From positions 756,776 to 820,775 of the forward strand of contig OZ253545.1 in NCBI GenBank assembly GCA_965262615.1: a DNA stretch of 64,000 bases, written 5' to 3'. Position 1 is the stretch's first letter. Each line of letters opens with the position of its first letter. This document shows positions 1 through 64,000 of this stretch, in pieces. Under the pieces are notes generated by a model that was given only the letters and a program-made list of their open reading frames with translations, was not told where the DNA came from and searched no databases. The translations under genes and the position numbers were made by a program. Source of the stretch: Alphaproteobacteria bacterium. GTDB taxonomy: Bacteria > Pseudomonadota > Alphaproteobacteria > GM7ARS4 > G965262615.

Positions 1-2
1 TG

Positions 3-623
3 GTGGCGGGATGTGATGGCACGGCTTTGCTGGCGGGGGCATCGTCACTGTTGCAATCAATTGCCAAAGGCGTTGCACCTCATGATTTTGCCCCATCGGC
101 GGCAGCCGCTTTGATGGCTGCACACATAAAGAACGAGCGCACCATTCATGTCTTGCTGAGTTATGGCGATGTGTGTGGTGGACTCACGCGCTGGCTCATG
201 CAGTTATACGGCGAATCTCTGGGCAAGAATGGCACAGGCATGACACCCATTGCGTGTCGTGGCACCAGCGATGAACACAGTCAGTTGCAGTTGTGGTGCG
301 ATGGACCTCAAGACAAGGTGTTCACGATTTTGGCGCGCGCCTATGGTGATGTGATGGGTGAGCGGCATGCACTGGATACGATGTTAGATGCTCATTGGCG
401 CGCGGTGCGCGATGAATTGACGGCGCAAAACAATCCATTGCGTCTTCTCACATGGTCGCACATGGATGATGAAACGCTGGGGGCGTTGGTGATGCATTGC
501 ATGTTGGAGGTTTATTTTCTTGCCTGTTTGTTGCAAGTGAATGCGTTTGATGAGCCTGCGGTGCGGGCGGTCAAGGAGCGGGTGGTGCGGTTTTACGATG
601 ATGCAAAAATGGAGGCTTCATAG
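3..623 (+). CDS. pgi: glucose-6-phosphate isomerase, C-terminal part (5' end lies outside the window)
   Basis: The ORF is open at the window edge. PGI-like signatures are visible: TSDEHSQLQL (compare G-S/T-x-D-Q-H-S-x-x-Q) and VNAFDEPAV (compare N-x-F-D-Q-x-G-V) near the C-terminus. Confidence 0.6.
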   Translation: MAGCDGTALLAGASSLLQSIAKGVAPHDFAPSAAAALMAAHIKNERTIHVLLSYGDVCGGLTRWLMQLYGESLGKNGTGMTPIACRGTSDEHSQLQLWCDGPQDKVFTILARAYGDVMGERHALDTMLDAHWRAVRDELTAQNNPLRLLTWSHMDDETLGALVMHCMLEVYFLACLLQVNAFDEPAVRAVKERVVRFYDDAKMEAS

Positions 624-624
624 C

Positions 625-2427
625 ATGGCAATTCGGGCGTTATCGGATCGGGTGATTAGTTTGATTGCGGCGGGGGAGGTGATTGTGCGTCCTGCCTCAG
701 CCATGCGAGAATTGGTGGAGAACAGTCTGGATGCGTCGGCAACGCGTGTGGCGGTGCGCATTGAGGGTGGCGGAGCGTCTCTCATTGAGGTGGAAGATGA
801 TGGCACGGGCATTGTTGCCGATGAATTGGCGTTGGCGGTGGCGCGCCATGCCACATCCAAGCTGCGAGATGATGACATTGAATCCATTGCCACAATGGGA
901 TTTCGCGGCGAAGCACTGGCGGCAATGGGCGCGGTGTCCCATTTGACTGTTGCCTCGCGCGCCAAAGACAGTGAGCACGGAGCATCCATCAGCGTCAATT
1001 ATGGCAAGAGTGAAGAGATGCGTCCGTTGGCGATGGCGCAGGGGACAAAGGTGTCATTGCAAGATTTATTTGCCAAAGTGCCTGCGCGTCTCAAATTTTT
1101 GAAAAAGCCGCAGACAGAAAACGGACACCATCTGGATGCCTTGCAACGCTTGGCGATTGCCTTTCCCGATGTGGTTTTTTCCCTGCATTTTGACGGCAAG
1201 CAGAAACTGATGCTGCCCGCCAGTGATGTGGCGGCACGGGTGCGTGAGATTCTGGGCGAGGAATTGATGGACAACAGTCTTTTGTGTGAGGGCGGTCGTG
1301 ATCATAGCCATGTGAAGGGGTATGCGTCTTTGCCGACATATTCGGCGGCGAGCAGTTCGTTGTTGTATTGTTATGTGAATCGCCGTCCTGTGCGGGATCG
1401 GCTGGTGACGGCGGCGGTGCGCGCGGCCTATGGCGATAGTCTGCCGCGCGGCCGCCATCCGATGGGCGTGCTCTTTCTTTCCATTGCGTCGGAGTGGGTG
1501 GATATGAATGTGCATCCCACCAAGGCGGAGGTGCGTTTTCGCGATCCCTATGGGGTGCGCACACTGATTGTTCACACCATTCGTGATGCCATCGGACGCG
1601 GCGGGGCGCGCGTGGCATCGTCTGTTCATGAGCGCGCCGCCGCCATCGTCCATAAGACCAAAGCAACACCACCACCGATGCCTGCAAGTATGCCTGCAAG
1701 GCGTTCCTCACAACCAATGGACGAGACACCGTCATTGCCTCTGGTGATGTCATCGCAGCCATCGCCGCCGTCATCTCCGCCTGCCGATTTTGCCGCATCG
1801 CCACAGGAGACCACTCCTTTGACGCAGTCGCCGTTGGGGGACGCGGTGGCACAAATTCATGACATGTACATCGTGGCACAAACGGCGCGCGGCATGGTGC
1901 TGGTGGATCAGCATGCCGCCCATGAGCGTATTGTGTATGAAAAACTCAAACAACAATGGCGGGCGGGAGAGGTGACTTCGTATGCTTTGCTGGTGCCGGT
2001 TGTTGTTCATATGGCACGCGCCGAACAGATGGCGGTGCTGCAAGCCAAAGAAATGCTGTTCAAGTGGGGATTTGCGGTGGATGAATTTGGCAAGGAAGCC
2101 ATCACCGTGCGCACCGTGCCTCAGCTATTGAAAGATGTTGCCATTGAAAAGCTCATCAAAGAACTGGCGCAATGCCTGCTACCAAACGGCAGTGATGACG
2201 AAAAACAGCGAGCCGAGGAACAAATTGAGCGGACGCAAGAGGCGGTTCTTTCATTGGTGGCGTGTCATGGTTCGGTGCGTGCGGGGAGAGTCATGAACAA
2301 AAGCGAGATGAATGCCCTGTTGCGCTCCATTGAACAGACACCATTGGCGGGGCAATGCAATCACGGCCGCCCTGTGTATGTGGAATTCAGCAGCCAACAG
2401 TTGGGACGCTTTTTTGACCGTCACTGA
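625..2427 (+). CDS. mutL: DNA mismatch repair protein MutL
   Basis: GHKL ATPase N-terminus (IAAGEVIVRPASAMRELVENSLDA, EDDGTGI, GFRGEAL), a Pro/Ser-rich linker, and a C-terminal dimerisation domain (DQHAAHERIVYE, CHGSVRAG, QCNHGRP). ATG 625 was chosen because the conserved N-terminus MAIRALSDRVI begins there; the tracked ORF start at 541 overlaps pgi. Confidence 0.95.
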   Translation: MAIRALSDRVISLIAAGEVIVRPASAMRELVENSLDASATRVAVRIEGGGASLIEVEDDGTGIVADELALAVARHATSKLRDDDIESIATMGFRGEALAAMGAVSHLTVASRAKDSEHGASISVNYGKSEEMRPLAMAQGTKVSLQDLFAKVPARLKFLKKPQTENGHHLDALQRLAIAFPDVVFSLHFDGKQKLMLPASDVAARVREILGEELMDNSLLCEGGRDHSHVKGYASLPTYSAASSSLLYCYVNRRPVRDRLVTAAVRAAYGDSLPRGRHPMGVLFLSIASEWVDMNVHPTKAEVRFRDPYGVRTLIVHTIRDAIGRGGARVASSVHERAAAIVHKTKATPPPMPASMPARRSSQPMDETPSLPLVMSSQPSPPSSPPADFAASPQETTPLTQSPLGDAVAQIHDMYIVAQTARGMVLVDQHAAHERIVYEKLKQQWRAGEVTSYALLVPVVVHMARAEQMAVLQAKEMLFKWGFAVDEFGKEAITVRTVPQLLKDVAIEKLIKELAQCLLPNGSDDEKQRAEEQIERTQEAVLSLVACHGSVRAGRVMNKSEMNALLRSIEQTPLAGQCNHGRPVYVEFSSQQLGRFFDRH

Positions 2428-2697
2428 ATTGGTGCTTTGAATTGGTGCTTTGAATTGATGCTTTGAATTGATGCTTTGAATTGGTGCTTTGAATTGATGC
2501 TTTGAATTGGTGCTTTGAATTGGTGCTTTGAATTGGTGCTTTGAATTGATGCTTTGAATTGATGCTTTGAATTGGTGCTTTGAATTGATGCTTTGAATTG
2601 GTGCTTTGAATTGATGCTTTGAATTGGTGCTTTGAATTGGTGCTTTGAATTGGTGCTTTGAATTGATGCTTTGAATTGGTGCTTTGAATTGATGCTT
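2425..2697. repeat. perfect head-to-tail tandem array of a 13-bp unit TGAATTG[G/A]TGCTT, 21 copies
   Basis: Counted directly. The units start at 2425 and recur every 13 bp up to 2685. The only variable position is base 8, and the G/A pattern is GGAAGAG GGAAGAG AGGGAGA. The first unit contains the mutL stop codon, and the array ends 42 nt upstream of the putative xoxF -35 box. Confidence 0.97.
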
Positions 2698-2738
2698 TTA
2701 ATAACCATTCTCAATTTGTTAAATTGTTAAAAAATCTC

Positions 2739-2766
2739 TTGACCTCATCTTTAAGAGCCATACAAT
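2739..2766 (+). promoter_or_regulatory. putative sigma70-type promoter of xoxF (TTGACC, 16-nt spacer, TACAAT)
   Basis: TTGACC at 2739-2744 and TACAAT at 2761-2766, about 108 nt upstream of the xoxF ATG. Motif match only. Confidence 0.4.
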
Positions 2767-2873
2767 GCATTCATGGGTGATGGTTCCTTTCTGTCACTCT
2801 ACATCATCGGATTCCGTGAGTGTGGCTTTGCTGTGTGAATGGTTTCCGATCAACCCAAGAAGGAGGTATTAGC

Positions 2874-4724
2874 ATGAAATATGCTATCCGTAGTCTTCTG
2901 AGTCTGGTTGCTTTGTCTTTCGTTGTGACATCTGCTCATGCGAATGACTGGTTGTTGGACAATCAGAAAGACCCTAAACAGTGGGTTATGCCGACAGGCA
3001 ATTATGACGCGCATCGCTTTTCTCGGTTGACACAAATCAACCGCGGGAATGTGCATCGTCTGAAAATGGCCTGGAACTTCTCAACGGGCGTTCTTCGTGG
3101 TCACGAAGGCGGACCTTTGGTGGTGGACAATATGATGTATATTCATACGCCCATCCCCAATAAAGTGTTCGCTTTGGACCTTGATGAAGATGCGCGCATC
3201 GTTTGGGAGTACAATCCCGTCAAGGGCGGCAGATACCCCAGTGGAGACACTGAAGAGCGCGTGATTTCGGTCATGTGCTGTGATAATGTCAACAGAGGTG
3301 TTGCGTACACCGAAGGCGAAGGTGCTGGTGACGGTACTGTCTTCTTGCACGCTGCCGACACCACTTTGATTGCTTTGGATGCTGAAGATGGCGAAGTCAA
3401 ATGGCAAGTCACCAACATGGATCCAGGAACAGGCAATCGTGGTGTGTCCGCCTCTACCGGCACAGGTGTCCCGTTCATCATCAAAGATAAAGTTGGCATT
3501 GGTTGCTCTGGCGCTGAATTCGGCGTCCGTTGTAGCTGGACCATGTATCGCATGTCCGATGGATCGCGCGTGTGGCGCGCCTATTCCATGGGTCCCGATG
3601 ATGATATCCTGGTGGATCCCAATCGCACCACTCACATGCTGCAACCCGTCGGTCGTGACTCCAGCGTTAACAGCTGGAAAGGCGATCAGTGGGAAATCGG
3701 CGGTGGCTCCATCTGGGGCTGGTATGCATGGGATCCTCGCGTGGATCTGCTCTACTACGGCACAGGTAACCCCAGCACATGGAATCCTGTTGTCCGTCCA
3801 GGAGACAACCGTTGGTCTATGACCATCATGGCGCGCAATCCTGACACAGGTGTCGCCAAGTGGTTCTATCAAATGACCCCCCATGATGAGTGGGATTATG
3901 ACGGTGTCAATGAGATGATTCTCGCCGACATTCCTGTCAAAGGGCGCAAGCGTCATGCCTTGGTTCACTTCGATCGCAATGGCTTCGCTTACACCATGGA
4001 CAGAGTCACAGGTGAACTGCTCATCGCGGAAAAATATGATCCTGCCGTCAACTGGGCGACCCATGTCGATATGAAGACTGGACGTCCTCAAGTGGTGGAT
4101 GCATATTCCACGCATCACAATGGTGAAGATGTCAATACAACTGACATCTGTCCCGCCGCGCTCGGTACGAAAGACCAGCAACCCGCCAGCTTCTCGCCGA
4201 AGTCTGGGTTGTTCTATGTGCCGACCAATCATGTCTGCATGGACTATGAACCGGTGGGTAATCCTGTCTACACGGCAGGGAATGCCTATGTGAATGCAGT
4301 CTTGAGCATGTATCCGGCACCAGGTGGTACTCACTTGGGTCGATTCGTCGCTTGGGATGCGGGAACTGGACAAGAAGTATGGGGCATTGACGAACCCTTC
4401 TCAGTGTGGTCTGGCGCTTTGTCAACCGCTGGAGATGTGGTCTTCTACGGAACGCTTGAGGGTTACTTCAAAGCGGTCGATGCTCGTAACGGCGATGAAC
4501 TCTATAGGTTCAAAACCGCGTCCGGTATCATCGGCAATGTGCATACATGGATGCATGACGACAAGCAATACATCGGCATCTTTTCGGGTGTTGGTGGCTG
4601 GGCTGGAATCGGCCTTGCCGCTGGACTCACCGATCCGAGTGCTGGTCTCGGTGCTGTCGGGGCTTACCAAAGTCTGCACAACTACACCAAACTTGGTGGT
4701 GTCCTGAATGTCTTCTCTCTCTAA
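2874..4724 (+). CDS. xoxF: PQQ-dependent methanol dehydrogenase, lanthanide-dependent XoxF type
   Basis: Signal peptide ([13 protein letters not shown]), a vicinal Cys-Cys ([10 protein letters not shown]), and full-length resemblance to MxaF/XoxF ([44 protein letters not shown]). [10 protein letters not shown] carries the extra Asp (DYDG) where Ca-dependent MxaF has DYAG. AGGAGG at 2861-2866 lies 7 nt before ATG 2874. Confidence 0.93.
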
Positions 4725-4744
4725 GAGGGGATTATGGGAAGAGT

Positions 4745-4772
4745 GGGGCTCGAAGTTAACGCTTCGAGCCCC
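4745..4772 (+). other. intercistronic stem-loop between xoxF and xoxG (11-bp perfect stem GGGGCTCGAAG/CTTCGAGCCCC, 6-nt loop)
   Basis: Inverted repeat read directly: left arm 4745-4755, right arm 4762-4772. No T-run follows, so it is not a canonical intrinsic terminator. It could be an mRNA processing or stability element. Confidence 0.55.
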
Positions 4773-4796
4773 CACTCACATCAAAGGAGATCAATT

Positions 4797-5495
4797 ATGA
4801 TGAAAAATTTTATGAGAACAGCAACCCGTTTGAGTGCCCAATTGGGTGTATTGTGTGCCTTCCTCTTTGTGAATCCTTTGCTGGCGCAAGAACAGAAGGT
4901 GCTTGAACCGGAATTTGATGCCAACGGCAACCCCATTCCTGTGACCATTGACATTGAGTATGATAGCAAAAATCGTCCCGTTGGTCTTCCCGCTGTGGAG
5001 CCACAATACAATGATGAGGAGGGAGATCCCGCCTATTACTATGTCATCAATGGAAATCCTCCTGGAGAGCCTCCCGATTATGAAGGTATGGAACTCAAGG
5101 ATGTGCTTTATTTTGTTGATCCCAAAGCCAAGACTGTGGAAGAGCGAGAACCCATCTCCGGATGGATGGATTTTGCCACCTACGACGGCTGGCGGCGTTA
5201 TCATGAGTCGTGTCATGTGTGTCATGGTCCCGATGGCATGGGGAGCACTTATGCGCCCGCCATCACTGAGAGCATGAAGACGATGAACTGGGAGTATTTT
5301 GCCAATGTGGTCATCAATGGTCGTGGACGCGCTGAGGGGGCGGCGGCGGGAAATGTCATGCCGGCATTTGGCGAGGATGGCAATGTCGCGCCCTATGTGG
5401 AGGATCTCTATCGCTATTTGAAAATGCGCGCCGATGGCAAGGTGCGGCGTGGTGTACGCATGCCGCGGCTGCCCAAATACAAAGAGCCCAGCTAA
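4797..5495 (+). CDS. xoxG: periplasmic c-type cytochrome, XoxG-like (cytochrome cL family)
   Basis: Signal peptide, a single CxxCH haem motif (SCHVCHG), and a position immediately downstream of xoxF. AAGGAGA precedes ATG 4797. Confidence 0.8.
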   Translation: MMKNFMRTATRLSAQLGVLCAFLFVNPLLAQEQKVLEPEFDANGNPIPVTIDIEYDSKNRPVGLPAVEPQYNDEEGDPAYYYVINGNPPGEPPDYEGMELKDVLYFVDPKAKTVEEREPISGWMDFATYDGWRRYHESCHVCHGPDGMGSTYAPAITESMKTMNWEYFANVVINGRGRAEGAAAGNVMPAFGEDGNVAPYVEDLYRYLKMRADGKVRRGVRMPRLPKYKEPS

Positions 5496-5516
5496 GCCAG
5501 ACTTCATCAAGGTGAG

Positions 5517-6338
5517 ATGATGCGTTGTCTTGGATTCCTTGTTTGCTTCGTGGGGATGCTGTGGAGCACGCAGATTCATGCGCGTGCCACCTCTATTCAG
5601 GCGGTGGATGCCGAGACTTTGCGCGTCTGTGCTGACCCCGCCAACATGCCCTTTTCCAACAAGGAGCAAGAAGGCTTTGAAAATGACATCGCTCGCTTGC
5701 TGGCACAATGGCTGAAGAAAGACCTCTCCTATGATTGGTTTCCTCAAGCCATTGGCTATGTGCGCAACACTCTGAACAAGAAACGCTGCGATGTTTTTAT
5801 CGGCATGCCCACGGGCAGTGATTTGGTTCTCAACACCAATCCTTATTATCGCTGGGGGTATAGCATGGTGTATCGCAGTGATGCGGGCATTGAGGTGGAT
5901 CGCCCTGACCATCCGCAGCTGGCGGAATTGCGGATTGGCGCAGTGGCGGGAACGCCGCCCAACTATGTGCTGCACCTGCACAACTTGATGGGACGGGTGC
6001 GTCCTTACAAATTGATTTTTGACACCCGTCTGCGCTCCATTGCTCATGAGATGGTTTTGGATTTGAAAAATGGCTTTGTGGATATTTTATTCATGGCGGA
6101 TATTTTGGCTGCCCATTATGCTCGTGAGGAGGGACTGGACATCACCATGATTCCCATCACCAGCACGGAGCAAAATGATTATGGCAAGGTGGAATTTTTG
6201 ATGGCGATGGGGGTGCGTCACGGCGAGAATGATTGGAAGCGGTTGCTCAACAGTTTTTTGCGTGAGGAAAAAGATGCCATTGGTGCCATTTTGCAAAAGC
6301 ACCAAATTCCCGTGCGTCCCGTTCGCCCAGCGCGCTAA
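5517..6338 (+). CDS. xoxJ: quinoprotein-dehydrogenase-associated periplasmic solute-binding protein (XoxJ/MxaJ family)
   Basis: Signal peptide, the motif LRVCADPANMPFSN typical of MoxJ-like type 3 binding proteins, and gene order xoxF-G-J. Confidence 0.8.
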   Translation: MMRCLGFLVCFVGMLWSTQIHARATSIQAVDAETLRVCADPANMPFSNKEQEGFENDIARLLAQWLKKDLSYDWFPQAIGYVRNTLNKKRCDVFIGMPTGSDLVLNTNPYYRWGYSMVYRSDAGIEVDRPDHPQLAELRIGAVAGTPPNYVLHLHNLMGRVRPYKLIFDTRLRSIAHEMVLDLKNGFVDILFMADILAAHYAREEGLDITMIPITSTEQNDYGKVEFLMAMGVRHGENDWKRLLNSFLREEKDAIGAILQKHQIPVRPVRPAR

Positions 6339-6339
6339 T

Positions 6340-7272
6340 CTATTTGCGGGTGAGCTGGCGAAAAATATCTTCTAAATCTGATTGGCGGGTTGTGATGTCA
6401 CGAATGACAATGCCGCTCGCACGGCAGGCATCCAGCAGAGGCGCAACGGAGGTCTCCCGACTGGCATAGGGAATGCGGATGTGAAAATCATCGGTGCGCT
6501 CGCCTCCCAGTTGGTGCAGTTGCTGGCTGATATCGCTGATTTTTTGCTCGCTGGTGATGATGAGTTCTTTTTGGTCAATGCGCGCCAACAGGTTGGCTTT
6601 GGCATCACAGGCGATGACTTTGCCCTTGTCAATGATGGCGATGGTGTCGCAGAGCTCTTCGGCTTCCTCCAGATAGTGGGTGGTGAGAATGATGGTGGTG
6701 CCTTGACTGTTGAGCTCACGCACCCGCTCCCACAATTTTTGCCGCAATTCAATGTCCACGCCGGCGGTGGGTTCATCCAGCACGAGGATGGGCGGCTGAT
6801 GCACCATGGCTTTGGCAATCATCAGCCGCCGCCGCATTCCGCCTGACAGACTGCGCGGGTAGGAATCTGCCTTATCTCTCAATTCCAGCATCGTGAGCAA
6901 TTCATCGGTGTGGCGATTTTTTTTGGTGACACCATAGAGTCCCGCGTGCAGTTCCAAAATTTGACGGGGTGTGAAAAAGGGGTCTAGGTTCAATTCTTGT
7001 GGCACGATGCCGATGTGCATTTTGGCATTGCGATGATCCTCATCAATGTCAATATCCCAGATATGAATCTTGCCGCTGGTTTTGCGCACGAGTCCTGCCA
7101 GAATATTGATGAAGGTGGATTTGCCCGCCCCATTGGGACCCAGCAGAGCGAACAGGGAGCCGCGCGGGATGTCCAATTGCAATTGGTCAAGTGCCACAAA
7201 GGCGGATTTGCCCTTGCGATAGATTTTGCTCAACCGATGGGCACGCACCGCGATGTCTGGTGTTGGGGTCAT
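6340..7272 (-). CDS. ABC transporter ATP-binding protein (ABC-2/DrrA-like)
   Basis: Walker A GPNGAGKST, ABC signature LSGGMRRR, Walker B ILVLDEPT, and a C-terminal accessory domain. No permease gene follows it. Confidence 0.85.
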   Translation of the reverse strand: MTPTPDIAVRAHRLSKIYRKGKSAFVALDQLQLDIPRGSLFALLGPNGAGKSTFINILAGLVRKTSGKIHIWDIDIDEDHRNAKMHIGIVPQELNLDPFFTPRQILELHAGLYGVTKKNRHTDELLTMLELRDKADSYPRSLSGGMRRRLMIAKAMVHQPPILVLDEPTAGVDIELRQKLWERVRELNSQGTTIILTTHYLEEAEELCDTIAIIDKGKVIACDAKANLLARIDQKELIITSEQKISDISQQLHQLGGERTDDFHIRIPYASRETSVAPLLDACRASGIVIRDITTRQSDLEDIFRQLTRK

Positions 7273-7646
7273 AGTTCACGCAATTGGGAGCGAATGGCTT
7301 TGAGCTGCCCAAGGATGGTGCTCAGTTCGTGCGCAATATCGGGCGTGGGATTTGCGGTGGGCGGCTTTGTTTCTTCTTGTGGCGCGGCGGCTTTGGGGGC
7401 TGGCTGTGTGTTCTCCTCGGTGAGGATTTTTTGCGCGCCTTTGATGGTGTAGCCGTCTGTGTAGAGCAATTGTTTGATGCGCTGCAGCAGTTGCATCATG
7501 GCATCATCGTAGTAGCGTCTGTTGTCTCCTGGCTTGACGGGGACGAGCTGGTCAAATTGCGTCTCCCAGTAGCGCAGGACATGTTGCGGCAGTTCCAGTG
7601 TGGTGGCGGCTTCGCCGATGGTTTTGTAGTGTTTGTCGTCACTCAT
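7269..7646 (-). CDS. MerR-family transcriptional regulator
   Basis: N-terminal HTH (YKTIGEAATTLELPQHVLRYWE...RRYY). It overlaps the ihfA stop, the usual ihfA-merR arrangement in Alphaproteobacteria. Confidence 0.8.
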   Translation of the reverse strand: MSDDKHYKTIGEAATTLELPQHVLRYWETQFDQLVPVKPGDNRRYYDDAMMQLLQRIKQLLYTDGYTIKGAQKILTEENTQPAPKAAAPQEETKPPTANPTPDIAHELSTILGQLKAIRSQLREL

Positions 7647-7938
7647 GATGTGACCGTTTTTTCAATTGGCTGGAGGGGCGAAAACTGATGGTGCGCTTGG
7701 CGGGCACATAAATTTGCTCTCCCGTGGCGATACTGCGCGCCATGCGGGGTGCTTTGTGATAAATGGTGAAGCTGCCGAAATCACGAATTTTGACGCTGCG
7801 ATGATGCGCCAGCTCGGAAGTGATGATATCAAAGCAATCGCGCACCATGAGCTGACACAGATTTTTAGAAAGTCCCATGTGTTGATGCAACCGCTCGGCG
7901 ATGATGTCACGGGTGAGGGTGTTTTGCGTTGGCTTCAT
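7639..7938 (-). CDS. ihfA: integration host factor subunit alpha (HU/IHF family)
   Basis: 99 aa with IHF/HU-type sequence (LTRDIIAERL...VKIRDFGSF...R.ARS..TGE...V.AKR...FRPS). Confidence 0.8.
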   Translation of the reverse strand: MKPTQNTLTRDIIAERLHQHMGLSKNLCQLMVRDCFDIITSELAHHRSVKIRDFGSFTIYHKAPRMARSIATGEQIYVPAKRTISFRPSSQLKKRSHHE

Positions 7939-7956
7939 GATTGCATTGTGTGGCGG

Positions 7957-8754
7957 TTAGGAGGGAGTGTCAAGCGACTGGTGTTGCCAGCCGAGACTTT
8001 GTCCGCCATCCACACTGATGGTTTGTCCCGTGACGGCATCATTGTGCAACAAAAAAGAGACGGCGTGAGCCACAGTGGCAGGAGTGCCGCCGTGCCCAAG
8101 AGGCATACGCAGGCATTGTTGGTGAAAATCAGCGGCGGATTGTTGCTCATCAGGCAAAATGGGACCTGGCGCGACTTCATTGACTCGCACCTGTGGCGCA
8201 AATGCCAGTGCCATGCAACGAGTCATGCCGTGCAGCACATATTGACTCATGGCGTAGGTGGCAAAATGAGGCGTCATGTTAAACACGCGCTGGTCGCTGA
8301 TGTGAATGATACAGCCGCGCTGGGTCTCAGGCAGAGAGCGGACAAAATGCTGCGATAAAAAAAACACCGCCTTGGCATTGATAGCCATGGTCTCATCCCA
8401 CTGAGCGGGCGTTGCATCGCGGTAGGTGTCTGGCAAAAAGATTGACGCATTGTTAATCAGCGCACCGAGTTCTTGATGATGACGATGAGCTTCCTTCACG
8501 ATGGCATCGGTGTCATCGCGCACATCACCTATGATGACGCTGGCTTTGCGTCCTTTTTGTTCAATCTCGGCTTGCAAGGTGCGCGCCTCATCGGCGGAAC
8601 GGTGGGCATGAATGGCAATATCCCAGCCCTCGTTCGCCAGATGCAGAGCGATGGCGCGTCCAATACGGCGCGCACCACCCGTGATGAGCGCGATTTTCGG
8701 CACGGGCGGCAGAGTTGTATGTGTCATTCCATCAATATGAAGTGAATCACTCAT
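7957..8754 (-). CDS. SDR-family oxidoreductase (pteridine-reductase-like)
   Basis: Rossmann motif TGGARRIG, and a catalytic region YAMSQYVLHG (Y-x-x-x-K replaced by a Y..S..H context). The sub-family assignment is tentative. Confidence 0.7.
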   Translation of the reverse strand: MSDSLHIDGMTHTTLPPVPKIALITGGARRIGRAIALHLANEGWDIAIHAHRSADEARTLQAEIEQKGRKASVIIGDVRDDTDAIVKEAHRHHQELGALINNASIFLPDTYRDATPAQWDETMAINAKAVFFLSQHFVRSLPETQRGCIIHISDQRVFNMTPHFATYAMSQYVLHGMTRCMALAFAPQVRVNEVAPGPILPDEQQSAADFHQQCLRMPLGHGGTPATVAHAVSFLLHNDAVTGQTISVDGGQSLGWQHQSLDTPS

Positions 8755-10808
8755 GAGACTTTAGCTTGTTTTCTTTTGAGTTTTTTCTTGGCAATGGCAC
8801 GGCTTCCGCCGCCACTCAATAAATGGTTTTCTTGTAGCTCGCGAATGGTGTCGCGTAGTCTTGCCGCGTTTTCAAATTCTAAATGCTCCGCCGCGGCAAT
8901 CATGTCTTTGGTGAGCCGCGCCACCGCTTGTTCCACCGATTCGCCCTCTTGTTGGGCATCATTTCTTGCGACTTGCAAATTCATTTCGCCGTAGTCGCGC
9001 TCGCACATGTCATCAATAATATTGCTGACGCTCTTTTGCACCGATTGCGGCGAGATGTTGTGTTTTTTGTTATATGCCAGTTGTTTTTCTCGTCTGCGCG
9101 CGGTTTCATCAAGCGCGTGCTGCATGGACGGGGTGACGCTGTCACCATACAGAATCGCTTGTCCATCCTGATGGCGAGCGGCGCGTCCGATGGTTTGCAC
9201 CAATGATGTGTGGGAGCGCAAAAAACCCTCCTTGTCGGCATCCAAAATGGCAACAAGGCTGCATTCGGGAATGTCCAAGCCCTCGCGCAACAGATTGATG
9301 CCAATGAGCACATCAAACACGCCCAAGCGCAAATCACGAATGATGGCAATGCGCTCCAGTGTGTCAATGTCCGAGTGCAGATAGCGGGCATTGATGCCGC
9401 ACTCGCCCACATACTCACTCAGTTTCTCCGCCATGCGCTTGGTGAGTGTGGTGACAAGCGCGCGCTGTCCCTTGCCAATCACCTGGCGCAAGCTGGCAAT
9501 GAGGTCATCCACCTGCGTGGATGCCGCCCGCACATGGCACACGGGATCCATCAATCCTGTGGGGCGCACGATTTGCTCAACGCATGTATGGGTTGCTTGC
9601 TCCCGCTCCCATGTGGCGGGGGTGGCAGAGACAAAAACAGTCGGCGGACGCATGCCATCCCATTCGGCAAACATCAGCGGACGATTGTCCATGCACGAGG
9701 GCAGGCGAAAGCCATGCGCCGATAAGGTCTCTTTGCGGCTGCGATCCCCCTTGTACATCGCTCCCAGCTGCGGCACGCTCACATGGGATTCATCCACAAT
9801 GAGCAGGGATTCGTCTGGAAAGTATTCAAACAATGTGGGCGGCGGCGCACCGCGTGTTCGTCCCGTGAGATGGCGCGAGTAGTTCTCAATGCCTTGACAA
9901 CTGCCGGTGGCGGCAATCATCTCCAAATCATAATGAGTGCGCTGACGCAACCGTTCCGCCTCCAGCAGCTGATTGTTGCCCTCCAATTGGGCAAGGCGTT
10001 CTTGCAGTTCTTGGCGAATGGTGGTCATGGCTCGCTTGAGGGCTGGCTTGGGCGTGACATAGTGGCTGTTGGCATAAATGCGAATAAAATTCAGCGTCGC
10101 ACTGATGCTGCCGTCCAGCGGGTCGCATTCGTGAATGGTCTCCACCTCATCGCCAAACAAGGACAATCGCCAGATTTTATCCTCATAGTGAGAGGGAAAG
10201 ACTTCAATGGAATCGCCGCGCGCTCTGAATGTGCCGCGCTTGAGTTCTATGTCATTGCGGCGATAGTGCAGTTCGGTCAGGCGTTTGAGAAAGGCACTGC
10301 GCGGCAGAGTCATGCCGCGAGCGATGTCAATCACCATTGAGCCATAGGTTTCGCGGTCACCAATGCCGTAGATGCACGAGACGCTGGCGATGATAATCAC
10401 ATCAGACCGTTCAAACAGGGCGCGAGTGGCATCATGACGCATGCGGTCAATCTGTTCGTTGATGGTGGATTCCTTTTCTATGTAGGTGTCCGAAGAGGGA
10501 ACATAGGCTTCGGGCTGATAGTAGTCATAATAAGAGACGAAATAATGAACGCCATTGTGAGGGAAAAAATTCTTCATCTCGCCATAGAGTTGCGCCGCCA
10601 GAATTTTGTTGGGCGCAAGAATGAGGGTGGGCTTTTTGTAACGCTCAATGACATTCGCCATCGTGAATGTTTTGCCGGAGCCCGTGACTCCCAGCAGCAC
10701 TTGGCTTTTTTTGCCTTGCTTGAGTCCATCCAGCAGAGCGTCACAGGCGGCGGGCTGGTCGCCAGCGAGGACAAAATCGGACTCTATGACAAAATCATTG
10801 TGTTGCAT
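8751..10808 (-). CDS. uvrB: excinuclease ABC subunit B
   Basis: AGDQP, GVTGSGKTFT, DESH box (IVDESHV), helicase C motifs, and a C-terminal UVR domain (FENAARLRDTIRELQ). ATG 10808 (MQHNDFV...) fits the conserved N-terminus; the tracked start 10835 is an alternative. Confidence 0.95.
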   Translation of the reverse strand: MQHNDFVIESDFVLAGDQPAACDALLDGLKQGKKSQVLLGVTGSGKTFTMANVIERYKKPTLILAPNKILAAQLYGEMKNFFPHNGVHYFVSYYDYYQPEAYVPSSDTYIEKESTINEQIDRMRHDATRALFERSDVIIIASVSCIYGIGDRETYGSMVIDIARGMTLPRSAFLKRLTELHYRRNDIELKRGTFRARGDSIEVFPSHYEDKIWRLSLFGDEVETIHECDPLDGSISATLNFIRIYANSHYVTPKPALKRAMTTIRQELQERLAQLEGNNQLLEAERLRQRTHYDLEMIAATGSCQGIENYSRHLTGRTRGAPPPTLFEYFPDESLLIVDESHVSVPQLGAMYKGDRSRKETLSAHGFRLPSCMDNRPLMFAEWDGMRPPTVFVSATPATWEREQATHTCVEQIVRPTGLMDPVCHVRAASTQVDDLIASLRQVIGKGQRALVTTLTKRMAEKLSEYVGECGINARYLHSDIDTLERIAIIRDLRLGVFDVLIGINLLREGLDIPECSLVAILDADKEGFLRSHTSLVQTIGRAARHQDGQAILYGDSVTPSMQHALDETARRREKQLAYNKKHNISPQSVQKSVSNIIDDMCERDYGEMNLQVARNDAQQEGESVEQAVARLTKDMIAAAEHLEFENAARLRDTIRELQENHLLSGGGSRAIAKKKLKRKQAKVS

Positions 10809-10891
10809 GGAGAAATCCCTTGCACGAGGCGACAAACGGCATTATGAAACAAATGAAGCATTTTCCCCAGATGTGTGACTTACTTTCATAG

Positions 10892-12115
10892 ATGACCGCA
10901 TTCATGCCCACCATAGCGACACGGCTTCATTCTATCAAGCCGTCACCCACTCTGCAAATGACCAAAGAGGTGAATCGGCTGCGCCGCGAGGGCGTTGATG
11001 TCATTGGCTTGGGGGCGGGTGAGCCAGATTTTGACACGCCAGACTTCATCAAAGCCGCCGCCATCAAAGCCATTGAGGAGGGCAAGACCAAATACACAGC
11101 GGTGGACGGCATTAGCGATTTGCGGGAAGCAATCGCGGCGCGCTTTAAGAGACGATATCGTGTAAATTGTGTTGTTGACAATGTCCTTGTGGGCTGTGGG
11201 GCGAAGCATATTTTGTTCAATGCCTTGCTGGCATCATTGAACGAGGGGGACGAGGTGATTATTCCCGCACCTTACTGGGTGTCTTATCCCGACATGGTGC
11301 GGCTGGCGGGGGGCAAGCCCGTGATTGTGCCGTGCGGCGCGGCGCAAGGCTTCAAACTCACACCTGATGCCTTGCGCGCCGCTCTCACACCTCGCAGCAA
11401 GTGGCTGATTGTGAACTCTCCCAGCAATCCAACGGGAGCGATTTACAGTCATGAGGAATTGGCATCCTTGCTGGCGGTGGTGCGGCAGCATGACTCTGTG
11501 TGCGTGTTGAGCGATGAGATCTATGAGGGAATTATTTATGATGACGCGCCCTTTGCCTCGTGTACGGCGGTGGCGCGAGATGTCTCAGAAGAGCTCATTG
11601 AGCGGGTGTTGGTGGTGAATGGGGTGTCCAAAGCCTATGCCATGACGGGGTGGCGCATTGGCTACGGCGTTGGCTCGGCGAAGCTCATCAAGGGCATGGC
11701 GAAAATTCAATCCCAGAGCACTTCCAATGCGTGCAGTGTGAGTCAATATGCGTCATTGGCGGCATTGACGGGGGATGATGGCTTTATGGCGGCGCGCACC
11801 GCGGCATTCTCGGCTCGGCGCGATAGGGTGGTGACCGCACTCAATGACATGGCGGGAATTGAGTGTGATGTGCCGCGCGGGGCGTTTTATGTCTTTCCTT
11901 CCTGTGCGGGGGTGCTGGGCAAGAAGGATGGTGGCGATGTCATTGCCTCGTCTTTGGATTTTGCCTCTTACCTGCTGCGAGCAGCGCGAGTGGCGGTGGT
12001 GGCGGGGGAGGCGTTTGGCATGGAGGGACACATTCGCATCTCCTACGCCACCGATGATGATTCCCTTAAAACCGCCATGAAACGAATAGCAGACGCAGTC
12101 GCCCAGCTACGATAG
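10892..12115 (+). CDS. pyridoxal-phosphate-dependent (aspartate) aminotransferase, class I
   Basis: GAGEPDFDTP, NSPSNPTG, and the PLP-Lys context GVSKAYAMTGWRIGY. Confidence 0.88.
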   Translation: MTAFMPTIATRLHSIKPSPTLQMTKEVNRLRREGVDVIGLGAGEPDFDTPDFIKAAAIKAIEEGKTKYTAVDGISDLREAIAARFKRRYRVNCVVDNVLVGCGAKHILFNALLASLNEGDEVIIPAPYWVSYPDMVRLAGGKPVIVPCGAAQGFKLTPDALRAALTPRSKWLIVNSPSNPTGAIYSHEELASLLAVVRQHDSVCVLSDEIYEGIIYDDAPFASCTAVARDVSEELIERVLVVNGVSKAYAMTGWRIGYGVGSAKLIKGMAKIQSQSTSNACSVSQYASLAALTGDDGFMAARTAAFSARRDRVVTALNDMAGIECDVPRGAFYVFPSCAGVLGKKDGGDVIASSLDFASYLLRAARVAVVAGEAFGMEGHIRISYATDDDSLKTAMKRIADAVAQLR

Positions 12116-12140
12116 CCCATGCAAAACCGCGTTTTTTGTT

Positions 12141-12785
12141 TTATTTGATATATCCCTGGGCAATTAAAATAGTGACAGTAATGCCCCCAAACCACATCAA
12201 GATGTTTACTTTGCCTGTGAGAACTTGCATCTTTGTGTCCAAAGATTGAATTGATTTGATGACATCTGACATAGTCCAGACCTCTGAAGAAATGAGAGAC
12301 TCCACATCGGCTCCACCAAGCTCTGTTTTGCCTTGAAGGGGACCCGAATAGCGTTTTATGCTGGGTTTTGCCAATCTGTGTATTTCCAAAGTGAGAAAGT
12401 CTTCTTTGAAGGTAAAGGTGACGCGGCGGGAAGTTGGGTTGACAATCCTAGCAAACAATCTGCCGTGAAAACCTGGATCAATTTGTGCACCTGTTGTGGC
12501 ATAAATTCCTTTTCTGGCAAGACCAGAGGTCAGATCAAAACGAGCGGCGTGGCTCTGATTGATTGCGATTATTTCATGAGTGCCGATAATGGCAGAGTCA
12601 CCAGCCTCAACAATGATAAAACCTTTTTCAGAAATATCTTCTATTTTCTTTCCTTGAATGGTTGCTCCCTGTTTGCCCACGCGCAAATCGTAGGATGCGG
12701 GCTGCAATTGCCTGTCTTCATAATCAGAAATCTCAATCCCGCCATTATCAAGAGCTTCTTTAATCCCTTTGTCTGACAAAATCAT
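12141..12785 (-). CDS. dCTP-deaminase/dUTPase-fold protein with a C-terminal transmembrane anchor (paralog 1)
   Basis: MILSDKGI, QPASYDLRVG, TSGLARKGI and IDPGFHG resemble Dcd. The C-terminal hydrophobic stretch is ILMWFGGITVTILIAQGYI. The region is A+T-rich. Confidence 0.6.
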   Translation of the reverse strand: MILSDKGIKEALDNGGIEISDYEDRQLQPASYDLRVGKQGATIQGKKIEDISEKGFIIVEAGDSAIIGTHEIIAINQSHAARFDLTSGLARKGIYATTGAQIDPGFHGRLFARIVNPTSRRVTFTFKEDFLTLEIHRLAKPSIKRYSGPLQGKTELGGADVESLISSEVWTMSDVIKSIQSLDTKMQVLTGKVNILMWFGGITVTILIAQGYIK

Positions 12786-12820
12786 TGCGGCACCCTCTTT
12801 TGTTGATGCAATGTTCTTTT

Positions 12821-12914
12821 AATATACTATTTTTTGCTTGGTCTTACAAGAATGAACGGAAATTACTTTGAAGACGGTTTGTCCCGTTGTTCAAAAAGAG
12901 GTTCGCTGACCGCA
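12821..12914 (-). promoter_or_regulatory. conserved upstream element of paralog 1: sigma70-like promoter (TTGTAA, 17-nt spacer, TATATT) plus an upstream imperfect inverted repeat
   Basis: On the minus strand, -35 is TTGTAA (12844-12849) and -10 is TATATT (12821-12826). The same element recurs 825 bp away. Confidence 0.45.
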
Positions 12915-12965
12915 TTTTTTAATCTTTTTTCAGCTGCGATAACTCATATAAAACTTCGTTTTGTT

Positions 12966-13610
12966 TTATCTGAAAGATGCCATAATTCCCATCAAAGCGA
13001 GCATGACAGGAAAAAGCCACATCAACATTTTTACTTGAATTGCGAGCTCTCGCACCTCTCTGCTGGAAGATTGAACCGATTTGATGATGTCTGGCACAGT
13101 CCATACCTCTGAAGAAAAGAAATGCTCCACATCACCTCCATCAAACTCCGTTTTGCCTTGATAGGGACCCGAATAAGGCTTTGTGCTGGGTTCTAACAAT
13201 TGGTGTATTTCCAAAGTGAGAAAGTCCTGTTTGAAGGTGAAGGTGACGGGATGAGGCATCAAATTGGTAATGCCAACAAACAATCTGCCGTGATACCCCG
13301 GGTCCACTTGTGTGCCTGTTGTGGCATAAATTCCTCTTCTGGCATGACCAGAGGTCAGACCAAAACGAGCCGCGTGACTCGCATCCATTCTGATGACCTC
13401 ATGAGTGCTGAGAAGGGCAGAGTCACCAGCCTCAACAACGATAAAACCTCGTTCAGAAATATCTTCTATTTTCTTCCCCTTAAGAGTTGCCACCTGCCTG
13501 CCAACGCGCAAATCGTAGGACGCCGGCTGCAACTGCTTGTCCTCATAACCAGAGATCTCAATCCCTTTATCCCTGAGAGCTTGTTTGATTCCGTTGTCCG
13601 ATAAAACCAT
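12966..13610 (-). CDS. dCTP-deaminase/dUTPase-fold protein with a C-terminal transmembrane anchor (paralog 2)
   Basis: Same length (214 aa) and motifs as paralog 1 (QPASYDLRVG, TSGHARRGI, VDPGYHG). The C-terminal hydrophobic stretch is LMWLFPVMLALMGIMASF. Confidence 0.6.
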   Translation of the reverse strand: MVLSDNGIKQALRDKGIEISGYEDKQLQPASYDLRVGRQVATLKGKKIEDISERGFIVVEAGDSALLSTHEVIRMDASHAARFGLTSGHARRGIYATTGTQVDPGYHGRLFVGITNLMPHPVTFTFKQDFLTLEIHQLLEPSTKPYSGPYQGKTEFDGGDVEHFFSSEVWTVPDIIKSVQSSSREVRELAIQVKMLMWLFPVMLALMGIMASFR

Positions 13611-13645
13611 TGCACGATCCTTTTTTCTTGAAACGACACCCCGCC

Positions 13646-13739
13646 ACTATACTATTTTTTGCTTGGTCTTACAAGAATGAACGGCAATTACTTTGAAGAC
13701 GGTTTGTCTTGCCGTTCAAAAAGAGGTTCGCTGACCGCA
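13646..13739 (-). promoter_or_regulatory. conserved upstream element of paralog 2: promoter (TTGTAA, 17-nt spacer, TATAGT) plus a 9-bp perfect inverted repeat GAACGGCAA/TTGCCGTTC
   Basis: Copy of 12821-12914. The inverted-repeat arms, read on the plus strand within 13678-13717, flank a 22-nt spacer. The element overlaps the 3' end of the 94-aa ORF. Confidence 0.45.
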
Positions 13740-14000
13740 AAATAGTTTTAGTTCATACAAAATTTTGTCAATGAGCAAATCACGCACCGCCAGATAGGGT
13801 GTGTAATAATCCACCGCAACAACGCGCTCCATATCAATATCGTCACAATCCCATTTTTGATCCACAACGATGGCAAACATGGATGACGCACTGATGTCTT
13901 CATCCAAAAAATCACTGACGCTGTCGCCATCAATGGTCTTGACATGCTGGCGCACCAAATTCAGCAAAGCGGTAAAATCTTGAGGGTTCAGCTCGCACAT
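13716..14000 (-). CDS. hypothetical small acidic protein (94 aa)
   Basis: The ATG lies 3 nt after the stop of the upstream 244-aa gene (TGA-gcc-ATG). The protein is strongly acidic (DGDSVSDFLDEDISA, DCDDIDME). I recognise no domain. Confidence 0.5.
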   Translation of the reverse strand: MCELNPQDFTALLNLVRQHVKTIDGDSVSDFLDEDISASSMFAIVVDQKWDCDDIDMERVVAVDYYTPYLAVRDLLIDKILYELKLFCGQRTSF

Positions 14001-14003
14001 GGC

Positions 14004-14738
14004 TCAATAGGTCTTGCGTTCTTCTTCCAGTTTTTTGGCATCGTAATGGGCGATGAAATTCTCGTAAGGAATAAAATCGTAGCGCGCGTAATGACTGGCA
14101 TAAGGCTCGCGTCCCATGACCTTGTCATATTTCGTCTTAAATTGGGGTGGTGCTAAAATATAGAATTTCGTTCTAAAGGGTTCTAATTGATAGAGGCGAG
14201 AAATGGCATTTTCCATCGTTCCAATGCTATCCACCACTTCATAGGCTCTTTGCGGGAATGGTTTATCTTTTTTGTCAAAAAAAATGACATCAATGTTTCT
14301 GGCTTCGGCAAGAATATCACCATAGGTAAATGGTGGGAGTTCCGACAAAGTGACAAGGTTTTTGAGAGGCACACCATTGAATTGAGCCGCTTTATCGGCG
14401 GTGAATGTGTGGTATTCGTCCAAGTTACCCAGCTCAATACACACGCCTTCCATGTGAGCGTGCATACGCTCGTCATCTTTTTTGATGGTGGCGAGGGGTG
14501 TTTCTTCGTATTGTCTGTCCTTGAGGGCAAAGATGCCGATGCCCAGCTTTTTGAACGCGGTGTCGGGGTTTTTCATATCTCTGTAAAGCACACCTCTGAG
14601 ACCCGCCTTCCAGTCATCTGACCGCTTGGCTTCAGGATAATAGCGTTCAATGGTGTCGTAGATAACTTCCCATGAGGCAACGCCATCATGGTCTTGTAGC
14701 AATCGGCGCATGGCTTCTATTTTTGTTGCGTCACTCAT
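14004..14738 (-). CDS. hypothetical protein: N-terminal winged-helix (Mrr-N/HARE-like) and C-terminal putative PD-(D/E)xK-like nuclease domain
   Basis: The N-terminus WEVIYDTIERYYP...WKAGLRGVLYRDMK...FKKLGIGIFAL resembles wHTH modules of restriction proteins. The C-terminal pattern is HAHMEGVCIELG ... NIDVIFFDKK ... RAYEVVDS. The functional call is tentative. Confidence 0.45.
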   Translation of the reverse strand: MSDATKIEAMRRLLQDHDGVASWEVIYDTIERYYPEAKRSDDWKAGLRGVLYRDMKNPDTAFKKLGIGIFALKDRQYEETPLATIKKDDERMHAHMEGVCIELGNLDEYHTFTADKAAQFNGVPLKNLVTLSELPPFTYGDILAEARNIDVIFFDKKDKPFPQRAYEVVDSIGTMENAISRLYQLEPFRTKFYILAPPQFKTKYDKVMGREPYASHYARYDFIPYENFIAHYDAKKLEEERKTY

Positions 14739-14777
14739 GAAATTATGACTTTAATAAAAAATGTTCGGTAAGGCGAA

Positions 14778-15683
14778 TTATTTTTTTATAATCAATTTTT
14801 TGTGGTGTTTTTTGGCAATGACTGTGGCAAGGAGAATCAATCCTGCCGCGGTGGCAATGGAGCCGCCGCCATTGAAGGCTCGTCCTTCCGTCAGCACCAC
14901 CAGCGGCACATACAACGCGACAACATAGCCCAATAAAACCGATGTGACCGCGATGAGCATCGCCATAATTAATTGCGTGATGGCGTCGCCTCCCAGCACC
15001 GCCGCGGTGGTGACTGGAATGGCAAACAGTGCAATGGTCACCACCGCTCCTGTTGCCTGAAAACACGCCGCCGCCGCGATTGCCGTGAGCCCTGCCAACA
15101 CATACCGCCAGCGCGCTGTGGACATACCAATGGACTCGGCATAAATGGGGTCAAAAATCACCACCATCAATTCCTTGCGTAGCGGCAGCACAATCGCCGC
15201 CACCAGCACCAACACCAACGCCAACATCCAAATCTCATAGGGCACAAACCACACATCAGACCACGCCACGCCATTCAACAAAGACGGCATCATGATGCCC
15301 TCCAAATTGCCATACAACGCATGCTCAACATCAATATGAAAATGAGACAGCTGCAATCGCTCCAGAAAAAAAACGCCCAAGGCGAAAAAACTGGTGAGCG
15401 TCATGCCCATCGCCCCTTGGGTGTTCAAAACGGTGTGTTTCTCCAGCCACTCGCTCAAGAGCAACGAGAGCATGGCAGCCAGCGTGGCACACAGCAAAAT
15501 CATGGACGGTGACAGCGTGTGACTCACCACCGCCGCCGCCACAATGCCCGGCAACACCGCATGGCTCACCGCATTGGCATACAACAATCCCTGACGCAAA
15601 AACAAAAAATGCCCCATCAAACAGGCAATCATCGCGGTGAGCAACGCCGCGAGCAAGGCGGGAATGTCCAACGCCAGACTCAT
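14778..15683 (-). CDS. metal (Mn/Zn/Fe) ABC transporter permease
   Basis: Polytopic membrane protein of the ABC-3 (MntD/ZnuB/SitD) type. ATG 15683 overlaps the upstream permease stop (ATGA). The 432-aa tracked ORF is an out-of-context N-terminal extension. Confidence 0.85.
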   Translation of the reverse strand: MSLALDIPALLAALLTAMIACLMGHFLFLRQGLLYANAVSHAVLPGIVAAAVVSHTLSPSMILLCATLAAMLSLLLSEWLEKHTVLNTQGAMGMTLTSFFALGVFFLERLQLSHFHIDVEHALYGNLEGIMMPSLLNGVAWSDVWFVPYEIWMLALVLVLVAAIVLPLRKELMVVIFDPIYAESIGMSTARWRYVLAGLTAIAAAACFQATGAVVTIALFAIPVTTAAVLGGDAITQLIMAMLIAVTSVLLGYVVALYVPLVVLTEGRAFNGGGSIATAAGLILLATVIAKKHHKKLIIKK

Positions 15684-16549
15684 CGCACGGATCGCCACCG
15701 CCCATACCACGAGACAAGCCGTGCCACAACAAGGGCGAGCACAAACAAACTCAAAGCCGTGAGCGTGATCATGCTGCCCGCAGGAACGCCCGCCTGCCAC
15801 GAGGAAATGGCAACGCCCACCGCCGAGCTCAATGCTCCCAATATAATTGCCATCACCAACGCGCCTCCCATAGAGCGATGCAGCAACAACGCCGCCGCTG
15901 GCGGAATGATGGTGAGAGACAAGACCAAAATCAATCCCGCCGCCGTCAAGCCGCTCATCACCACCGCCAGCACCAAACACAGCAAGATGAACTCCAAACG
16001 CCGACGATTCCAGCCGATGGAATCGGTGAACACAGGGTCCATCAGCATCACGGTAAAGGCGGGGCGATAGAACCACAACAGCACCGCACTCACCAACGCC
16101 AGCACCGCCATGCGAATGCCATCCTGCAGGGTGATGGTGGCAGCCGAGCCCAGCAATAAATCCTCCAAGCCCGCCTGAGACGACACAGGAAGCGTCTGAA
16201 TGGCACTCAAAAGCACAATGCCCACGCCAAACGACCAGCCAATGATGGAACTGAGCATACTGTCATCGCGCAGACCACTGTGACGCTTGATAAAGGAAAA
16301 AATCCACAATCCCACCATGCCGCCGCCAATGCCGCCCACCGTCAGCCACGGCAAGGAGCGTTCCGATATGCCAAAGCCATAGAGCAACAAAAAAGCAAAC
16401 GCCATGCCCGGCAGGGTGCAGTGGGTAATCAAATCCACCGCCATGGAACGGCGAGCCAGCAGGGTGAACAATCCCACCGCCGCCGCCGTGCCGCCGAAAA
16501 TCGCACTCACCAGTGCCACGAGCAAACTGTTGTAGGGGATGTCCATCAT
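15680..16549 (-). CDS. metal (Mn/Zn/Fe) ABC transporter permease
   Basis: ABC-3 family permease features. It lies within a four-gene operon with overlapping stop and start codons. Confidence 0.85.
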   Translation of the reverse strand: MMDIPYNSLLVALVSAIFGGTAAAVGLFTLLARRSMAVDLITHCTLPGMAFAFLLLYGFGISERSLPWLTVGGIGGGMVGLWIFSFIKRHSGLRDDSMLSSIIGWSFGVGIVLLSAIQTLPVSSQAGLEDLLLGSAATITLQDGIRMAVLALVSAVLLWFYRPAFTVMLMDPVFTDSIGWNRRRLEFILLCLVLAVVMSGLTAAGLILVLSLTIIPPAAALLLHRSMGGALVMAIILGALSSAVGVAISSWQAGVPAGSMITLTALSLFVLALVVARLVSWYGRWRSVR

Positions 16550-17271
16550 GACAGCAACGAGAAGCCATAGGCTTGGCTGATGTGGGACGGTGTCATGACC
16601 TCACGACACGCCCCGCACATCATGGAGTGGGGGCTCATGAGCCAGACATTGTCAAAGAATTCGGCGATTTTCGCCAAATCATGATGCACCGCCAGCATGG
16701 CAACGCCATCGCTCTTCATGGATTGAAACAGCTCATTGATGATGGTGCGGCTGGCATCATCAATGCCGTTGTAGGGTTCGTCCAGAATGTAGAGCTGGGC
16801 TTGCATGGCAAGACTGCGGGCAATGAGCACTCGTTGTCGCTGTCCGCCGGAGAGGTCGCCAATGGGTTGGTGTGCCGCATCCGCCATGCCCACCCGACCA
16901 AGCCACTCCAGTGCCTCGTCTTTGTGATGCCGCCGAATCAAACCGCCGATGCCAATGCGAGGGTAGAGTCCCATGAGGGTCACATCCAGTGCCGAAAGAG
17001 GAAAGTGCCAATCAATATCCTGCAGCTGCGGAATGTAGGCGATGCGGGAGCGATGAGCATCAATGCCTTTGCCAAAAACACGCACAGAGCCCGATGAAGG
17101 GGTCATCAATCCCATGATGGCTTTGAGAAGCGTGGATTTTCCCACGCCGTTGGGTCCCACAATGGCGGTGAGGCTGGGCTGCGTGATGGCGGCATTGACG
17201 CGCTGAAAAACAATCTGCTGACCATAGGCACAAGTCAGATCACGAACAGAAAGAATGGCAGCTGCGGGCAT
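16546..17271 (-). CDS. metal ABC transporter ATP-binding protein
   Basis: Walker A GPNGVGKST, signature LSGGQRQR, Walker B LYILDEP. Confidence 0.9.
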   Translation of the reverse strand: MPAAAILSVRDLTCAYGQQIVFQRVNAAITQPSLTAIVGPNGVGKSTLLKAIMGLMTPSSGSVRVFGKGIDAHRSRIAYIPQLQDIDWHFPLSALDVTLMGLYPRIGIGGLIRRHHKDEALEWLGRVGMADAAHQPIGDLSGGQRQRVLIARSLAMQAQLYILDEPYNGIDDASRTIINELFQSMKSDGVAMLAVHHDLAKIAEFFDNVWLMSPHSMMCGACREVMTPSHISQAYGFSLLS

Positions 17272-17274
17272 GAC

Positions 17275-18348
17275 TCAGGGTTGAGTCGGCATTTCGGGCG
17301 TTGCGGCGATGGTTGTTTGTTGTGGTTTTTGCGGTGCGGCGTTGTTTTGCTTCTGTGCCAGTTGAGCGTTTTGCGGCTGAATGGCTTTGAGGATGGTTCT
17401 CACATTGTGCGCGATCATTCCCAGATAAGTTCCTGCGCGCGTTCCTGGCGCACCCATAGAATCGGCATAGAGGATGCCGCCCATCGTGATGTCGTGTCCT
17501 CTGGCTTTGCTGCCCTCAATGAGCGCCTCAACATAGCGCGGATTGACCGAGCTTTCGGCAAACAGTGCGGGGATACTGCGATTGACGGTGAGTTCCACGA
17601 GGCGATTGATGTCATGGAGTCCTGCTTCACTTTCGGTGCTCATTCCTTGAATCCCGCGCACATCAAAGTTGTATCGTCTGCCGAAATAGAAGAACGCGTC
17701 ATGAGCGGTGAGCAGCACTCGTTCCTGGTCTGACAGATTTTGCAAGGAGCGGGCGATGGTTTCGTGCAGTCGGGCGGTGGCTTTTTGAAAGACGCGCAAC
17801 CGCGCCAGATAAAAGGCGGCATTGTCCAGATCATTGTCGGCGATGCGATTGACCGCCTCACCGATGGCATGACTCCAGATGACGGGGTCCATCCACAGGT
17901 GCGGGTCAATGTGTCCCTCGTCACTGAGATGCAGGCTGCGTTCGGGCACGAGATCCAAGATGGTGACGACTTGTTTGCCGTGCTGTTGCAACCGTCCGAT
18001 GGGTCTTTTGAGGGGCGCTTCCAGCGAGGGCCCCGTCCAGATAATCATGTCGGCGGCGGCGAGCAGAGCCATATCCGAACGGGTGGGACGATACAAATGA
18101 GGGTCAACGCCCTCCCGCATCAGCGCAACCACCTCAATGCGTTTGCCGCCGATGCGTCCGATGGGGTCGCTGAGCATGGTGGTGGTGGTGACAACCAGTT
18201 GCGTGTACGGGTCGCTCTGCAGCCGTTGCAGACGCTCATCGCCACCGTAGCCCAGCAGCAACAACGCACACACCCCACACACCACCGCGTAGGCAACCAC
18301 AAAGGGACGCTGATTCATTGTCATCAGTTGGCGCATCAATTGGCTCAC
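17275..18348 (-). CDS. metal ABC transporter substrate-binding protein (TroA/MntA/ZnuA family) with a Gln/Pro-rich C-terminal tail
   Basis: TroA-like motifs (DPHLYRPT, DPHLWMDP, AHDAFFYFGRRY) and an N-terminal membrane/signal segment. Confidence 0.85.
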   Translation of the reverse strand: MSQLMRQLMTMNQRPFVVAYAVVCGVCALLLLGYGGDERLQRLQSDPYTQLVVTTTTMLSDPIGRIGGKRIEVVALMREGVDPHLYRPTRSDMALLAAADMIIWTGPSLEAPLKRPIGRLQQHGKQVVTILDLVPERSLHLSDEGHIDPHLWMDPVIWSHAIGEAVNRIADNDLDNAAFYLARLRVFQKATARLHETIARSLQNLSDQERVLLTAHDAFFYFGRRYNFDVRGIQGMSTESEAGLHDINRLVELTVNRSIPALFAESSVNPRYVEALIEGSKARGHDITMGGILYADSMGAPGTRAGTYLGMIAHNVRTILKAIQPQNAQLAQKQNNAAPQKPQQTTIAATPEMPTQP

Positions 18349-18367
18349 AGACTCCTTTATGGGCTAG

Positions 18368-18390
18368 TTGCGAATGATTGTCAATAGCAA
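18368..18390. promoter_or_regulatory. candidate Fur/Mur-type operator upstream of the metal ABC operon
   Basis: Imperfect palindrome TTGCGAATGATTGTCAATAGCAA, with 16 of 23 positions self-complementary by my count. It lies 20-42 nt upstream of the first possible start codon. Motif resemblance only. Confidence 0.3.
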
Positions 18391-18486
18391 GTAGAGGTAT
18401 TATGACACATAATCCACACAATTACAAAGTGTAATCTTAATTTTTTGTTGGAATTGTCAATCGTGAGGCAGGGGCGCAAGGAGGGC

Positions 18487-18891
18487 TTATTCTTTGTCAA
18501 ATGGTGGTTCTGTGTTTGCAAAATCAATCCTTTCTATGGATGGTATCCGAAATGTAAATGCTGTGCGTCCTTGAAATGAGCTCACGGCAAAATCTCCTTC
18601 GCCAATAATATCCATTCCTATGAGAATGTCGATCTCACCAGATAAACTTTCTGATTCACTCACGAGATGATTTTCAAACATCACACCATTGGGAAGAACG
18701 ATATTCACACGATATGCCGCAACTCTTTGAGGTTCTACCGTGCTGGGGGTTCTGACAAGAGCGACACCCACTTGCCGCAAGGCACATTTTTTTGCCACAT
18801 GCTTTGTGACTGATGTGTGTGTTGCTCCCGTATCCCAGATGGCTTTGAACTGAATTTTTTGTGCATGGGCATGGGCGTGTGCCACACCCAC
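18487..18891 (-). CDS. retropepsin-like (clan AA) aspartic protease
   Basis: Catalytic motif WDTGATHTSV, followed by ILIGMDII (a flap/GxD-like region). The apparent start is GTG, followed by a His-Ala repeat (HAHAHA). Confidence 0.65.
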   Translation of the reverse strand: MGVAHAHAHAQKIQFKAIWDTGATHTSVTKHVAKKCALRQVGVALVRTPSTVEPQRVAAYRVNIVLPNGVMFENHLVSESESLSGEIDILIGMDIIGEGDFAVSSFQGRTAFTFRIPSIERIDFANTEPPFDKE

Positions 18892-18942
18892 ACATCACTT
18901 GAGAGCTCACTCAAGCGAGTGTTTGCATCAATGGTAAAAGCT

Positions 18943-19215
18943 TTAATGGGCGGGTTTCTTTGCGCCATCAATAAAGGAAAACCGAGTTTGAAATGTTTGA
19001 TGGATGCTACGCGGATCCTCCGAACACTCCTGCACCAAGAATGTCCCCAGCTCATGCTTTTTGCTGGTGACCTTGATGGCTTCCTTCACATCATCATAAG
19101 CACCAATGACTTGTTGGTCTTTAATCACAACAAACTTGCCGTTGTATTTTTTGACCAACGCCTCGTGATTCTCCAAAAAATAATCAAAATCCCGATCCAA
19201 CTTCCTGTCCAACAT
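18943..19215 (-). CDS. small protein, DUF5678-like (putative partner of the aspartic protease)
   Basis: YNGKFVVIKDQQVIGAYDDVKEAIKV resembles the short DUF5678-type domain. It sits directly upstream of the protease on the same strand. Confidence 0.45.
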   Translation of the reverse strand: MLDRKLDRDFDYFLENHEALVKKYNGKFVVIKDQQVIGAYDDVKEAIKVTSKKHELGTFLVQECSEDPRSIHQTFQTRFSFIDGAKKPAH

Positions 19216-19400
19216 GATTAATTCCCTTCGTCAGTGTGTGTTGTTTGTTGCAGAGAGCGTCACCATTCCTCAAGATAAGATGAAAAATGAACCAGCACAA
19301 GAGAAAGGCGGGGGAATTCTTTGAAGATGCCATGGACTTTTTAATTGATTGCAGTTACAATCAAAATCTTATTTCGTTGGAAACATGAAGGAGGCTGGAT

Positions 19401-20759
19401 ATGAAATGCAAAATTAAGGATTGGGAAATAGGCGAGTTTGACAGTCGCAAACATAAGATAAATTTTGATCCCCCATATCAAAGAACTGAGAAGGCTTGGG
19501 ATGAAAAAATGCAACAGTTGTTGATTGACTCCATCATCAATGGCTATGACATCCCTAAGATTTATCTCCACAAATTAGCGGATGGTGGGTACGATGTTAT
19601 TGATGGCAAGCAACGCCTAACGGCTATATTTCGCTTTCTTAACAATGAATTTGGACTTGCCATTGCTAAGGGGAAAAATAATGGCTTTGAACTGACTGCG
19701 CCGTCTTTAAATGATTTTGAAGCCCGAGACCCTGAGCAAGGGAATATTTTTGATGATTTATCAACAGCATGGCGCGATAAAATCATGGATTTTTCTGTTA
19801 CAGTAACCATTGTTAGTGATGCTGATGAACTGGAAGTTAAAGGCTTTTTTGCTCGCTTGAACAAAGGGAAACAAGTTAATAATACAGAGCTCAGGCGTTC
19901 AATTGGCGGGACTCTTATGAATTCAATTAAAAGGCTGGCAAAGGATGATTTCTTCACAAAGAAAACGAAATTGTCCAATGACAGATTGATGATGGAAGAT
20001 ATTGCCACTAAATTTATTCTGATTGAAGATCTTGCCAATTTTTCTCATCCAGAACACAAACCGTATCAGGATTTGAAAAGGGAAGATCTTGATAAAGTTG
20101 TTAGACGCTACAAACAAGAAGAGGATAGCCAAAAAGTCAAAACATTGGAAAAAATTAAAACATTGGAAAAAATGGCAAAATCCAATCTTCAAGTAATGAA
20201 AGATGTATTTGAAGATAATTCGCCCCTATTGGCACAAAGCTCTATTCAGCTTTATTATCTCTTTATAAGAAAAATAAAGCTTGAATATGGTCACGAAAAT
20301 TTGAAAGGCTTGCTCAAGTCCTTTTTAGAGGATTTTGAGGTTGAGCGTCTGCTTGTAAGAGCCAAAACGAAAAGTGATGATGTTAAACCCGTAAATTTGA
20401 ATGAGGAAGAATTGTTTCGGGAACATAGAATACGGCGATTTATTTTAGACCAATCTAAATCCAACGATAAGAAAAGCTTGGAGCGACGAGTAGATACTCT
20501 GACAGGCTTTTTCATTGAAAAACATCCTGATGTTTTTGTTGTTGTTCGCAAAGATGAAAAGAGGCTTTTTACAAAGGATGAAAGGTTTATCATTTTTAAG
20601 CTGAGTGGTGGAAAATGTGCCAATTGTGGAAAAATATTTAAGGATTTTTCCGACTTTGATGCTGACCATGTCATTTCATGGGCAAAGGGGGGTCCCACCA
20701 CCATCGCCAATGCCCAAGCTTTGTGCAAAAGTTGCAACAGAAGCAAAGGCGCGCGCTAA
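19401..20759 (+). CDS. DUF262 (ParB/Srx-fold, DGQQR-type) + C-terminal HNH endonuclease; GmrSD-like type IV restriction candidate
   Basis: N-terminus FDPPYQR...LIDSIINGYDIPKIY...VIDGKQRLTAI, C-terminus DADHVISWAKGGPTTIANAQALCKSCNRSKG. GGAGG precedes the ATG. The sequence is strongly A+T-rich and carries an 18-bp in-frame tandem duplication at 20139-20174 (KTLEKI/KTLEKM). Confidence 0.8.
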   Translation: MKCKIKDWEIGEFDSRKHKINFDPPYQRTEKAWDEKMQQLLIDSIINGYDIPKIYLHKLADGGYDVIDGKQRLTAIFRFLNNEFGLAIAKGKNNGFELTAPSLNDFEARDPEQGNIFDDLSTAWRDKIMDFSVTVTIVSDADELEVKGFFARLNKGKQVNNTELRRSIGGTLMNSIKRLAKDDFFTKKTKLSNDRLMMEDIATKFILIEDLANFSHPEHKPYQDLKREDLDKVVRRYKQEEDSQKVKTLEKIKTLEKMAKSNLQVMKDVFEDNSPLLAQSSIQLYYLFIRKIKLEYGHENLKGLLKSFLEDFEVERLLVRAKTKSDDVKPVNLNEEELFREHRIRRFILDQSKSNDKKSLERRVDTLTGFFIEKHPDVFVVVRKDEKRLFTKDERFIIFKLSGGKCANCGKIFKDFSDFDADHVISWAKGGPTTIANAQALCKSCNRSKGAR

Positions 20760-20809
20760 AAATCATTTTCCCCTTGGCATGATGCCGCGGTTCATTACAA
20801 TACGGCATT

Positions 20810-21193
20810 ATGGGTGCATTTGGTGAAGATTTGAGGCGGCTTCATCCCGCTGATTTCAGCATCACTTTTGAGGATGTGGTGAAGCGGTTTCGTGCGGCAC
20901 TGCTGGCTCAAAAGGTTGAGCTGCCCAACAAAAATGACCATGACAGGGATGAATTGCGGTGTGAGACTCATCACGCCATTCTTGATTGGGTCAATAGCAA
21001 CCCAGACATAAGCCCCAGCTTTGTTGTGGGCAAAACGCCCGAGCTGTATTCAAGGGATTGCTGGCATCACCTAGACGAGATGCGAGAAACCACCATCTTC
21101 TTACTGGCTGAACATGTGCTGGTTGATGCTCTGCACTATGAATTGATTGAATGGCTTGCCAATGGCGAGATGCCCATCACTCACACATCGTGA
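20810..21193 (+). CDS. hypothetical protein (127 aa)
   Basis: An open frame with backbone-like composition. I recognise no motif. It overlaps the folD 3' end by 13 nt in a convergent arrangement. Confidence 0.3.
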
Positions 21194-22047
21194 ATTAGTT
21201 TTGCGGCTTTCAATGTATTATGGAGTAGACAGGCGATGGTCATGGGACCGACGCCGCCGGGCACGGGGGTGATGAATTTCGCGCGCTTCACCGCCTCATC
21301 AAAATTCACATCTCCCACGAGGCGTTTTTTGCCATTTTCTTCAATGCGATTGATTCCCACATCCAACACACACGCGCCCTCTTTGATCCAATCGCCCCGC
21401 ACCATGCGTGGTCTGCCCACGGCTGCCACCAGAATATCGGCGGAGCGACACAACTCGGGCAAATCGCGCGTGCGGGAATGGGCAATGGTGACGGTCGCCG
21501 ATTCTTTCAGCAACAACGCCGCCATCGGTTTGCCCACAATGTTGGAGCGTCCCACGATGACGGCATTCTTGCCGCTGAGATCCCCCAGTGCATCCTTTGC
21601 CATCATCCAGCATCCCAGAGGCGTGCACGGAATCAAGCCCTCCAAGCCGCTCCACAGACGACCGGTATTGACGGGATGAAAGCCATCAACATCCTTATCC
21701 GCCACAATGGTATTCAAAACCAACGCCTCATCAATATGAGAGGGCAACGGCAACTGCACCAAAATACCATGCACACCTGCATCATCATTGAGACTTTGCA
21801 CAAGGGCGAGCAGTGTTTTCTCATCGGTGTCATCGGGCAGACGATGCTCAAAGGAGTTCATGCCCGCCTGTTTTGTCTCCCGCACCTTGTTACGCACATA
21901 GACTTCGCTGGCGGGATTCTCTCCCACCAGCACCACCGCCAAACCGGGCGTGATGCCATGCTTTTTGTGCAACGCGCCCACTTCCGTGCCCACCGTATCA
22001 CACAGCGAGCGGGCAATCTGTTTGCCATCAATAATGGTGGCACTCAT
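21181..22047 (-). CDS. folD: bifunctional methylenetetrahydrofolate dehydrogenase/methenyltetrahydrofolate cyclohydrolase
   Basis: [50 protein letters not shown]. Confidence 0.95.
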
Positions 22048-22337
22048 GGCATCATTCCTTGCATGAGGGCAGCATAGAGCAGGTCGCGCACAAAAACAAT
22101 CACAATCACCGCCGCCACAGGGCTGATATCAACGCCATTGATGAGCGGAATGGCGCGCCGAAACGGTGATAAAATCCCATCACCCAGACGACACAGCACA
22201 TCACACAGCTGGTATAAAAAACGGACTTCATCAACCACCCGTGATAGCAACAGCCAGTGCGCCAAAACCGATAAAATCACCACCCACAAGGCAAGAGATA
22301 AAATCGTATCAACCATATGGAAGAGAGCCAGCATCAT
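22044..22337 (-). CDS. yggT: YggT-family membrane protein
   Basis: 97 aa with two TM segments and the motif P....IP...G.D.SP. The yggT-folD adjacency is common. Confidence 0.7.
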
Positions 22338-22382
22338 GTGTTATGTTGTAGTTTGAGTTGGCTCATCAAGCAAGAGACCACG

Positions 22383-22802
22383 ATGACGCAAAATCACTAT
22401 TACGACCTCTTTATCAAAGACCTCACCGTCTCCACCTGCATCGGCGTCAATGAGGACGAGCAGGGCGCGCCGCAGCGTCTTGTCATCACCATTCACATGC
22501 TGGCACACGATGAATGCACCCACAGCAACGACCAATTGGCGCGCGTGGTGTGTTATAATTCGGTGGTGGAGGATATGCACCAATTGCTTGCCCGCCGTGC
22601 TCAGCGTGGCTTGCTAGAGACATTGGCGGCGGAGATGATGGATCATATTTTGCAAGATGAGCGCATTGTGGCGGTGCGATTGCGTTTGGAGAAGCCCGAT
22701 GTGCGCCCCGATGCGCGAGCGGTGGGAATTGCGTGCCATCGCATCAAGCCTCATGTGGATGAGGCACTGTGCCATCGGTTGTGGGCGAGTCATCGTGGGT
22801 GA
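22383..22802 (+). CDS. dihydroneopterin aldolase family protein (FolB-like, methanopterin cluster)
   Basis: The N-terminus DLFIKDLTVSTCIGVNEDEQGAPQRLVITI is typical of FolB. It is the first gene of a co-directional, overlapping cofactor cluster. Confidence 0.7.
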   Translation: MTQNHYYDLFIKDLTVSTCIGVNEDEQGAPQRLVITIHMLAHDECTHSNDQLARVVCYNSVVEDMHQLLARRAQRGLLETLAAEMMDHILQDERIVAVRLRLEKPDVRPDARAVGIACHRIKPHVDEALCHRLWASHRG

Positions 22803-23460
22803 TGCGTGGATTATCAAAATTGGCGGCTCGCTGGCATCCCATCGCTTGCTGACGGCATGGCTGACGGCATCATGCACGGCGGCACGGGTGCGTCCTGTGG
22901 TGATTGTCGCGGGAGGCGGCGTGTTTGCCCGTGCCTTTCAGCCTCTGCAACAGACCCACGCCATCTCTATGGAGGATAGCCATCACCTTGCCATCGCTGC
23001 CACCGAACTCTATGGACAATTTTTGACGGTGCTCAATCCCATCATCAAGAAGGCGCGCAACCGAGACGAGATGATGCAAGCCGCGGTGGAAAAGCGTCCT
23101 GCATTGTTGTTGCCTTCCGAGTTATTGCGTCAGCACTCCATGCCTCCTCATTGGCAGGTGACTTCCGACTCCATTGCCGCATTGTGTGCTCGCTATGTGG
23201 AGGCGGCGGCGTTGTTTTTTGTCAAAGCGCGCGCTGCGCCCGGCAAACGGGTTTCTCTGGCTCAATTGCAGAGTGACCAATTGCTGGATCGCGGTGTGAG
23301 TTTGCACGCGCCATCGGTGTGTTCTTGGATGTGTCTGTGTGTGGATGATGTCAATCACTGTTCCGCTTTGGCAACGGGGGATGGACAAGAAGCCGCAAGC
23401 GTTGCATCCGTCATTGATACTGACCATTATCTTGAGTGGCAGGAGATGAATGATGGCTAA
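22795..23460 (+). CDS. amino-acid-kinase-fold protein of methanopterin-linked C1 gene islands
   Basis: WIIKIGGSL and VVIVAGGG are the two glycine-rich motifs of the Asp/Glu/UMP kinase fold. The start is uncertain: GTG 22795 or ATG 22753/22759. Confidence 0.55.
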   Translation: MGDAWIIKIGGSLASHRLLTAWLTASCTAARVRPVVIVAGGGVFARAFQPLQQTHAISMEDSHHLAIAATELYGQFLTVLNPIIKKARNRDEMMQAAVEKRPALLLPSELLRQHSMPPHWQVTSDSIAALCARYVEAAALFFVKARAAPGKRVSLAQLQSDQLLDRGVSLHAPSVCSWMCLCVDDVNHCSALATGDGQEAASVASVIDTDHYLEWQEMNDG

Positions 23461-23998
23461 AACACAGCAGCAGCGATGGGCATGGGCACTCACGGGCTCG
23501 GGGCATTTTTTTCAAGAGACATTTGAGATTATTGCCTCATTGCCTGAGGTGGATGTGTTCATGAGTCCTGCCGCCGATGAATTGCTGTCCATGTATCGGG
23601 TGCGTGACAGTCTGCCGTCTCATGTGCGAATTTTTCGCGACTCCACTGCGTCTGCCGTGCCTGTGGGGCGGTTTTATGAAAATCTCTATCACACATTGGT
23701 GATGGCGCCCGTCTCTAGTAATACTGTTGCCAAATGTGTGTATGGCATATCGGATTCATTGGTGAGCAATGTTTTTGCTCAGGCGGGCAAGTGTCGTGTG
23801 GAGTGTGTGGTGTTTCCTTGTGACACGGCACAAGAATTGATATCGGCGGCGCCCAAAGGAGATGTGACCGTTTATCCGCGCGCCATTGACCTTGATAATG
23901 TGACGCGCCTGCAGGCGTTTGAACGCACGCGAGTGGCATTGTCATTTGCGAATTTTCGTCAATTGATTGCGCACCGGGCAGATGAGATGGCATCATGA
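23450..23998 (+). CDS. flavoprotein of the AfpA/DmrB (archaeal-type dihydromethanopterin reductase) family
   Basis: WAWALTGSGH ... MAPVSSNTVAKCVYGISDSLVSN is a homo-oligomeric flavoprotein/PPCDC-like pattern. Its context is the methanopterin cluster. Confidence 0.6.
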   Translation: MMAKTQQQRWAWALTGSGHFFQETFEIIASLPEVDVFMSPAADELLSMYRVRDSLPSHVRIFRDSTASAVPVGRFYENLYHTLVMAPVSSNTVAKCVYGISDSLVSNVFAQAGKCRVECVVFPCDTAQELISAAPKGDVTVYPRAIDLDNVTRLQAFERTRVALSFANFRQLIAHRADEMAS

Positions 23999-25341
23999 GC
24001 AAGAATCGTTTTCTTTTTCTCACGGGGCATCTGGTGCATGAGCCACTGTGTGCATTGGCTGAGCGGCTGCCTGATGACGAATTCATGTGGGAGGTGCGAG
24101 ATATGGGGGTGCAGGTGGCATCGCTCATGACCAATAGTGTCATCAAGAGACGCTTGACCGACCTTGATGATGTGTCTCACATCATGCTGCCGGGCTTGAT
24201 GCGCGGTGAGACGGAAGAGCTGCGTCAGCATTTTGGCGTGACGGTGGTGCGCGGTCCCGATGATTTTCGTGACATTCCGCAGTGGCTGGGTGCGCCGCCG
24301 CCTGTGGTTGATTTGGGAGAGCATGACTGTCTTATTTTTGCGGAAATCACCGATGCGCCATTGCTTGCGCCGCAGGACATTCTTGCCACGGCTCGTGTCT
24401 TTGCGGCACAGGGTGCTGATGTCATTGATGTGGGGTGCTTGCCTGATGTTGCCTTTGACCATTTGGAAAGCGTCATTGCGCTGTTGTGCGATGATGGACA
24501 CACGGTGAGCATTGATTCGGCTGATTATGATGACCTGAGGCGCGGCGTGGCGGCGGGGGCATCGTATATTTTGAGCCTGCATGAAGGCACGGTGGCAAAA
24601 GCTCATGAGGATGGGCTGATTCCCCAAGCCACGCCCATTCTCATTCCCCAAGCGGGGGAGGATATGGATTCTCTTGAGCGCGCCATTGCGTGGTGTCATG
24701 CGCGCACGATTGAGTGTCTTGCCGACCCTATTCTGACGCCTCTGCCACAGGGGTTGATGAATTCGTTGGTGCGTTATCATCAATTGCGGCAGCGTCATGA
24801 GTCAGTTCCCATCTTTATGGGAGTTGGCAATGTGACGGAGCTGCACGATGCCGATTCTGCGGGTGTGGTGTCACTGTTGATGGGGGTGGCTGCCGAATTG
24901 AATGTGGCGGGCGTGTTGATGGTGGCGGTGAGTCCTCACTGTCGGCGCGCCATTGCTGAGGCGGACAGAGCCCGCCGTATTCATCATTATGCCCGCCGTC
25001 ATCAGTGTCTGTCCGTGCGCATTGATGACGGACTCATGGCGTTGCACGATAAAAAACCCGCATGGCAAGAGCCTCATGCCATTGAGGCGATGGCGAAAAA
25101 AATTACCGACCCCAACTATCGCATCATGCTGAGCTCGGAGGGCATTCATGTGTTTAACCGAGACATTTACATTGTGGCACAAAGCGTGGATGATGCCTTT
25201 GACCAGCTGCAGATGAGCTTCGACCTCTCTCATGCTTATTATATGGGCGTGCAATTGGCGCGAGCGGAAATAGCGTGGCGGCTTGGCAAAAATTATCAGC
25301 AGGATCAAGACCTTCACTGGGGCGTGGCGGTGTCATCATGA
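23995..25341 (+). CDS. dihydropteroate-synthase-like pterin-binding protein (methanopterin biosynthesis type)
   Basis: AQGADVIDVG ... SIDS pterin-binding barrel motifs follow an N-terminal extra domain. ATGA overlaps occur on both sides. Confidence 0.65.
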   Translation: MSKNRFLFLTGHLVHEPLCALAERLPDDEFMWEVRDMGVQVASLMTNSVIKRRLTDLDDVSHIMLPGLMRGETEELRQHFGVTVVRGPDDFRDIPQWLGAPPPVVDLGEHDCLIFAEITDAPLLAPQDILATARVFAAQGADVIDVGCLPDVAFDHLESVIALLCDDGHTVSIDSADYDDLRRGVAAGASYILSLHEGTVAKAHEDGLIPQATPILIPQAGEDMDSLERAIAWCHARTIECLADPILTPLPQGLMNSLVRYHQLRQRHESVPIFMGVGNVTELHDADSAGVVSLLMGVAAELNVAGVLMVAVSPHCRRAIAEADRARRIHHYARRHQCLSVRIDDGLMALHDKKPAWQEPHAIEAMAKKITDPNYRIMLSSEGIHVFNRDIYIVAQSVDDAFDQLQMSFDLSHAYYMGVQLARAEIAWRLGKNYQQDQDLHWGVAVSS

Positions 25342-25928
25342 GTTGTATTTTTGAGGGCATTGTCACCACGCTGGACGATGACGCATCGCCCTATCACGCG
25401 CCCTTTGGCATTGTGATGGAACAATCCCTTGTGCGGATTGCGCCGTTTCGTCCGTCTCGCAGTTTGGATTTTTTGCTCACCAGACGGTGCGCCGTTTTTA
25501 ACATGACCGACCATCCGTTGATTTTTGCGGGATGTTTGACGGGGCGTAAAATATTTGATGTCACCCCCGCCGTCACCATTGAGGGGTTTGGGCTCGCCGC
25601 CGCCGTCAGACGTTTGGAATTGCAATTGGAAAATGTGGTGGAGGATGAGACGCGTCCCAAGTTATTTTTTCGCATTCGCCATGAGACAAAAGGTGCGGCA
25701 TGGGAGGGGCATCATCGGGGGCGGGCGGCGATTATTGAGGCATGCGTCTTACTATCACGCCTGCATATTCTGCCGTCTCAACAGGTTGAGGACACCATGC
25801 ACCGCCTCGCCGACATCGTGCAGCGCACCGCAGGCAAGGAAGAAAAGACCGCATGGCAATGGCTGGAAGCGCATCATCAACAATGGAAAGAAAAACATGG
25901 CTCGGTTGCTGGTCAGTGTGCAAAATAA
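25338..25928 (+). CDS. DUF447-family protein (methanopterin/methanofuran cluster)
   Basis: Size and context match. The N-terminus is EGIVTT...D..P..APFG. ATG 25338 overlaps the preceding stop. Confidence 0.5.
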   Translation: MSCIFEGIVTTLDDDASPYHAPFGIVMEQSLVRIAPFRPSRSLDFLLTRRCAVFNMTDHPLIFAGCLTGRKIFDVTPAVTIEGFGLAAAVRRLELQLENVVEDETRPKLFFRIRHETKGAAWEGHHRGRAAIIEACVLLSRLHILPSQQVEDTMHRLADIVQRTAGKEEKTAWQWLEAHHQQWKEKHGSVAGQCAK

Positions 25929-26640
25929 ACACGAAGCCGTCATGGCTCATGAGGCGGGGGTTGTCATGATTGATGCCAAAGATGCGGCGCGTGGCAGCTT
26001 TGCCCCTTGTGACCTCACCACCTTGCAAGACATCGCGCGCGTCTGTCCCCATGCCACCTTGAGCGCGGCGTTGGGACCATGTTTTTCTCAAGATGAAGTC
26101 AATTCTTGTCGGCAGCTGGAGCTTGAGGTGGCACAGAAGGAAACATTTTCCTTTGGCAAAATCGCCTATGATGATTCGTTTAATGAGTGCATGACATCGG
26201 CTGTATCGTCATCATCATCCTTGCGGCGCATTGCGTTGGTGTGTGTGGATTGCGTCTCATCATCTCGTGATGAAGAATTTGTCATCCACGCCCATCGGCA
26301 CGGCTTTGCGGGGGTGATGATGGACACATGGCACAAAAATCATGGTGACTTGTTGCGGCATCGCTCCCTTGAGCAATTGCGTCATTTTATCGCCGCCGCG
26401 CATGGGTTGGGTCTTTTGTGTGGTTTGGCGGGAGGATTGTCATCGCCGCAGTTGATTTTTTTGGCGCGTCACACCGCAGTGGATTATGTGGGGACACGCG
26501 GGGGCGTTTGTGAAGGGACGCGCGAGGGCATCATTGATGCGCCGCGCGTGGCATCCTTGAACAAACAAATCAATGAAACGGCGGGAGCTGCCCCATTGAT
26601 GGCGGCACCATCGCCACAGGACGCACTCACCTCGTCATGA
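25897..26640 (+). CDS. (5-formylfuran-3-yl)methyl phosphate synthase-like protein (MfnB/DUF556)
   Basis: MARLLVSVQNKHEA..A...G..MIDAKD resembles the MfnB N-terminus, and MMDTWHK resembles the Schiff-base Lys region. It is a TIM-barrel-sized protein. Confidence 0.6.
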   Translation: MARLLVSVQNKHEAVMAHEAGVVMIDAKDAARGSFAPCDLTTLQDIARVCPHATLSAALGPCFSQDEVNSCRQLELEVAQKETFSFGKIAYDDSFNECMTSAVSSSSSLRRIALVCVDCVSSSRDEEFVIHAHRHGFAGVMMDTWHKNHGDLLRHRSLEQLRHFIAAAHGLGLLCGLAGGLSSPQLIFLARHTAVDYVGTRGGVCEGTREGIIDAPRVASLNKQINETAGAAPLMAAPSPQDALTSS

Positions 26641-27557
26641 AATGAGCGATAGCGACACTTCAAATCGTCCGCCACCTCGCGAATGAGAAAATCCCCAATG
26701 CCACACCCCACAATGACGCTGTTGTCTTTGAGCAGTGGATGCAGGCATTGCTTGATGTCATTTTTGCACAGTTCCTTGAATGCGTGTGCCAGTGCAAGGG
26801 CATCTTCGTGAGTGACGGCGGCGGCATCACACCCCACCATGCGAAGCATGCGCCGAATGCTGTCTTGCTGAGTTTTGGGCTTGCCATCGCAGGTGTCCCA
26901 TTGGTCGTATTCTTCGGGCAGTGTGCCCAGAATGCGAAAAACATCGGCGGTGGTGGCAAAGTGTTCCGCCATCAACGAAATGGTCTCCCCGCGCCACGCA
27001 ATGTGGGATGCCAGAGCCATCAGAGGTGTGCGAATGACACCGCGATAAACAAGCAACTTGCGCCGCAGGCGATCAAAATCACTGAGAGGAGCGTTGTCAT
27101 GAAGGGGATGGCAATCGGTGGTGGTGCTGCCGCAATCCACCATCACGGTGGAAGGATTCTGTGCAAAGCGATGGCGAAGCCAGCTCATCGTGGCGTGCCA
27201 ATTCATTGAGGCAATACAATCGGGCGAGATCGTGTCATCGCTGCTGACAAATCCCTTGTCACTGGCATAGATTAAAAGCGGCTGCACCATCTGTGTCATT
27301 TGTTTGATAATTTGCCTCACGCCCTCATGGCGTGAGGCAAAGCAATCTGCCATCTCGCCGCTCATGGTGAGCAAGTGGGTGGCGGATTGGTCATCGTCCC
27401 ATTGTTGCAACAGGGGTTTGACGGTGCTGGTGAGCAGAGCGGCATCGCGCCACAGGGCACAGGGATATTGCGCCGCATGCAATGTGTCGTCATGTTTGTG
27501 CCAGCGCGCCACTTTGATGTGCGCACCGCCGATGTCCCATGCGATGAGGCTGGTCAT
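26484..27557 (-). CDS. hydantoinase/ASKHA-fold protein of the H4MPT-linked C1-transfer pathway
   Basis: The N-terminus IAWDIGGAHIKVA is an ASKHA phosphate-1 motif. ATG 27557 overlaps the upstream stop (ATGA). The 3' end overlaps the MfnB-like gene convergently. Confidence 0.6.
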   Translation of the reverse strand: MTSLIAWDIGGAHIKVARWHKHDDTLHAAQYPCALWRDAALLTSTVKPLLQQWDDDQSATHLLTMSGEMADCFASRHEGVRQIIKQMTQMVQPLLIYASDKGFVSSDDTISPDCIASMNWHATMSWLRHRFAQNPSTVMVDCGSTTTDCHPLHDNAPLSDFDRLRRKLLVYRGVIRTPLMALASHIAWRGETISLMAEHFATTADVFRILGTLPEEYDQWDTCDGKPKTQQDSIRRMLRMVGCDAAAVTHEDALALAHAFKELCKNDIKQCLHPLLKDNSVIVGCGIGDFLIREVADDLKCRYRSFHDEVSASCGDGAAINGAAPAVSLICLFKDATRGASMMPSRVPSQTPPRVPT

Positions 27558-28486
27558 GTGAGGTAGAGCCTCGCCCAATCGGGCGGCAAATCAACAATTG
27601 AAGTGGTGATGCGGGCATTGATATCCGCCACCCACCATCGCTCGTCTTGTTCAATCACATCCACCCCCACCATGCCACTGAGCGGCATGACCGCTCCCAT
27701 CGTGCGTGCCAGTTGCTCGCCTTTGGCGCGTGCCTCATCATCACCGATGGCGACATCAATGGTTTGCAGAGTCATGCGTCCTTGTCCATCGGTCACCATG
27801 TGCTGGCGATTGACGGCAAGACAGGTGACGCGTTCCGCACCATAAAACAATGAAAGACTCAATGTGTCCCCCGCCATGAAGGGTGTGGCAATCCAATGGA
27901 CATGATCATCGGCATCGTGCGGCGGGCGAAACGCGCGGCAATCACGGTCGCTCACATGAACATTAAAAAGACACCCCGCGCCGTCATCAGGCTTGATGAC
28001 CCACCCCGCAGCGTTTGGTCGTGAGGGCAGTGCGTACACATCATAGACGGGAATCATATCAAGGTGGGCTGAGAGGTGTTTATAGCTGCGCTTTTTGCTA
28101 CTGGCAATATTGATGGATGTCTTATCACTGAGCCACAGACGACAAGAGGCGGGTGCAATATCGCAACATGAGAGCAGCGCGCCATCGGTCTCTGGCGCAA
28201 TGGGCAACAGGGCATCATACTGATGGCAATGCTTGCGCCATTGCTCAAAAGGATTGTCATCGTGAATCATGACGGCGGCATCTTCATGAGCAGGATGCGG
28301 CGGCAGGCGATCATCACGGCTATAGCCGAGCGTGATGTCGTGCTGGCGAAATTCACGCAGCAGCGCGCCCAGCATGGCATCGCCCTCGGCAAGCAAGGAT
28401 GGCGGCACGAGCTCTTGTCTCATGCCGCCGCCCCCCACATACTCCACGATGAAGAGTTTTGTCGGTTTTGTCATTGGAGAAATCAT
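27554..28486 (-). CDS. ATP-grasp ligase (MfnD / methanopterin-glutamate-ligase-like)
   Basis: WVIKPDDGAGC and a GMVGVDVI...W.V.DINAR-type C-terminal ATP-grasp pattern, within the cluster context. Confidence 0.6.
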   Translation of the reverse strand: MISPMTKPTKLFIVEYVGGGGMRQELVPPSLLAEGDAMLGALLREFRQHDITLGYSRDDRLPPHPAHEDAAVMIHDDNPFEQWRKHCHQYDALLPIAPETDGALLSCCDIAPASCRLWLSDKTSINIASSKKRSYKHLSAHLDMIPVYDVYALPSRPNAAGWVIKPDDGAGCLFNVHVSDRDCRAFRPPHDADDHVHWIATPFMAGDTLSLSLFYGAERVTCLAVNRQHMVTDGQGRMTLQTIDVAIGDDEARAKGEQLARTMGAVMPLSGMVGVDVIEQDERWWVADINARITTSIVDLPPDWARLYLT

Positions 28487-28515
28487 TGACGCACTTTAAC
28501 AGAGAGGATTTTTTT

Positions 28516-29190
28516 GTGGTAGCGGTGCTGGACGCGCGTCATCGCTGTGTGGTCAAGGCGAATGCGGCGCGTGGGCGGGGCGGATACTATCCATTGCGCC
28601 ATCATGCTATTGCCTTGCCCACCACCGAACGGGTGGTGGATTATTTTCACAAAATGGGAATCAGGAAATTTTATCTTGCCGAATTGACCATGATTCGCGA
28701 TGGCATCACGCGCCGCCAAGCTTCTGCGGTCATGCGTCTGGCGCGCCGTCTCCGACATTGCGAATTTTGGCTGGACGGCGGATTTCGTGTCTGGCAGGAT
28801 GCTCGTTATTTTTTGCCGCAGCGCAACATTCATATCATCGCCGCCAGTGAGACTTTGCGCGCCATGCGTCAGTATGATGTGCTACGGCGCATGTTTGGCA
28901 CGCGGCTCATTGTGTCACTGGACTATGAAGCCCATGGACGCTTGCGCGGTCTGGATGCCTTGCGTCTTGCCTCATCCGTGTGGTGGAAACAGCGAGTGAT
29001 TGTCATGGCATTAAGATTGATTGGCACAGCCCGTGGCATGAAATCATCGCCTCTTTGCACATTGCGCGTGCATGGACGCTCTGTGATCCTCATTCAAGGC
29101 GGCGGTGTGCGATGCGCGCAAGATGTGGATTTTCTCAAAACGCACAACGCCAAAGGCGCACTCATCGCCAGTGCATTGTATGAAACATAA
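28516..29190 (+). CDS. HisA/HisF-family (beta/alpha)8-barrel protein of the methanopterin cluster
   Basis: The V..LD...G.VV-type N-terminus (VVAVLDARHRCVVKA) and C-terminal GGGVR...D pattern. GTG 28516 is preceded by AGAGAGGA; the tracked start 28459 is a TTG that overlaps the divergent gene. Confidence 0.55.
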   Translation: MVAVLDARHRCVVKANAARGRGGYYPLRHHAIALPTTERVVDYFHKMGIRKFYLAELTMIRDGITRRQASAVMRLARRLRHCEFWLDGGFRVWQDARYFLPQRNIHIIAASETLRAMRQYDVLRRMFGTRLIVSLDYEAHGRLRGLDALRLASSVWWKQRVIVMALRLIGTARGMKSSPLCTLRVHGRSVILIQGGGVRCAQDVDFLKTHNAKGALIASALYET

Positions 29191-29344
29191 TATTTCTTTT
29201 GCTGTTATCTTGACACTCTTTTCTTTTATTACATAATGATTTTGCAGGTGGTTCGCTTCTCAAGGCTGGGATGTCCGACACCTGCCAATTTGTTGTGAAC
29301 GGTGCATGATTTTTTTTGAAACGGAACGGTTCATCGCCGAAAGG

Positions 29345-31048
29345 TTATGGCGTGGGTTTCAATAGGGCGATGGCTTCTTGGTTGTCTTTGAGTACTGCAT
29401 TTTGTTGCAAGACTTCATAGGGGGGGCAACCAAACCTGTCTTCGGCTTTAACATCCGCGCCCGCTTTTATGAGTTCTCCAATGGCATCAATGCTTATATT
29501 CATGAGTGCGGCATAATGAAGTGGTGTGTGACCATTATTGTTTCTGACATTAAGATCTGCTCCTGCTTTAGTGAGCTCTCTGATGAGATGAGCATTGTCA
29601 CTTAATGCAGCAGCGTGAAGTGGTGCGAAGCCATCTTCGCTTTTTGCATGAATGTCTGCTCCCGCCCTGATGAGTTCTTTGATGACATGAACATTGCCAC
29701 TATTTGAAACAACAACATGAAGTGGTGTGTGACCAATGTTGTTTTTGGCATTGACATCTGCCCCTGTGTTGATGAGTTCTTTGATGACATGGACATTGTC
29801 ATTGTGTTCAGCAGCAGTATGAAGAGGTGTAACATCATTGTTGGTTTTGGCATTGATATCTGCCCCTGCGTTGATGAGTTCTTTGAAGATATGAGCATTG
29901 TCATTGTTTTTAGCAGCTAGATGAAGTGGTGTGCCACCATCGTTGTTTTTAGCATGAATGTCTGCTCCTGCGTTGATGAGTTCCTTGATGACATGAGGAT
30001 TGTCATTTTTCCCAGCAGCATAATGAAGTGGTGTGAGATCATTGTTTTTGTTCTTGGCATTAACATCTGCTCCTGCTTTAATGAGTTCTTTGATGACATG
30101 AACATTGACATTGTTTGCAGCAGCATAATGAAGTGGTGTGAGATCATTGTTGTTGCTTTTGTCGTGAATATCTGCTCCTGCATTGATGAGTTCTTTGATG
30201 ACATGAACATTGACATTGTTTACAGCAGCAACATGAAGTGGTGTGTGACCATTGTTTTCTCTAGCACTAACATCTGCTCCCGCTTCAATGAGCTCCCTAA
30301 TAGCCTTAATGCTTGCACCATGTAATGTGGCACCATGAAGTGGTGTGCTACCATTGTTGTCTTTTGCATTGACATCTGCTCCTGCGTTGATGAGTTCTTT
30401 GATTATATGAGGATTGTCTTTTAAAGCAGCAACATGAAGTGGTGTAGAACCATTTTCGTTTTTGGCATTGACATCTGCTCCTGCGTTGATGAGTTCTTTT
30501 ATGAGTTCTTTGGTGACCTGAGGATTGTCATCGATGACATCAGGATTGTCATTGTATCCAGTAGTAGCATAATGAAGTGGAGTGAGACCATCGTTGCTTT
30601 TGGCATGGGTGTCTGCTCCCGCTTTTATGAGTTCTTTGAGGGCATAAGAATTGTTATTGAATGCGGCACAATGAAGTGGAGTGAGACCATCGTTGCTTTT
30701 GGCATGGATGTCTGCTCCCGCTTTTATGAGTTCCCCAATAACTTTAATGCTGATATTTGTGAACGCAGCACAATGAAGTGGTGTGCCGCCCCATTTGTCT
30801 TTGGCATGAATGTCTGCCCCTGCATTGATGAGTTTTTTGATGACATGAGGATTGCGATTGTTTGTAGCGGCACAATGAAGTGGTGTGCTATCATTGTTAC
30901 CTTCGGCATTGACATCAACCCCAGCTGCAATGAATTTTTGCAATTGCTCAAGCGTTAGTTCTTTCCAAAAATGGTCGTCTTGCCACTTACTCCATCCACC
31001 ATCAGCGATGTTTCGCAATTGAGCGAGTAGTTTTTCTTTGATGCCCAT
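29345..31048 (-). CDS. ankyrin-repeat protein (about 14 ANK repeats)
   Basis: I counted fourteen x-TPLH-x-A(A) cores, each followed by VIKELINAGADxxAK (33-aa periodicity). No signal peptide is evident. The sequence is A+T-richer than its flanks. Confidence 0.9.
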   Translation of the reverse strand: MGIKEKLLAQLRNIADGGWSKWQDDHFWKELTLEQLQKFIAAGVDVNAEGNNDSTPLHCAATNNRNPHVIKKLINAGADIHAKDKWGGTPLHCAAFTNISIKVIGELIKAGADIHAKSNDGLTPLHCAAFNNNSYALKELIKAGADTHAKSNDGLTPLHYATTGYNDNPDVIDDNPQVTKELIKELINAGADVNAKNENGSTPLHVAALKDNPHIIKELINAGADVNAKDNNGSTPLHGATLHGASIKAIRELIEAGADVSARENNGHTPLHVAAVNNVNVHVIKELINAGADIHDKSNNNDLTPLHYAAANNVNVHVIKELIKAGADVNAKNKNNDLTPLHYAAGKNDNPHVIKELINAGADIHAKNNDGGTPLHLAAKNNDNAHIFKELINAGADINAKTNNDVTPLHTAAEHNDNVHVIKELINTGADVNAKNNIGHTPLHVVVSNSGNVHVIKELIRAGADIHAKSEDGFAPLHAAALSDNAHLIRELTKAGADLNVRNNNGHTPLHYAALMNISIDAIGELIKAGADVKAEDRFGCPPYEVLQQNAVLKDNQEAIALLKPTP

Positions 31049-31188
31049 TGGTTAGGTTCTCCTCATTGCTTGTGTTATCCACCATACCACACATCGTGTG
31101 CATATTTTTCAACATAAAGCTTCGTTAATGTGCATACAAGAGGTTGCACTTTATATCCAAGCTGCTAATGTGAATTCAGGATCAGCTT

Positions 31189-32496
31189 ATGAAGCCTTTG
31201 CAGCAAGCCCATCCGTCATTGCGTGAACACATTCCCCTCAAGGAATTCGAGGCGGTGCGCTCCATGACCGACCACCTCATAGAACCCCTGTCGCCCGAAG
31301 ACATGGTGGTGCAATCCATGACCGATGCCAGCCCCGCCAAGTGGCACATCGCCCATGTGAGCTGGTTCTTTGAAGAATTTTTGCTCGTGCCTTTTTGTCC
31401 CAACTATCAACGCTATCATCCTCATTACGCCTTTTTTTATAACTCCTATTATAATGCGGTGGGGGAGCGGTGGGTGCGCCCTCACAGAGGATTGCAGACC
31501 AAGCCATCCATTGATGAGGTCATTGAGTATCGCCATCACATCACCCACACCATGACCTCTTTCATTCACCAATGTCAAAAGGGTGACATCAAGGCTGATT
31601 TTTTGCCTGATATCATTCACCGCATTCACATTGGGATTCATCACGAACAGCAGCATCAGGAATTGTTGCTCATGGATATTTTGCATGTGTTTTCGCACAA
31701 TCCTCTGTCGCCTGCGTATCGTCCGTCCACGCCGGCGGTGATGCGTGATGCCACGCCTCTCACCTGGCACGATTATGAGGGCGGCATGACCGCCATTGGG
31801 CATGACGGCGATGACTTTTGTTATGATCACGAAAAACCGTATCATCGCTGTTTTCTCAATCCCTACCAGCTGGCGCATCGTCCTGTGACCAATGGCGAGT
31901 GGCTGGACTTCATTGAGGATGGCGGCTATGAGCGTCATGAATTGTGGCTCTCGGACGGATGGGATTATGTGTCGCATCATGATGTGCGCCATCCTCTGTA
32001 TTGGCAGCGGCACAGCGAAGGCGAGTGGAGCGTCATGACGCTGCACGGCATGATGCCCATCAATCTTCATGCCTCTGTGGTGCATATCAGCTATTATGAG
32101 GCAATGGCGTTTGCCCGCTGGATGGATGCCCGTCTGCCCACCGAAGCCGAATGGGAACACGCCGCACGGCAAAGTCATCACACGGGGGCTTTTTTGGAAG
32201 ATGAGTGCCTCTATTCTCAAGCCCTGCCCCATGACGATGGCAGCATGCAGACGATGCTGGGCGGCGTTTGGGAATGGACCATGAGCGCGTTTCTGCCCTA
32301 TCACGGCTACCGAGCTCCTGAAGGGGCGATTGGCGAATACAACGCCAAATTTATGTCGGGACAAATGATTATGCGCGGCGGCAGCTTTGGCACGGCACGG
32401 CAGCACATGCGTCATTCCTATCGTAACTTTTTTTATCCTGCCATGCGCTGGCAGTTTGGAGGCGTGAGACTCGCGCGTGATGAAGCTCGTTCATGA
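31189..32496 (+). CDS. egtB: ergothioneine biosynthesis protein EgtB (hercynine-sulfoxide synthase; DinB-like + FGE-sulfatase domains)
   Basis: SPAKWHIAHVSWFFE, HHEQQHQELL, and the FGE-like C-terminus (WEW...RGGS). The stop overlaps the egtD start. Confidence 0.85.
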   Translation: MKPLQQAHPSLREHIPLKEFEAVRSMTDHLIEPLSPEDMVVQSMTDASPAKWHIAHVSWFFEEFLLVPFCPNYQRYHPHYAFFYNSYYNAVGERWVRPHRGLQTKPSIDEVIEYRHHITHTMTSFIHQCQKGDIKADFLPDIIHRIHIGIHHEQQHQELLLMDILHVFSHNPLSPAYRPSTPAVMRDATPLTWHDYEGGMTAIGHDGDDFCYDHEKPYHRCFLNPYQLAHRPVTNGEWLDFIEDGGYERHELWLSDGWDYVSHHDVRHPLYWQRHSEGEWSVMTLHGMMPINLHASVVHISYYEAMAFARWMDARLPTEAEWEHAARQSHHTGAFLEDECLYSQALPHDDGSMQTMLGGVWEWTMSAFLPYHGYRAPEGAIGEYNAKFMSGQMIMRGGSFGTARQHMRHSYRNFFYPAMRWQFGGVRLARDEARS

Positions 32497-33452
32497 CACA
32501 AATTCACACCCAACATAATAACCAACACGACCAATTTCGGCGTGATGTCATTGATGGACTCTCGCACCAAAAAAAGTCCATCCCCAGTAAGTATCTCTAC
32601 GATACCCAAGGCGCGCGTCTGTTTGAAAAAATCTGCGACCTGGATGAGTATTATCTGACTCGTGCCGAACTGCGTCTGCTCAAGCGTCATGCCGATGATT
32701 TGCGCGCCATGACCACCGACTCTGTCTGTATTGTGGAATTCGGCAGTGGGGCGACCAGAAAAATTCGCATTTTGCTGGATGCCTTCGGCGGCGGTGTCAC
32801 CTACATTCCTGTGGATATTTGTCAGCACTATTTGGATGAATCGGTGTCTGATTTGCGTGAGGATTTTGCCGACATGGCGATTGTGCCGTTTTTGGGTGAT
32901 TTTAATGAGCCACTGGCATTGCCTCTTCCACACGGCAGGCATCATTTGTTGGGATTTTTCTCTGGCTCTACCATTGGCAATTTGACCCAAGACCAACGGG
33001 TGCATTTTTTGTGCAATGCGCGTGAGACCCTTGGTGATGGCAGTCACTTGTTGCTGGCGGCGGATTTGCGAAAAAGTGAGGAGATTTTGCACTGTGCCTA
33101 CAATGACAAAGAAGGCGTGACGGCGGCGTTTAATCTCAATTTGCTGGCGCGCGCCAATCGCGATCTCAATGCCGATTTTGACCTGCGCTCCTTCAAACAC
33201 GAGAGCATCTGGAATGATGCCGATGGACGCATAGAGATGCATCTGGTGTCACTGCAACAGCAGAATGTGCGCATTGATGGTCATTCGTTTTCTTTTGCCG
33301 AAGGTGAGACGATTCACACGGAGAATTCTCACAAATTCACCCGTCCTCAATTGGAAGAGCTGGTTGCGCGGTGCGGTTGGCATCTTGAGCATCACTGGCT
33401 GGACGATGAGCTGCCCTTTAGTTTGAATGTCTTGACGGCGGCTGAAAAATAA
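32493..33452 (+). CDS. egtD: L-histidine N-alpha-methyltransferase EgtD
   Basis: IPSKYLYDTQGARLFEKICDLDEYYLTRAE, VEFGSGATRK and the ENSHKF-type C-terminus. Confidence 0.85.
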   Translation: MTQIHTQHNNQHDQFRRDVIDGLSHQKKSIPSKYLYDTQGARLFEKICDLDEYYLTRAELRLLKRHADDLRAMTTDSVCIVEFGSGATRKIRILLDAFGGGVTYIPVDICQHYLDESVSDLREDFADMAIVPFLGDFNEPLALPLPHGRHHLLGFFSGSTIGNLTQDQRVHFLCNARETLGDGSHLLLAADLRKSEEILHCAYNDKEGVTAAFNLNLLARANRDLNADFDLRSFKHESIWNDADGRIEMHLVSLQQQNVRIDGHSFSFAEGETIHTENSHKFTRPQLEELVARCGWHLEHHWLDDELPFSLNVLTAAEK

Positions 33453-33505
33453 TGGTCTTGTCATGCCCATTCTATCCTATATGATAGGTAGAGGGTGAGT
33501 GAGAT

Positions 33506-34648
33506 ATGAGTAGCAGAGCAACGGTAGAGAATATCAATCCAACAATTCTGCGGCAGTGTCGCGAGCAGATGGGACTGAGCTTGGGTGATGTCCGCAAAAA
33601 AATCGCTTCAATTGAAAAAATTGAAAACGGCGATAAGAAGCCCACCTTTAATCAAATTGATCAACTTGCTGAACTCTATCTTGTGCCAAGATGGGTTTTT
33701 ATTGCTGATAATTTGCCGCACGAATATCAATTTGATAAATCCATTCCCGCCTTTCGTCAATTTAAGGATTCCAATCATGATGTTTTTTCTGATTATAAGG
33801 TGCGCGCTCTGGTGACGCGTCTTGAGCGTATGCGTGAATTTGCCATTGAATTACGCCGTGATATGGATGAACCCATTGCTAGATTTAAACCACCCGCACA
33901 AGGGAGCACAATAGAACAGACGGCGGCGAATGTGCGTCGGTGGCTTGGTGTGACCGATGATGAACACCTTGAATTTGATGATTGGAGAGGCAAAATTGAA
34001 CAAAAAAATATTTTTGTTTTCAAAACGAATTCAATGAGCAATTGGTCAACAATAAGGCTTGATGAATTTTGTGGTTTTGCTTTGTATCATTCCGTATTCC
34101 CTGTTATTGTCATCAATGGTTCAGATTGGAAAAAAACACAGTCCTTTACGCTTTTTCATGAATTGGGTCATGTTATGAGGAAGCAGAATGCCATGGATGG
34201 ATGGAATTCCTATGGCGATGTAGAGCAATGGTGTAATGAATTGGCGGGTTGTGTTTTGATGCCAAGAAAATCTTTGGAAAAACAAGAATTATTGTCTTTT
34301 GATATAGACAATATAGAACAAATTGAAACGGCAGCTCGGAAATTCAAGGTGAGCATCTACGCTTTTTTGGTGAGGTTGCGTCAATTGGGTCAAATCAACA
34401 GGACGCAGTATTCCGATTTTGAAGAACAAATGAGGGAAATCCATGAGCAGGAAAAGCTTGAGAAAAAAAAGGGGGAAGTGCGAATTCCGCGCAGGATTCC
34501 TCATGAAGTGATTCAACAGTATGGCAGCATCTACTTGAAGACATTGTTCCAAGCTTATTACGAAAAAGAGATTGGCTTGCATAGATTGTGCCAATTGTTG
34601 AGTGTCAAGAGAGCTTCATACATCAAAGATATAGAGGAAAAATTATGA
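33506..34648 (+). CDS. XRE-type HTH + ImmA/IrrE (COG2856) zinc metallopeptidase domain protein
   Basis: N-terminal HTH (LRQCREQMGLSLGDVRKKI) and the HExxH motif FHELGHV. Confidence 0.8.
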   Translation: MSSRATVENINPTILRQCREQMGLSLGDVRKKIASIEKIENGDKKPTFNQIDQLAELYLVPRWVFIADNLPHEYQFDKSIPAFRQFKDSNHDVFSDYKVRALVTRLERMREFAIELRRDMDEPIARFKPPAQGSTIEQTAANVRRWLGVTDDEHLEFDDWRGKIEQKNIFVFKTNSMSNWSTIRLDEFCGFALYHSVFPVIVINGSDWKKTQSFTLFHELGHVMRKQNAMDGWNSYGDVEQWCNELAGCVLMPRKSLEKQELLSFDIDNIEQIETAARKFKVSIYAFLVRLRQLGQINRTQYSDFEEQMREIHEQEKLEKKKGEVRIPRRIPHEVIQQYGSIYLKTLFQAYYEKEIGLHRLCQLLSVKRASYIKDIEEKL

Positions 34649-35145
34649 GGATTTTTTCTGTAAGCAATAGAGTGCATTTTTGTTTGGATGCCAATGTTTT
34701 TATGACAGCTTGGGATGACACTCATCCAATTGGTATTTTTCAACCTTTGTGGCGTGAGATGGCAAACAAGAGAGACCGTATGATTTTGCTTAAACCTATT
34801 TATGATGAAATTGATCCCACAAGGAAAAAGAGTGAATTGAGAATGTGGTTAAAAGATAACAATTTTGTTCCCATACATATTGATGAGAAAAAAGTTCTTC
34901 AACAATTTCTAATTTTAGGAAGAAAATATGAGATAAGGGAACATCCCAAAGGAGTAGGGACGAATGATTTAGTACTAATCGCTTATGCTAAGACTCACGG
35001 CAAAACAGTCGTCACTCTTGAGGCAGTACAGGAGAAATTGCCCCAAAAAAAGTGGAAGTACAAAATTCCTGCTGTTTGCAAGCAAGAGCAAGTTCCTTGT
35101 ATCAATTTTATTGAGATGTTGCGGCGATTGAAAATTAAAGTTTAA
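34645..35145 (+). CDS. DUF4411 (PIN-like) protein, partner of the ImmA/XRE gene
   Basis: FCLDANVFM (N-terminal acidic PIN-like motif) and NDLVLIAYAK. Its ATG overlaps the upstream stop (ATGA). Confidence 0.65.
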   Translation: MRIFSVSNRVHFCLDANVFMTAWDDTHPIGIFQPLWREMANKRDRMILLKPIYDEIDPTRKKSELRMWLKDNNFVPIHIDEKKVLQQFLILGRKYEIREHPKGVGTNDLVLIAYAKTHGKTVVTLEAVQEKLPQKKWKYKIPAVCKQEQVPCINFIEMLRRLKIKV

Positions 35146-35168
35146 GAACCGGTTCTGGCACATTTTGT

Positions 35169-35244
35169 TGGCTCCGGCGGCAGGACTTGAACCTGCGACC
35201 CAGCGGTTAACAGCCGCTTGCTCTACCAACTGAGCTACACCGGA
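35169..35244 (-). tRNA. tRNA-Asn (anticodon GTT), CCA encoded
   Basis: Folded by hand. The acceptor stem is TCCGGTG/CGCCGGA, the D-arm TAGCTCAGTTGGTAGAGC, the anticodon loop CTGTTAA, and the T-arm GGTTCAAGTCC. It ends in CCA and is 76 nt long. Confidence 0.93.
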
Positions 35245-35304
35245 CCACCACGATGACTCTAGCAAAAAGGCGGGTCATCGCCAAGATGCTTGAGGCAAAA
35301 AAAG

Positions 35305-35375
35305 AGGCGCGAGTCGGAATCGAACCGGCCTAGACGGATTTGCAGTCCGCTGCATAACCACTCTGCCATCGCGCC
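35305..35375 (-). tRNA. tRNA-Cys (anticodon GCA), CCA not encoded
   Basis: GGCGCGATGGCAGAGTGGTTATGCAGCGGACTGCAAATCCGTCTAGGCCGGTTCGATTCCGACTCGCGCCT closely parallels E. coli tRNA-Cys. The anticodon loop is CTGCAAA. Confidence 0.92.
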
Positions 35376-35387
35376 ACCATCCTTGTT

Positions 35388-36374
35388 TTAGCGTTCATCG
35401 TCTTGTGAGGCAAGAGAGGCATCACGCCATGCCATCATTCGTGCCATGAGATGAGCGCGGTCATCGGCAATCACGCCCGCGCCCTCACACACCGCCGCCA
35501 TGTGATTCACATCGTCACCACAATACAAAACCACATCATGCCCCGCACGGCGCGCCGCGAATGCACGCTCCCCCATATCCATGCCATCCAAAGCTCCCAT
35601 CGCCACATCATCGGTGATGATGATGCCGCCAAAGCCAATCTCTTGACGAATGACCTCACCCACCATTGTGGATGAATAGGTGACGGGCTGGTGACAATCA
35701 AAGGCATCATAGCGAATGTGTGCCGTCATGAGCCAGCCGTGTTCATGATGCGCCAGACTTTTGAAAGGAATCATATCATGGTTTCGCAATTCATCCTTGC
35801 TGGCATCCACAATGGGCAGGTCTTTGTGAGAATCCAGGCGCGCCCGTCCGTGTCCGATGGCGTGTTTCATGACCCACAACAGACCGTGATTATGCGCCGC
35901 CATAATCCATTGCTCCCCCAGTGCACAGACGGTGGCAGGGTCGGAACTAAAGGCACGAGAGCCAATGATGTCATTGGCATAAGTTTGCGGCACATCCAAA
36001 ACCGGCGCCGTGACCATATCAATGCCCACAGCGTGACAGTCGTGAGCGATTGTCTGCACGGTGCGCGCCAGTTTGGTGACGGCATCTTCGCGACCCTCCT
36101 CATAAAGTCGCCCCACATCAGCCGCCGCGGGCAGCTGCTGCCAATGAGGAGGCTTCATTCGCTGCACCTTGCCGCCTTCTTGGTCTATCATGATGAGGGC
36201 ATGAGGCACGCAATCACGCAATTGGGCAATCAACTGACGCAAGCGGTCAGGATCGCGACAGTGGCGTTCAAATAAAATAAAACCACACGGCGGCATTCGG
36301 GTGAAAAGAGCGCGTTCCGATGAAGTGAGATGGTCATCGCGGCAGCTGAGAATCGCCGCTCGCGCACCCTCCAT
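35388..36374 (-). CDS. nagZ: beta-N-acetylhexosaminidase (GH3)
   Basis: IDQEGGKVQR, and the KHAIGHGRARLDSH and IITDDV motifs. ATG 36374 overlaps the SPOR-gene stop by 1 nt. Confidence 0.88.
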   Translation of the reverse strand: MEGARAAILSCRDDHLTSSERALFTRMPPCGFILFERHCRDPDRLRQLIAQLRDCVPHALIMIDQEGGKVQRMKPPHWQQLPAAADVGRLYEEGREDAVTKLARTVQTIAHDCHAVGIDMVTAPVLDVPQTYANDIIGSRAFSSDPATVCALGEQWIMAAHNHGLLWVMKHAIGHGRARLDSHKDLPIVDASKDELRNHDMIPFKSLAHHEHGWLMTAHIRYDAFDCHQPVTYSSTMVGEVIRQEIGFGGIIITDDVAMGALDGMDMGERAFAARRAGHDVVLYCGDDVNHMAAVCEGAGVIADDRAHLMARMMAWRDASLASQDDER

Positions 36375-37348
36375 CACAATGCGCTGGGCTTGATGGGAAC
36401 ACAGCCAAAGCCCGCCGCCTGCAAGCTCACACACAAAATGCGCGCTTTTTCTTCATCATCAAAAGGACCCAAACGCAAACGATAGAGGATGCCACTGCTG
36501 CCATAATTCACAATGTTCACCGCAGGCGATAGGTTTTGCAACAAGGACGGATAGTGAGTTTTCAGACGCAACCACTCATTTTCCAATTGAAACTGATGAC
36601 TAAAAGCTCCCAGCTGCACCTGATAGACATTGTTGGCAAAGGCTGTGCGCTTGAAGTCACGAGGCAGCTCATCATGATGAGGGGTGGTGGGCTGTTTTTC
36701 CTCTGAGGCGGCAGGAGTTTCGGCTTGAGCAACGATGGTGGGTTTTTGCATGGGGGACAGATGGGGAGGCGTAACGGTTGCCACTTTGGCGGGGGTCACA
36801 GAGCCACGAGGTTGTGGGGCAATCGTTGCCGAAGGGACGGCAACACCTTGTGATGATGCAGATGGTGGCGACAGTGAGCCAGAGGGAGTTGGCATTGTTT
36901 GACCGTTGGCTTTGTCCGCCAAAGCGGCGGCTTCATCAAAAGCCGCATCGCGCTGTTCTTTATTGACCATCGCATCTGACGCATCGTCTCGTGGCATCTC
37001 CACACGCACCTCTGAATTTTGTGGCATCACCGTGGGGACCATGTCGTCATTCATCATGATTTCTTGTGGTGACTCACTTTCGTCCCCTGAGAAAAGGTCA
37101 CTGATAAATGACAGCATTGACAAAGTGCCAAAGAGGGCTAACACCAGTAAAACATTGATGACCGCAAAGCCCTTGATGTCGGCTCTGGCAATCCAGTTGC
37201 GCATGGCTTGCATGGGCGTGAGATCTTCATCATCAAATGCAAATTGATTGGTTCTGATGTCTTGAGATTGGGGCCCTTGCGACTGCTGCTGGCGTAACGC
37301 CGCCATGCGATCATTCAAACTGCCGCCACCTGTGGGTGTTTCAGCCAT
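36374..37348 (-). CDS. SPOR-domain protein (membrane-anchored, Pro/Ala/Ser-rich linker)
   Basis: One TM segment (FAVINVLLVLALFGTL) and a C-terminal SPOR-like region (YQVQLGAFSH...LRLGPFDDEEKARILC). AAGGAGA precedes ATG 37348. The argS-SPOR-nagZ order is typical of Alphaproteobacteria. Confidence 0.75.
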   Translation of the reverse strand: MAETPTGGGSLNDRMAALRQQQSQGPQSQDIRTNQFAFDDEDLTPMQAMRNWIARADIKGFAVINVLLVLALFGTLSMLSFISDLFSGDESESPQEIMMNDDMVPTVMPQNSEVRVEMPRDDASDAMVNKEQRDAAFDEAAALADKANGQTMPTPSGSLSPPSASSQGVAVPSATIAPQPRGSVTPAKVATVTPPHLSPMQKPTIVAQAETPAASEEKQPTTPHHDELPRDFKRTAFANNVYQVQLGAFSHQFQLENEWLRLKTHYPSLLQNLSPAVNIVNYGSSGILYRLRLGPFDDEEKARILCVSLQAAGFGCVPIKPSAL

Positions 37349-39059
37349 GATCGTCTCCTTCGTCACTGCGCAGTTCATCTCGGGGTTCAATTCCCAACAG
37401 CTTGAGGCACTGGGCGAGGATATCTTTGGTCAGAGTCACCAGCGCAAGGCGAGCTCGCAGGCGGTTGGGATTGGTATCATCAAGCAGGCGCATCGTTTCA
37501 TCCTCTCTGCCTTTATACCACAGCCGATGAAAATGTTCAGCCAGAGCAGTCACATAATACACCAAGCGATGAGGTTCTCTGTGGTGCACCACGCCAAGAA
37601 CCGTGTCATAAAAGCGTGCCAATTGGCGCATCAAAGCAAGCTCTGCCGATGAGGTCAAGCTGGAAAAATCGGCTGTCTTCATCTGTGTCATATGGGATTT
37701 TTCACCAGCCGCCGCAAGACGCAACACAGAGGCACAGCGAGCATGGGCATAATGAACATAAAAAACAGGATTATCCCGAACCGCCTTGCGAGCCAGGGCG
37801 ATATCAAAGTCCAAAGGGGCATCACTGCGGCGCGTCAGCATCAAAAAGCGCACCGCATCCTTGCCCACCGCTTGCGTCAGCTCGCCGATGCTCATGGTTG
37901 TTCCCTCTCGCTTGGAGAGAACCAGCAGCTCATCGCCTTTTTTCAAACGCACCATTGCCACCAAAATGACCGTTAGAATGTCTGTGCGTCCATGCAGTGT
38001 TGCCAGCGCGCCTTGCAGACGCTTCACATAGCCACTGTGATCACTGCCCCACACATTGATGAGCTGATTGTAGCCGCGAGCTATTTTATCCTCATGATAG
38101 GCAATGTCAGAAGCAAAATAGGTGGGGCTGCCGTCTTCCTTGACGATGGCGCGATCTTGGTCATCGCCGTAGCTGGTGCTGCGAAACAGCAACTGGGGAC
38201 GGCTGTGCCAGTCGGCAGATTCTCTGCCCTTGGGGCGAGCCAGAATGCCTTCATAGACCGCTTCCTTGCCGTCCTTGACGGTGCTTTGGTGCAGGCGCGC
38301 CAGACTGTCATTGACCGCACCTTTGGCGATCATTTCGCGTTCGGAGAAAAAGACATCGTGTGTGATGCCCACCAATGTCAATTCATCGCAAATGAGGCTG
38401 AGCATGGCGCGCACCGCCTCTTTTTTCAGCTCTTCGTCATCATCAATGTCATGTTTTTGTGCGAACTGTTTGACTTCATCGCTGTTGTATAAATCTTTCG
38501 GCGGTTCTTGCTGTTTTTGCTGTTGATGCCAGCGAATGGATTGCAGCAGCACATCAATTTGTCCGCCGGCATCATTGAGGTAGTATTCTTTGGTGACCTC
38601 ATGCCCTGTGAAGGCGAGCACATTGGCAAGCACATCTCCCGTGATGGCGCCGCGCAGATGACCAATGTGCAACAAGCCTGTGGGATTGGCAGACACATAT
38701 TCCACATTCACCTTGCTGCCGCGTCCGATGGTAATGGCGCGCCATGTGGCGTGATGAATCATGTCATGCAGCTGATGCTGCCAGAACTCATGGGTGCAGG
38801 TCATATTGATAAATCCGTTCCCCGCAGCTGAGGCGTGGGCAATGATGGCGTGAGATTCCAATGCGGCAGCTAGAGTCTCGGCGATGGCGCGAGGATTTTG
38901 CTTCACCTGTTTTGCCAGCACAAAGGCAATGTTGCTGGCAACTTCTCCTTGAGTGTCAGGGGGAGGATCCGACAGCGCAATGGCATCGGTGTCCAGAGAA
39001 AATGAGTCAGCAATGGCAGCGCGCAATGCCTCTTTGATGGCGTTTTGATAGGAACTCAT
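37341..39059 (-). CDS. argS: arginine--tRNA ligase
   Basis: The class I HIGH motif (PTGLLHIGHLRG) and the MSTR/KMSK-like loop (SKREGTTMS) are present, and the length is 572 aa. Confidence 0.93.
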   Translation of the reverse strand: MSSYQNAIKEALRAAIADSFSLDTDAIALSDPPPDTQGEVASNIAFVLAKQVKQNPRAIAETLAAALESHAIIAHASAAGNGFINMTCTHEFWQHQLHDMIHHATWRAITIGRGSKVNVEYVSANPTGLLHIGHLRGAITGDVLANVLAFTGHEVTKEYYLNDAGGQIDVLLQSIRWHQQQKQQEPPKDLYNSDEVKQFAQKHDIDDDEELKKEAVRAMLSLICDELTLVGITHDVFFSEREMIAKGAVNDSLARLHQSTVKDGKEAVYEGILARPKGRESADWHSRPQLLFRSTSYGDDQDRAIVKEDGSPTYFASDIAYHEDKIARGYNQLINVWGSDHSGYVKRLQGALATLHGRTDILTVILVAMVRLKKGDELLVLSKREGTTMSIGELTQAVGKDAVRFLMLTRRSDAPLDFDIALARKAVRDNPVFYVHYAHARCASVLRLAAAGEKSHMTQMKTADFSSLTSSAELALMRQLARFYDTVLGVVHHREPHRLVYYVTALAEHFHRLWYKGREDETMRLLDDTNPNRLRARLALVTLTKDILAQCLKLLGIEPRDELRSDEGDDHG

Positions 39060-40165
39060 GAGATGGATGTCTCCATCAATGACCTTGCTAGACGCTCAGT
39101 CATGCCCGCGATGTAGTCACAGATGATTTGTGCACGCGCGTTTTCATCAACTGCTTTCATTCGTCCTTGCCAATGTTCAGGCAATTTTTTATCTCCCTTC
39201 ATATAGAGAGAAAACAAATCGCGAATTAAGTCTTTGCCTTGATTCATTTTGTCCAGGACGGGATTTGATAGATAGACCTTTTTTTTGAGAAAACCTTGCA
39301 ACAGGTCAAGAGACTGCTGTGCCTCAGTAGAGAATTGCACCAGCTGATGGTGCTCGCAGTTGCGAACGGTGGTGTCACAGACATCGCTAATGAGGCGAGC
39401 AATCAGACGGCGAATGGTTTCATGCTGGCGGCGTTTTTGCGGCAGTGAGCCATAGAGGCGGGTGACCTCTTGGATAATATCATCAAGCAGAGGGATGAAG
39501 GTGAGATCATCCAGCTGAAAAAAACCAAAGCGCAGGCTGTCATCAATATCGTGTCCGTTGTAGGCGATGTCATCGGCAGTGGCTGCCAGCTGTGCCTCCA
39601 ATGAGGGTGAAGCTTTGAGGGGCAAGTCATACAGTGTGACATAGTGCATCATGCGGGTGTCATTCTCATCAACGGGATTGTGCTTGGCAATGCCGTCAAT
39701 GGTTTCCCATGAGAGATTGAGTCCGTCAAACGAGGCGTAACGCTGTTCCAAGCTTGCCACGATATGAAGGGATTGGGTGTTGTGATGAAAGCCGCCATAG
39801 GGCACCATCACTTCTTGCAGAGCCTGTTCGCCTGCATGACCAAATGGAGGATGTCCCAAATCATGCGCCAATGCCACCGCTTCGGTCAATGGCACATTGA
39901 GTTCCAGACGCTGCGCCATTGCCGTGCTCACCTGTGCCACCTCCAGCGAATGAGTCAAACGGGTGCGATGGTGATCATTGCCTTCGTGAGGAATGAACAC
40001 TTGCGTCTTATACTGCAAGCGGCGAAAGGCGGAACTGTGAATAATCCGATCGCGATCTCGTTGCCAGCACGAGCGATAGGAATCTTCATCTTCTGCATAG
40101 TGGCGTCCCTTGCTTTGCGTGACGGCAAGATGTTTTAAGGATGATTGATTGGGTACTTGCGTCAT
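39056..40165 (-). CDS. dgt: dGTP triphosphohydrolase-like HD-domain protein
   Basis: FRRLQYKTQVF, HRTRLTHSLEV and AHDLGHPPFGH. Confidence 0.88.
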   Translation of the reverse strand: MTQVPNQSSLKHLAVTQSKGRHYAEDEDSYRSCWQRDRDRIIHSSAFRRLQYKTQVFIPHEGNDHHRTRLTHSLEVAQVSTAMAQRLELNVPLTEAVALAHDLGHPPFGHAGEQALQEVMVPYGGFHHNTQSLHIVASLEQRYASFDGLNLSWETIDGIAKHNPVDENDTRMMHYVTLYDLPLKASPSLEAQLAATADDIAYNGHDIDDSLRFGFFQLDDLTFIPLLDDIIQEVTRLYGSLPQKRRQHETIRRLIARLISDVCDTTVRNCEHHQLVQFSTEAQQSLDLLQGFLKKKVYLSNPVLDKMNQGKDLIRDLFSLYMKGDKKLPEHWQGRMKAVDENARAQIICDYIAGMTERLARSLMETSIS

Positions 40166-40203
40166 CGTGTTTACCTTTTTACATTACATGAAGGCGAAAG
40201 ATA

Positions 40204-40545
40204 ATGAAAGAACCAGCTGTGACATTGACTCATAATGCCATCAAACGCATCACCCATGTGGCTCAGCGTGAGGGTCGTGGTGCGGTGGTGTTGCGGATTA
40301 GTATTGAGGGGGGGGGCTGTCAGGGATTCTCCTACCATTTTGCCTTTGAGGATGCTCCCGCTCAAGACGATTGCGTTTTTGATTACGGCGATGCCCGCCT
40401 CGTCATTGATGAAGTCTCGCTGCCACTGATGCAAGGCGCGGTGGTGGATTTCATTGAAGATCTCATGGGAGCGCGCTTTCATATTGAAAATCCTCAAGCG
40501 TCCTCCTCGTGCGGTTGCGGCACTTCCTTTAGCATTGAGGAATGA
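40204..40545 (+). CDS. erpA: iron-sulfur cluster insertion protein (ErpA/IscA family)
   Basis: GGGCQGFSY and the C-terminal SCGCGTSF motif. Confidence 0.9.
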   Translation: MKEPAVTLTHNAIKRITHVAQREGRGAVVLRISIEGGGCQGFSYHFAFEDAPAQDDCVFDYGDARLVIDEVSLPLMQGAVVDFIEDLMGARFHIENPQASSSCGCGTSFSIEE

Positions 40546-41342
40546 CACAAACCTTCACCATTGCCAGTTGGAATGTCAATTCGGTGCGGATGCGTGCGCC
40601 ATTGGTGGAACGCTGGCTGCGAGACCATGCGGTGGATGTCTTGTTGTTGCAGGAGCTCAAAGCTTTGGAGGAGCAGTGTCCTGTGTCGTTGTTTGAAGAG
40701 GCGGGATACAACAGTGCCATTTTTGGACAAAAAAGCTGGAACGGTGTGGCAATTTTGGCGCGTCAGCCTCTGGAAGATGTGCGCTTGGGATTGCATGATG
40801 ACGGACGCACCCAAGAAGCTCGTTATATTGAAGCGGTGACCCCCTTTGGTGACTCCATGATTCGCGTGGCATCCGTCTATGTGCCCAATGGCAATCCGAT
40901 GGATGGCCCTTCCTTTGCCAAAAAGCGCACCTTCATGGCGGATTTGACTCATCGGTGGCAGCAGCTGGCATCCCTTGAGGAGGTGTGCGTGCTGGCAGGA
41001 GATTACAACATTCTCAATGATGAACGCGACTGCTGGAATGACTTGGAAAAATGGCGCAATGACGCATTGGGAGCAGTGGAAGCACAGCAATGGTATCGTC
41101 AGTTATTGTATGGCGGTTTGACCGATGCCTTGCGCCACTGTCATGACGAGGGAGGCTTGTATAGTTTTTGGAACTACAAGGGAGGCTCGGTGCAGAGCGA
41201 CAGAGGCTTATTGATTGATCGCTTTTTGCTGTCGCCTCAGGCGACCGAGCATCTCAAGGATGTCACCATTGATAAAGACCCTCGCCATGCGGAAAAAGCC
41301 TCTGACCACACGGTGCTGGTGTGTCATTTAGATATGCCTTGA
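40542..41342 (+). CDS. xthA: exodeoxyribonuclease III
   Basis: IASWNVNSVR, LLLQELK, the catalytic DHxP-type C-terminus (SDHTVLV), and a length of 266 aa. Confidence 0.9.
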   Translation: MTQTFTIASWNVNSVRMRAPLVERWLRDHAVDVLLLQELKALEEQCPVSLFEEAGYNSAIFGQKSWNGVAILARQPLEDVRLGLHDDGRTQEARYIEAVTPFGDSMIRVASVYVPNGNPMDGPSFAKKRTFMADLTHRWQQLASLEEVCVLAGDYNILNDERDCWNDLEKWRNDALGAVEAQQWYRQLLYGGLTDALRHCHDEGGLYSFWNYKGGSVQSDRGLLIDRFLLSPQATEHLKDVTIDKDPRHAEKASDHTVLVCHLDMP

Positions 41343-41349
41343 GGATGCT

Positions 41350-42498
41350 TTATATCAGTTTCAGTTTCAATTTCAAATATTCCATGCCGCGATCGCCTTT
41401 GATGCGATTACAATTGCCACAGAGCAATTGAAGGTTTTCAATGTGATCCGTGCCGCCTTTTTTTCGTGCGATGATATGATCCACTTCGAACTGGCGCAAT
41501 TCAAAATGCTCATTGCACCCGGCACAATTGCCAGCTTGTGCGCCATACAGTGTCTTGGCATGGCTGCGAGGCGGCGGCAGTTTTCCCATATCGGTGCGCT
41601 GCGGAATGTCGGTGCGATGAGCTCCTTTATAAAAGATCCCCACTTCCTTTTTCATGCGTTGTTTCACGAGCTCGGCGGCTTTGGGTGATATATCTATGCC
41701 GACCCATTGTCGCTCTTCCAGTTCGGCGGCAATGCAGGCGGTGGCACAGCCACAGAACGGATCAAGCACAAGATCGCCATTATTGCTACTGGCAGTGATG
41801 ATGCGTTTCAGCAAGGCAAGAGGCTTTTGTGTCGGATATCCCGTGCGTTCTTTAGCTTGAGTATTGATAGATGGTATATCCTCCCACCAATCACGAGGCA
41901 GACGACCACTCTCATCATCTTTCCAGCCACTTTTCTCGCCAAAGACCAGAATCTTTTTTTGATTGAAGACAAAATTGGCACTTTTACAATATCTAAAAAT
42001 GATATCATGTTTTCGTTTGAAGTCTCCTTTGGTATTGCTCCCACCCCATTTATAGCACCAAACAATCTCATTCCTAAAATTTTTACGACCGAATATGGCA
42101 TCCATGAGCAATTTGAGGTAGTGGGACATGGTGGGGTCACAGTGCAGATAAATGCTTCCTGTTGGTTTCAATACCCGATGCATCTCCAACAAGCGCGCCG
42201 CCATGTATACGAGATAGGATTTGTCATTGGATGTCATTGTTGCCAGCAATACACGATAGAGGGCTGGATGTTTCGCCTCAATGAGGTTAATCCACTCAAC
42301 ATCAATATCACTGAGAGCCCATGTATCTTTAAATTCCGCGCCCGCCGCCTCCGACCCTATGGGAGCGGCATAGTTGGCATTTGAGTTGAATGGTGGGTCT
42401 AGGTAAATGAGGTCAACGCATTCAGAGTTCATGCCTCGCAGGATGAACAGATTATCGGATGTCCATATGGTTTGGCTGGCGAAATTTGGCTCGTTCAT
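41350..42498 (-). CDS. beta-class N6-adenine/N4-cytosine DNA methyltransferase fused to a C-terminal HNH endonuclease domain
   Basis: Motif [11 protein letters not shown] precedes motif [12 protein letters not shown], the permuted order of the N6_N4_Mtase family. The C-terminus is CAGCNEHF...[31 protein letters not shown]. The ATG overlaps the ilvD stop (ATGA). The sequence is A+T-rich. Confidence 0.8.
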
Positions 42499-44330
42499 AG
42501 CAGTTGGCGCACTGCCCCATTGGAAGCCGATGTTGTGAGGGCGGCGTAGGCTTTGAGAGCTTGGCTCACTTTGCGAGGACGGGGTTTGGCGGGTTGCCAG
42601 CCGCCGTCTTTGGAAGCGTCCATTTTTTTGCGCCGTTGCTTGAGTTCTTCATCGCTGATGTCCAGCCGAATGGTGCGCTTGGGTATGTCAATGATGATGG
42701 TGTCGCCTTGTTCCACCAGAGCGAGCGCGCCGCCTTCGGCGGCTTCGGGGGAAATGTGTCCGATGGAAAGACCCGATGTGCCGCCCGAAAAGCGTCCATC
42801 GGTGATGAGGGCGCAGTCCTTGCCCAGATCTTTGGCTTTGAGATAAGAGGTGGGATAGAGCATTTCTTGCATGCCGGGTCCGCCTTTGGGTCCCTCATAG
42901 CGAATGACAAGAACCTCCCCAGCCCGCACATCATCATTCAGGATGGCTTCCACCGCATCCTCTTGGCTTTCAAAAATATGTGCGGGCCCACGAAATGTCA
43001 GCAGTGATTCATCCACGCCAGCGGTTTTGACAATGCAGCCATCGGTAGCAATGTTGCCAGTGAGAACCGCCAGACCGCCATCCTTGCTGTAGGCGTGTTC
43101 AATGGAGCGAATACAGCCAAGGGCGCGATTATCATCAAGACTGTTGTAGTAGGTGTTTTGACTAAATGCCGTCTGCGTGGGCACGCCGCCAGGGGCAGCC
43201 AGATAAAACTGACGCACATCATCGCAGCCATTGGTGATGTCATGGGCGTCCGCCAGCGAGCCGATGGATTGTTCCATGACGGTGGGGCAGTCTTCATGCA
43301 GCAGTTTGGCTTTTTTGAGTTCCCCCAGAACCGCCATGACACCGCCGGCGCGATGAAAATCCTCCATATGAAAATGGGAGCTGGGGGCGATTTTACACAC
43401 ATTGGGAATTGTGCGTGACAGGCGGTCAATGTCGTTCATGCCAAATGAAATGTCACCCTCCCGTGCGGCAGCCAGCAGATGCAGCACCGTGTTGGTAGAG
43501 CCCCCCATAGCGATATCCACCGCCATGGCGTTTTCAAAAGAAGGGAAGGCGGCAATGCGGCGCGGCAGGACAGAATCATCATCGTGTTCATAGTAGCGTT
43601 TGGTGAGAGCCACGATGCGCCGCCCTGCGTCCTTGAACAATTGCCCTCGCTTGTGATGGGTGGCGAGCAGACTGCCATTGCCGGGCTGCGCCAATCCGAT
43701 GGCTTCGGTCAGACAATTCATGGAATTGGCGGTGAACATGCCGGAACACGAACCACATGTGGGACACGCACTGCGCTCATACCGCAGTGATTCATCATCA
43801 CTGACATTGGGATTGGCACTCTGAACCATGGCATCAATGAGGTCAATGCTGCGCTCCTTGCCATTGGTTTCAATTTTGCCGGCTTCCATGGGACCGCCCG
43901 AGACAAAAATGGTGGGAATGTTGAGCCGCATCGCCGCCATCAGCATGCCGGGGGTGATTTTGTCACAATTGGAGATGCACACCAGTCCATCGGCACAGTG
44001 GGCATTTGCCATGAATTCCACCGCATCGGCGATAATTTCGCGCGAAGGGAGAGAATACAGCATACCGTCATGCCCCATGGCAATGCCGTCATCCACGGCG
44101 ATGGTGTTGAATTCTCGCCCGATGCCGCCCGCCTCATAGATGGCATCCGCCACCAAGCCGCCCAAGTCTTTGAGATGCACATGCCCGGGCACAAATTGCG
44201 TAAAACTATTGGCGATGGCGATGATGGGCTTGCCGAAATCATCATCGCTCATGCCGGTGGCGCGCCACAATCCTCGCGCGCCTGCCATGGTGCGTCCGTG
44301 GGTTGAGGTGCGTGAGCGATAGACTCCCAT
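42495..44330 (-). CDS. ilvD: dihydroxy-acid dehydratase
   Basis: [24 protein letters not shown] parallels E. coli [35 protein letters not shown] is also present, along with the C-terminal TDGRFSGGT. An upstream in-frame ATG at 44348 is an alternative start. Confidence 0.95.
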
Positions 44331-44350
44331 GACTAATGATTGTTGCAATC

Positions 44351-46969
44351 TCAGGCTGAACTGTCAAGCAATGAGGCAAGGGTGGATTCGTTGGCATCAC
44401 AAGCCTCAAGGCGAGTTTTGTGCTGTGCAATCACATCTTCCGAGGCGCGCGTGATGAAGGCTTCATTGGCGAGTTTTTTTTGCAGTTGGGCGCGTTCTTT
44501 TTGCACCTCCGTCAGGTTCTTTTGCAATGTTGTCATGACGGCATTGCTTCGCAGTGCGTGAGGCAAAACCAGTGTGGCGTGATTGTGCTGCGTGCGAATG
44601 GTCACACGCCAATCGTCATCCTTGCCGTTTTCACGCAAGGGATTCAGGCGCGCCAGACGGCACAACGCCTCCTCATACCGATGACACAATTCGTGCCAAT
44701 GGGAGGATGGCTCTATTGTCAGATGCCACAAATCATTGGGTTTGACATTCATCAAAGAGCGCATGGTGCGAATACGACCAATGAGATGGATGAACTCATT
44801 CACCCCAATGTCAATCTTCTCATGAGGTGGCAGTGTGACGGGTTCTGGAAATGATTGCGTCACCAGCAACCCCTCATCGTCACTGGCATGATGCCACAAT
44901 TCCGCACTGACAAATGGCATAAACGGATGCATCAGACGCAGCAAACAGTGCAAAACATATCCCGTCACATGGCGCGTCTCATGGCTGTGCTGAGCGCGTA
45001 GAAGCGGTTTTGCCAGTTCCACATACCAGTCGCAAAAATCATCACGGGTGAGATGGAGCAGATGATGGGTTGCCATGTCAAAGCGTCCGTTTTCAATGGC
45101 GTGGGTGATGGCGCGGGTGGCATCATTGAGACGGCTCACCATCCACAAATTGAGAGGCTCTTGAAGGGTTTCATTGCGCCACGGCTCGGCGCGACATTCA
45201 TTCATCAGGCAAAAACGGGTGACATTCCACAGCTTGGTGGCAAAGTGACGATAGCCCTTCAGGCGCGCCTCATCCATGCGAATGTCTCGCCCCGGTGTGG
45301 TGAGTGCGGCAAGCGTAAAGCGAAGCGAGTCTGCTCCGTAGTCATCCACCAGCTGCAACGGGTCAATCACATTGCCTTTGGATTTGGACATTTTTTGCCC
45401 TTTGGCATCGCGCACCAGCGCATGAACATAGACTTTGCGAAAAGGAATCGTGTCGGTCAATTCCAGTGACATCATCATCATGCGGGCGACCCAAAAAAAG
45501 ATAATATCAAATCCCGTCACCAAGACGGAGGTGGGATAGTACTGTTTCATGTCATCGCTGTCATTGGGCCATCCCAAAGTGGAGAAGGGCCACAGGGAGG
45601 AAGAAAACCATGTGTCCAGCACATCGGAATCTTGGGTGAGGGTGACAGGCGCGCTGTGGTGTTGTTGTGCTTTTTGCCTCGCTTCTTCCTCGCTCATGGC
45701 AACAAAAATGTGTCCTTGTTCATCGTACCATGCGGGGATGCGGTGTCCCCACCAGATTTGGCGCGAGATGCACCACGGCTGAATGTCGGCGAGCCATTGT
45801 TGATAGGTCTTGTTCCACTTGTCGGGAATGAAGATGGTGTCGCCTTTTTGCATGGCTTCGCTGGCGCGCTGTGCCATTTTTTTGGTGTCCACGAACCATT
45901 GGGAAGTGAGGTGCGGCTCAATGATCGCTCCAGAGCGATCGCCATGAGGCGTGGGGATGAGGCTCTCTTCTTCTTTGAGCAGTAGATTTTGTTGTGCCAA
46001 CTCTTTGAGGATGAGGGCGCGCGCCGCAAAGCGATCCATGCCGCGCCATCGCTCGGGGACTTCATCATTGTAGCGGGCGTGTCCATCAAAGACCGACGGC
46101 ATGGGCAAGTTATGACGCTCCCCGACGGCAAAGTCATTGAAGTCATGAGCGGGCGTGATTTTCACCGCGCCTGAGCCTTTTGTCGGGTCGGCATGGGAAT
46201 CGGCAATGATGGGGAGAGTGCGATCAAAAAGCGGCAGACGGCACTCCTTGCCGATGAGAGGTCGGTAGCGTTCATCATCGGGATGCACCGCAACGGCACT
46301 GTCACCCGCCATGGTCTCAGGACGGGTGGTGGCAATGACAATAGAGCCGCCGCCAATCAACGGGTAGCTGATATGCCACAAATGACCCTTCACATCGCGC
46401 GTCTCCACCTCCAAATCGGAAATGGCGGTCGCCAGCACAGGGTCCCAATTGACAAGACGCAAGCCTCTATAAATGAGACCTTTGTGATAGAGCCGAACAA
46501 ATGCTGTGCGAACGGCGTGAGAGAGTCCGTCATCCAGCGTGAAGCGGGCGCGCTCCCACGCAGCGGATGCACCCAGTCGTTGCAATTGATTGACGATATG
46601 ATGCCCCGACTCTTCTTTCCACTGCCAGACGCGCTTCAAAAATGCCTCTCTGCCCATGCTGTGGCGGTCTTTGTTCTCGGTCTCCAATTGACGCTCCACC
46701 AGAGCTTGTGTGGCAATGCCGGCGTGGTCGGTGCCGGGCTGCCAGAGGGTTTTGCAGCCTCCCATGCGATGATAACGCACCAAAATATCTTGCAAGGTGG
46801 TGTTGAGGGCATGACCCATGTGCAGCCTGCCGGTCACATTGGGCGGCGGCATCATGATACAAAACGCTTCGCCATCGCCCGTGGCGGCAAAGGCGTTGTG
46901 ACTCATCTCTTGGGAAAAATGATCGTGTTCAAAGCGGGAGGGATCAAAATTCTTTGGAAGCGTTGTCAT
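44351..46969 (-). CDS. valS: valine--tRNA ligase
   Basis: [15 protein letters not shown] (HIGH motif), KMSKSKGN, a C-terminal coiled coil, and a length of 872 aa. Confidence 0.96.
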
Positions 46970-47813
46970 GATTTGTTTTTTTCTTCAGTGCTTGATCAAC
47001 CGCTTGCTCCACTAATTGGGGCATGTGTGCCTCCAGCCATTCTTTGGCTTTGAGCTCAATGACATCATCTATTTTTTCTTCTTTGGTGAAGATATGACTG
47101 ATTTTGCCCTTCAATTGATTCATGACAGACGCCTTGACAGATGCCTCATGAGAAACGCCGCCGCTATCCGCCGTGCCAATGAGAGGCAGGCTGATAATGG
47201 TGCCGTTGTCATCAATCATGTCGGTGAGCTCAAGGCACGGAGTGGTCTCGGTGATGGTGTTTTGCGGCGCAGCAGGGAGCTCTTTAACACTTTCTTTGGT
47301 GACGGGCTTTTTGAAAACGGCGACATCTTCTTGTGGGGGAGGCTCTTCAGCTTTTTTCATGACCGGAGGCGAGAGGATTTTTTCTGTGGGAAATTCACTG
47401 GGCGTGTCGGCTTTCACCTCGCTGGAAGGTTCACTGGGCGGCGTATCGGTTTTCACTGTGCTGAAAAGTTGATTGGGCGGCGTGTCTGTTTTACCGCCGC
47501 GAAAAACCGCCGCTTGCGGTGAGGCAGAAAATTTTTTCCTGGTCAGAGAACGAGCAGGAGCTGATGGCGAAGGGGGCTCAGCAGGTTTTGCAGCAACAGG
47601 GGCAGCAGGCGGCGCGGGTGCGGCAGGAGGCGGCGGCGGTGAAACAGGAGGCGCAGTCTCCACAGGGGGTGCAGTCTCCACAGGGGGTGGTTGAGAGGCA
47701 GAGGGCGGCACAGAAGCGTCATCATTTTGATCAATGATGCGACTGACCGCACGCAAAATATCTTCGGTGGATTCAAAGCGATCAATTTTGGATGTTTGAT
47801 TGGAATCGTCCAT
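46944..47813 (-). CDS. PopZ-like / DUF2497 protein (acidic N-terminus, Pro-rich linker, conserved C-terminal helix region)
   Basis: The N-terminus EDILRAVSRIIDQNDD and C-terminus EWLEAHMPQLVEQAVDQAL parallel Caulobacter PopZ. It sits next to valS, as in other Alphaproteobacteria. An 18-bp perfect tandem duplication lies at 47653-47688 (PPVETA x2). Confidence 0.65.
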   Translation of the reverse strand: MDDSNQTSKIDRFESTEDILRAVSRIIDQNDDASVPPSASQPPPVETAPPVETAPPVSPPPPPAAPAPPAAPVAAKPAEPPSPSAPARSLTRKKFSASPQAAVFRGGKTDTPPNQLFSTVKTDTPPSEPSSEVKADTPSEFPTEKILSPPVMKKAEEPPPQEDVAVFKKPVTKESVKELPAAPQNTITETTPCLELTDMIDDNGTIISLPLIGTADSGGVSHEASVKASVMNQLKGKISHIFTKEEKIDDVIELKAKEWLEAHMPQLVEQAVDQALKKKTNHDNASKEF

Positions 47814-47851
47814 GCTCAGTGCTCTTGAAGGTGTTCTTTGGTGGTTTCAAT

Positions 47852-49135
47852 TTAGTCTTTTGCGCGTGGAATGGCAAGAGTTTGTGGTGTGAGCGCGCCG
47901 ACCGCTTGCAACAGGCGGTAATGATAGAGGGCACGGTCGCGTTTGCTACGCACCAAATCGCTTTGCGATTGAAACAGCTCTTGTTCGGCATTGAGAACAT
48001 CCAGCACATCTCTTTGTCCCAGTTCTTCTTCGCTTTGCACCCCATCCAGAGCGAGGCGATTGGCTTTGACCTGATTGCGCAATGCCCGCACACGAGCCGA
48101 TGAGGCTTGCCACTGATGCCATGCGGTGGTGGCTTCCTGTTTGATGCGCTCTTTGGCATTGTGATAGAGATACTCTTTGCTACGGCGCAGGCTGCGTTTT
48201 TCGTCAATGGTGGCGTAATCGCTGGCACTGAAAATGTTCATCCGCAGGCGAGCGGTGGCAGTGAGAGAGTCACTGCGGCTGCCCTTGTTGAACGAATCAA
48301 ACTGACGACCCACACTGCCTTCCAATTCAAATGACGGCAGCAACGCAGCAAATGATTCACTCACTTCTTCGCGAGCCGCCTGCCACTCATGACGATGCTT
48401 GCGAATGGTGGGATGAGATTGAGCGCGCGTCAACGCGTCTCCGAGCGATGAAGGGGCTTGTCCGATGAGGGGGGGCTCTTGATCGGCAGGGTTTGTGTCA
48501 TCAAGCTGCGTGACCTGAATAAAGCGAGCCCGTGTTGCGGCTAAAGTTGCTTGCGCAGCAGCCGTGGTGGCGCGTGCCGATGCCAGACGCGCCTCAGACT
48601 GAGAGACATCCGTCTGCGTGCTGTCGCCCAGCTCATATCGCTGTGTGACTTCATCTTTTTCCCGTGTGAGCAATTGTTCGTTGTGGCGCGCCAGTTTGAC
48701 CAGTTCTTGGTCTTGCACAAGATTGAGATAGGCGGTGATGGCTTCCAGCAGAATTTCTTGCATGACCTCAAGGGTTTGAGCGATTTGTGCTTCTTGATTT
48801 TCTTCGGCTTTGCGAATGCGAGCGATTTTCGCACCCCCTTCAAAAATAGGTTGGGTAACGCTGATGGATGCGGCGCGTGGGTTTCTGTTTTCATCGGCAC
48901 TGAAGAAAGCGGTTTTGCTCTCCACTTTGGATGTTCCCACACTGGCTTGAGCCGACACGGTGGGCAAGTATGCCAGATACTGCCGCCAGACTCGTGACGA
49001 TGCGGCATCACGCTCCTCCCGCATCGCCAGCAGGCGCGGATGATTAAAATAAGCGGACGCAAAACTTTCTTGAAAGCCAACCCCGTGACTATCAGAAATC
49101 CATGCCAGTGCGACAATAAAAGCGAGAATTTTCAT
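47852..49135 (-). CDS. tolC: TolC-family outer-membrane efflux protein
   Basis: Signal peptide and two internally repeated OEP halves, with a characteristic N-terminus (FQESFASAYFNHPRLLA). Confidence 0.85.
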   Translation of the reverse strand: MKILAFIVALAWISDSHGVGFQESFASAYFNHPRLLAMREERDAASSRVWRQYLAYLPTVSAQASVGTSKVESKTAFFSADENRNPRAASISVTQPIFEGGAKIARIRKAEENQEAQIAQTLEVMQEILLEAITAYLNLVQDQELVKLARHNEQLLTREKDEVTQRYELGDSTQTDVSQSEARLASARATTAAAQATLAATRARFIQVTQLDDTNPADQEPPLIGQAPSSLGDALTRAQSHPTIRKHRHEWQAAREEVSESFAALLPSFELEGSVGRQFDSFNKGSRSDSLTATARLRMNIFSASDYATIDEKRSLRRSKEYLYHNAKERIKQEATTAWHQWQASSARVRALRNQVKANRLALDGVQSEEELGQRDVLDVLNAEQELFQSQSDLVRSKRDRALYHYRLLQAVGALTPQTLAIPRAKD

Positions 49136-49794
49136 GAAACAAAAGCAAATGAGGACGATGTGTGCGCCATTGCCAAAGGAGGGGAATCCAGATTGCTCGC
49201 CACCATCACCGCACCGCCTCGGGCGCGGTGGCGCATCATGGAACAGCTGATGCCATCGTTCACCAGCACCATCAGCACCCCCCGTGATGTCAATTGTTGG
49301 GTGAGGTGGCGCATGGACACCCCCTCATCCACAAAGCCCGCCAACACAATGATGTCATAGGGCGCATGAGGAAGGCAGCCGCTCAGTAAATGACCTTGAT
49401 GAAAATGAATGTGCTCATCGCCGTGTGTTTGCTGCTTCAGATGCTCAATATCTGCATCCAGCAGCGTGACACTGAGATTTAATTGACGCGCAATGGCTGT
49501 GCCATATAAAGAAGGCTCACCAATAATCAGGATGTTGCGGGCATCGGGCACTGCCAGCAATGCCTCTTGCATCAGGCGGGCAAATGTCAAAACTTTGAGC
49601 AGGCAACGCTCCGCCGTGATGGGTATATTCCGATCGCTATAGGCGATGGCTTGTTGTTTCAGAGGCAGATAGCGTTCTCGCTGCACGCTGGCGATGGCTT
49701 CCAGCAGTCGGTCATGAAAAATCCCTTGCGGACGCAGCTGTCCGTCAATCATTGTGCGCCTTTGCCCGTCACGATTTTTGTCAAAGCGATCCAT
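49132..49794 (-). CDS. pcm: protein-L-isoaspartate O-methyltransferase family protein
   Basis: N-terminus MIDGQLRPQGIFHDRLLEAIASVQRERYLP and a SAM-binding-like ILIIGEPSLYG. Its position after tolC is typical. Confidence 0.7.
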   Translation of the reverse strand: MDRFDKNRDGQRRTMIDGQLRPQGIFHDRLLEAIASVQRERYLPLKQQAIAYSDRNIPITAERCLLKVLTFARLMQEALLAVPDARNILIIGEPSLYGTAIARQLNLSVTLLDADIEHLKQQTHGDEHIHFHQGHLLSGCLPHAPYDIIVLAGFVDEGVSMRHLTQQLTSRGVLMVLVNDGISCSMMRHRARGGAVMVASNLDSPPLAMAHTSSSFAFVS

Positions 49795-49848
49795 TCTTTT
49801 TTGTCAAATCACTATTGTATGCTATAAAGAGTCGTTGGATAACACAAG

Positions 49849-51102
49849 ATGAATAAAACAGAAAATCAAGAGACTCTGGTGCTGGCGCGCCGCTATCGTC
49901 CTGCTCGCTTCACCGATGTGATTGGACAGGATGTCTCCGCTCGCATTTTGATGAACAGCTGTGAGACGGGACGAGTGGCTCATGCCTTTTTATTGAGTGG
50001 CATCAGGGGCACAGGCAAGACAACGCTGGCGCGCATCATGGCACTCGCGCTCAATTGTCAGGAGACCGACCGACCCAATCCTCATCCGTGTGGCACATGT
50101 GATTCGTGTCGCGCCATTCTGGAAGGACGCGCCGTGGATGTGATTGAACTGGACGCCGCCAGTCATACCGGTGTGGATCACATGCGCGATCTGCTGGACA
50201 GGCTTTCCTATGGCGCGGTGGCGGCACGCACCAAGGTGTATATTTTGGATGAAGCTCACATGTTGAGCAAGGGGGCGGTCAATGCATTGTTGAAAACATT
50301 GGAAGAGCCACCGTCTGGCGTGGTTTTTATTCTTGCCACCACCGAATTGGATCGCATTCCTGCCACCATTCGCTCTCGCTGTCAGCATCATGTTTTGCGC
50401 CGTGTGTCTCATGGAACTTTGCAAAAGCATTTTTTGCACATTGCTAGCCAAGAAAATCTCACCTTGCATGAAGATGCCGCCGCCTTGCTGGCGATGCTGG
50501 CGGAGGGGTCGGTGCGCGATGGTCTCTCCTTACTGGATACGGCGATTGCCGCAAGTGACAAGGGAGTCATCACCGCCGCCATCGTCCGAGACATGGTGGG
50601 AATGGCACAGCAGACGCAAACGCAGCAATTGCTGGATCATATTCTTGCCGCCAACACTAGCGACGCCCTCACCCATGCGCGCGCCCTCTATCAAGAGGGC
50701 TCCGAGCCCGAACAATTGGCGCGTGAGCTGTTGCGATTGTGTCATGAATCATTGGTGCATCATGTGATGGAACAACAGACACCAGATGATGCCTTGCTGG
50801 TGCGTTACAGTCGTTTGTGGCAAATTCTTTTGCACAATTATGAGGACATCACGCACGCTCCTCATCCGATGGCAACACTGGAGATGGGCATTGTGCGGGC
50901 GACTCATGCACTCAATGTGGCAGGCATGGATGATATGGTGAGACATGTGGCACAGCAATTGCGACATGGTGCGCCGTCACCGCCGCCCCATGCCCCAAAA
51001 AAAGATACCACCGCACCTCAAGCCTTATCCACTGATGAGGCATCTCTCACTGAGGCGGCATTGACACTTTTTCCTGATGCCACCGTTGAGCCCTCGTCCT
51101 GA
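49849..51102 (+). CDS. dnaX: DNA polymerase III subunit gamma/tau (short, 417 aa)
   Basis: RYRPARF, GIRGTGKTT, the Zn module CGTCDSC, DEAHML, and SRCQ (sensor 1/2). Confidence 0.9.
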   Translation: MNKTENQETLVLARRYRPARFTDVIGQDVSARILMNSCETGRVAHAFLLSGIRGTGKTTLARIMALALNCQETDRPNPHPCGTCDSCRAILEGRAVDVIELDAASHTGVDHMRDLLDRLSYGAVAARTKVYILDEAHMLSKGAVNALLKTLEEPPSGVVFILATTELDRIPATIRSRCQHHVLRRVSHGTLQKHFLHIASQENLTLHEDAAALLAMLAEGSVRDGLSLLDTAIAASDKGVITAAIVRDMVGMAQQTQTQQLLDHILAANTSDALTHARALYQEGSEPEQLARELLRLCHESLVHHVMEQQTPDDALLVRYSRLWQILLHNYEDITHAPHPMATLEMGIVRATHALNVAGMDDMVRHVAQQLRHGAPSPPPHAPKKDTTAPQALSTDEASLTEAALTLFPDATVEPSS

Positions 51103-51719
51103 TGGCGCAGAGCTTGCTGCACCGACTCATTGATTCTCTTGCGCGCCTGCCTGGTTTGGGTCCTCGTTCGGCACGGCGCATTGCGTTTCATCTCTTGCGT
51201 CATAGGGATTCTCTCATGACACCTCTGGCGCACATCCTCACCCAAAGCGCACAGCAGATTATGGCGTGTCGCCACTGTGGCAACTGGGATGAGTGCGATC
51301 CGTGTCATTTGTGTGATGATGAAAGCCGTGACAGCCACTCATTGTGTGTGGTGGAGCAAGTATCAGACTTATGGGCTTTGGAGCGGGCGGCGATGTATCA
51401 GGGGCGTTATTTTGTTTTGGGAGGCACTTTATCGGTCTATCGCGAAATGAATCCCGAATTGTTGCGCCTGCCTCAATTGGTGCAATGGATTGAGCGTCAT
51501 GATGTGCAAGAGGTCATTCTTGCCACCAATGCCACTGTGGATGGACAAATGACCGCCGACTACATTGTGTCTATGCTCACCGAGCATTATGGGGAGCGTT
51601 TGCGGGTGTCTCACTTGGCGCGCGGGCTTCCTGTGGGAGGCGAACTGGACTATTTGGATGATGGCACTCTGGCGGCGGCTTTCACCGAGCGCATTCGCTC
51701 TGAGGTGGAGTCAAAATAA
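51102..51719 (+). CDS. recR: recombination protein RecR
   Basis: LPGLGPRSARRIAFHLL (HhH motif), the C4 zinc finger CRHCGNW...CHLC, and a Toprim region. Confidence 0.93.
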   Translation: MAQSLLHRLIDSLARLPGLGPRSARRIAFHLLRHRDSLMTPLAHILTQSAQQIMACRHCGNWDECDPCHLCDDESRDSHSLCVVEQVSDLWALERAAMYQGRYFVLGGTLSVYREMNPELLRLPQLVQWIERHDVQEVILATNATVDGQMTADYIVSMLTEHYGERLRVSHLARGLPVGGELDYLDDGTLAAAFTERIRSEVESK

Positions 51720-52636
51720 TGCGTTTTGCGTTGTGGTGTGTGGGTGTGCTGAGTTTGTCTGCGTTTGACGCGCTCGCCGATACGCCACTGTCTTTTGCAC
51801 TGGATGAGGGGGAGTCTGTGGAGATTGGGGCACAGGGAGATATTACTTGGTCAGAGGTGCATCACAGTTTGACGGCGCGCAAATCGGCTTTTGTGGCACA
51901 GGGGCAGCAGCGCGTGGATGCCGACACCATCTTTTTCTTTTTCGCCGATGACCCATCGCAAGATGGCATGGATTCTTTGCAATTGGTCTCAATGGATGCG
52001 GCAGGAGAAGTGCATATTCAAAACGCTCGTAGCCGCGCCACGGCACAGCGTGCCAATTATCATGCGACAACGCGCGTTCTCACTCTTTATGCCGATGAGG
52101 CAGAAGAGGTCTGGCTTTATTTTCCCGACAGAAAGTTTGAACTCACCGCCAAGCAGCAATTGGTTTATGATGACATCAAAGGGCGCGCCCATGCCACAGG
52201 AGGCACGCTTTTTACCCATCACCAATTCACGCTGCACAGTGATGAGCTCATTGCTTTCATGACGGATGCGCCCAATCGTGCCATGGCGGCGTTGCGTGCC
52301 AATCATGGCGTGATTTTGCGTCATCCCCAAGGGCAGTTGCAAGGCAAGCACGGCGTGTACGACCTTGCCGCCAATGTGGTCACCATGAGTGGCGATGTGC
52401 GTCTGACCAGTGACGGTAAGGAATTTGCGGGTGATTACGGAATTTTTAATTTGCGGACGGGAGTCAGTCGCTTGGTTTCATTTGCCGAAGCCGAGCATTT
52501 GCGCGCCCGCTACAAAGCCCCCATTGAGCGCACCGTTCGCACTGAGATGGGCAGTGACTCAAAACGCCCCACGGCTGTCATCACCATCAATCCCAACGGT
52601 GCACAAGAAAACGAACCATCCAGCGAGCAGCAATGA
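51719..52636 (+). CDS. lptA: LptA/OstA-family periplasmic LPS-transport protein (long form)
   Basis: Signal peptide, and repeated OstA-like beta-jellyroll patterns (A..A.Y......L.L.G.V.L). lptB lies downstream. Confidence 0.6.
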   Translation: MRFALWCVGVLSLSAFDALADTPLSFALDEGESVEIGAQGDITWSEVHHSLTARKSAFVAQGQQRVDADTIFFFFADDPSQDGMDSLQLVSMDAAGEVHIQNARSRATAQRANYHATTRVLTLYADEAEEVWLYFPDRKFELTAKQQLVYDDIKGRAHATGGTLFTHHQFTLHSDELIAFMTDAPNRAMAALRANHGVILRHPQGQLQGKHGVYDLAANVVTMSGDVRLTSDGKEFAGDYGIFNLRTGVSRLVSFAEAEHLRARYKAPIERTVRTEMGSDSKRPTAVITINPNGAQENEPSSEQQ

Positions 52637-52858
52637 TTAGCCTCTGCGAACGGGCTTGCCTTTAAGTGCCTGTTCATACTCCCATTTGGCGGCAGATGCT
52701 CGCGTGACCCTATGCCCCACTTGGAAAATATGACCTTTTTTGCCGTATGTTCGCTTATGCTCCTCTTCGCGTCGTTGAAGATCATTGGTGATGCCCGTAT
52801 GGATGATCCTGTTACCTTTTTTGAAATGGTACTTATAGATGCACTTATCCTGATACAT
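52637..52858 (-). CDS. mini GIY-YIG-like protein (73 aa), paralog A
   Basis: CIYKYHF..GNRIIHTGITNDLQRREEEH...KWEYEQ follows the GIY...YIG...R...H...E order. AAGGAG lies 7 nt before ATG 52858 (the tracked start 52876 is a TTG). The stop codon abuts the lptA stop. Confidence 0.55.
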   Translation of the reverse strand: MYQDKCIYKYHFKKGNRIIHTGITNDLQRREEEHKRTYGKKGHIFQVGHRVTRASAAKWEYEQALKGKPVRRG

Positions 52859-52893
52859 GACAAACTCCTTCAGCAAGATGGGGTGCTGATTCC

Positions 52894-52921
52894 AGTATAG
52901 TCTTTATTTGTGTTTTTTCAA
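52894..52921 (-). promoter_or_regulatory. near-consensus sigma70 promoter for paralog A (TTGAAA, 16-nt spacer, TATACT)
   Basis: On the minus strand, -35 is at 52916-52921 and -10 at 52894-52899. Confidence 0.5.
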
Positions 52922-52938
52922 TTGAGCAGGAATAATTA

Positions 52939-53151
52939 TTAGTGAATAGGCGTTCCTTGCCGTGCTTGTTCATGTTCCCATTTGACAGCATCGTATCGCG
53001 TCACTCTGTCCCCCACTCTCTCAACAGAACATTGGGAATTTTCCTGCTCATATTCTTTTTCAATGAGTTCAATATCTTTGGTGATGCCCGCATAGACAAT
53101 CTTGCCATCTACTTTCAAAAAGTAACGATAAATGCACCTGTCCTTATACAT
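52939..53151 (-). CDS. mini GIY-YIG-like protein (70 aa), paralog B (degenerate motifs)
   Basis: CIYRYFL..DGKIVYAGITKDIELIEKEY...KWEHEQ. The Arg and His positions of paralog A are replaced. GAGGGAG precedes ATG 53151. Confidence 0.5.
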   Translation of the reverse strand: MYKDRCIYRYFLKVDGKIVYAGITKDIELIEKEYEQENSQCSVERVGDRVTRYDAVKWEHEQARQGTPIH

Positions 53152-53186
53152 GACAAACTCCCTCAATAAAATGGACTGCTGATGCC

Positions 53187-53215
53187 AATATAGTCTTTAT
53201 TTGTGTTTTTTTCAA
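53187..53215 (-). promoter_or_regulatory. near-consensus sigma70 promoter for paralog B (TTGAAA, 17-nt spacer, TATATT)
   Basis: On the minus strand, -35 is at 53210-53215, abutting the stop codon of the 167-aa gene, and -10 is at 53187-53192. Confidence 0.5.
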
Positions 53216-53719
53216 TTATGAATTTGCATAATATGCCTGAATTTTTTTCAAAATGAGCAAAGTAATTTTAGCAAATTGATTGATATCAAAGGTGACTTCC
53301 CACTTCGCTTCTATTTTATTATTGGGATTTTCACCCGTCATGGTGACAGAAGACGCATAGTGGTAAGCATATGCGTGAATAACCTTATGACATAATGGCA
53401 AAAAATAAATTGTTTCTTTTTCTTTCTTACCTTCTTTGCTGGTCATCAGAATCGTGCCACATTTCTCGTCATCAAAAGTACTGAGAATTTTTTCTTTTTG
53501 CTTTCTTTTTTCCTCATTTTTGTCGGCAAGTGTTTGTTCGTTTAATTTACGCATAAAGACGGCGATGATGATGAGCGATTTGGTGGCTGTTTCATTCAAT
53601 GTGTCGTGATGGGAAGGTGTGTTCAATGACTGCATATTTTCTTTTGCCGCAAGAATGGCTTGCAAAAGATAAAGTTCCTTGTGCAATTCGGCAACATTGA
53701 AAAGGAATTGAGCATTCAT
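53216..53719 (-). CDS. hypothetical protein (167 aa), no recognisable domain
   Basis: An uninterrupted ORF in very A+T-rich DNA with a central Lys/Glu-rich segment (KNEEKRKQKEK). It is the first gene of the lptA|lptB islet. Confidence 0.45.
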   Translation of the reverse strand: MNAQFLFNVAELHKELYLLQAILAAKENMQSLNTPSHHDTLNETATKSLIIIAVFMRKLNEQTLADKNEEKRKQKEKILSTFDDEKCGTILMTSKEGKKEKETIYFLPLCHKVIHAYAYHYASSVTMTGENPNNKIEAKWEVTFDINQFAKITLLILKKIQAYYANS

Positions 53720-53795
53720 GTCACCATCATAGACAATGCAATGATGATTGTGAAGTTGGCATCACTGTGCTAGTGTGCGTTTCGTTGTGTGATTG

Positions 53796-54590
53796 ATGGC
53801 GACAGGAAAAACAAAAAAACGCAATCTATCGGTGGTTCGCGAGGGACTGGCGGTTGAGCACATCACCTATGAGGTGGGTCGTCGGCGCATTGTGCGGGAT
53901 GTGAGTTTGCATGTGGGGCGCGGCGAGGTGGTGGCGTTGTTGGGCCCCAATGGGGCGGGTAAGACCAGCACCTTTCATTCCATCACGGGTGTGGTGCGTC
54001 CGCGACGAGGAACGGTGTGGCTGGATGGCTATGATGTGACGGGCTTGCCGATGTATCGCCGTTCTCGCTTGGGTCTTGGTTATTTGCCGCAGGAGTCTTC
54101 CATTTTTCGCGGCATGAGTGTCAGTGACAACATCATGGCGATTTTGGAGATTGTGGAGAGTGATGCCCTCAAGCGTCGCACCACATTGGATGAGTTGCTG
54201 GCGGAGTTTTCCATTTCGCACTTGGCGGAGGCGGAGTCTGTGTCGTTATCGGGTGGTGAGCGTCGGCGTTTGGAGATTGCTCGCTGTCTTGCGTCAGAGC
54301 CTCGCTACATGTTGTTGGATGAGCCGTTGGCGGGGATTGATCCCATTGCGGTCAATGATATTCGTCACTTGGTGGCGCGTCTGAAAAATCGGGGTCTGGG
54401 GGTTTTGATCACCGACCATAATGTGCAGGAGACCCTTGCCATCTCAGATCGCGCCTACATCATTCATGACGGCACGATTTTGCGCGAGGGCACGCCTGAT
54501 GACATCATCAAGGATGAGACCGTTCGCAGCGTGTATTTGGGTGATGATTTCTCGCCGTCTCATTTTGCCACTCTTCGTGCTCGGCGGTGA
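53796..54590 (+). CDS. lptB: LPS export ABC transporter ATP-binding protein
   Basis: GPNGAGKTS, LSGGERRRLEIAR, LLDEP, and the LptB-like YLGDDF C-terminus. Confidence 0.9.
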   Translation: MATGKTKKRNLSVVREGLAVEHITYEVGRRRIVRDVSLHVGRGEVVALLGPNGAGKTSTFHSITGVVRPRRGTVWLDGYDVTGLPMYRRSRLGLGYLPQESSIFRGMSVSDNIMAILEIVESDALKRRTTLDELLAEFSISHLAEAESVSLSGGERRRLEIARCLASEPRYMLLDEPLAGIDPIAVNDIRHLVARLKNRGLGVLITDHNVQETLAISDRAYIIHDGTILREGTPDDIIKDETVRSVYLGDDFSPSHFATLRARR

Positions 54591-55888
54591 GTGGGGGTTC
54601 GGTTGTTTTAGCGGCACCGTCTTCCCATCAGGGCAAGACTTCTGTGACATTGGCATTGATTGCGGCGTGGAAGAGGCGCGAGCTGCGCGTGGGCGCATGC
54701 AAGGTGGGTCCTGACTATATTGATAGCGGATTGCATCGGCGCGTGGGAGCGGATGTCACAATTAATTTGGACCTGTGGGCGATGCGCGATGAGGTGTGCC
54801 GTCATGGATGGCACGAGTTGGAGGATGCCAGCGATCGCATCGTGGTGGAAGGCGTGATGGGATTGTTTGACAAAGGCGGCAGAGGCTGCTGCACCGCCGA
54901 TGTGGCGGCGTATTTGGGGTTGGGGGTGATTTTGGTGGTGGATGCCGCCCACATGGCGCAATCGGCTGCCGCCTTGCTGGAAGGATTTGCTCACCACAGA
55001 GACGATTGCGCGGTGCGGGGGGTGATTTTCAATCGCGTGGGCAGTGCCCGCCATGGGTCTTATTTGCGTGAGGCGGCTCATAGTGCCAATGTGCCGTTGT
55101 TGGGATTGTTGCCGTCCGAGCCATCCATTGCCATTGCGTCTCGCCATCTGGGATTGCATCAGGGGCATGAGATGTCCGACCGCTTGGTGCACGATTTGGC
55201 TCACTGGCTGGAGAGCAACGCCGATGTGTCCGCCATTGAAAAAACGAGTGATTCATCGTCACTGAGTGGGTCATCATCTCACCACAAGTCGTTGGTGTCT
55301 CTTTGTGATGTGAGTCATGTGGCGGTGGCGCGCGATGAGGCGTTTTCTTTTTGTTATGAGTGGCTCACGCGCGGTTGGCAGCGGGCGGGCATGCGCGTCT
55401 CTCACTTTTCGCCGTTGGCGGGCGAGATGCCTCATAAAGATTGTGATGCGGTGATGCTGGTGGGCGGCTATCCCGAGCATCACTTGGAGGCATTGGGGGA
55501 TGGTTTTTTCGCCACCATGAGGGAGCTCGCGGCGCGCGGCGTTCCCATTTATGGGGAGTGTGGCGGATTTATGGTTCTGGGGCGCAGTGTGACCGATGGC
55601 GATGGGGTGCGTCATGAGATGGCGAATTTGTTGCCTGTGGATTTCTCGTTCGTCTCGCCGCGCCGTTCATTGGGCTATCGCCGTTGTCGGTTGGTGCATG
55701 ATTGTTTTTTGGGGACGAAGGGCAGGGTGTTGCGGGGGCATGAGTTTCATTACGGACGCATCACCCATCAAGAGGGTGCGCCGCTTTTTCGCATGGAACA
55801 CGATGACGGCGAAGGCTGGCATGATGCTGGTTGTCGGGTGGGGTCGGTGATGGGGAGTTTTTTTCATTTGATAGATTTTGAATCGTGA
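54587..55888 (+). CDS. cobB: cobyrinic/hydrogenobyrinic acid a,c-diamide synthase family protein (CobB/CbiA)
   Basis: N-terminal P-loop-like SSHQGKTSVTLAL and PDYID, with a C-terminal glutamine amidotransferase region (YGECGGFMVLG). The GTG start overlaps the lptB stop. Confidence 0.8.
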   Translation: MSGGSVVLAAPSSHQGKTSVTLALIAAWKRRELRVGACKVGPDYIDSGLHRRVGADVTINLDLWAMRDEVCRHGWHELEDASDRIVVEGVMGLFDKGGRGCCTADVAAYLGLGVILVVDAAHMAQSAAALLEGFAHHRDDCAVRGVIFNRVGSARHGSYLREAAHSANVPLLGLLPSEPSIAIASRHLGLHQGHEMSDRLVHDLAHWLESNADVSAIEKTSDSSSLSGSSSHHKSLVSLCDVSHVAVARDEAFSFCYEWLTRGWQRAGMRVSHFSPLAGEMPHKDCDAVMLVGGYPEHHLEALGDGFFATMRELAARGVPIYGECGGFMVLGRSVTDGDGVRHEMANLLPVDFSFVSPRRSLGYRRCRLVHDCFLGTKGRVLRGHEFHYGRITHQEGAPLFRMEHDDGEGWHDAGCRVGSVMGSFFHLIDFES

Positions 55889-55930
55889 TTGCGGTATGAT
55901 GGTGGGTGATTCAACGACAAAAGGGAGGCG

Positions 55931-56887
55931 ATGATGGCAAAAGCAACGAAACTGGCTCTGGTGGGAGCGGGGCAGATTGGTGGCACACTGGCGCACTTGG
56001 CGGCGCAGGATGTGTTTGATGAGATTGCCCTTTATGACATCGCGGGGGATATGGCGCGCGGCAAGGCATTGGATTTGATGCAAGCCGGCGCGGTGGAAGG
56101 TTTTGAGGCACACATTCACGGCGGCGATGAGGATTCTTTGGTGCGTGATGCCGATGTGGTGATTGTCACTTCGGGCTTGCCGCGCAAACCCGGCATGAGC
56201 CGCGATGATTTGATTGAAAGCAATTGTGCCATCATCAAAAAAGTGGGGGCGTTGATTAAGACGCAATCCCCCAAGGCGTTTGTGATTGTGGTGACCAATC
56301 CGTTGGATGTGATGGTGTGGGTGATGCGGCAGGTGACGGGTTTTCCTCATGCACGAGTTGTGGGCATGGCGGGCGTTTTGGACTCGGCGCGTTTTGCTCA
56401 TTTTTTGAGCGCAGCTCTGGGCATCGCCAAGAATGATATTTCCTGCACGGTGCTAGGCGGGCATGGTGATTTGATGGTGCCCCTCATCGGTTATTCATCG
56501 GCTGGGGGTGTCTCGCTGGATGAATGGGTGCACAGCGGGCGGTTGCCACAGGATGTTTTGGATGGCATCATTGAACGCACGCGCGGCGGCGGCGGTGAGA
56601 TTGTCAAACTGCTGGGGACCGGTTCGGCGTTTTATGCGCCCGCAGCATCGGCGTTGCGCATGGCGCGAGCGTTTGTCCGAGACGAAAAACGCCTGCTCAC
56701 CGCGGCGGCATGGCTAAGAGATGCTTATGGCGAGCGCGATGTTTATGCCGGCGTTCCGGTTACAATTGGTGCGGGTGGCGTTGAGCAAATCGTCCAGCTG
56801 AGCCTCAGTGACACGGAGCAAGCGGCATTCAAACAATCGGTGGCGGCGGTGCGAGAATTAGTTGCCGTTGCCGAAAAAATGATATAA
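55931..56887 (+). CDS. mdh: malate dehydrogenase (LDH-like type)
   Basis: LVGAGQIGGTLA, GLPRKPGMSRDDL, VTNPLDVM, VLGGHGD. Confidence 0.95.
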   Translation: MMAKATKLALVGAGQIGGTLAHLAAQDVFDEIALYDIAGDMARGKALDLMQAGAVEGFEAHIHGGDEDSLVRDADVVIVTSGLPRKPGMSRDDLIESNCAIIKKVGALIKTQSPKAFVIVVTNPLDVMVWVMRQVTGFPHARVVGMAGVLDSARFAHFLSAALGIAKNDISCTVLGGHGDLMVPLIGYSSAGGVSLDEWVHSGRLPQDVLDGIIERTRGGGGEIVKLLGTGSAFYAPAASALRMARAFVRDEKRLLTAAAWLRDAYGERDVYAGVPVTIGAGGVEQIVQLSLSDTEQAAFKQSVAAVRELVAVAEKMI

Positions 56888-56899
56888 AAAGGATTCATC

Positions 56900-58063
56900 A
56901 TGACTGTTATTACCAGACCCGCTATTGAAGTAACGCAGGGCAGATACAAATTGTATCTGACATCCTTTACTGCCGAGCATTTTAACATGGCTGATTTTTA
57001 TGATGTTAAGAAATTAAATATTGACGCAGAAGGTGGCTATCAAAGAGGTTTGCAAGAAACGCGCGTCAAAAGGTTTGTTACAGACATTGTCCGAGCCTCT
57101 CACGATTCGAGGGCAGCTACCGAAGATAATAATTTCGGGTCGTGCTTTTATCCCACATCGGTTTTTTTGACAACAGAACATGATGTGAAATATGACGATG
57201 AGAAGAGAGAAATATTATTTGACACAAGCATTTGTCCTTTCAACATTGTGGATGGTCAGCATCGTGTGGAGGCTTTGCGGAAAGCCAGTAACGGGAATAC
57301 CGCTTTGGATGATTTTCCCATGCCCGTCACACTGGCAACCAACCTCAAGGAAGTGGAACAAATGCTTCAATTTTTGATTGTGAATAGCCAACAAAAGAAG
57401 GTTGAAAAAGGAGTGGAGCAACACATTTATGCGCGTTTATGCGATATGCAAACACTTAAACCAATGCCTTTTTTGCCAGGAGTGGTGGAAAGAGAAGTAG
57501 GAAAGGGCTTATATCGTGAGTGTTTTGACATTGTCAAATTTCTGAATAATGAAGAAACTTCTCCTTGGAAAGGAAAAATTGTCATGGCTGATGATGACCC
57601 TAAAAAGAAAGGTGTTAAACAAGCTGCGTTTGTGGGTAGTTTGAAAAGGTATATTTTTGCCCAAGGCAACCTTTTGCATGAGAAAAAGGATGATATTCGT
57701 TATGTGAAAAATTTTCTTTTGAACTACTGGATCGCTTTAACCGAATTCGCATCTCGGGACATTCGTATTGAGTCTGATTCAAATATTTTCAAAACAAATG
57801 GACTAAACTTTTTTCATGAAATTTCTAGCCTTTTTGCAGAAAAGTGCTTGAATAATGATGATGCGACAGTCCCCACAATTAGAGGATATTTTGAGGGGGT
57901 GAACGACTGTGCGTTGGAATTGGGAAATGAAAAGGTGGTAAAATTGATGGCATCTGCAAATTGGGCGAAAGGTGGTGAATTTGGTAAATTGAATCTAGGG
58001 GGCATTAGGGGCAAGGCTAGTGAATATAGTGCAATTTTTAAGAGTTGGGATTTAGGATTCTAG
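56900..58063 (+). CDS. DGQHR-domain protein (DndB-like, ParB/Srx-fold)
   Basis: YQRGLQETRVKRF ... NIVDGQHRVEALR ... EQMLQFLIVNSQQKKV. The ATG lies 12 nt after the mdh stop, preceded by AAGGA. The sequence is A+T-rich. Confidence 0.75.
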   Translation: MTVITRPAIEVTQGRYKLYLTSFTAEHFNMADFYDVKKLNIDAEGGYQRGLQETRVKRFVTDIVRASHDSRAATEDNNFGSCFYPTSVFLTTEHDVKYDDEKREILFDTSICPFNIVDGQHRVEALRKASNGNTALDDFPMPVTLATNLKEVEQMLQFLIVNSQQKKVEKGVEQHIYARLCDMQTLKPMPFLPGVVEREVGKGLYRECFDIVKFLNNEETSPWKGKIVMADDDPKKKGVKQAAFVGSLKRYIFAQGNLLHEKKDDIRYVKNFLLNYWIALTEFASRDIRIESDSNIFKTNGLNFFHEISSLFAEKCLNNDDATVPTIRGYFEGVNDCALELGNEKVVKLMASANWAKGGEFGKLNLGGIRGKASEYSAIFKSWDLGF

Positions 58064-58079
58064 GCAGTGAGCTCAACCT

Positions 58080-58421
58080 TTGAATATTGCTAATTTAACC
58101 CCTCAAGTTGAGCACAAAGTATCCTTTAGTGGCAGAGAGCTTTTGTCCGTTCCTAAAGAGGCGGGTTGCTATGTGCTGACCAATTTTAGTGGTGAGATTT
58201 TTTATATTGGTAGGGCTAAAGATTTGTGCAGACGCATGGCACAGCATTTAGAAAATCCAAAGATGAGACAGCGAATTACTGCAGGCAAGGCAACTCAATT
58301 CCACTATCGCTTGTGTGAGGTCAAAGAGCTTCCCTATCTTGAAAGAGGCTGGATGAACGAGTATAGAATGAATAATGGTGGCAGGTTGCCCCCTTTTAAT
58401 GAGGTGGATGCTGCCATCTAA
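58080..58421 (+). CDS. GIY-YIG nuclease domain protein (113 aa)
   Basis: GCYVLTN..GEIFYIGRAKDLCRRMAQH ... LERGWMNEY..N gives the full motif set. The only in-frame starts before the domain are TTG (58080 or 58143). Confidence 0.65.
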   Translation: MNIANLTPQVEHKVSFSGRELLSVPKEAGCYVLTNFSGEIFYIGRAKDLCRRMAQHLENPKMRQRITAGKATQFHYRLCEVKELPYLERGWMNEYRMNNGGRLPPFNEVDAAI

Positions 58422-58448
58422 GATTTTGCCATCTAATTGGAGGTTTTT

Positions 58449-59618
58449 ATGAATGTTCATGAATATCAGGCGAAACGCCTGCTTGGTCAGTTTGATGTTC
58501 CCACGCCTGTTGGGGATGTTGCTTACAACACGCATGAGGCGGAGCGCATTGCCAATTGGCTTGATGAGGATGTGATGGTGGTGAAGGCTCAGATTCATGC
58601 TGGGGGGCGTGGTTTGGGCGGTGGTGTCAAGGTGGTGAAATCGGTGGCGGATGTGGTGAAGTCTGCCGATGCCATGTTTGGCATGATGCTCAAAACTCCG
58701 CAAACGCCGCCTGAGGGCAAGAAAGTGCGGCGCGTTTATATTGAAAAGGGGGTTAATATAGACAAGGAGATTTATTTTTGCGTTGTGGTCAATAGGGCAA
58801 CGGGCGGGGTGGACATCATCGCCAGCAAGGAAGGCGGCATGGACATTGAGGAAATCGCTCAAAAGAAACCCAAGTCAATCATGAAGGTGTCGTTGCCTGC
58901 GGGGGCGCGTCTTGCCTCGCACCATGTGCGCCGTCTGTGCTACGGGCTGGGGCTCGGCGGACGCTTGGGACGCAAGGCACAAAAAACCATGCTGAATATT
59001 TGGCGCGCCTATGACAATCTGGATGCCTCCATGCTGGAGATCAATCCACTGGTCACCACCAAAGAGGAGGAGGTCTTTGCTCTGGACTGCAAGGCGGACT
59101 TTGACGACAATGCTCTGTTTCGTCAACGGCGGGTGGAAGAAATGCGTGATGATGACGAAATGGACCCCCTTGAGCTGGAAGCCGCGCGTCACAATCTCAA
59201 CTATGTGAAGCTGAACGGCAGCATTGGGCTCATGGTCAATGGCGCGGGACTCTCAATGGCAACGATGGACATCATTGAGAGCATGGGGGGCAAGGCGGCA
59301 AACTTCATGGATGTGGCAGGAGCGGCAACCTCGGAGCGTGTCGCCGCCGCATTCAAACTGATTTATCGCGATGCCGATGTCAAAGGTATTCTCATCAACA
59401 TTTTTGGCGGCATGATGCGCTGCAACTCCATCGCCGAAGGCTTGGTCGCCGCCGCCGGCGAGGTGGGGCTGGAGAAACCGCTGGTGGTGCGTCTGGAGGG
59501 AACAAATGTGGATTTGGGACGCAAAATCCTCAAGGACTCGCCCTATCCCATAGAACCAGTCGCCACCATGTACGAGGCGGCGGAGAAAATCGTGAACGCC
59601 GTCAAAAAAGGAGGCTGA
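58449..59618 (+). CDS. sucC: succinate--CoA ligase (ADP-forming) subunit beta
   Basis: [24 protein letters not shown], and NIFGGMMRC-type motifs. GGAGG precedes ATG 58449. Confidence 0.95.
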
Positions 59619-59619
59619 C

Positions 59620-60498
59620 ATGGCTATTTTACTGGACAAAAACACCAAGATTATTTGTCAGGGCTTCACGGGAGCGCAAGGGACATTTCACTCACAGCAG
59701 GCGTTGGATTATGGAACGAATTTGGTGGGCGGCGTGACGCCCGACAAAGGCGGCAGCAAACACTTGGGACTGCCCGTCTTCAACACGGTGGAAGAGGCGG
59801 TGGAGAAAACAGGATGCACCGCAACGGGCGTTTTTGTGCCGCCACCCTTTGCCGCCGATGCCATCTTGGAGGCGGTGGAGGCTGAGCTGGAACTGGTGGT
59901 GTGCATCACCGATGGTGTGCCGGTCAGCGATATGCAACGAGTCAAAAGTGCCCTTGTGGGCAAAAAAACCCGCCTCGTGGGACCCAATTGTCCGGGCGTT
60001 TTGACTCCTGATGTGGGCAAAATCGGCATCATACCAGGGCATATTTGTCAAAAAGGACGGGTGGGAGTGATTTCTCGCTCCGGCACATTGTCTTATGAGG
60101 CGGCGGTGCAGACCAGTCAGTCGGGGCTGGGGCAATCCACCATCATTGGCATTGGCGGTGACCCTGTCAATGGCACGAACTATGTGGATGCCTTTGAACT
60201 CTTCATGCAGGATGATGAAACCGATGCCATCATCATCATTGGCGAGATTGGCGGTGTGCCAGAGATCAATGTGGCGCATTATATCAAGGACTTGGGCAAA
60301 AAATCCAAACCTGTGGCGGCGTTTGTCGCAGGGGCTGCCGCACCGCCAGGAAGACGATTGGGACACGCAGGGGCAATCGTCTCGTCTGACGATGAAACCG
60401 CTCAAGCCAAAAAAGAAGCTTTGCGTTCCGCAGGCGCAGTGGTGGCTGATATCATCACCGATATCGGCAAAGCCATGCGCCAAGCGATGAACTCATAA
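59620..60498 (+). CDS. sucD: succinate--CoA ligase subunit alpha
   Basis: [23 protein letters not shown], and GHAGAI (phospho-His loop). Confidence 0.95.
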
Positions 60499-60516
60499 CT
60501 CAAGAGGAGACACACC

Positions 60517-61041
60517 ATGAAAGCGCACGCCCTTATTTCTTACATGGGACCCGATAAACCCACGCTTATTTCTTCCATCATTGCGTTGCTGGAGGAGCTG
60601 GGCGGCAGCTTTGGTGATGTCACATTTGCCACTTTGGGTGAGGCGGGGGAGCTCACCTTTATCTACGAAATGCCCGATGGACTTGAGGTGGATGCGCTCA
60701 GAGGCCAATTAGAATCACTGAGTGTGTTGCAAAGCGGCACGGTGCGGGTGGAATCGTTTGCTTTGAAGGCGGAGAAGGGCCCCACCAGCCGCATCACCCA
60801 TCGCATTGTGTTGTCTGGCGAGGATCGCTCTGGACTGCTCAAAAGCATTATTGATGTGTTGGACAAACACGGTGCGGTGATTGTGCGCATGAATGCCGAG
60901 CGACTGCACGGAGCGACAACGGTGCGCTATGCGGCGCGCATTGCACTGTCGGTGCGCGAGGAGCGCGCCCCTGATTGCCTCAGTGACATGGCGCGCCTTG
61001 CGGCTTCTCTCAATATGACCTTGCGCTACGAGACCGCCTGA
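60517..61041 (+). CDS. tandem ACT-domain protein (GcvR-like)
   Basis: It has two roughly 80-aa halves, each starting with a hydrophobic beta strand followed by G.D+.G(L)+..I (GPDKPTLISSII; GEDRSGLLKSII). Confidence 0.6.
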   Translation: MKAHALISYMGPDKPTLISSIIALLEELGGSFGDVTFATLGEAGELTFIYEMPDGLEVDALRGQLESLSVLQSGTVRVESFALKAEKGPTSRITHRIVLSGEDRSGLLKSIIDVLDKHGAVIVRMNAERLHGATTVRYAARIALSVREERAPDCLSDMARLAASLNMTLRYETA

Positions 61042-62092
61042 AGCGTTTGGCTTGCCAGCTTGTTTTCAGCAACAGATGATGCAACACAATATGCCCCCAT
61101 GAGGGCGAGTGGCTTTTGAGTTGTTCTTCAAGGGCGAGCCATTCTGTCATCACGGCGGTGAGGGTGTCATTGTCCCATAGCTGCCATGTGCGCCTGAAGG
61201 CTGCTTTTTGTTTGAAAAAAACGGGGGGTTTGATGGATGACAGTGCCTCCTCCAAACTCATGCCGTCCGCCATCAAATGATAGCCATCCTGCAGACGGCG
61301 CAGATGATAGAGCACAAGGCGCACCAGCTGAATATGGTCATCGTGCGGCACATGATGCACCCGCACATCCTTCCACTGTCCCAGCATGATGGCATGAGGC
61401 AATCGCTCCAAAGACGAAGGAACGCCATGATGAACCGACAGACACGCCACCACATCGCTTTCGCTCACCTCTTTGGTGTCGTGAGCATAGAGCATCACCA
61501 TATCTAAAAATCCTAAGAGGTCATCGCGATTGTCGCTTTTGAGTGCCAGCAATTGACGAGAAGCATCAGGATGAATCGTTTTATCATGTTTTGCGGCGTG
61601 TTCTCGCAAGAGGTCGGAGAGGGTGCGCTCGGAATCTTCGTAACAACCGATGGCGATGAGGTTTTTTTTGTCTTTTTCAAACAGTTGGCGAAGAGGCGAG
61701 CGCGGCGCAAGGGCATCGGCTTTGACAATCACAGGATGCAGCATATGAGGCAACGCTTTGCGAATGGCTTGAGCCGTGGGACTGTCGGCATCATGAGCGG
61801 CATCAATCATGACAAGGCGGGCGTCCCCAAAAAGTGATGGCATGGCACTTTCCATCTCCAGCCATGCGGCAAGGTCATCCACTTCAGCCGCGCGGCATGA
61901 AACAAAGCGCATGGGATCGCTCGTAACTTCTTGCAGAGCATCCCGTGACGGCAGTGACAATTGATGCATCGCCCATTCATCACAGCAGCTGCGCGCCAAT
62001 CCGTGATTGACGCCAAACGCCAACAAGGATTTCACCTCGCCCGCTGCGGTGCGACGGCAATGGTCGCGCAATTGGTAGGATTTCACTTGCAT
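61010..62092 (-). CDS. holA: DNA polymerase III subunit delta
   Basis: The call rests on size, helical composition and the conserved lptE-holA order. I read no sharp motif, so this is mainly a positional call. Confidence 0.55.
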   Translation of the reverse strand: MQVKSYQLRDHCRRTAAGEVKSLLAFGVNHGLARSCCDEWAMHQLSLPSRDALQEVTSDPMRFVSCRAAEVDDLAAWLEMESAMPSLFGDARLVMIDAAHDADSPTAQAIRKALPHMLHPVIVKADALAPRSPLRQLFEKDKKNLIAIGCYEDSERTLSDLLREHAAKHDKTIHPDASRQLLALKSDNRDDLLGFLDMVMLYAHDTKEVSESDVVACLSVHHGVPSSLERLPHAIMLGQWKDVRVHHVPHDDHIQLVRLVLYHLRRLQDGYHLMADGMSLEEALSSIKPPVFFKQKAAFRRTWQLWDNDTLTAVMTEWLALEEQLKSHSPSWGHIVLHHLLLKTSWQAKRFRRSRSARSY

Positions 62093-62562
62093 CAGATGGG
62101 ATCAATGGTGTGAAGCAATTGCATGGTGATGCGACTGGCAAGGATGGTCAATAGGTGTTCTCGCAATCGCTGTTTTGCGTGAGAGTCGGCATAGCTGGTG
62201 CTGCCAATGCGATAGGTGGCACTCTCATGCAGCTGGCGTTTGATGACGATGCGTGTTCCTTGGCGCAAAACCACATCGGCAGAGATGATTAATTCACTGC
62301 CACGCGCCGATGTGTTGGGCTGAATGAATAGTGACTGTGACCTCTCACGCAAAGAAATATCCAACCGATAGGGGGCATCGGGGTGAATGTTGAGTTGCCG
62401 ATCCAATTGCCCTGCCAAAAAAAGATGATGGTCATCATTGTTGGGTGTGAGGGCGATGACCACATTCTTTTTGCGCAATGAATCGCCATAGAGGGGTGTC
62501 AGGCTGCAGCCAGCCATCACCAGCGAAGGCAACAGGACAATCAGTGAGCGGATGACAGGCAT
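62092..62562 (-). CDS. lptE: LPS-assembly lipoprotein LptE
   Basis: A lipobox (LVMAGC|S), a length of 156 aa, and a position upstream of holA. Confidence 0.65.
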   Translation of the reverse strand: MPVIRSLIVLLPSLVMAGCSLTPLYGDSLRKKNVVIALTPNNDDHHLFLAGQLDRQLNIHPDAPYRLDISLRERSQSLFIQPNTSARGSELIISADVVLRQGTRIVIKRQLHESATYRIGSTSYADSHAKQRLREHLLTILASRITMQLLHTIDPI

Positions 62563-63194
62563 TGTTTCATAAATTGTTGTGCCCGCACAATGATGGCATC
62601 ATTGATGCCATGACCAAGACCGTGTTCCAACAGACTGGCAACCGCAATCCCACTGGCTTTGAGCTGAGATTCGGCATCATGCATATGGGTGTAGGCAATG
62701 AGGGGGTCGTCACTGCCATGGGTCAGCAAAACAGGTGGATAGTGGGGCATGGGCGGTGGTGGCTCTGCCAAAATGGACGAAAAACTCATAATCCCCGCCA
62801 CAGGTGATGCACGCCGCAGGCCCACATGCAATGCCAACATTCCTCCTTGGGAAAAACCGCTCACAATCAAATCGGAGGCATTCAGCTCATAATAGGTGAG
62901 CAATTCGTCAAGGTATTGATTGACCAGCGGCGCACTTGCCGTGAGCAATGACACAATGGCACTGGGTTCTAATCCTTGCGTGAGACTAAACCATTGCCTG
63001 CCCATTCCGCCTTCATGAGGGTGTGGCGCATCAGGAGAGACAAACAGGGTATCGGGAAAATGACGCTGCCAAAAAGTCACTAACCCCAGCAAGTCGTTGC
63101 CGTCAGCTCCATAGCCGTGCAACAGCACCACCAGCGAGCGCGGACGGCTCAAGGAGGAAGGCGCATGGTGGGTGACAAGAGAAAATGATGACAT
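62541..63194 (-). CDS. alpha/beta hydrolase (phospholipase/carboxylesterase family)
   Basis: VVLLHGYGADGNDL, the nucleophile elbow GFSQGG, and the C-terminal HG.D..I and GHGI. Alternative starts are ATG 63221 and TTG 63227. Confidence 0.8.
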   Translation of the reverse strand: MSSFSLVTHHAPSSLSRPRSLVVLLHGYGADGNDLLGLVTFWQRHFPDTLFVSPDAPHPHEGGMGRQWFSLTQGLEPSAIVSLLTASAPLVNQYLDELLTYYELNASDLIVSGFSQGGMLALHVGLRRASPVAGIMSFSSILAEPPPPMPHYPPVLLTHGSDDPLIAYTHMHDAESQLKASGIAVASLLEHGLGHGINDAIIVRAQQFMKQCLSSAH

Positions 63195-63258
63195 GGTCTT
63201 TTGCTTACCTTGCTTTATCATACGCAAATGATTATGTCATCTATCAGGAGGCAAAAGG

Positions 63259-63630
63259 ATGGAATCATTACAGATGTATCATAATCCCAATTGCGGGACA
63301 TCTCGGGGCATTTTGGCACACCTGCGAGCGCGTGGCATTGAGCCCACCATTGTGCTGTACATGAATGACCCTCCCAGCAAAGAGACACTGCTTTCACTGC
63401 TCGCCAAGATGGATGAGGTGCGTCCCGCCCATGCCATTTTGCGCCGCCGTGAAAAGCTCTGTAGCGAGATGGGGCTGGAGGGCGATGATGTCAGTGAGGA
63501 GGCGTTGATTGAGGCAATGGTGGGCAATCCAGTATTGATTCAGCGTCCCATTTTGATCAAGGGGGATCGCGCCGTGCTGGCGCGTCAAGCCGAAGTGGTG
63601 GATGACTTTTTGGATGAGGTGCTGGAATGA
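63259..63630 (+). CDS. arsC: arsenate reductase (glutaredoxin-coupled ArsC family)
   Basis: MYHNPNCGTSR...EPTIVLY...PPS...LIQRPIL parallels E. coli ArsC along its whole length. AGGAGG lies 7 nt upstream of the ATG. Confidence 0.88.
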   Translation: MESLQMYHNPNCGTSRGILAHLRARGIEPTIVLYMNDPPSKETLLSLLAKMDEVRPAHAILRRREKLCSEMGLEGDDVSEEALIEAMVGNPVLIQRPILIKGDRAVLARQAEVVDDFLDEVLE

Positions 63631-64000
63631 ACAAAACCGAACGCCGCATTGCCGCCAAGAAGCGCAAAGCCGATGCGGCGCGCGGGATTGCTCCGCAACG
63701 CTCTTCTGAGACGCGCTTGCCGCCGGGGCAGCATCTGGTGGCGCAATTTCCCGTCTTGGATTTAGGTATTCAGCCCGCCATTGATACCGCACAGTGGCGA
63801 TTGACCGTGCATGGCTTGGTGGCACAGCCATTGGATTTGGACTGGCAGTCGTTTCATCGGTTGCCGCAAGAAGAGTTTGTGTCGGACATTCACTGTGTGA
63901 CCAGTTGGTCGCGTTTTGACAATCATTGGCGCGGCGTGGCGGTGCGTCATCTGTTGGAGTCGCTGCGTCCCATGCCTGAGGCGCGCTTTGTCTTCATTCG
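63627..64000 (+). CDS. molybdopterin-dependent (sulfite-oxidase-like) oxidoreductase, N-terminal part (3' end outside window)
   Basis: I translated this myself because it is not in the ORF track (no stop in the window): MNKTERRIAAKKRK...LPPGQHLV.QFPVLDLG...WRLTVHGLV...DIHCVTSWSRFDNHWRGV. The ATG overlaps the arsC stop (ATGA). Confidence 0.7.
   Translation, partial: MNKTERRIAAKKRKADAARGIAPQRSSETRLPPGQHLVAQFPVLDLGIQPAIDTAQWRLTVHGLVAQPLDLDWQSFHRLPQEEFVSDIHCVTSWSRFDNHWRGVAVRHLLESLRPMPEARFVFI

Follow-up and report, generated by a model that had tools for sequence, protein, structure and literature searches.

The stretch of DNA analysed here, referred to as the window, is 64,000 nt in length and carries an AT-rich segment, Islet G, that is located inside the mdh-sucCD operon. 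The positions of the genes and junctions are listed in Table 1. The segment consists of two genes in the orientation of the operon, and a preliminary description of this DNA gave their coordinates, open reading frames, spacers (12, 16 and 27 nt), motifs, TTG start and drop in GC content, all of which were confirmed. The flanks have a GC content of approximately 0.55–0.57, compared with lower values of 0.40 for gene 1 and 0.43 for gene 2. The flanking genes encode highly conserved proteins, with identities to the relatives L002–L005 of 96–97% for the mdh product and 99.7% for the sucC product. The spacer of 27 nt separates gene 2 from the ATG of sucC at position 58449, a start codon that was set by homology with the outgroup L011, and it contains the GGAGG ribosome-binding site of sucC at positions 58439–58443.

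Table 1. Features of Islet G and its surroundings in the mdh-sucCD operon, and a second ParB-like/nuclease gene of the window
Feature	Position	Strand	Evidence
mdh, malate dehydrogenase, upstream core gene	55931–56887	+	Pfam Ldh_1_N and Ldh_1_C
Left cassette junction, 12-nt spacer	56888–56899	+	sequence
Gene 1, 387-aa DGQHR-domain (DndB-type ParB/Srx-like) protein	56900–58063	+	TIGR03187, PF14072
Spacer between gene 1 and gene 2, 16 nt	58064–58079	+	sequence
Gene 2, 113-aa catalytic-only GIY-YIG nuclease of UvrC/URI type, TTG start	58080–58421	+	PF01541
Right junction, near-duplicate (15 nt) of the final 15 nt of gene 2 with its stop codon	58422–58436	+	
sucC, succinyl-CoA ligase beta subunit, downstream core gene	58449–59618	+	Pfam ATP-grasp_2, Ligase_CoA
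sucD, next gene of the operon	59620–60498	+	
DUF262-HNH gene	19401–20759		GmrSD_N 67.9 bits, HNH 47.9 bits, PADLOC NsnA 115 bits

Promoter-like and terminator-like sites are present in the cassette in numbers no higher than in shuffled sequence, and there is no integrase gene within the cassette or adjoining it. These results agree with the earlier statement that the pair has no promoter, terminator or integrase of its own. A near-duplicate of 15 nt at the right junction is not mentioned in the preliminary description. The repeat (D10, positions 58407–58436) is formed by the 3' end of gene 2 and this near-duplicate and is the sole repeat at the cassette junctions. As no promoter or terminator of its own is recognisable, the pair presumably shares a read-through transcript with mdh-sucCD.

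Gene 1 had been assigned to the DGQHR proteins with a DndB-type ParB/Srx fold, and the profile comparisons are in agreement. The protein has a score of 80.8 bits to TIGR03187, the DGQHR model (cutoff 58.85, residues 8–303), and of 38.2 bits to the Pfam DndB family PF14072 (cutoff 29.1). An alignment of 17 homologues shows that the VDGQHR segment (residues 117–122), a QR pair (48–49) and an FxxxN motif (158–162) are invariant. The criteria of QR, FxxxN and a near-invariant DGQHR were taken from the literature (PMC4619093), and gene 1 belongs to the DGQHR family both by these motifs and by the HMM cutoff. The AF2 model (pLDDT 88.5, pTM 0.84) displays no more than a generic ParB-like N-terminal fold; among the computational checks that had been proposed, structure prediction is the one that did not come out in favour of the preliminary description. 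Foldseek comparison of the model with the PDB yields a sole match, to PadC, a ParB-like protein (E = 0.04, probability 0.97), and a sequence profile of gene 1 finds nothing meaningful among PDB chains; solved relatives give no help with the mechanism. The dN/dS ratio of gene 1 is 0.3–0.4. Gene 1 is a putative NTP-dependent DNA-binding sensor or licensing subunit.

Nucleotide-level conservation is seen in the first 95 nt or so of the gene 1 open reading frame, which include a 21-nt imperfect palindrome (positions 56929–56971). An RNA or recombination signal was considered at this 5' end, but the hairpin predicted by RNAalifold is without compensatory changes, and it is not put forward as a feature. 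Codons 1–32 have a dS of 1.25 relative to a fused allele (see below), which indicates that conservation in this region is mostly at the protein level.

Gene 2 has a score of 32.4 bits to the Pfam GIY-YIG family PF01541 (cutoff 22.6), and the catalytic residues Y31, Y42, G44, R52, H56, E88 and N107 are invariant across 79 partner sequences. Membership in the GIY-YIG superfamily is thus evident from the profile and from the full set of catalytic residues, and the earlier reading of gene 2 as a complete catalytic domain stands. The closest solved structure is the N-terminal domain of UvrC (1yd6, E = 1e-7), and there are weak matches to I-TevI and to a group I intron endonuclease. The dN/dS ratio is 0.2–0.36. 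That translation can start only at the TTG had also been proposed. An in-frame TGA at positions 58068–58070 lies just before this codon, four divergent alleles have the TTG in common, and it aligns with the nearly invariant Met start of the homologues, all of which uphold the proposal. Gene 2 would represent the effector nuclease of the pair.

The pairing of the two genes is not confined to this locus, and the pair clearly co-occurs elsewhere, a comparison that the preliminary description had called for. At least 80 loci of the DGQHR subfamily were collected from one-per-species GTDB genomes, with the species of the window itself not among the matches listed. In 72 of 80 loci among these matches, a gene of the GIY-YIG subfamily is directly downstream in the same orientation. 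The other eight loci comprise a contig end, a truncated gene, a rearranged gene and five distant DGQHR proteins with 25–28% identity. The loci with the pair come from at least 15 phyla and include one archaeon (among the matches listed), and approximately 180 clusters at 50% identity, also from at least 15 phyla, have matches to the DGQHR profile with E ≤ 1e-30. The two genes overlap by exactly 4 nt in 39 of 58 called pairs, where the window has a 16-nt gap instead. Distance matrices of the DGQHR and GIY-YIG proteins are strongly correlated (Mantel r = 0.82, p = 0.001). The GC content of the cassette is below that of its flanks in 93% of the 72 loci and is lower by 8.9 points on average. Three loci (L058, L073 and L076) that appeared to be fusions are in fact N-terminally extended DGQHR genes with a separate GIY-YIG gene and a 4-nt overlap, the arrangement that RefSeq also gives for the pair on a Sinorhizobium plasmid; fused forms are present at the mdh|sucC site itself, as described below. 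No conserved third gene is found beside the pair among the neighbours from approximately 50 loci (150 proteins, best 25 families listed). The DGQHR and GIY-YIG genes thus form a genuine two-gene module.

The genomic settings of the module are unrelated between phyla, and many loci, including that in the window, are among housekeeping genes. Besides housekeeping genes, the neighbours include type I restriction-modification genes, methyltransferases, DarTG, mads, PD-Lambda-2 and PIN genes. On a Sinorhizobium plasmid, the pair is annotated in RefSeq and is located between a PD-(D/E)XK nuclease and UvrD helicases. Judged from the best 25 families of 150 neighbour proteins, the link of the pair to recognised defence genes is modest. 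A phage-borne origin was considered and rejected. The cultured phage genomes of INPHARED have one weak match only (22.6% identity), IMG/VR has six loci, four of them with the pair, and PHROGs has only a generic ParB-like match.

The mdh and sucC genes were expected to be normally adjacent, and in the nearest outgroup (L011) the junction is indeed empty, with the two genes 12 nt apart. The cassette is present in eight of eight close relatives in which the junction was recovered, and neither an empty site nor an occupied-empty polymorphism was found among these (lineage sample of 8–9 assemblies). Conservation of the pair at this site with no variability had been named as an observation that would speak against the preliminary proposal. 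Every recovered close relative is occupied, but the alleles are extremely variable. The cassette is thus not a sporadic recent insertion, and the variation lies in the allele. The nearest mdh sequences outside this clade, from Azospirillum, Stellaceae or other Alphaproteobacteria, are 69% and then at most 63% identical.

A comparison of the alleles with their flanks shows a large difference in divergence. The flanking proteins are 96–100% identical, compared with 39–67% for DGQHR and 41–88% for GIY-YIG; the DGQHR identity between alleles ranges from 39 to 95% overall. Values of dS are 0.04–0.15 in the flanks versus 0.54 to >1.6 in the cassette, and in the alignment of the junctions the alleles start to diverge within the first 100 nt or so of the DGQHR open reading frame. 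The pattern is reversed in L001, where dS is 0.19–0.33 in the flanks, 0.076 in DGQHR and 0.23 in GIY-YIG, which points to a transfer that was recent and had the DGQHR gene at its centre. The alleles at the site form one clade (neighbour-joining bootstrap 97/100), and all have a GC content of 0.38–0.41 versus 0.53–0.54 in the flanks. The overall cassette dN/dS of 0.2–0.4 reflects purifying selection and indicates that both genes are functional.

Three forms of the cassette are found at the site, and split, fused and nuclease-deleted forms coexist within single metagenomes. The fused form encodes proteins of 524 and 526 aa in two independent assemblies; one fused allele is located at positions 8001–9575 of L004. 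The AF2 model of one of these (P0007) is good in the DGQHR part; the GIY-YIG part (residues 413–524) has a pLDDT < 50, which is due to an alignment only two sequences deep, and no inference on the domain interface is drawn from the model. Three assemblies (L006, L007 and L101) have alleles in which the nuclease is deleted and DGQHR is intact, that of L006 at positions 4573–5754. The dN/dS of DGQHR in these alleles is 0.54, and the putative sensor may thus act without the GIY-YIG nuclease. DGQHR-alone alleles exist, but nuclease-alone alleles were not seen among the alleles at the site. The 15-nt duplication of the right junction is also present in L002 and is missing from L001, and longer remnants of GIY-YIG 3' ends are found at the right junction in L003, L006 and L101. 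The near-duplicate at positions 58422–58436 is read as a probable scar of cassette replacement.

The proposal that the pairing is not a described system is supported by comparison with PADLOC 2.0.0 and the searchable literature, in which no model or description of a DGQHR/GIY-YIG pairing was found. In PADLOC-DB 2.0.0, gene 1 has a weak match to DpdB (35 bits) and gene 2 has marginal matches to UzuA and PDC-S14 (E ~1e-3), and there is no joint match of both genes to one system. GmrSD, BrxU and SspE are systems in which a DUF262 ParB-like NTPase is combined with an HNH/DUF1524 nuclease, and they belong to type IV restriction. Islet G resembles these (GmrS/GmrD, BrxU, SspE) in that a ParB/Srx D-G-Q-x-R domain, DGQQR there and DGQHR here, is coupled to a nuclease. 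Like GmrSD-type systems, it has split or fused forms, no cognate modification gene and a location in variable genomic regions. DUF262 ParB-like domains have a DGQQR signature with QR and FxxxN motifs and are found as two polypeptides or one fused protein (PMC4619093), and fusions of ParB-like COG1479/DUF262 domains with nucleases are frequent in defence loci (PMC3632139, PMC4619093). There are clear differences, however. The GmrSD-type nuclease is a His-Me finger/HNH enzyme (DUF1524), not a GIY-YIG enzyme, and the GmrSD DUF262 domain differs from gene 1, which scores 14.4 bits to Pfam GmrSD_N PF03235 (cutoff 33.2) and belongs to the DGQHR/DndB family instead. Foldseek comparison of the gene 1 model found no GmrSD, BrxU or SspE structure. 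The lack of such a match and the sub-threshold GmrSD_N score imply that the analogy is one of architecture and not of demonstrated homology beyond the superfamily. As for the effector, gene 2 shares its GIY-YIG domain with SNIPE/PD-lambda-1 (TM-DUF4041-GIY-YIG), Uzume and PDC-S14, but these are single proteins with other accessory domains and no DGQHR/ParB-like partner. In the SNIPE defence nuclease, the GIY-YIG domain is the catalytic effector and the catalytic Glu is required (bioRxiv 10.1101/2025.11.03.685801).

Considered together, the data favour an interpretation of Islet G as a GmrSD-like restriction or defence nuclease under diversifying selection, with a probability of roughly 0.55. 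The preliminary description had seen in the pair the logic of a two-gene defence system; the module was borne out by the 72 of 80 loci among the matches listed and by the fusions, and a defence role is suggested by the domain logic, the population pattern and the genomic context. Islet G would be a self-contained nuclease module, in which a DGQHR sensor or licensing protein, possibly in a physical complex with its partner, would control a UvrC-type GIY-YIG effector. Most probably it provides restriction-like protection against phages or plasmids by the logic of GmrS/GmrD, BrxU and SspE, i.e., a ParB-like NTPase coupled to a nuclease. As there is no modification partner, self and non-self might be distinguished by a feature of the foreign DNA, e.g., modified bases as in type IV logic, or the nuclease might be tightly licensed. 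Insertion of the cassette into the mdh|sucC junction took place once in this alphaproteobacterial lineage, and very old divergent alleles, whether split, fused or nuclease-deleted, are exchanged between lineages by homologous recombination via the conserved flanks. Allele hyperdiversity combined with exchange is what diversifying or frequency-dependent selection should produce when hosts and parasites are in an arms race. A broader proposal, to which slightly less than even odds are given, is that the module represents an unrecognised and widespread stand-alone immune nuclease. Here a DndB-type ParB/Srx NTPase would license a UvrC-type nuclease against foreign DNA, the polymorphism in this alphaproteobacterial lineage would be balanced and trans-species, and the location within an operon would provide constitutive expression with core genes as recombination arms.

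Other explanations were weighed against a defence nuclease. The pair could be a toxin-antitoxin or addiction module, possibly with abortive infection, in which the GIY-YIG enzyme is a toxin that DGQHR neutralises or regulates and loss of the module is costly. A regulator first, a small toxic enzyme second and a 4-nt overlap are typical of a type II toxin-antitoxin operon; the occurrence of DGQHR-alone but not nuclease-alone alleles is the asymmetry expected if a lone nuclease is toxic; and the weak TTG start of the nuclease in this lineage, together with PIN toxins and other toxin-antitoxin-like genes among the neighbours, is consistent with this. Two covalently fused alleles, however, are unusual for a toxin and antitoxin and normal for a sensor and effector. 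DGQHR is also large (387 aa), with invariant enzyme-like ParB/Srx core motifs, unlike a small labile antitoxin, and addiction alone leaves the extreme allelic diversity unexplained. This explanation is considered unlikely. A selfish homing element is a little less likely still. In such an element, the free-standing GIY-YIG enzyme with DNA binding by DGQHR would cut mdh|sucC junctions that are empty or occupied by a rival, and the cassette would be copied in by recombinational repair with no benefit to the host. GIY-YIG is the classic homing-endonuclease fold, as the weak I-TevI and group I intron endonuclease matches recall, and I-TevI and the T4 Seg enzymes share with the cassette both the catalytic fold and integrase-free insertion between conserved genes. 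Homing would account for the precise placement with very short spacers and without an integrase or terminal repeats, for the movement of the cassette between lineages with diverged flanks (L001 versus the window) and for the frequent location of other loci among housekeeping genes, and the nuclease-deleted forms and remnants of former cassettes look like the degenerating stage of a homing cycle. But gene 2 is a catalytic domain alone (113 aa) and lacks a NUMOD or any other DNA-binding module such as the C-terminal one of I-TevI and Seg. Its nearest relative is UvrC, and it scores 21.8 bits to the homing-endonuclease model TIGR01453 (cutoff 56.05). Copying predicts near-identical sequences, whereas the alleles are hyperdivergent, reaching dS > 1.6 with both genes under purifying selection. 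No occupied/empty polymorphism was seen among the close relatives with a recovered junction (8–9 assemblies of the lineage), and the unrelated contexts of the pair in other phyla provide no single conserved target. Free-standing GIY-YIG homing genes are common in phage genomes, but the pair is not phage-borne and is nearly absent from cultured phages.

DndB regulates the genes for dnd phosphorothioation, and the ATPase of the dpd 7-deazaguanine system is DpdB. Gene 1 shares with both the DGQHR domain family (TIGR03187, PF14072) and its motif, and its top named models are DpdB (NF041060, 43 bits) and DGQHR_dnd_1 (TIGR04172, 38.9 bits), with DndB as the Pfam family. It might thus be a component of DNA modification or its regulation, with partner genes elsewhere in the genome. 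The equivalog cutoffs, 300 bits for NF041060 and 450 bits for TIGR04172, are far above these scores. DndB and DpdB have dnd and dpd partners, but the sole constant partner of gene 1 is a nuclease and not a modification enzyme. No dnd, dpd or ssp genes are present among the neighbours from approximately 50 loci (best 25 families listed). The preliminary statement that the window has no dnd, ssp, dpd or methyltransferase partner holds for the ten ORFs of low-GC islets that were scanned, a set that leaves out 13716–14000, 18487–19221 and 52939–53166. A modification role is thus regarded as very improbable. A domesticated, lineage-specific housekeeping role, e.g., in DNA repair or in regulation of the TCA operon, would agree with the presence of the cassette in every close relative with a recovered junction, its co-oriented position inside a core operon and the UvrC-like nuclease. 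It is incompatible with alleles that are 39–67% identical in hosts that are 96–100% identical elsewhere, and the foreign composition of the cassette, its patchy spread across phyla (among the matches listed) and its absence from the nearest outgroup also speak against it. This role appears the most remote of those considered.

If the defence interpretation is confirmed, the module would be a new compact two-gene system for the defence catalogue. It would show that the principle of a ParB-like NTPase plus a nuclease, known from GmrSD, BrxU and SspE, also applies in the DGQHR/DndB branch and with GIY-YIG chemistry, and would provide a tractable experimental handle on what DGQHR domains sense, including those of DndB and DpdB. 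As a natural case the locus is unusually clean, with hyperdiverse alleles and an exchange of cassettes at one fixed position in a core metabolic operon, and is useful for the study of how immune genes stay polymorphic without the machinery of mobile elements.

The window has other AT-rich islets, which carry a DUF262-HNH (GmrSD/NsnA-like) enzyme, dCTP-deaminase-like proteins and an ImmA/IrrE and DUF4411 pair. The DUF262-HNH gene (Table 1) is similar to Islet G in that it lies in an AT-rich islet and combines a ParB-like domain with a nuclease. It differs in that it encodes one fused polypeptide, of canonical DUF262/HNH type, and any homology between the two is at the superfamily level at most.

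The cassette between mdh and sucC consists of two genes with minimal spacing: 12 nt separate mdh from gene 1, 16 nt gene 1 from gene 2, and 27 nt gene 2 from sucC. The ORF coordinates and spacers in the preliminary description all agree with inspection of the ORFs and sequence. The pair is A+T-rich, as had been stated, with GC falling from ~0.55–0.57 in the flanks to 0.40 in gene 1 and 0.43 in gene 2. It had also been said to have no promoter, terminator or flanking repeat of its own. This stands for promoters and terminators, as shuffled sequence gives at least as many promoter-like and terminator-like matches; what had been overlooked is a 15-nt near-duplicate of the gene 2 end at the right junction. 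The conserved opening stretch of the DGQHR ORF (~95 nt) contains a 21-nt imperfect palindrome (81% complementary), which is kept in 8/8 alleles; among the eight, no compensatory changes back a structure.

Features of the cassette region and of other parts of the window
Feature	Position	Strand	Remarks
Two paralogous dCTP-deaminase-like proteins, 214 aa each	12141–12785, 12966–13610	-	Pfam DCD 67–69 bits; GC 0.43–0.47; adjoins ORFs 13716–14000 and 14004–14738
DUF262-HNH protein, 452 aa	19401–20759	+	GmrSD_N/DUF262 67.9 bits, C-terminal HNH 47.9 bits; GC 0.38
Ankyrin-repeat protein, 567 aa, 14 repeats	29345–31048	-	PADLOC PDC-M72A 260 bits; GC 0.43
HTH + Peptidase_M78 (ImmA/IrrE, RmrA-like) protein and DUF4411/PIN-like protein	33506–35145	+	pair; GC 0.36–0.40; abuts two tRNA genes, 35172–35375 (-)
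AT-rich islet between LptD_N-like gene and lptB	52637–53719	-	two paralogous 75–79-aa ORFs and a 167-aa ORF
mdh	end 56887		upstream neighbour of cassette
Gene 1 (DGQHR)	56900–58063		387-aa ORF
Imperfect palindrome	56929–56971		in gene 1
Gene 2 (GIY-YIG)	58080–58421		113-aa ORF, TTG start
15-nt near-duplicate	58407–58436		right junction
sucC	ATG at 58449		downstream neighbour of cassette

Gene 1 encodes a DGQHR/DndB-type protein, as proposed, and passes the curated cutoffs of both TIGR03187 DGQHR (80.8 bits, cutoff 58.85) and Pfam DndB (38.2 bits, cutoff 29.1). The AF2 model is confident (pLDDT 88.5, pTM 0.84) and displays a beta/ParB-like core at the N-terminus, with a C-terminal half that is all-helical; among PDB folds it matches only the ParB-like protein PadC. 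Among the alleles, the ParB-like core (residues 76–180) is most conserved, and loop 61–75 and the last ~70 residues are most variable. Gene 2 passes the Pfam GIY-YIG cutoff (32.4 bits, cutoff 22.6), and all canonical catalytic residues (Y31, Y42-x-G44, R52, H56, E88, N107) are invariant across the partner family. Its closest solved structures are the UvrC N-terminal domain, then Slx1, T4 EndoII and I-TevI, and the protein has no DNA-binding extension. An in-frame TGA at 58068–58070 makes a start upstream of the TTG impossible. Four divergent alleles retain this TTG, 79 homologues have their Met start at the aligned position, and the 23 residues gained from it hold conserved positions (F16 invariant, L6 and P25 nearly so).

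For the DGQHR protein, word-indexed protein search found only 18 close homologues, and for the GIY-YIG protein four. Searching 1.84 billion cluster representatives with a DGQHR profile brought up 182 clusters at E ≤ 1e-30, rising to 1205 at E ≤ 1e-10. Within GTDB, with each species represented by one genome, a pattern scan located at least 80 DGQHR loci with 25–43% identity, in Acidobacteriota, Nitrospirota, Chloroflexota, Planctomycetota, Bacteroidota, Alpha-, Beta- and Gammaproteobacteria, Desulfobacterota, Bdellovibrionota, Actinobacteriota, Firmicutes, candidate phyla radiation lineages, Elusimicrobiota, Melainabacteria, Verrucomicrobiota, Leptospira and one archaeon. Co-occurrence is borne out: 72 of the 80 listed loci have, directly downstream and in the same orientation, an ORF recognised by an HMM built from the GIY-YIG subfamily. 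The other eight are a contig ending 68 nt past the gene, one truncated and one rearranged DGQHR, and five distant DGQHR proteins (25–28% identity). Because the more distant proteins of loci L087–L092, at 25–28% identity, are without a GIY-YIG partner, the GIY-YIG-linked DGQHR proteins form a discrete subfamily. One sub-branch of the paired proteins has an N-terminal extension of ~100–210 aa (476–583 aa total); it comprises GTDB and plasmid loci L058, L061, L069, L073 and L093 (Rhizobiaceae, Microvirga, Mesorhizobium) and proteins P0143–P0153.

Of 58 called pairs, 39 have an overlap of exactly 4 nt between the two genes, and the pairwise distances of the two proteins are strongly correlated (Mantel r = 0.82, p = 0.001). 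Among the matches listed for ~50 loci, no third family is common to the four nearest genes; neighbours are housekeeping genes mixed with type I R-M, methyltransferase, DarTG, mads, PD-Lambda-2 and PIN genes. On a plasmid of Sinorhizobium terangae, the genes for a "DGQHR domain-containing protein" and for a "GIY-YIG nuclease family protein" (RefSeq annotation) overlap by 4 nt and are flanked by a PD-(D/E)XK nuclease and UvrD helicases. A termite-gut bacterium has the same pair in again a different context. Cassette GC is below that of the flanks in 93% of the 72 loci.

All eight close-relative metagenomic assemblies in which the junction was recovered carry a cassette at exactly mdh|sucC, and the alleles are highly diverse; a ninth contig, L102, has one more allele and lacks the upstream flank. 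The next relative out, L011, provides the empty junction anticipated in the preliminary description: mdh (69% identical) and sucC are 12 nt apart and the downstream order, mdh-sucC-sucD-ACT gene, is unchanged. The cassette is therefore an insertion. Its alleles form one clade against 76 other loci in 97/100 NJ bootstraps (conserved N-terminus excluded), and sequence comparison establishes that the module entered the mdh-sucCD operon of this lineage by a single insertion.

The alleles occur as split genes (window, L001, L002, L003, L102), as a single fused protein of 524/526 aa in two independent assemblies (L004, L005), or as DGQHR alone (L006, L007, L101). A ~70-nt degenerate remnant of the GIY-YIG 3' end is found just before sucC in the DGQHR-only loci and downstream of the intact L003 pair, and the 15-nt duplicate of the window is in the equivalent position. 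These look like scars of repeated cassette replacement. Some alleles have an additional ~560 bp between the GIY-YIG stop and sucC (L003 7545–8100, L102 1510–1955), which terminates in a degenerate GIY-YIG 3' remnant and may be left over from the initial integration. It includes a 93-nt tRNA-like sequence (L003 7735–7827, minus strand) that scores 32.6 bits with Rfam tRNA, barely over the gathering score, and is not called by ARAGORN. In another alphaproteobacterial lineage (L012, GCA_964786265.1, mdh 63% identical), two unrelated ORFs of 149 and 299 aa, without Pfam matches, are located between mdh and sucC (6099–7502). With different ORFs there, the junction may be a recurrent insertion point.

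Compared with L002–L005, flanking proteins are 96–100% identical, DGQHR 39–67% and GIY-YIG 41–88%. Nucleotide identity is 94–100% in the flanks and 45–60% in the cassette for the most divergent alleles (L004/L005). The dS values are 0.04–0.15 for the flanks and 0.54 to >1.6 for the cassette, i.e., a synonymous divergence 4x to >10x that of the flanks. On this measure the alleles long predate the host split and have not merely evolved faster. L001 is reversed: flank dS is 0.19–0.33, DGQHR is 95% identical (dS 0.076) and GIY-YIG 85% (dS 0.23). This indicates a recent between-lineage transfer with the DGQHR gene at its centre. Both genes are under purifying selection, since cassette dN/dS is 0.2–0.4; in DGQHR-only alleles it is 0.54.

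These comparisons establish a two-gene nuclease module that is conserved, self-sufficient and horizontally mobile, with long-lived, recombining, hyperdivergent alleles. Its role would most economically be that of a restriction-like defence system, with a probability of about 0.55. A putative ParB/Srx NTPase with the D-G-Q-x-R motif would be coupled to a nuclease, as two genes or one. GmrS/GmrD-GmrSD, BrxU and SspE have the same architecture (PMC4619093, PMC3632139), but theirs is DUF262 plus HNH; here the DGQHR domain would replace DUF262, and GIY-YIG chemistry HNH. SNIPE is an experimentally characterised defence nuclease with GIY-YIG as catalytic effector (bioRxiv 10.1101/2025.11.03.685801). 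As no modification enzyme is associated, foreign DNA would have to be recognised by some property of its own (type IV logic), or the nuclease be tightly licensed. The DGQHR-only alleles are not accounted for by the sensor-effector model, and are either decaying or encode a ParB-like protein active alone.

A toxin-antitoxin or addiction module is improbable. Gene order, overlap and the DGQHR-only alleles are consistent with one, but fused forms do not fit and the DGQHR protein is large and enzyme-like. Slightly less probable is a selfish homing-type element: the nuclease is catalytic-only, the hyperdivergent alleles are still under selection, contexts vary among phyla and the pair is nearly absent from phage genomes, although homing would account for the exact intergenic placement, the missing integrase and the scars. 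Membership in a dnd or dpd modification system is very doubtful, with equivalog cutoffs not reached and no partner genes among the neighbours sampled from ~50 loci or the ten low-GC window ORFs scanned, and a housekeeping role, with which the variability is incompatible, is the least credible.

The pairing had been thought undescribed, and PADLOC-DB 2.0.0 lacks a model of it, searchable full-text literature mentions DGQHR/DndB/ParB and GIY-YIG only separately, and RefSeq names for both genes are generic. The combination is new, but it falls within a known type, ParB-like NTPase plus nuclease, and opens no new category. Most unusual of all is its population pattern within a core TCA operon.

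Other AT-rich islets of the window lend the defence reading some support by their content, encoding the DUF262-HNH enzyme, the dCTP-deaminase-like proteins and the ImmA/IrrE–DUF4411 pair. The first, whose top PADLOC match is NsnA (115 bits), is by its predicted domains a canonical ParB-like–nuclease fusion. The dCTP-deaminase-like proteins have no PADLOC match and may be nucleotide-depletion defence genes; the adjoining ORF 14004–14738 has no Pfam or PADLOC match. The ankyrin-repeat protein may hint at a host-associated lifestyle. In the islet next to lptB the 167-aa ORF has no family match, and the 75–79-aa ORFs have a miniature GIY-YIG-like motif (CIY.Y...GIT.D..R..EH) and are present in one to three copies across L002–L006.
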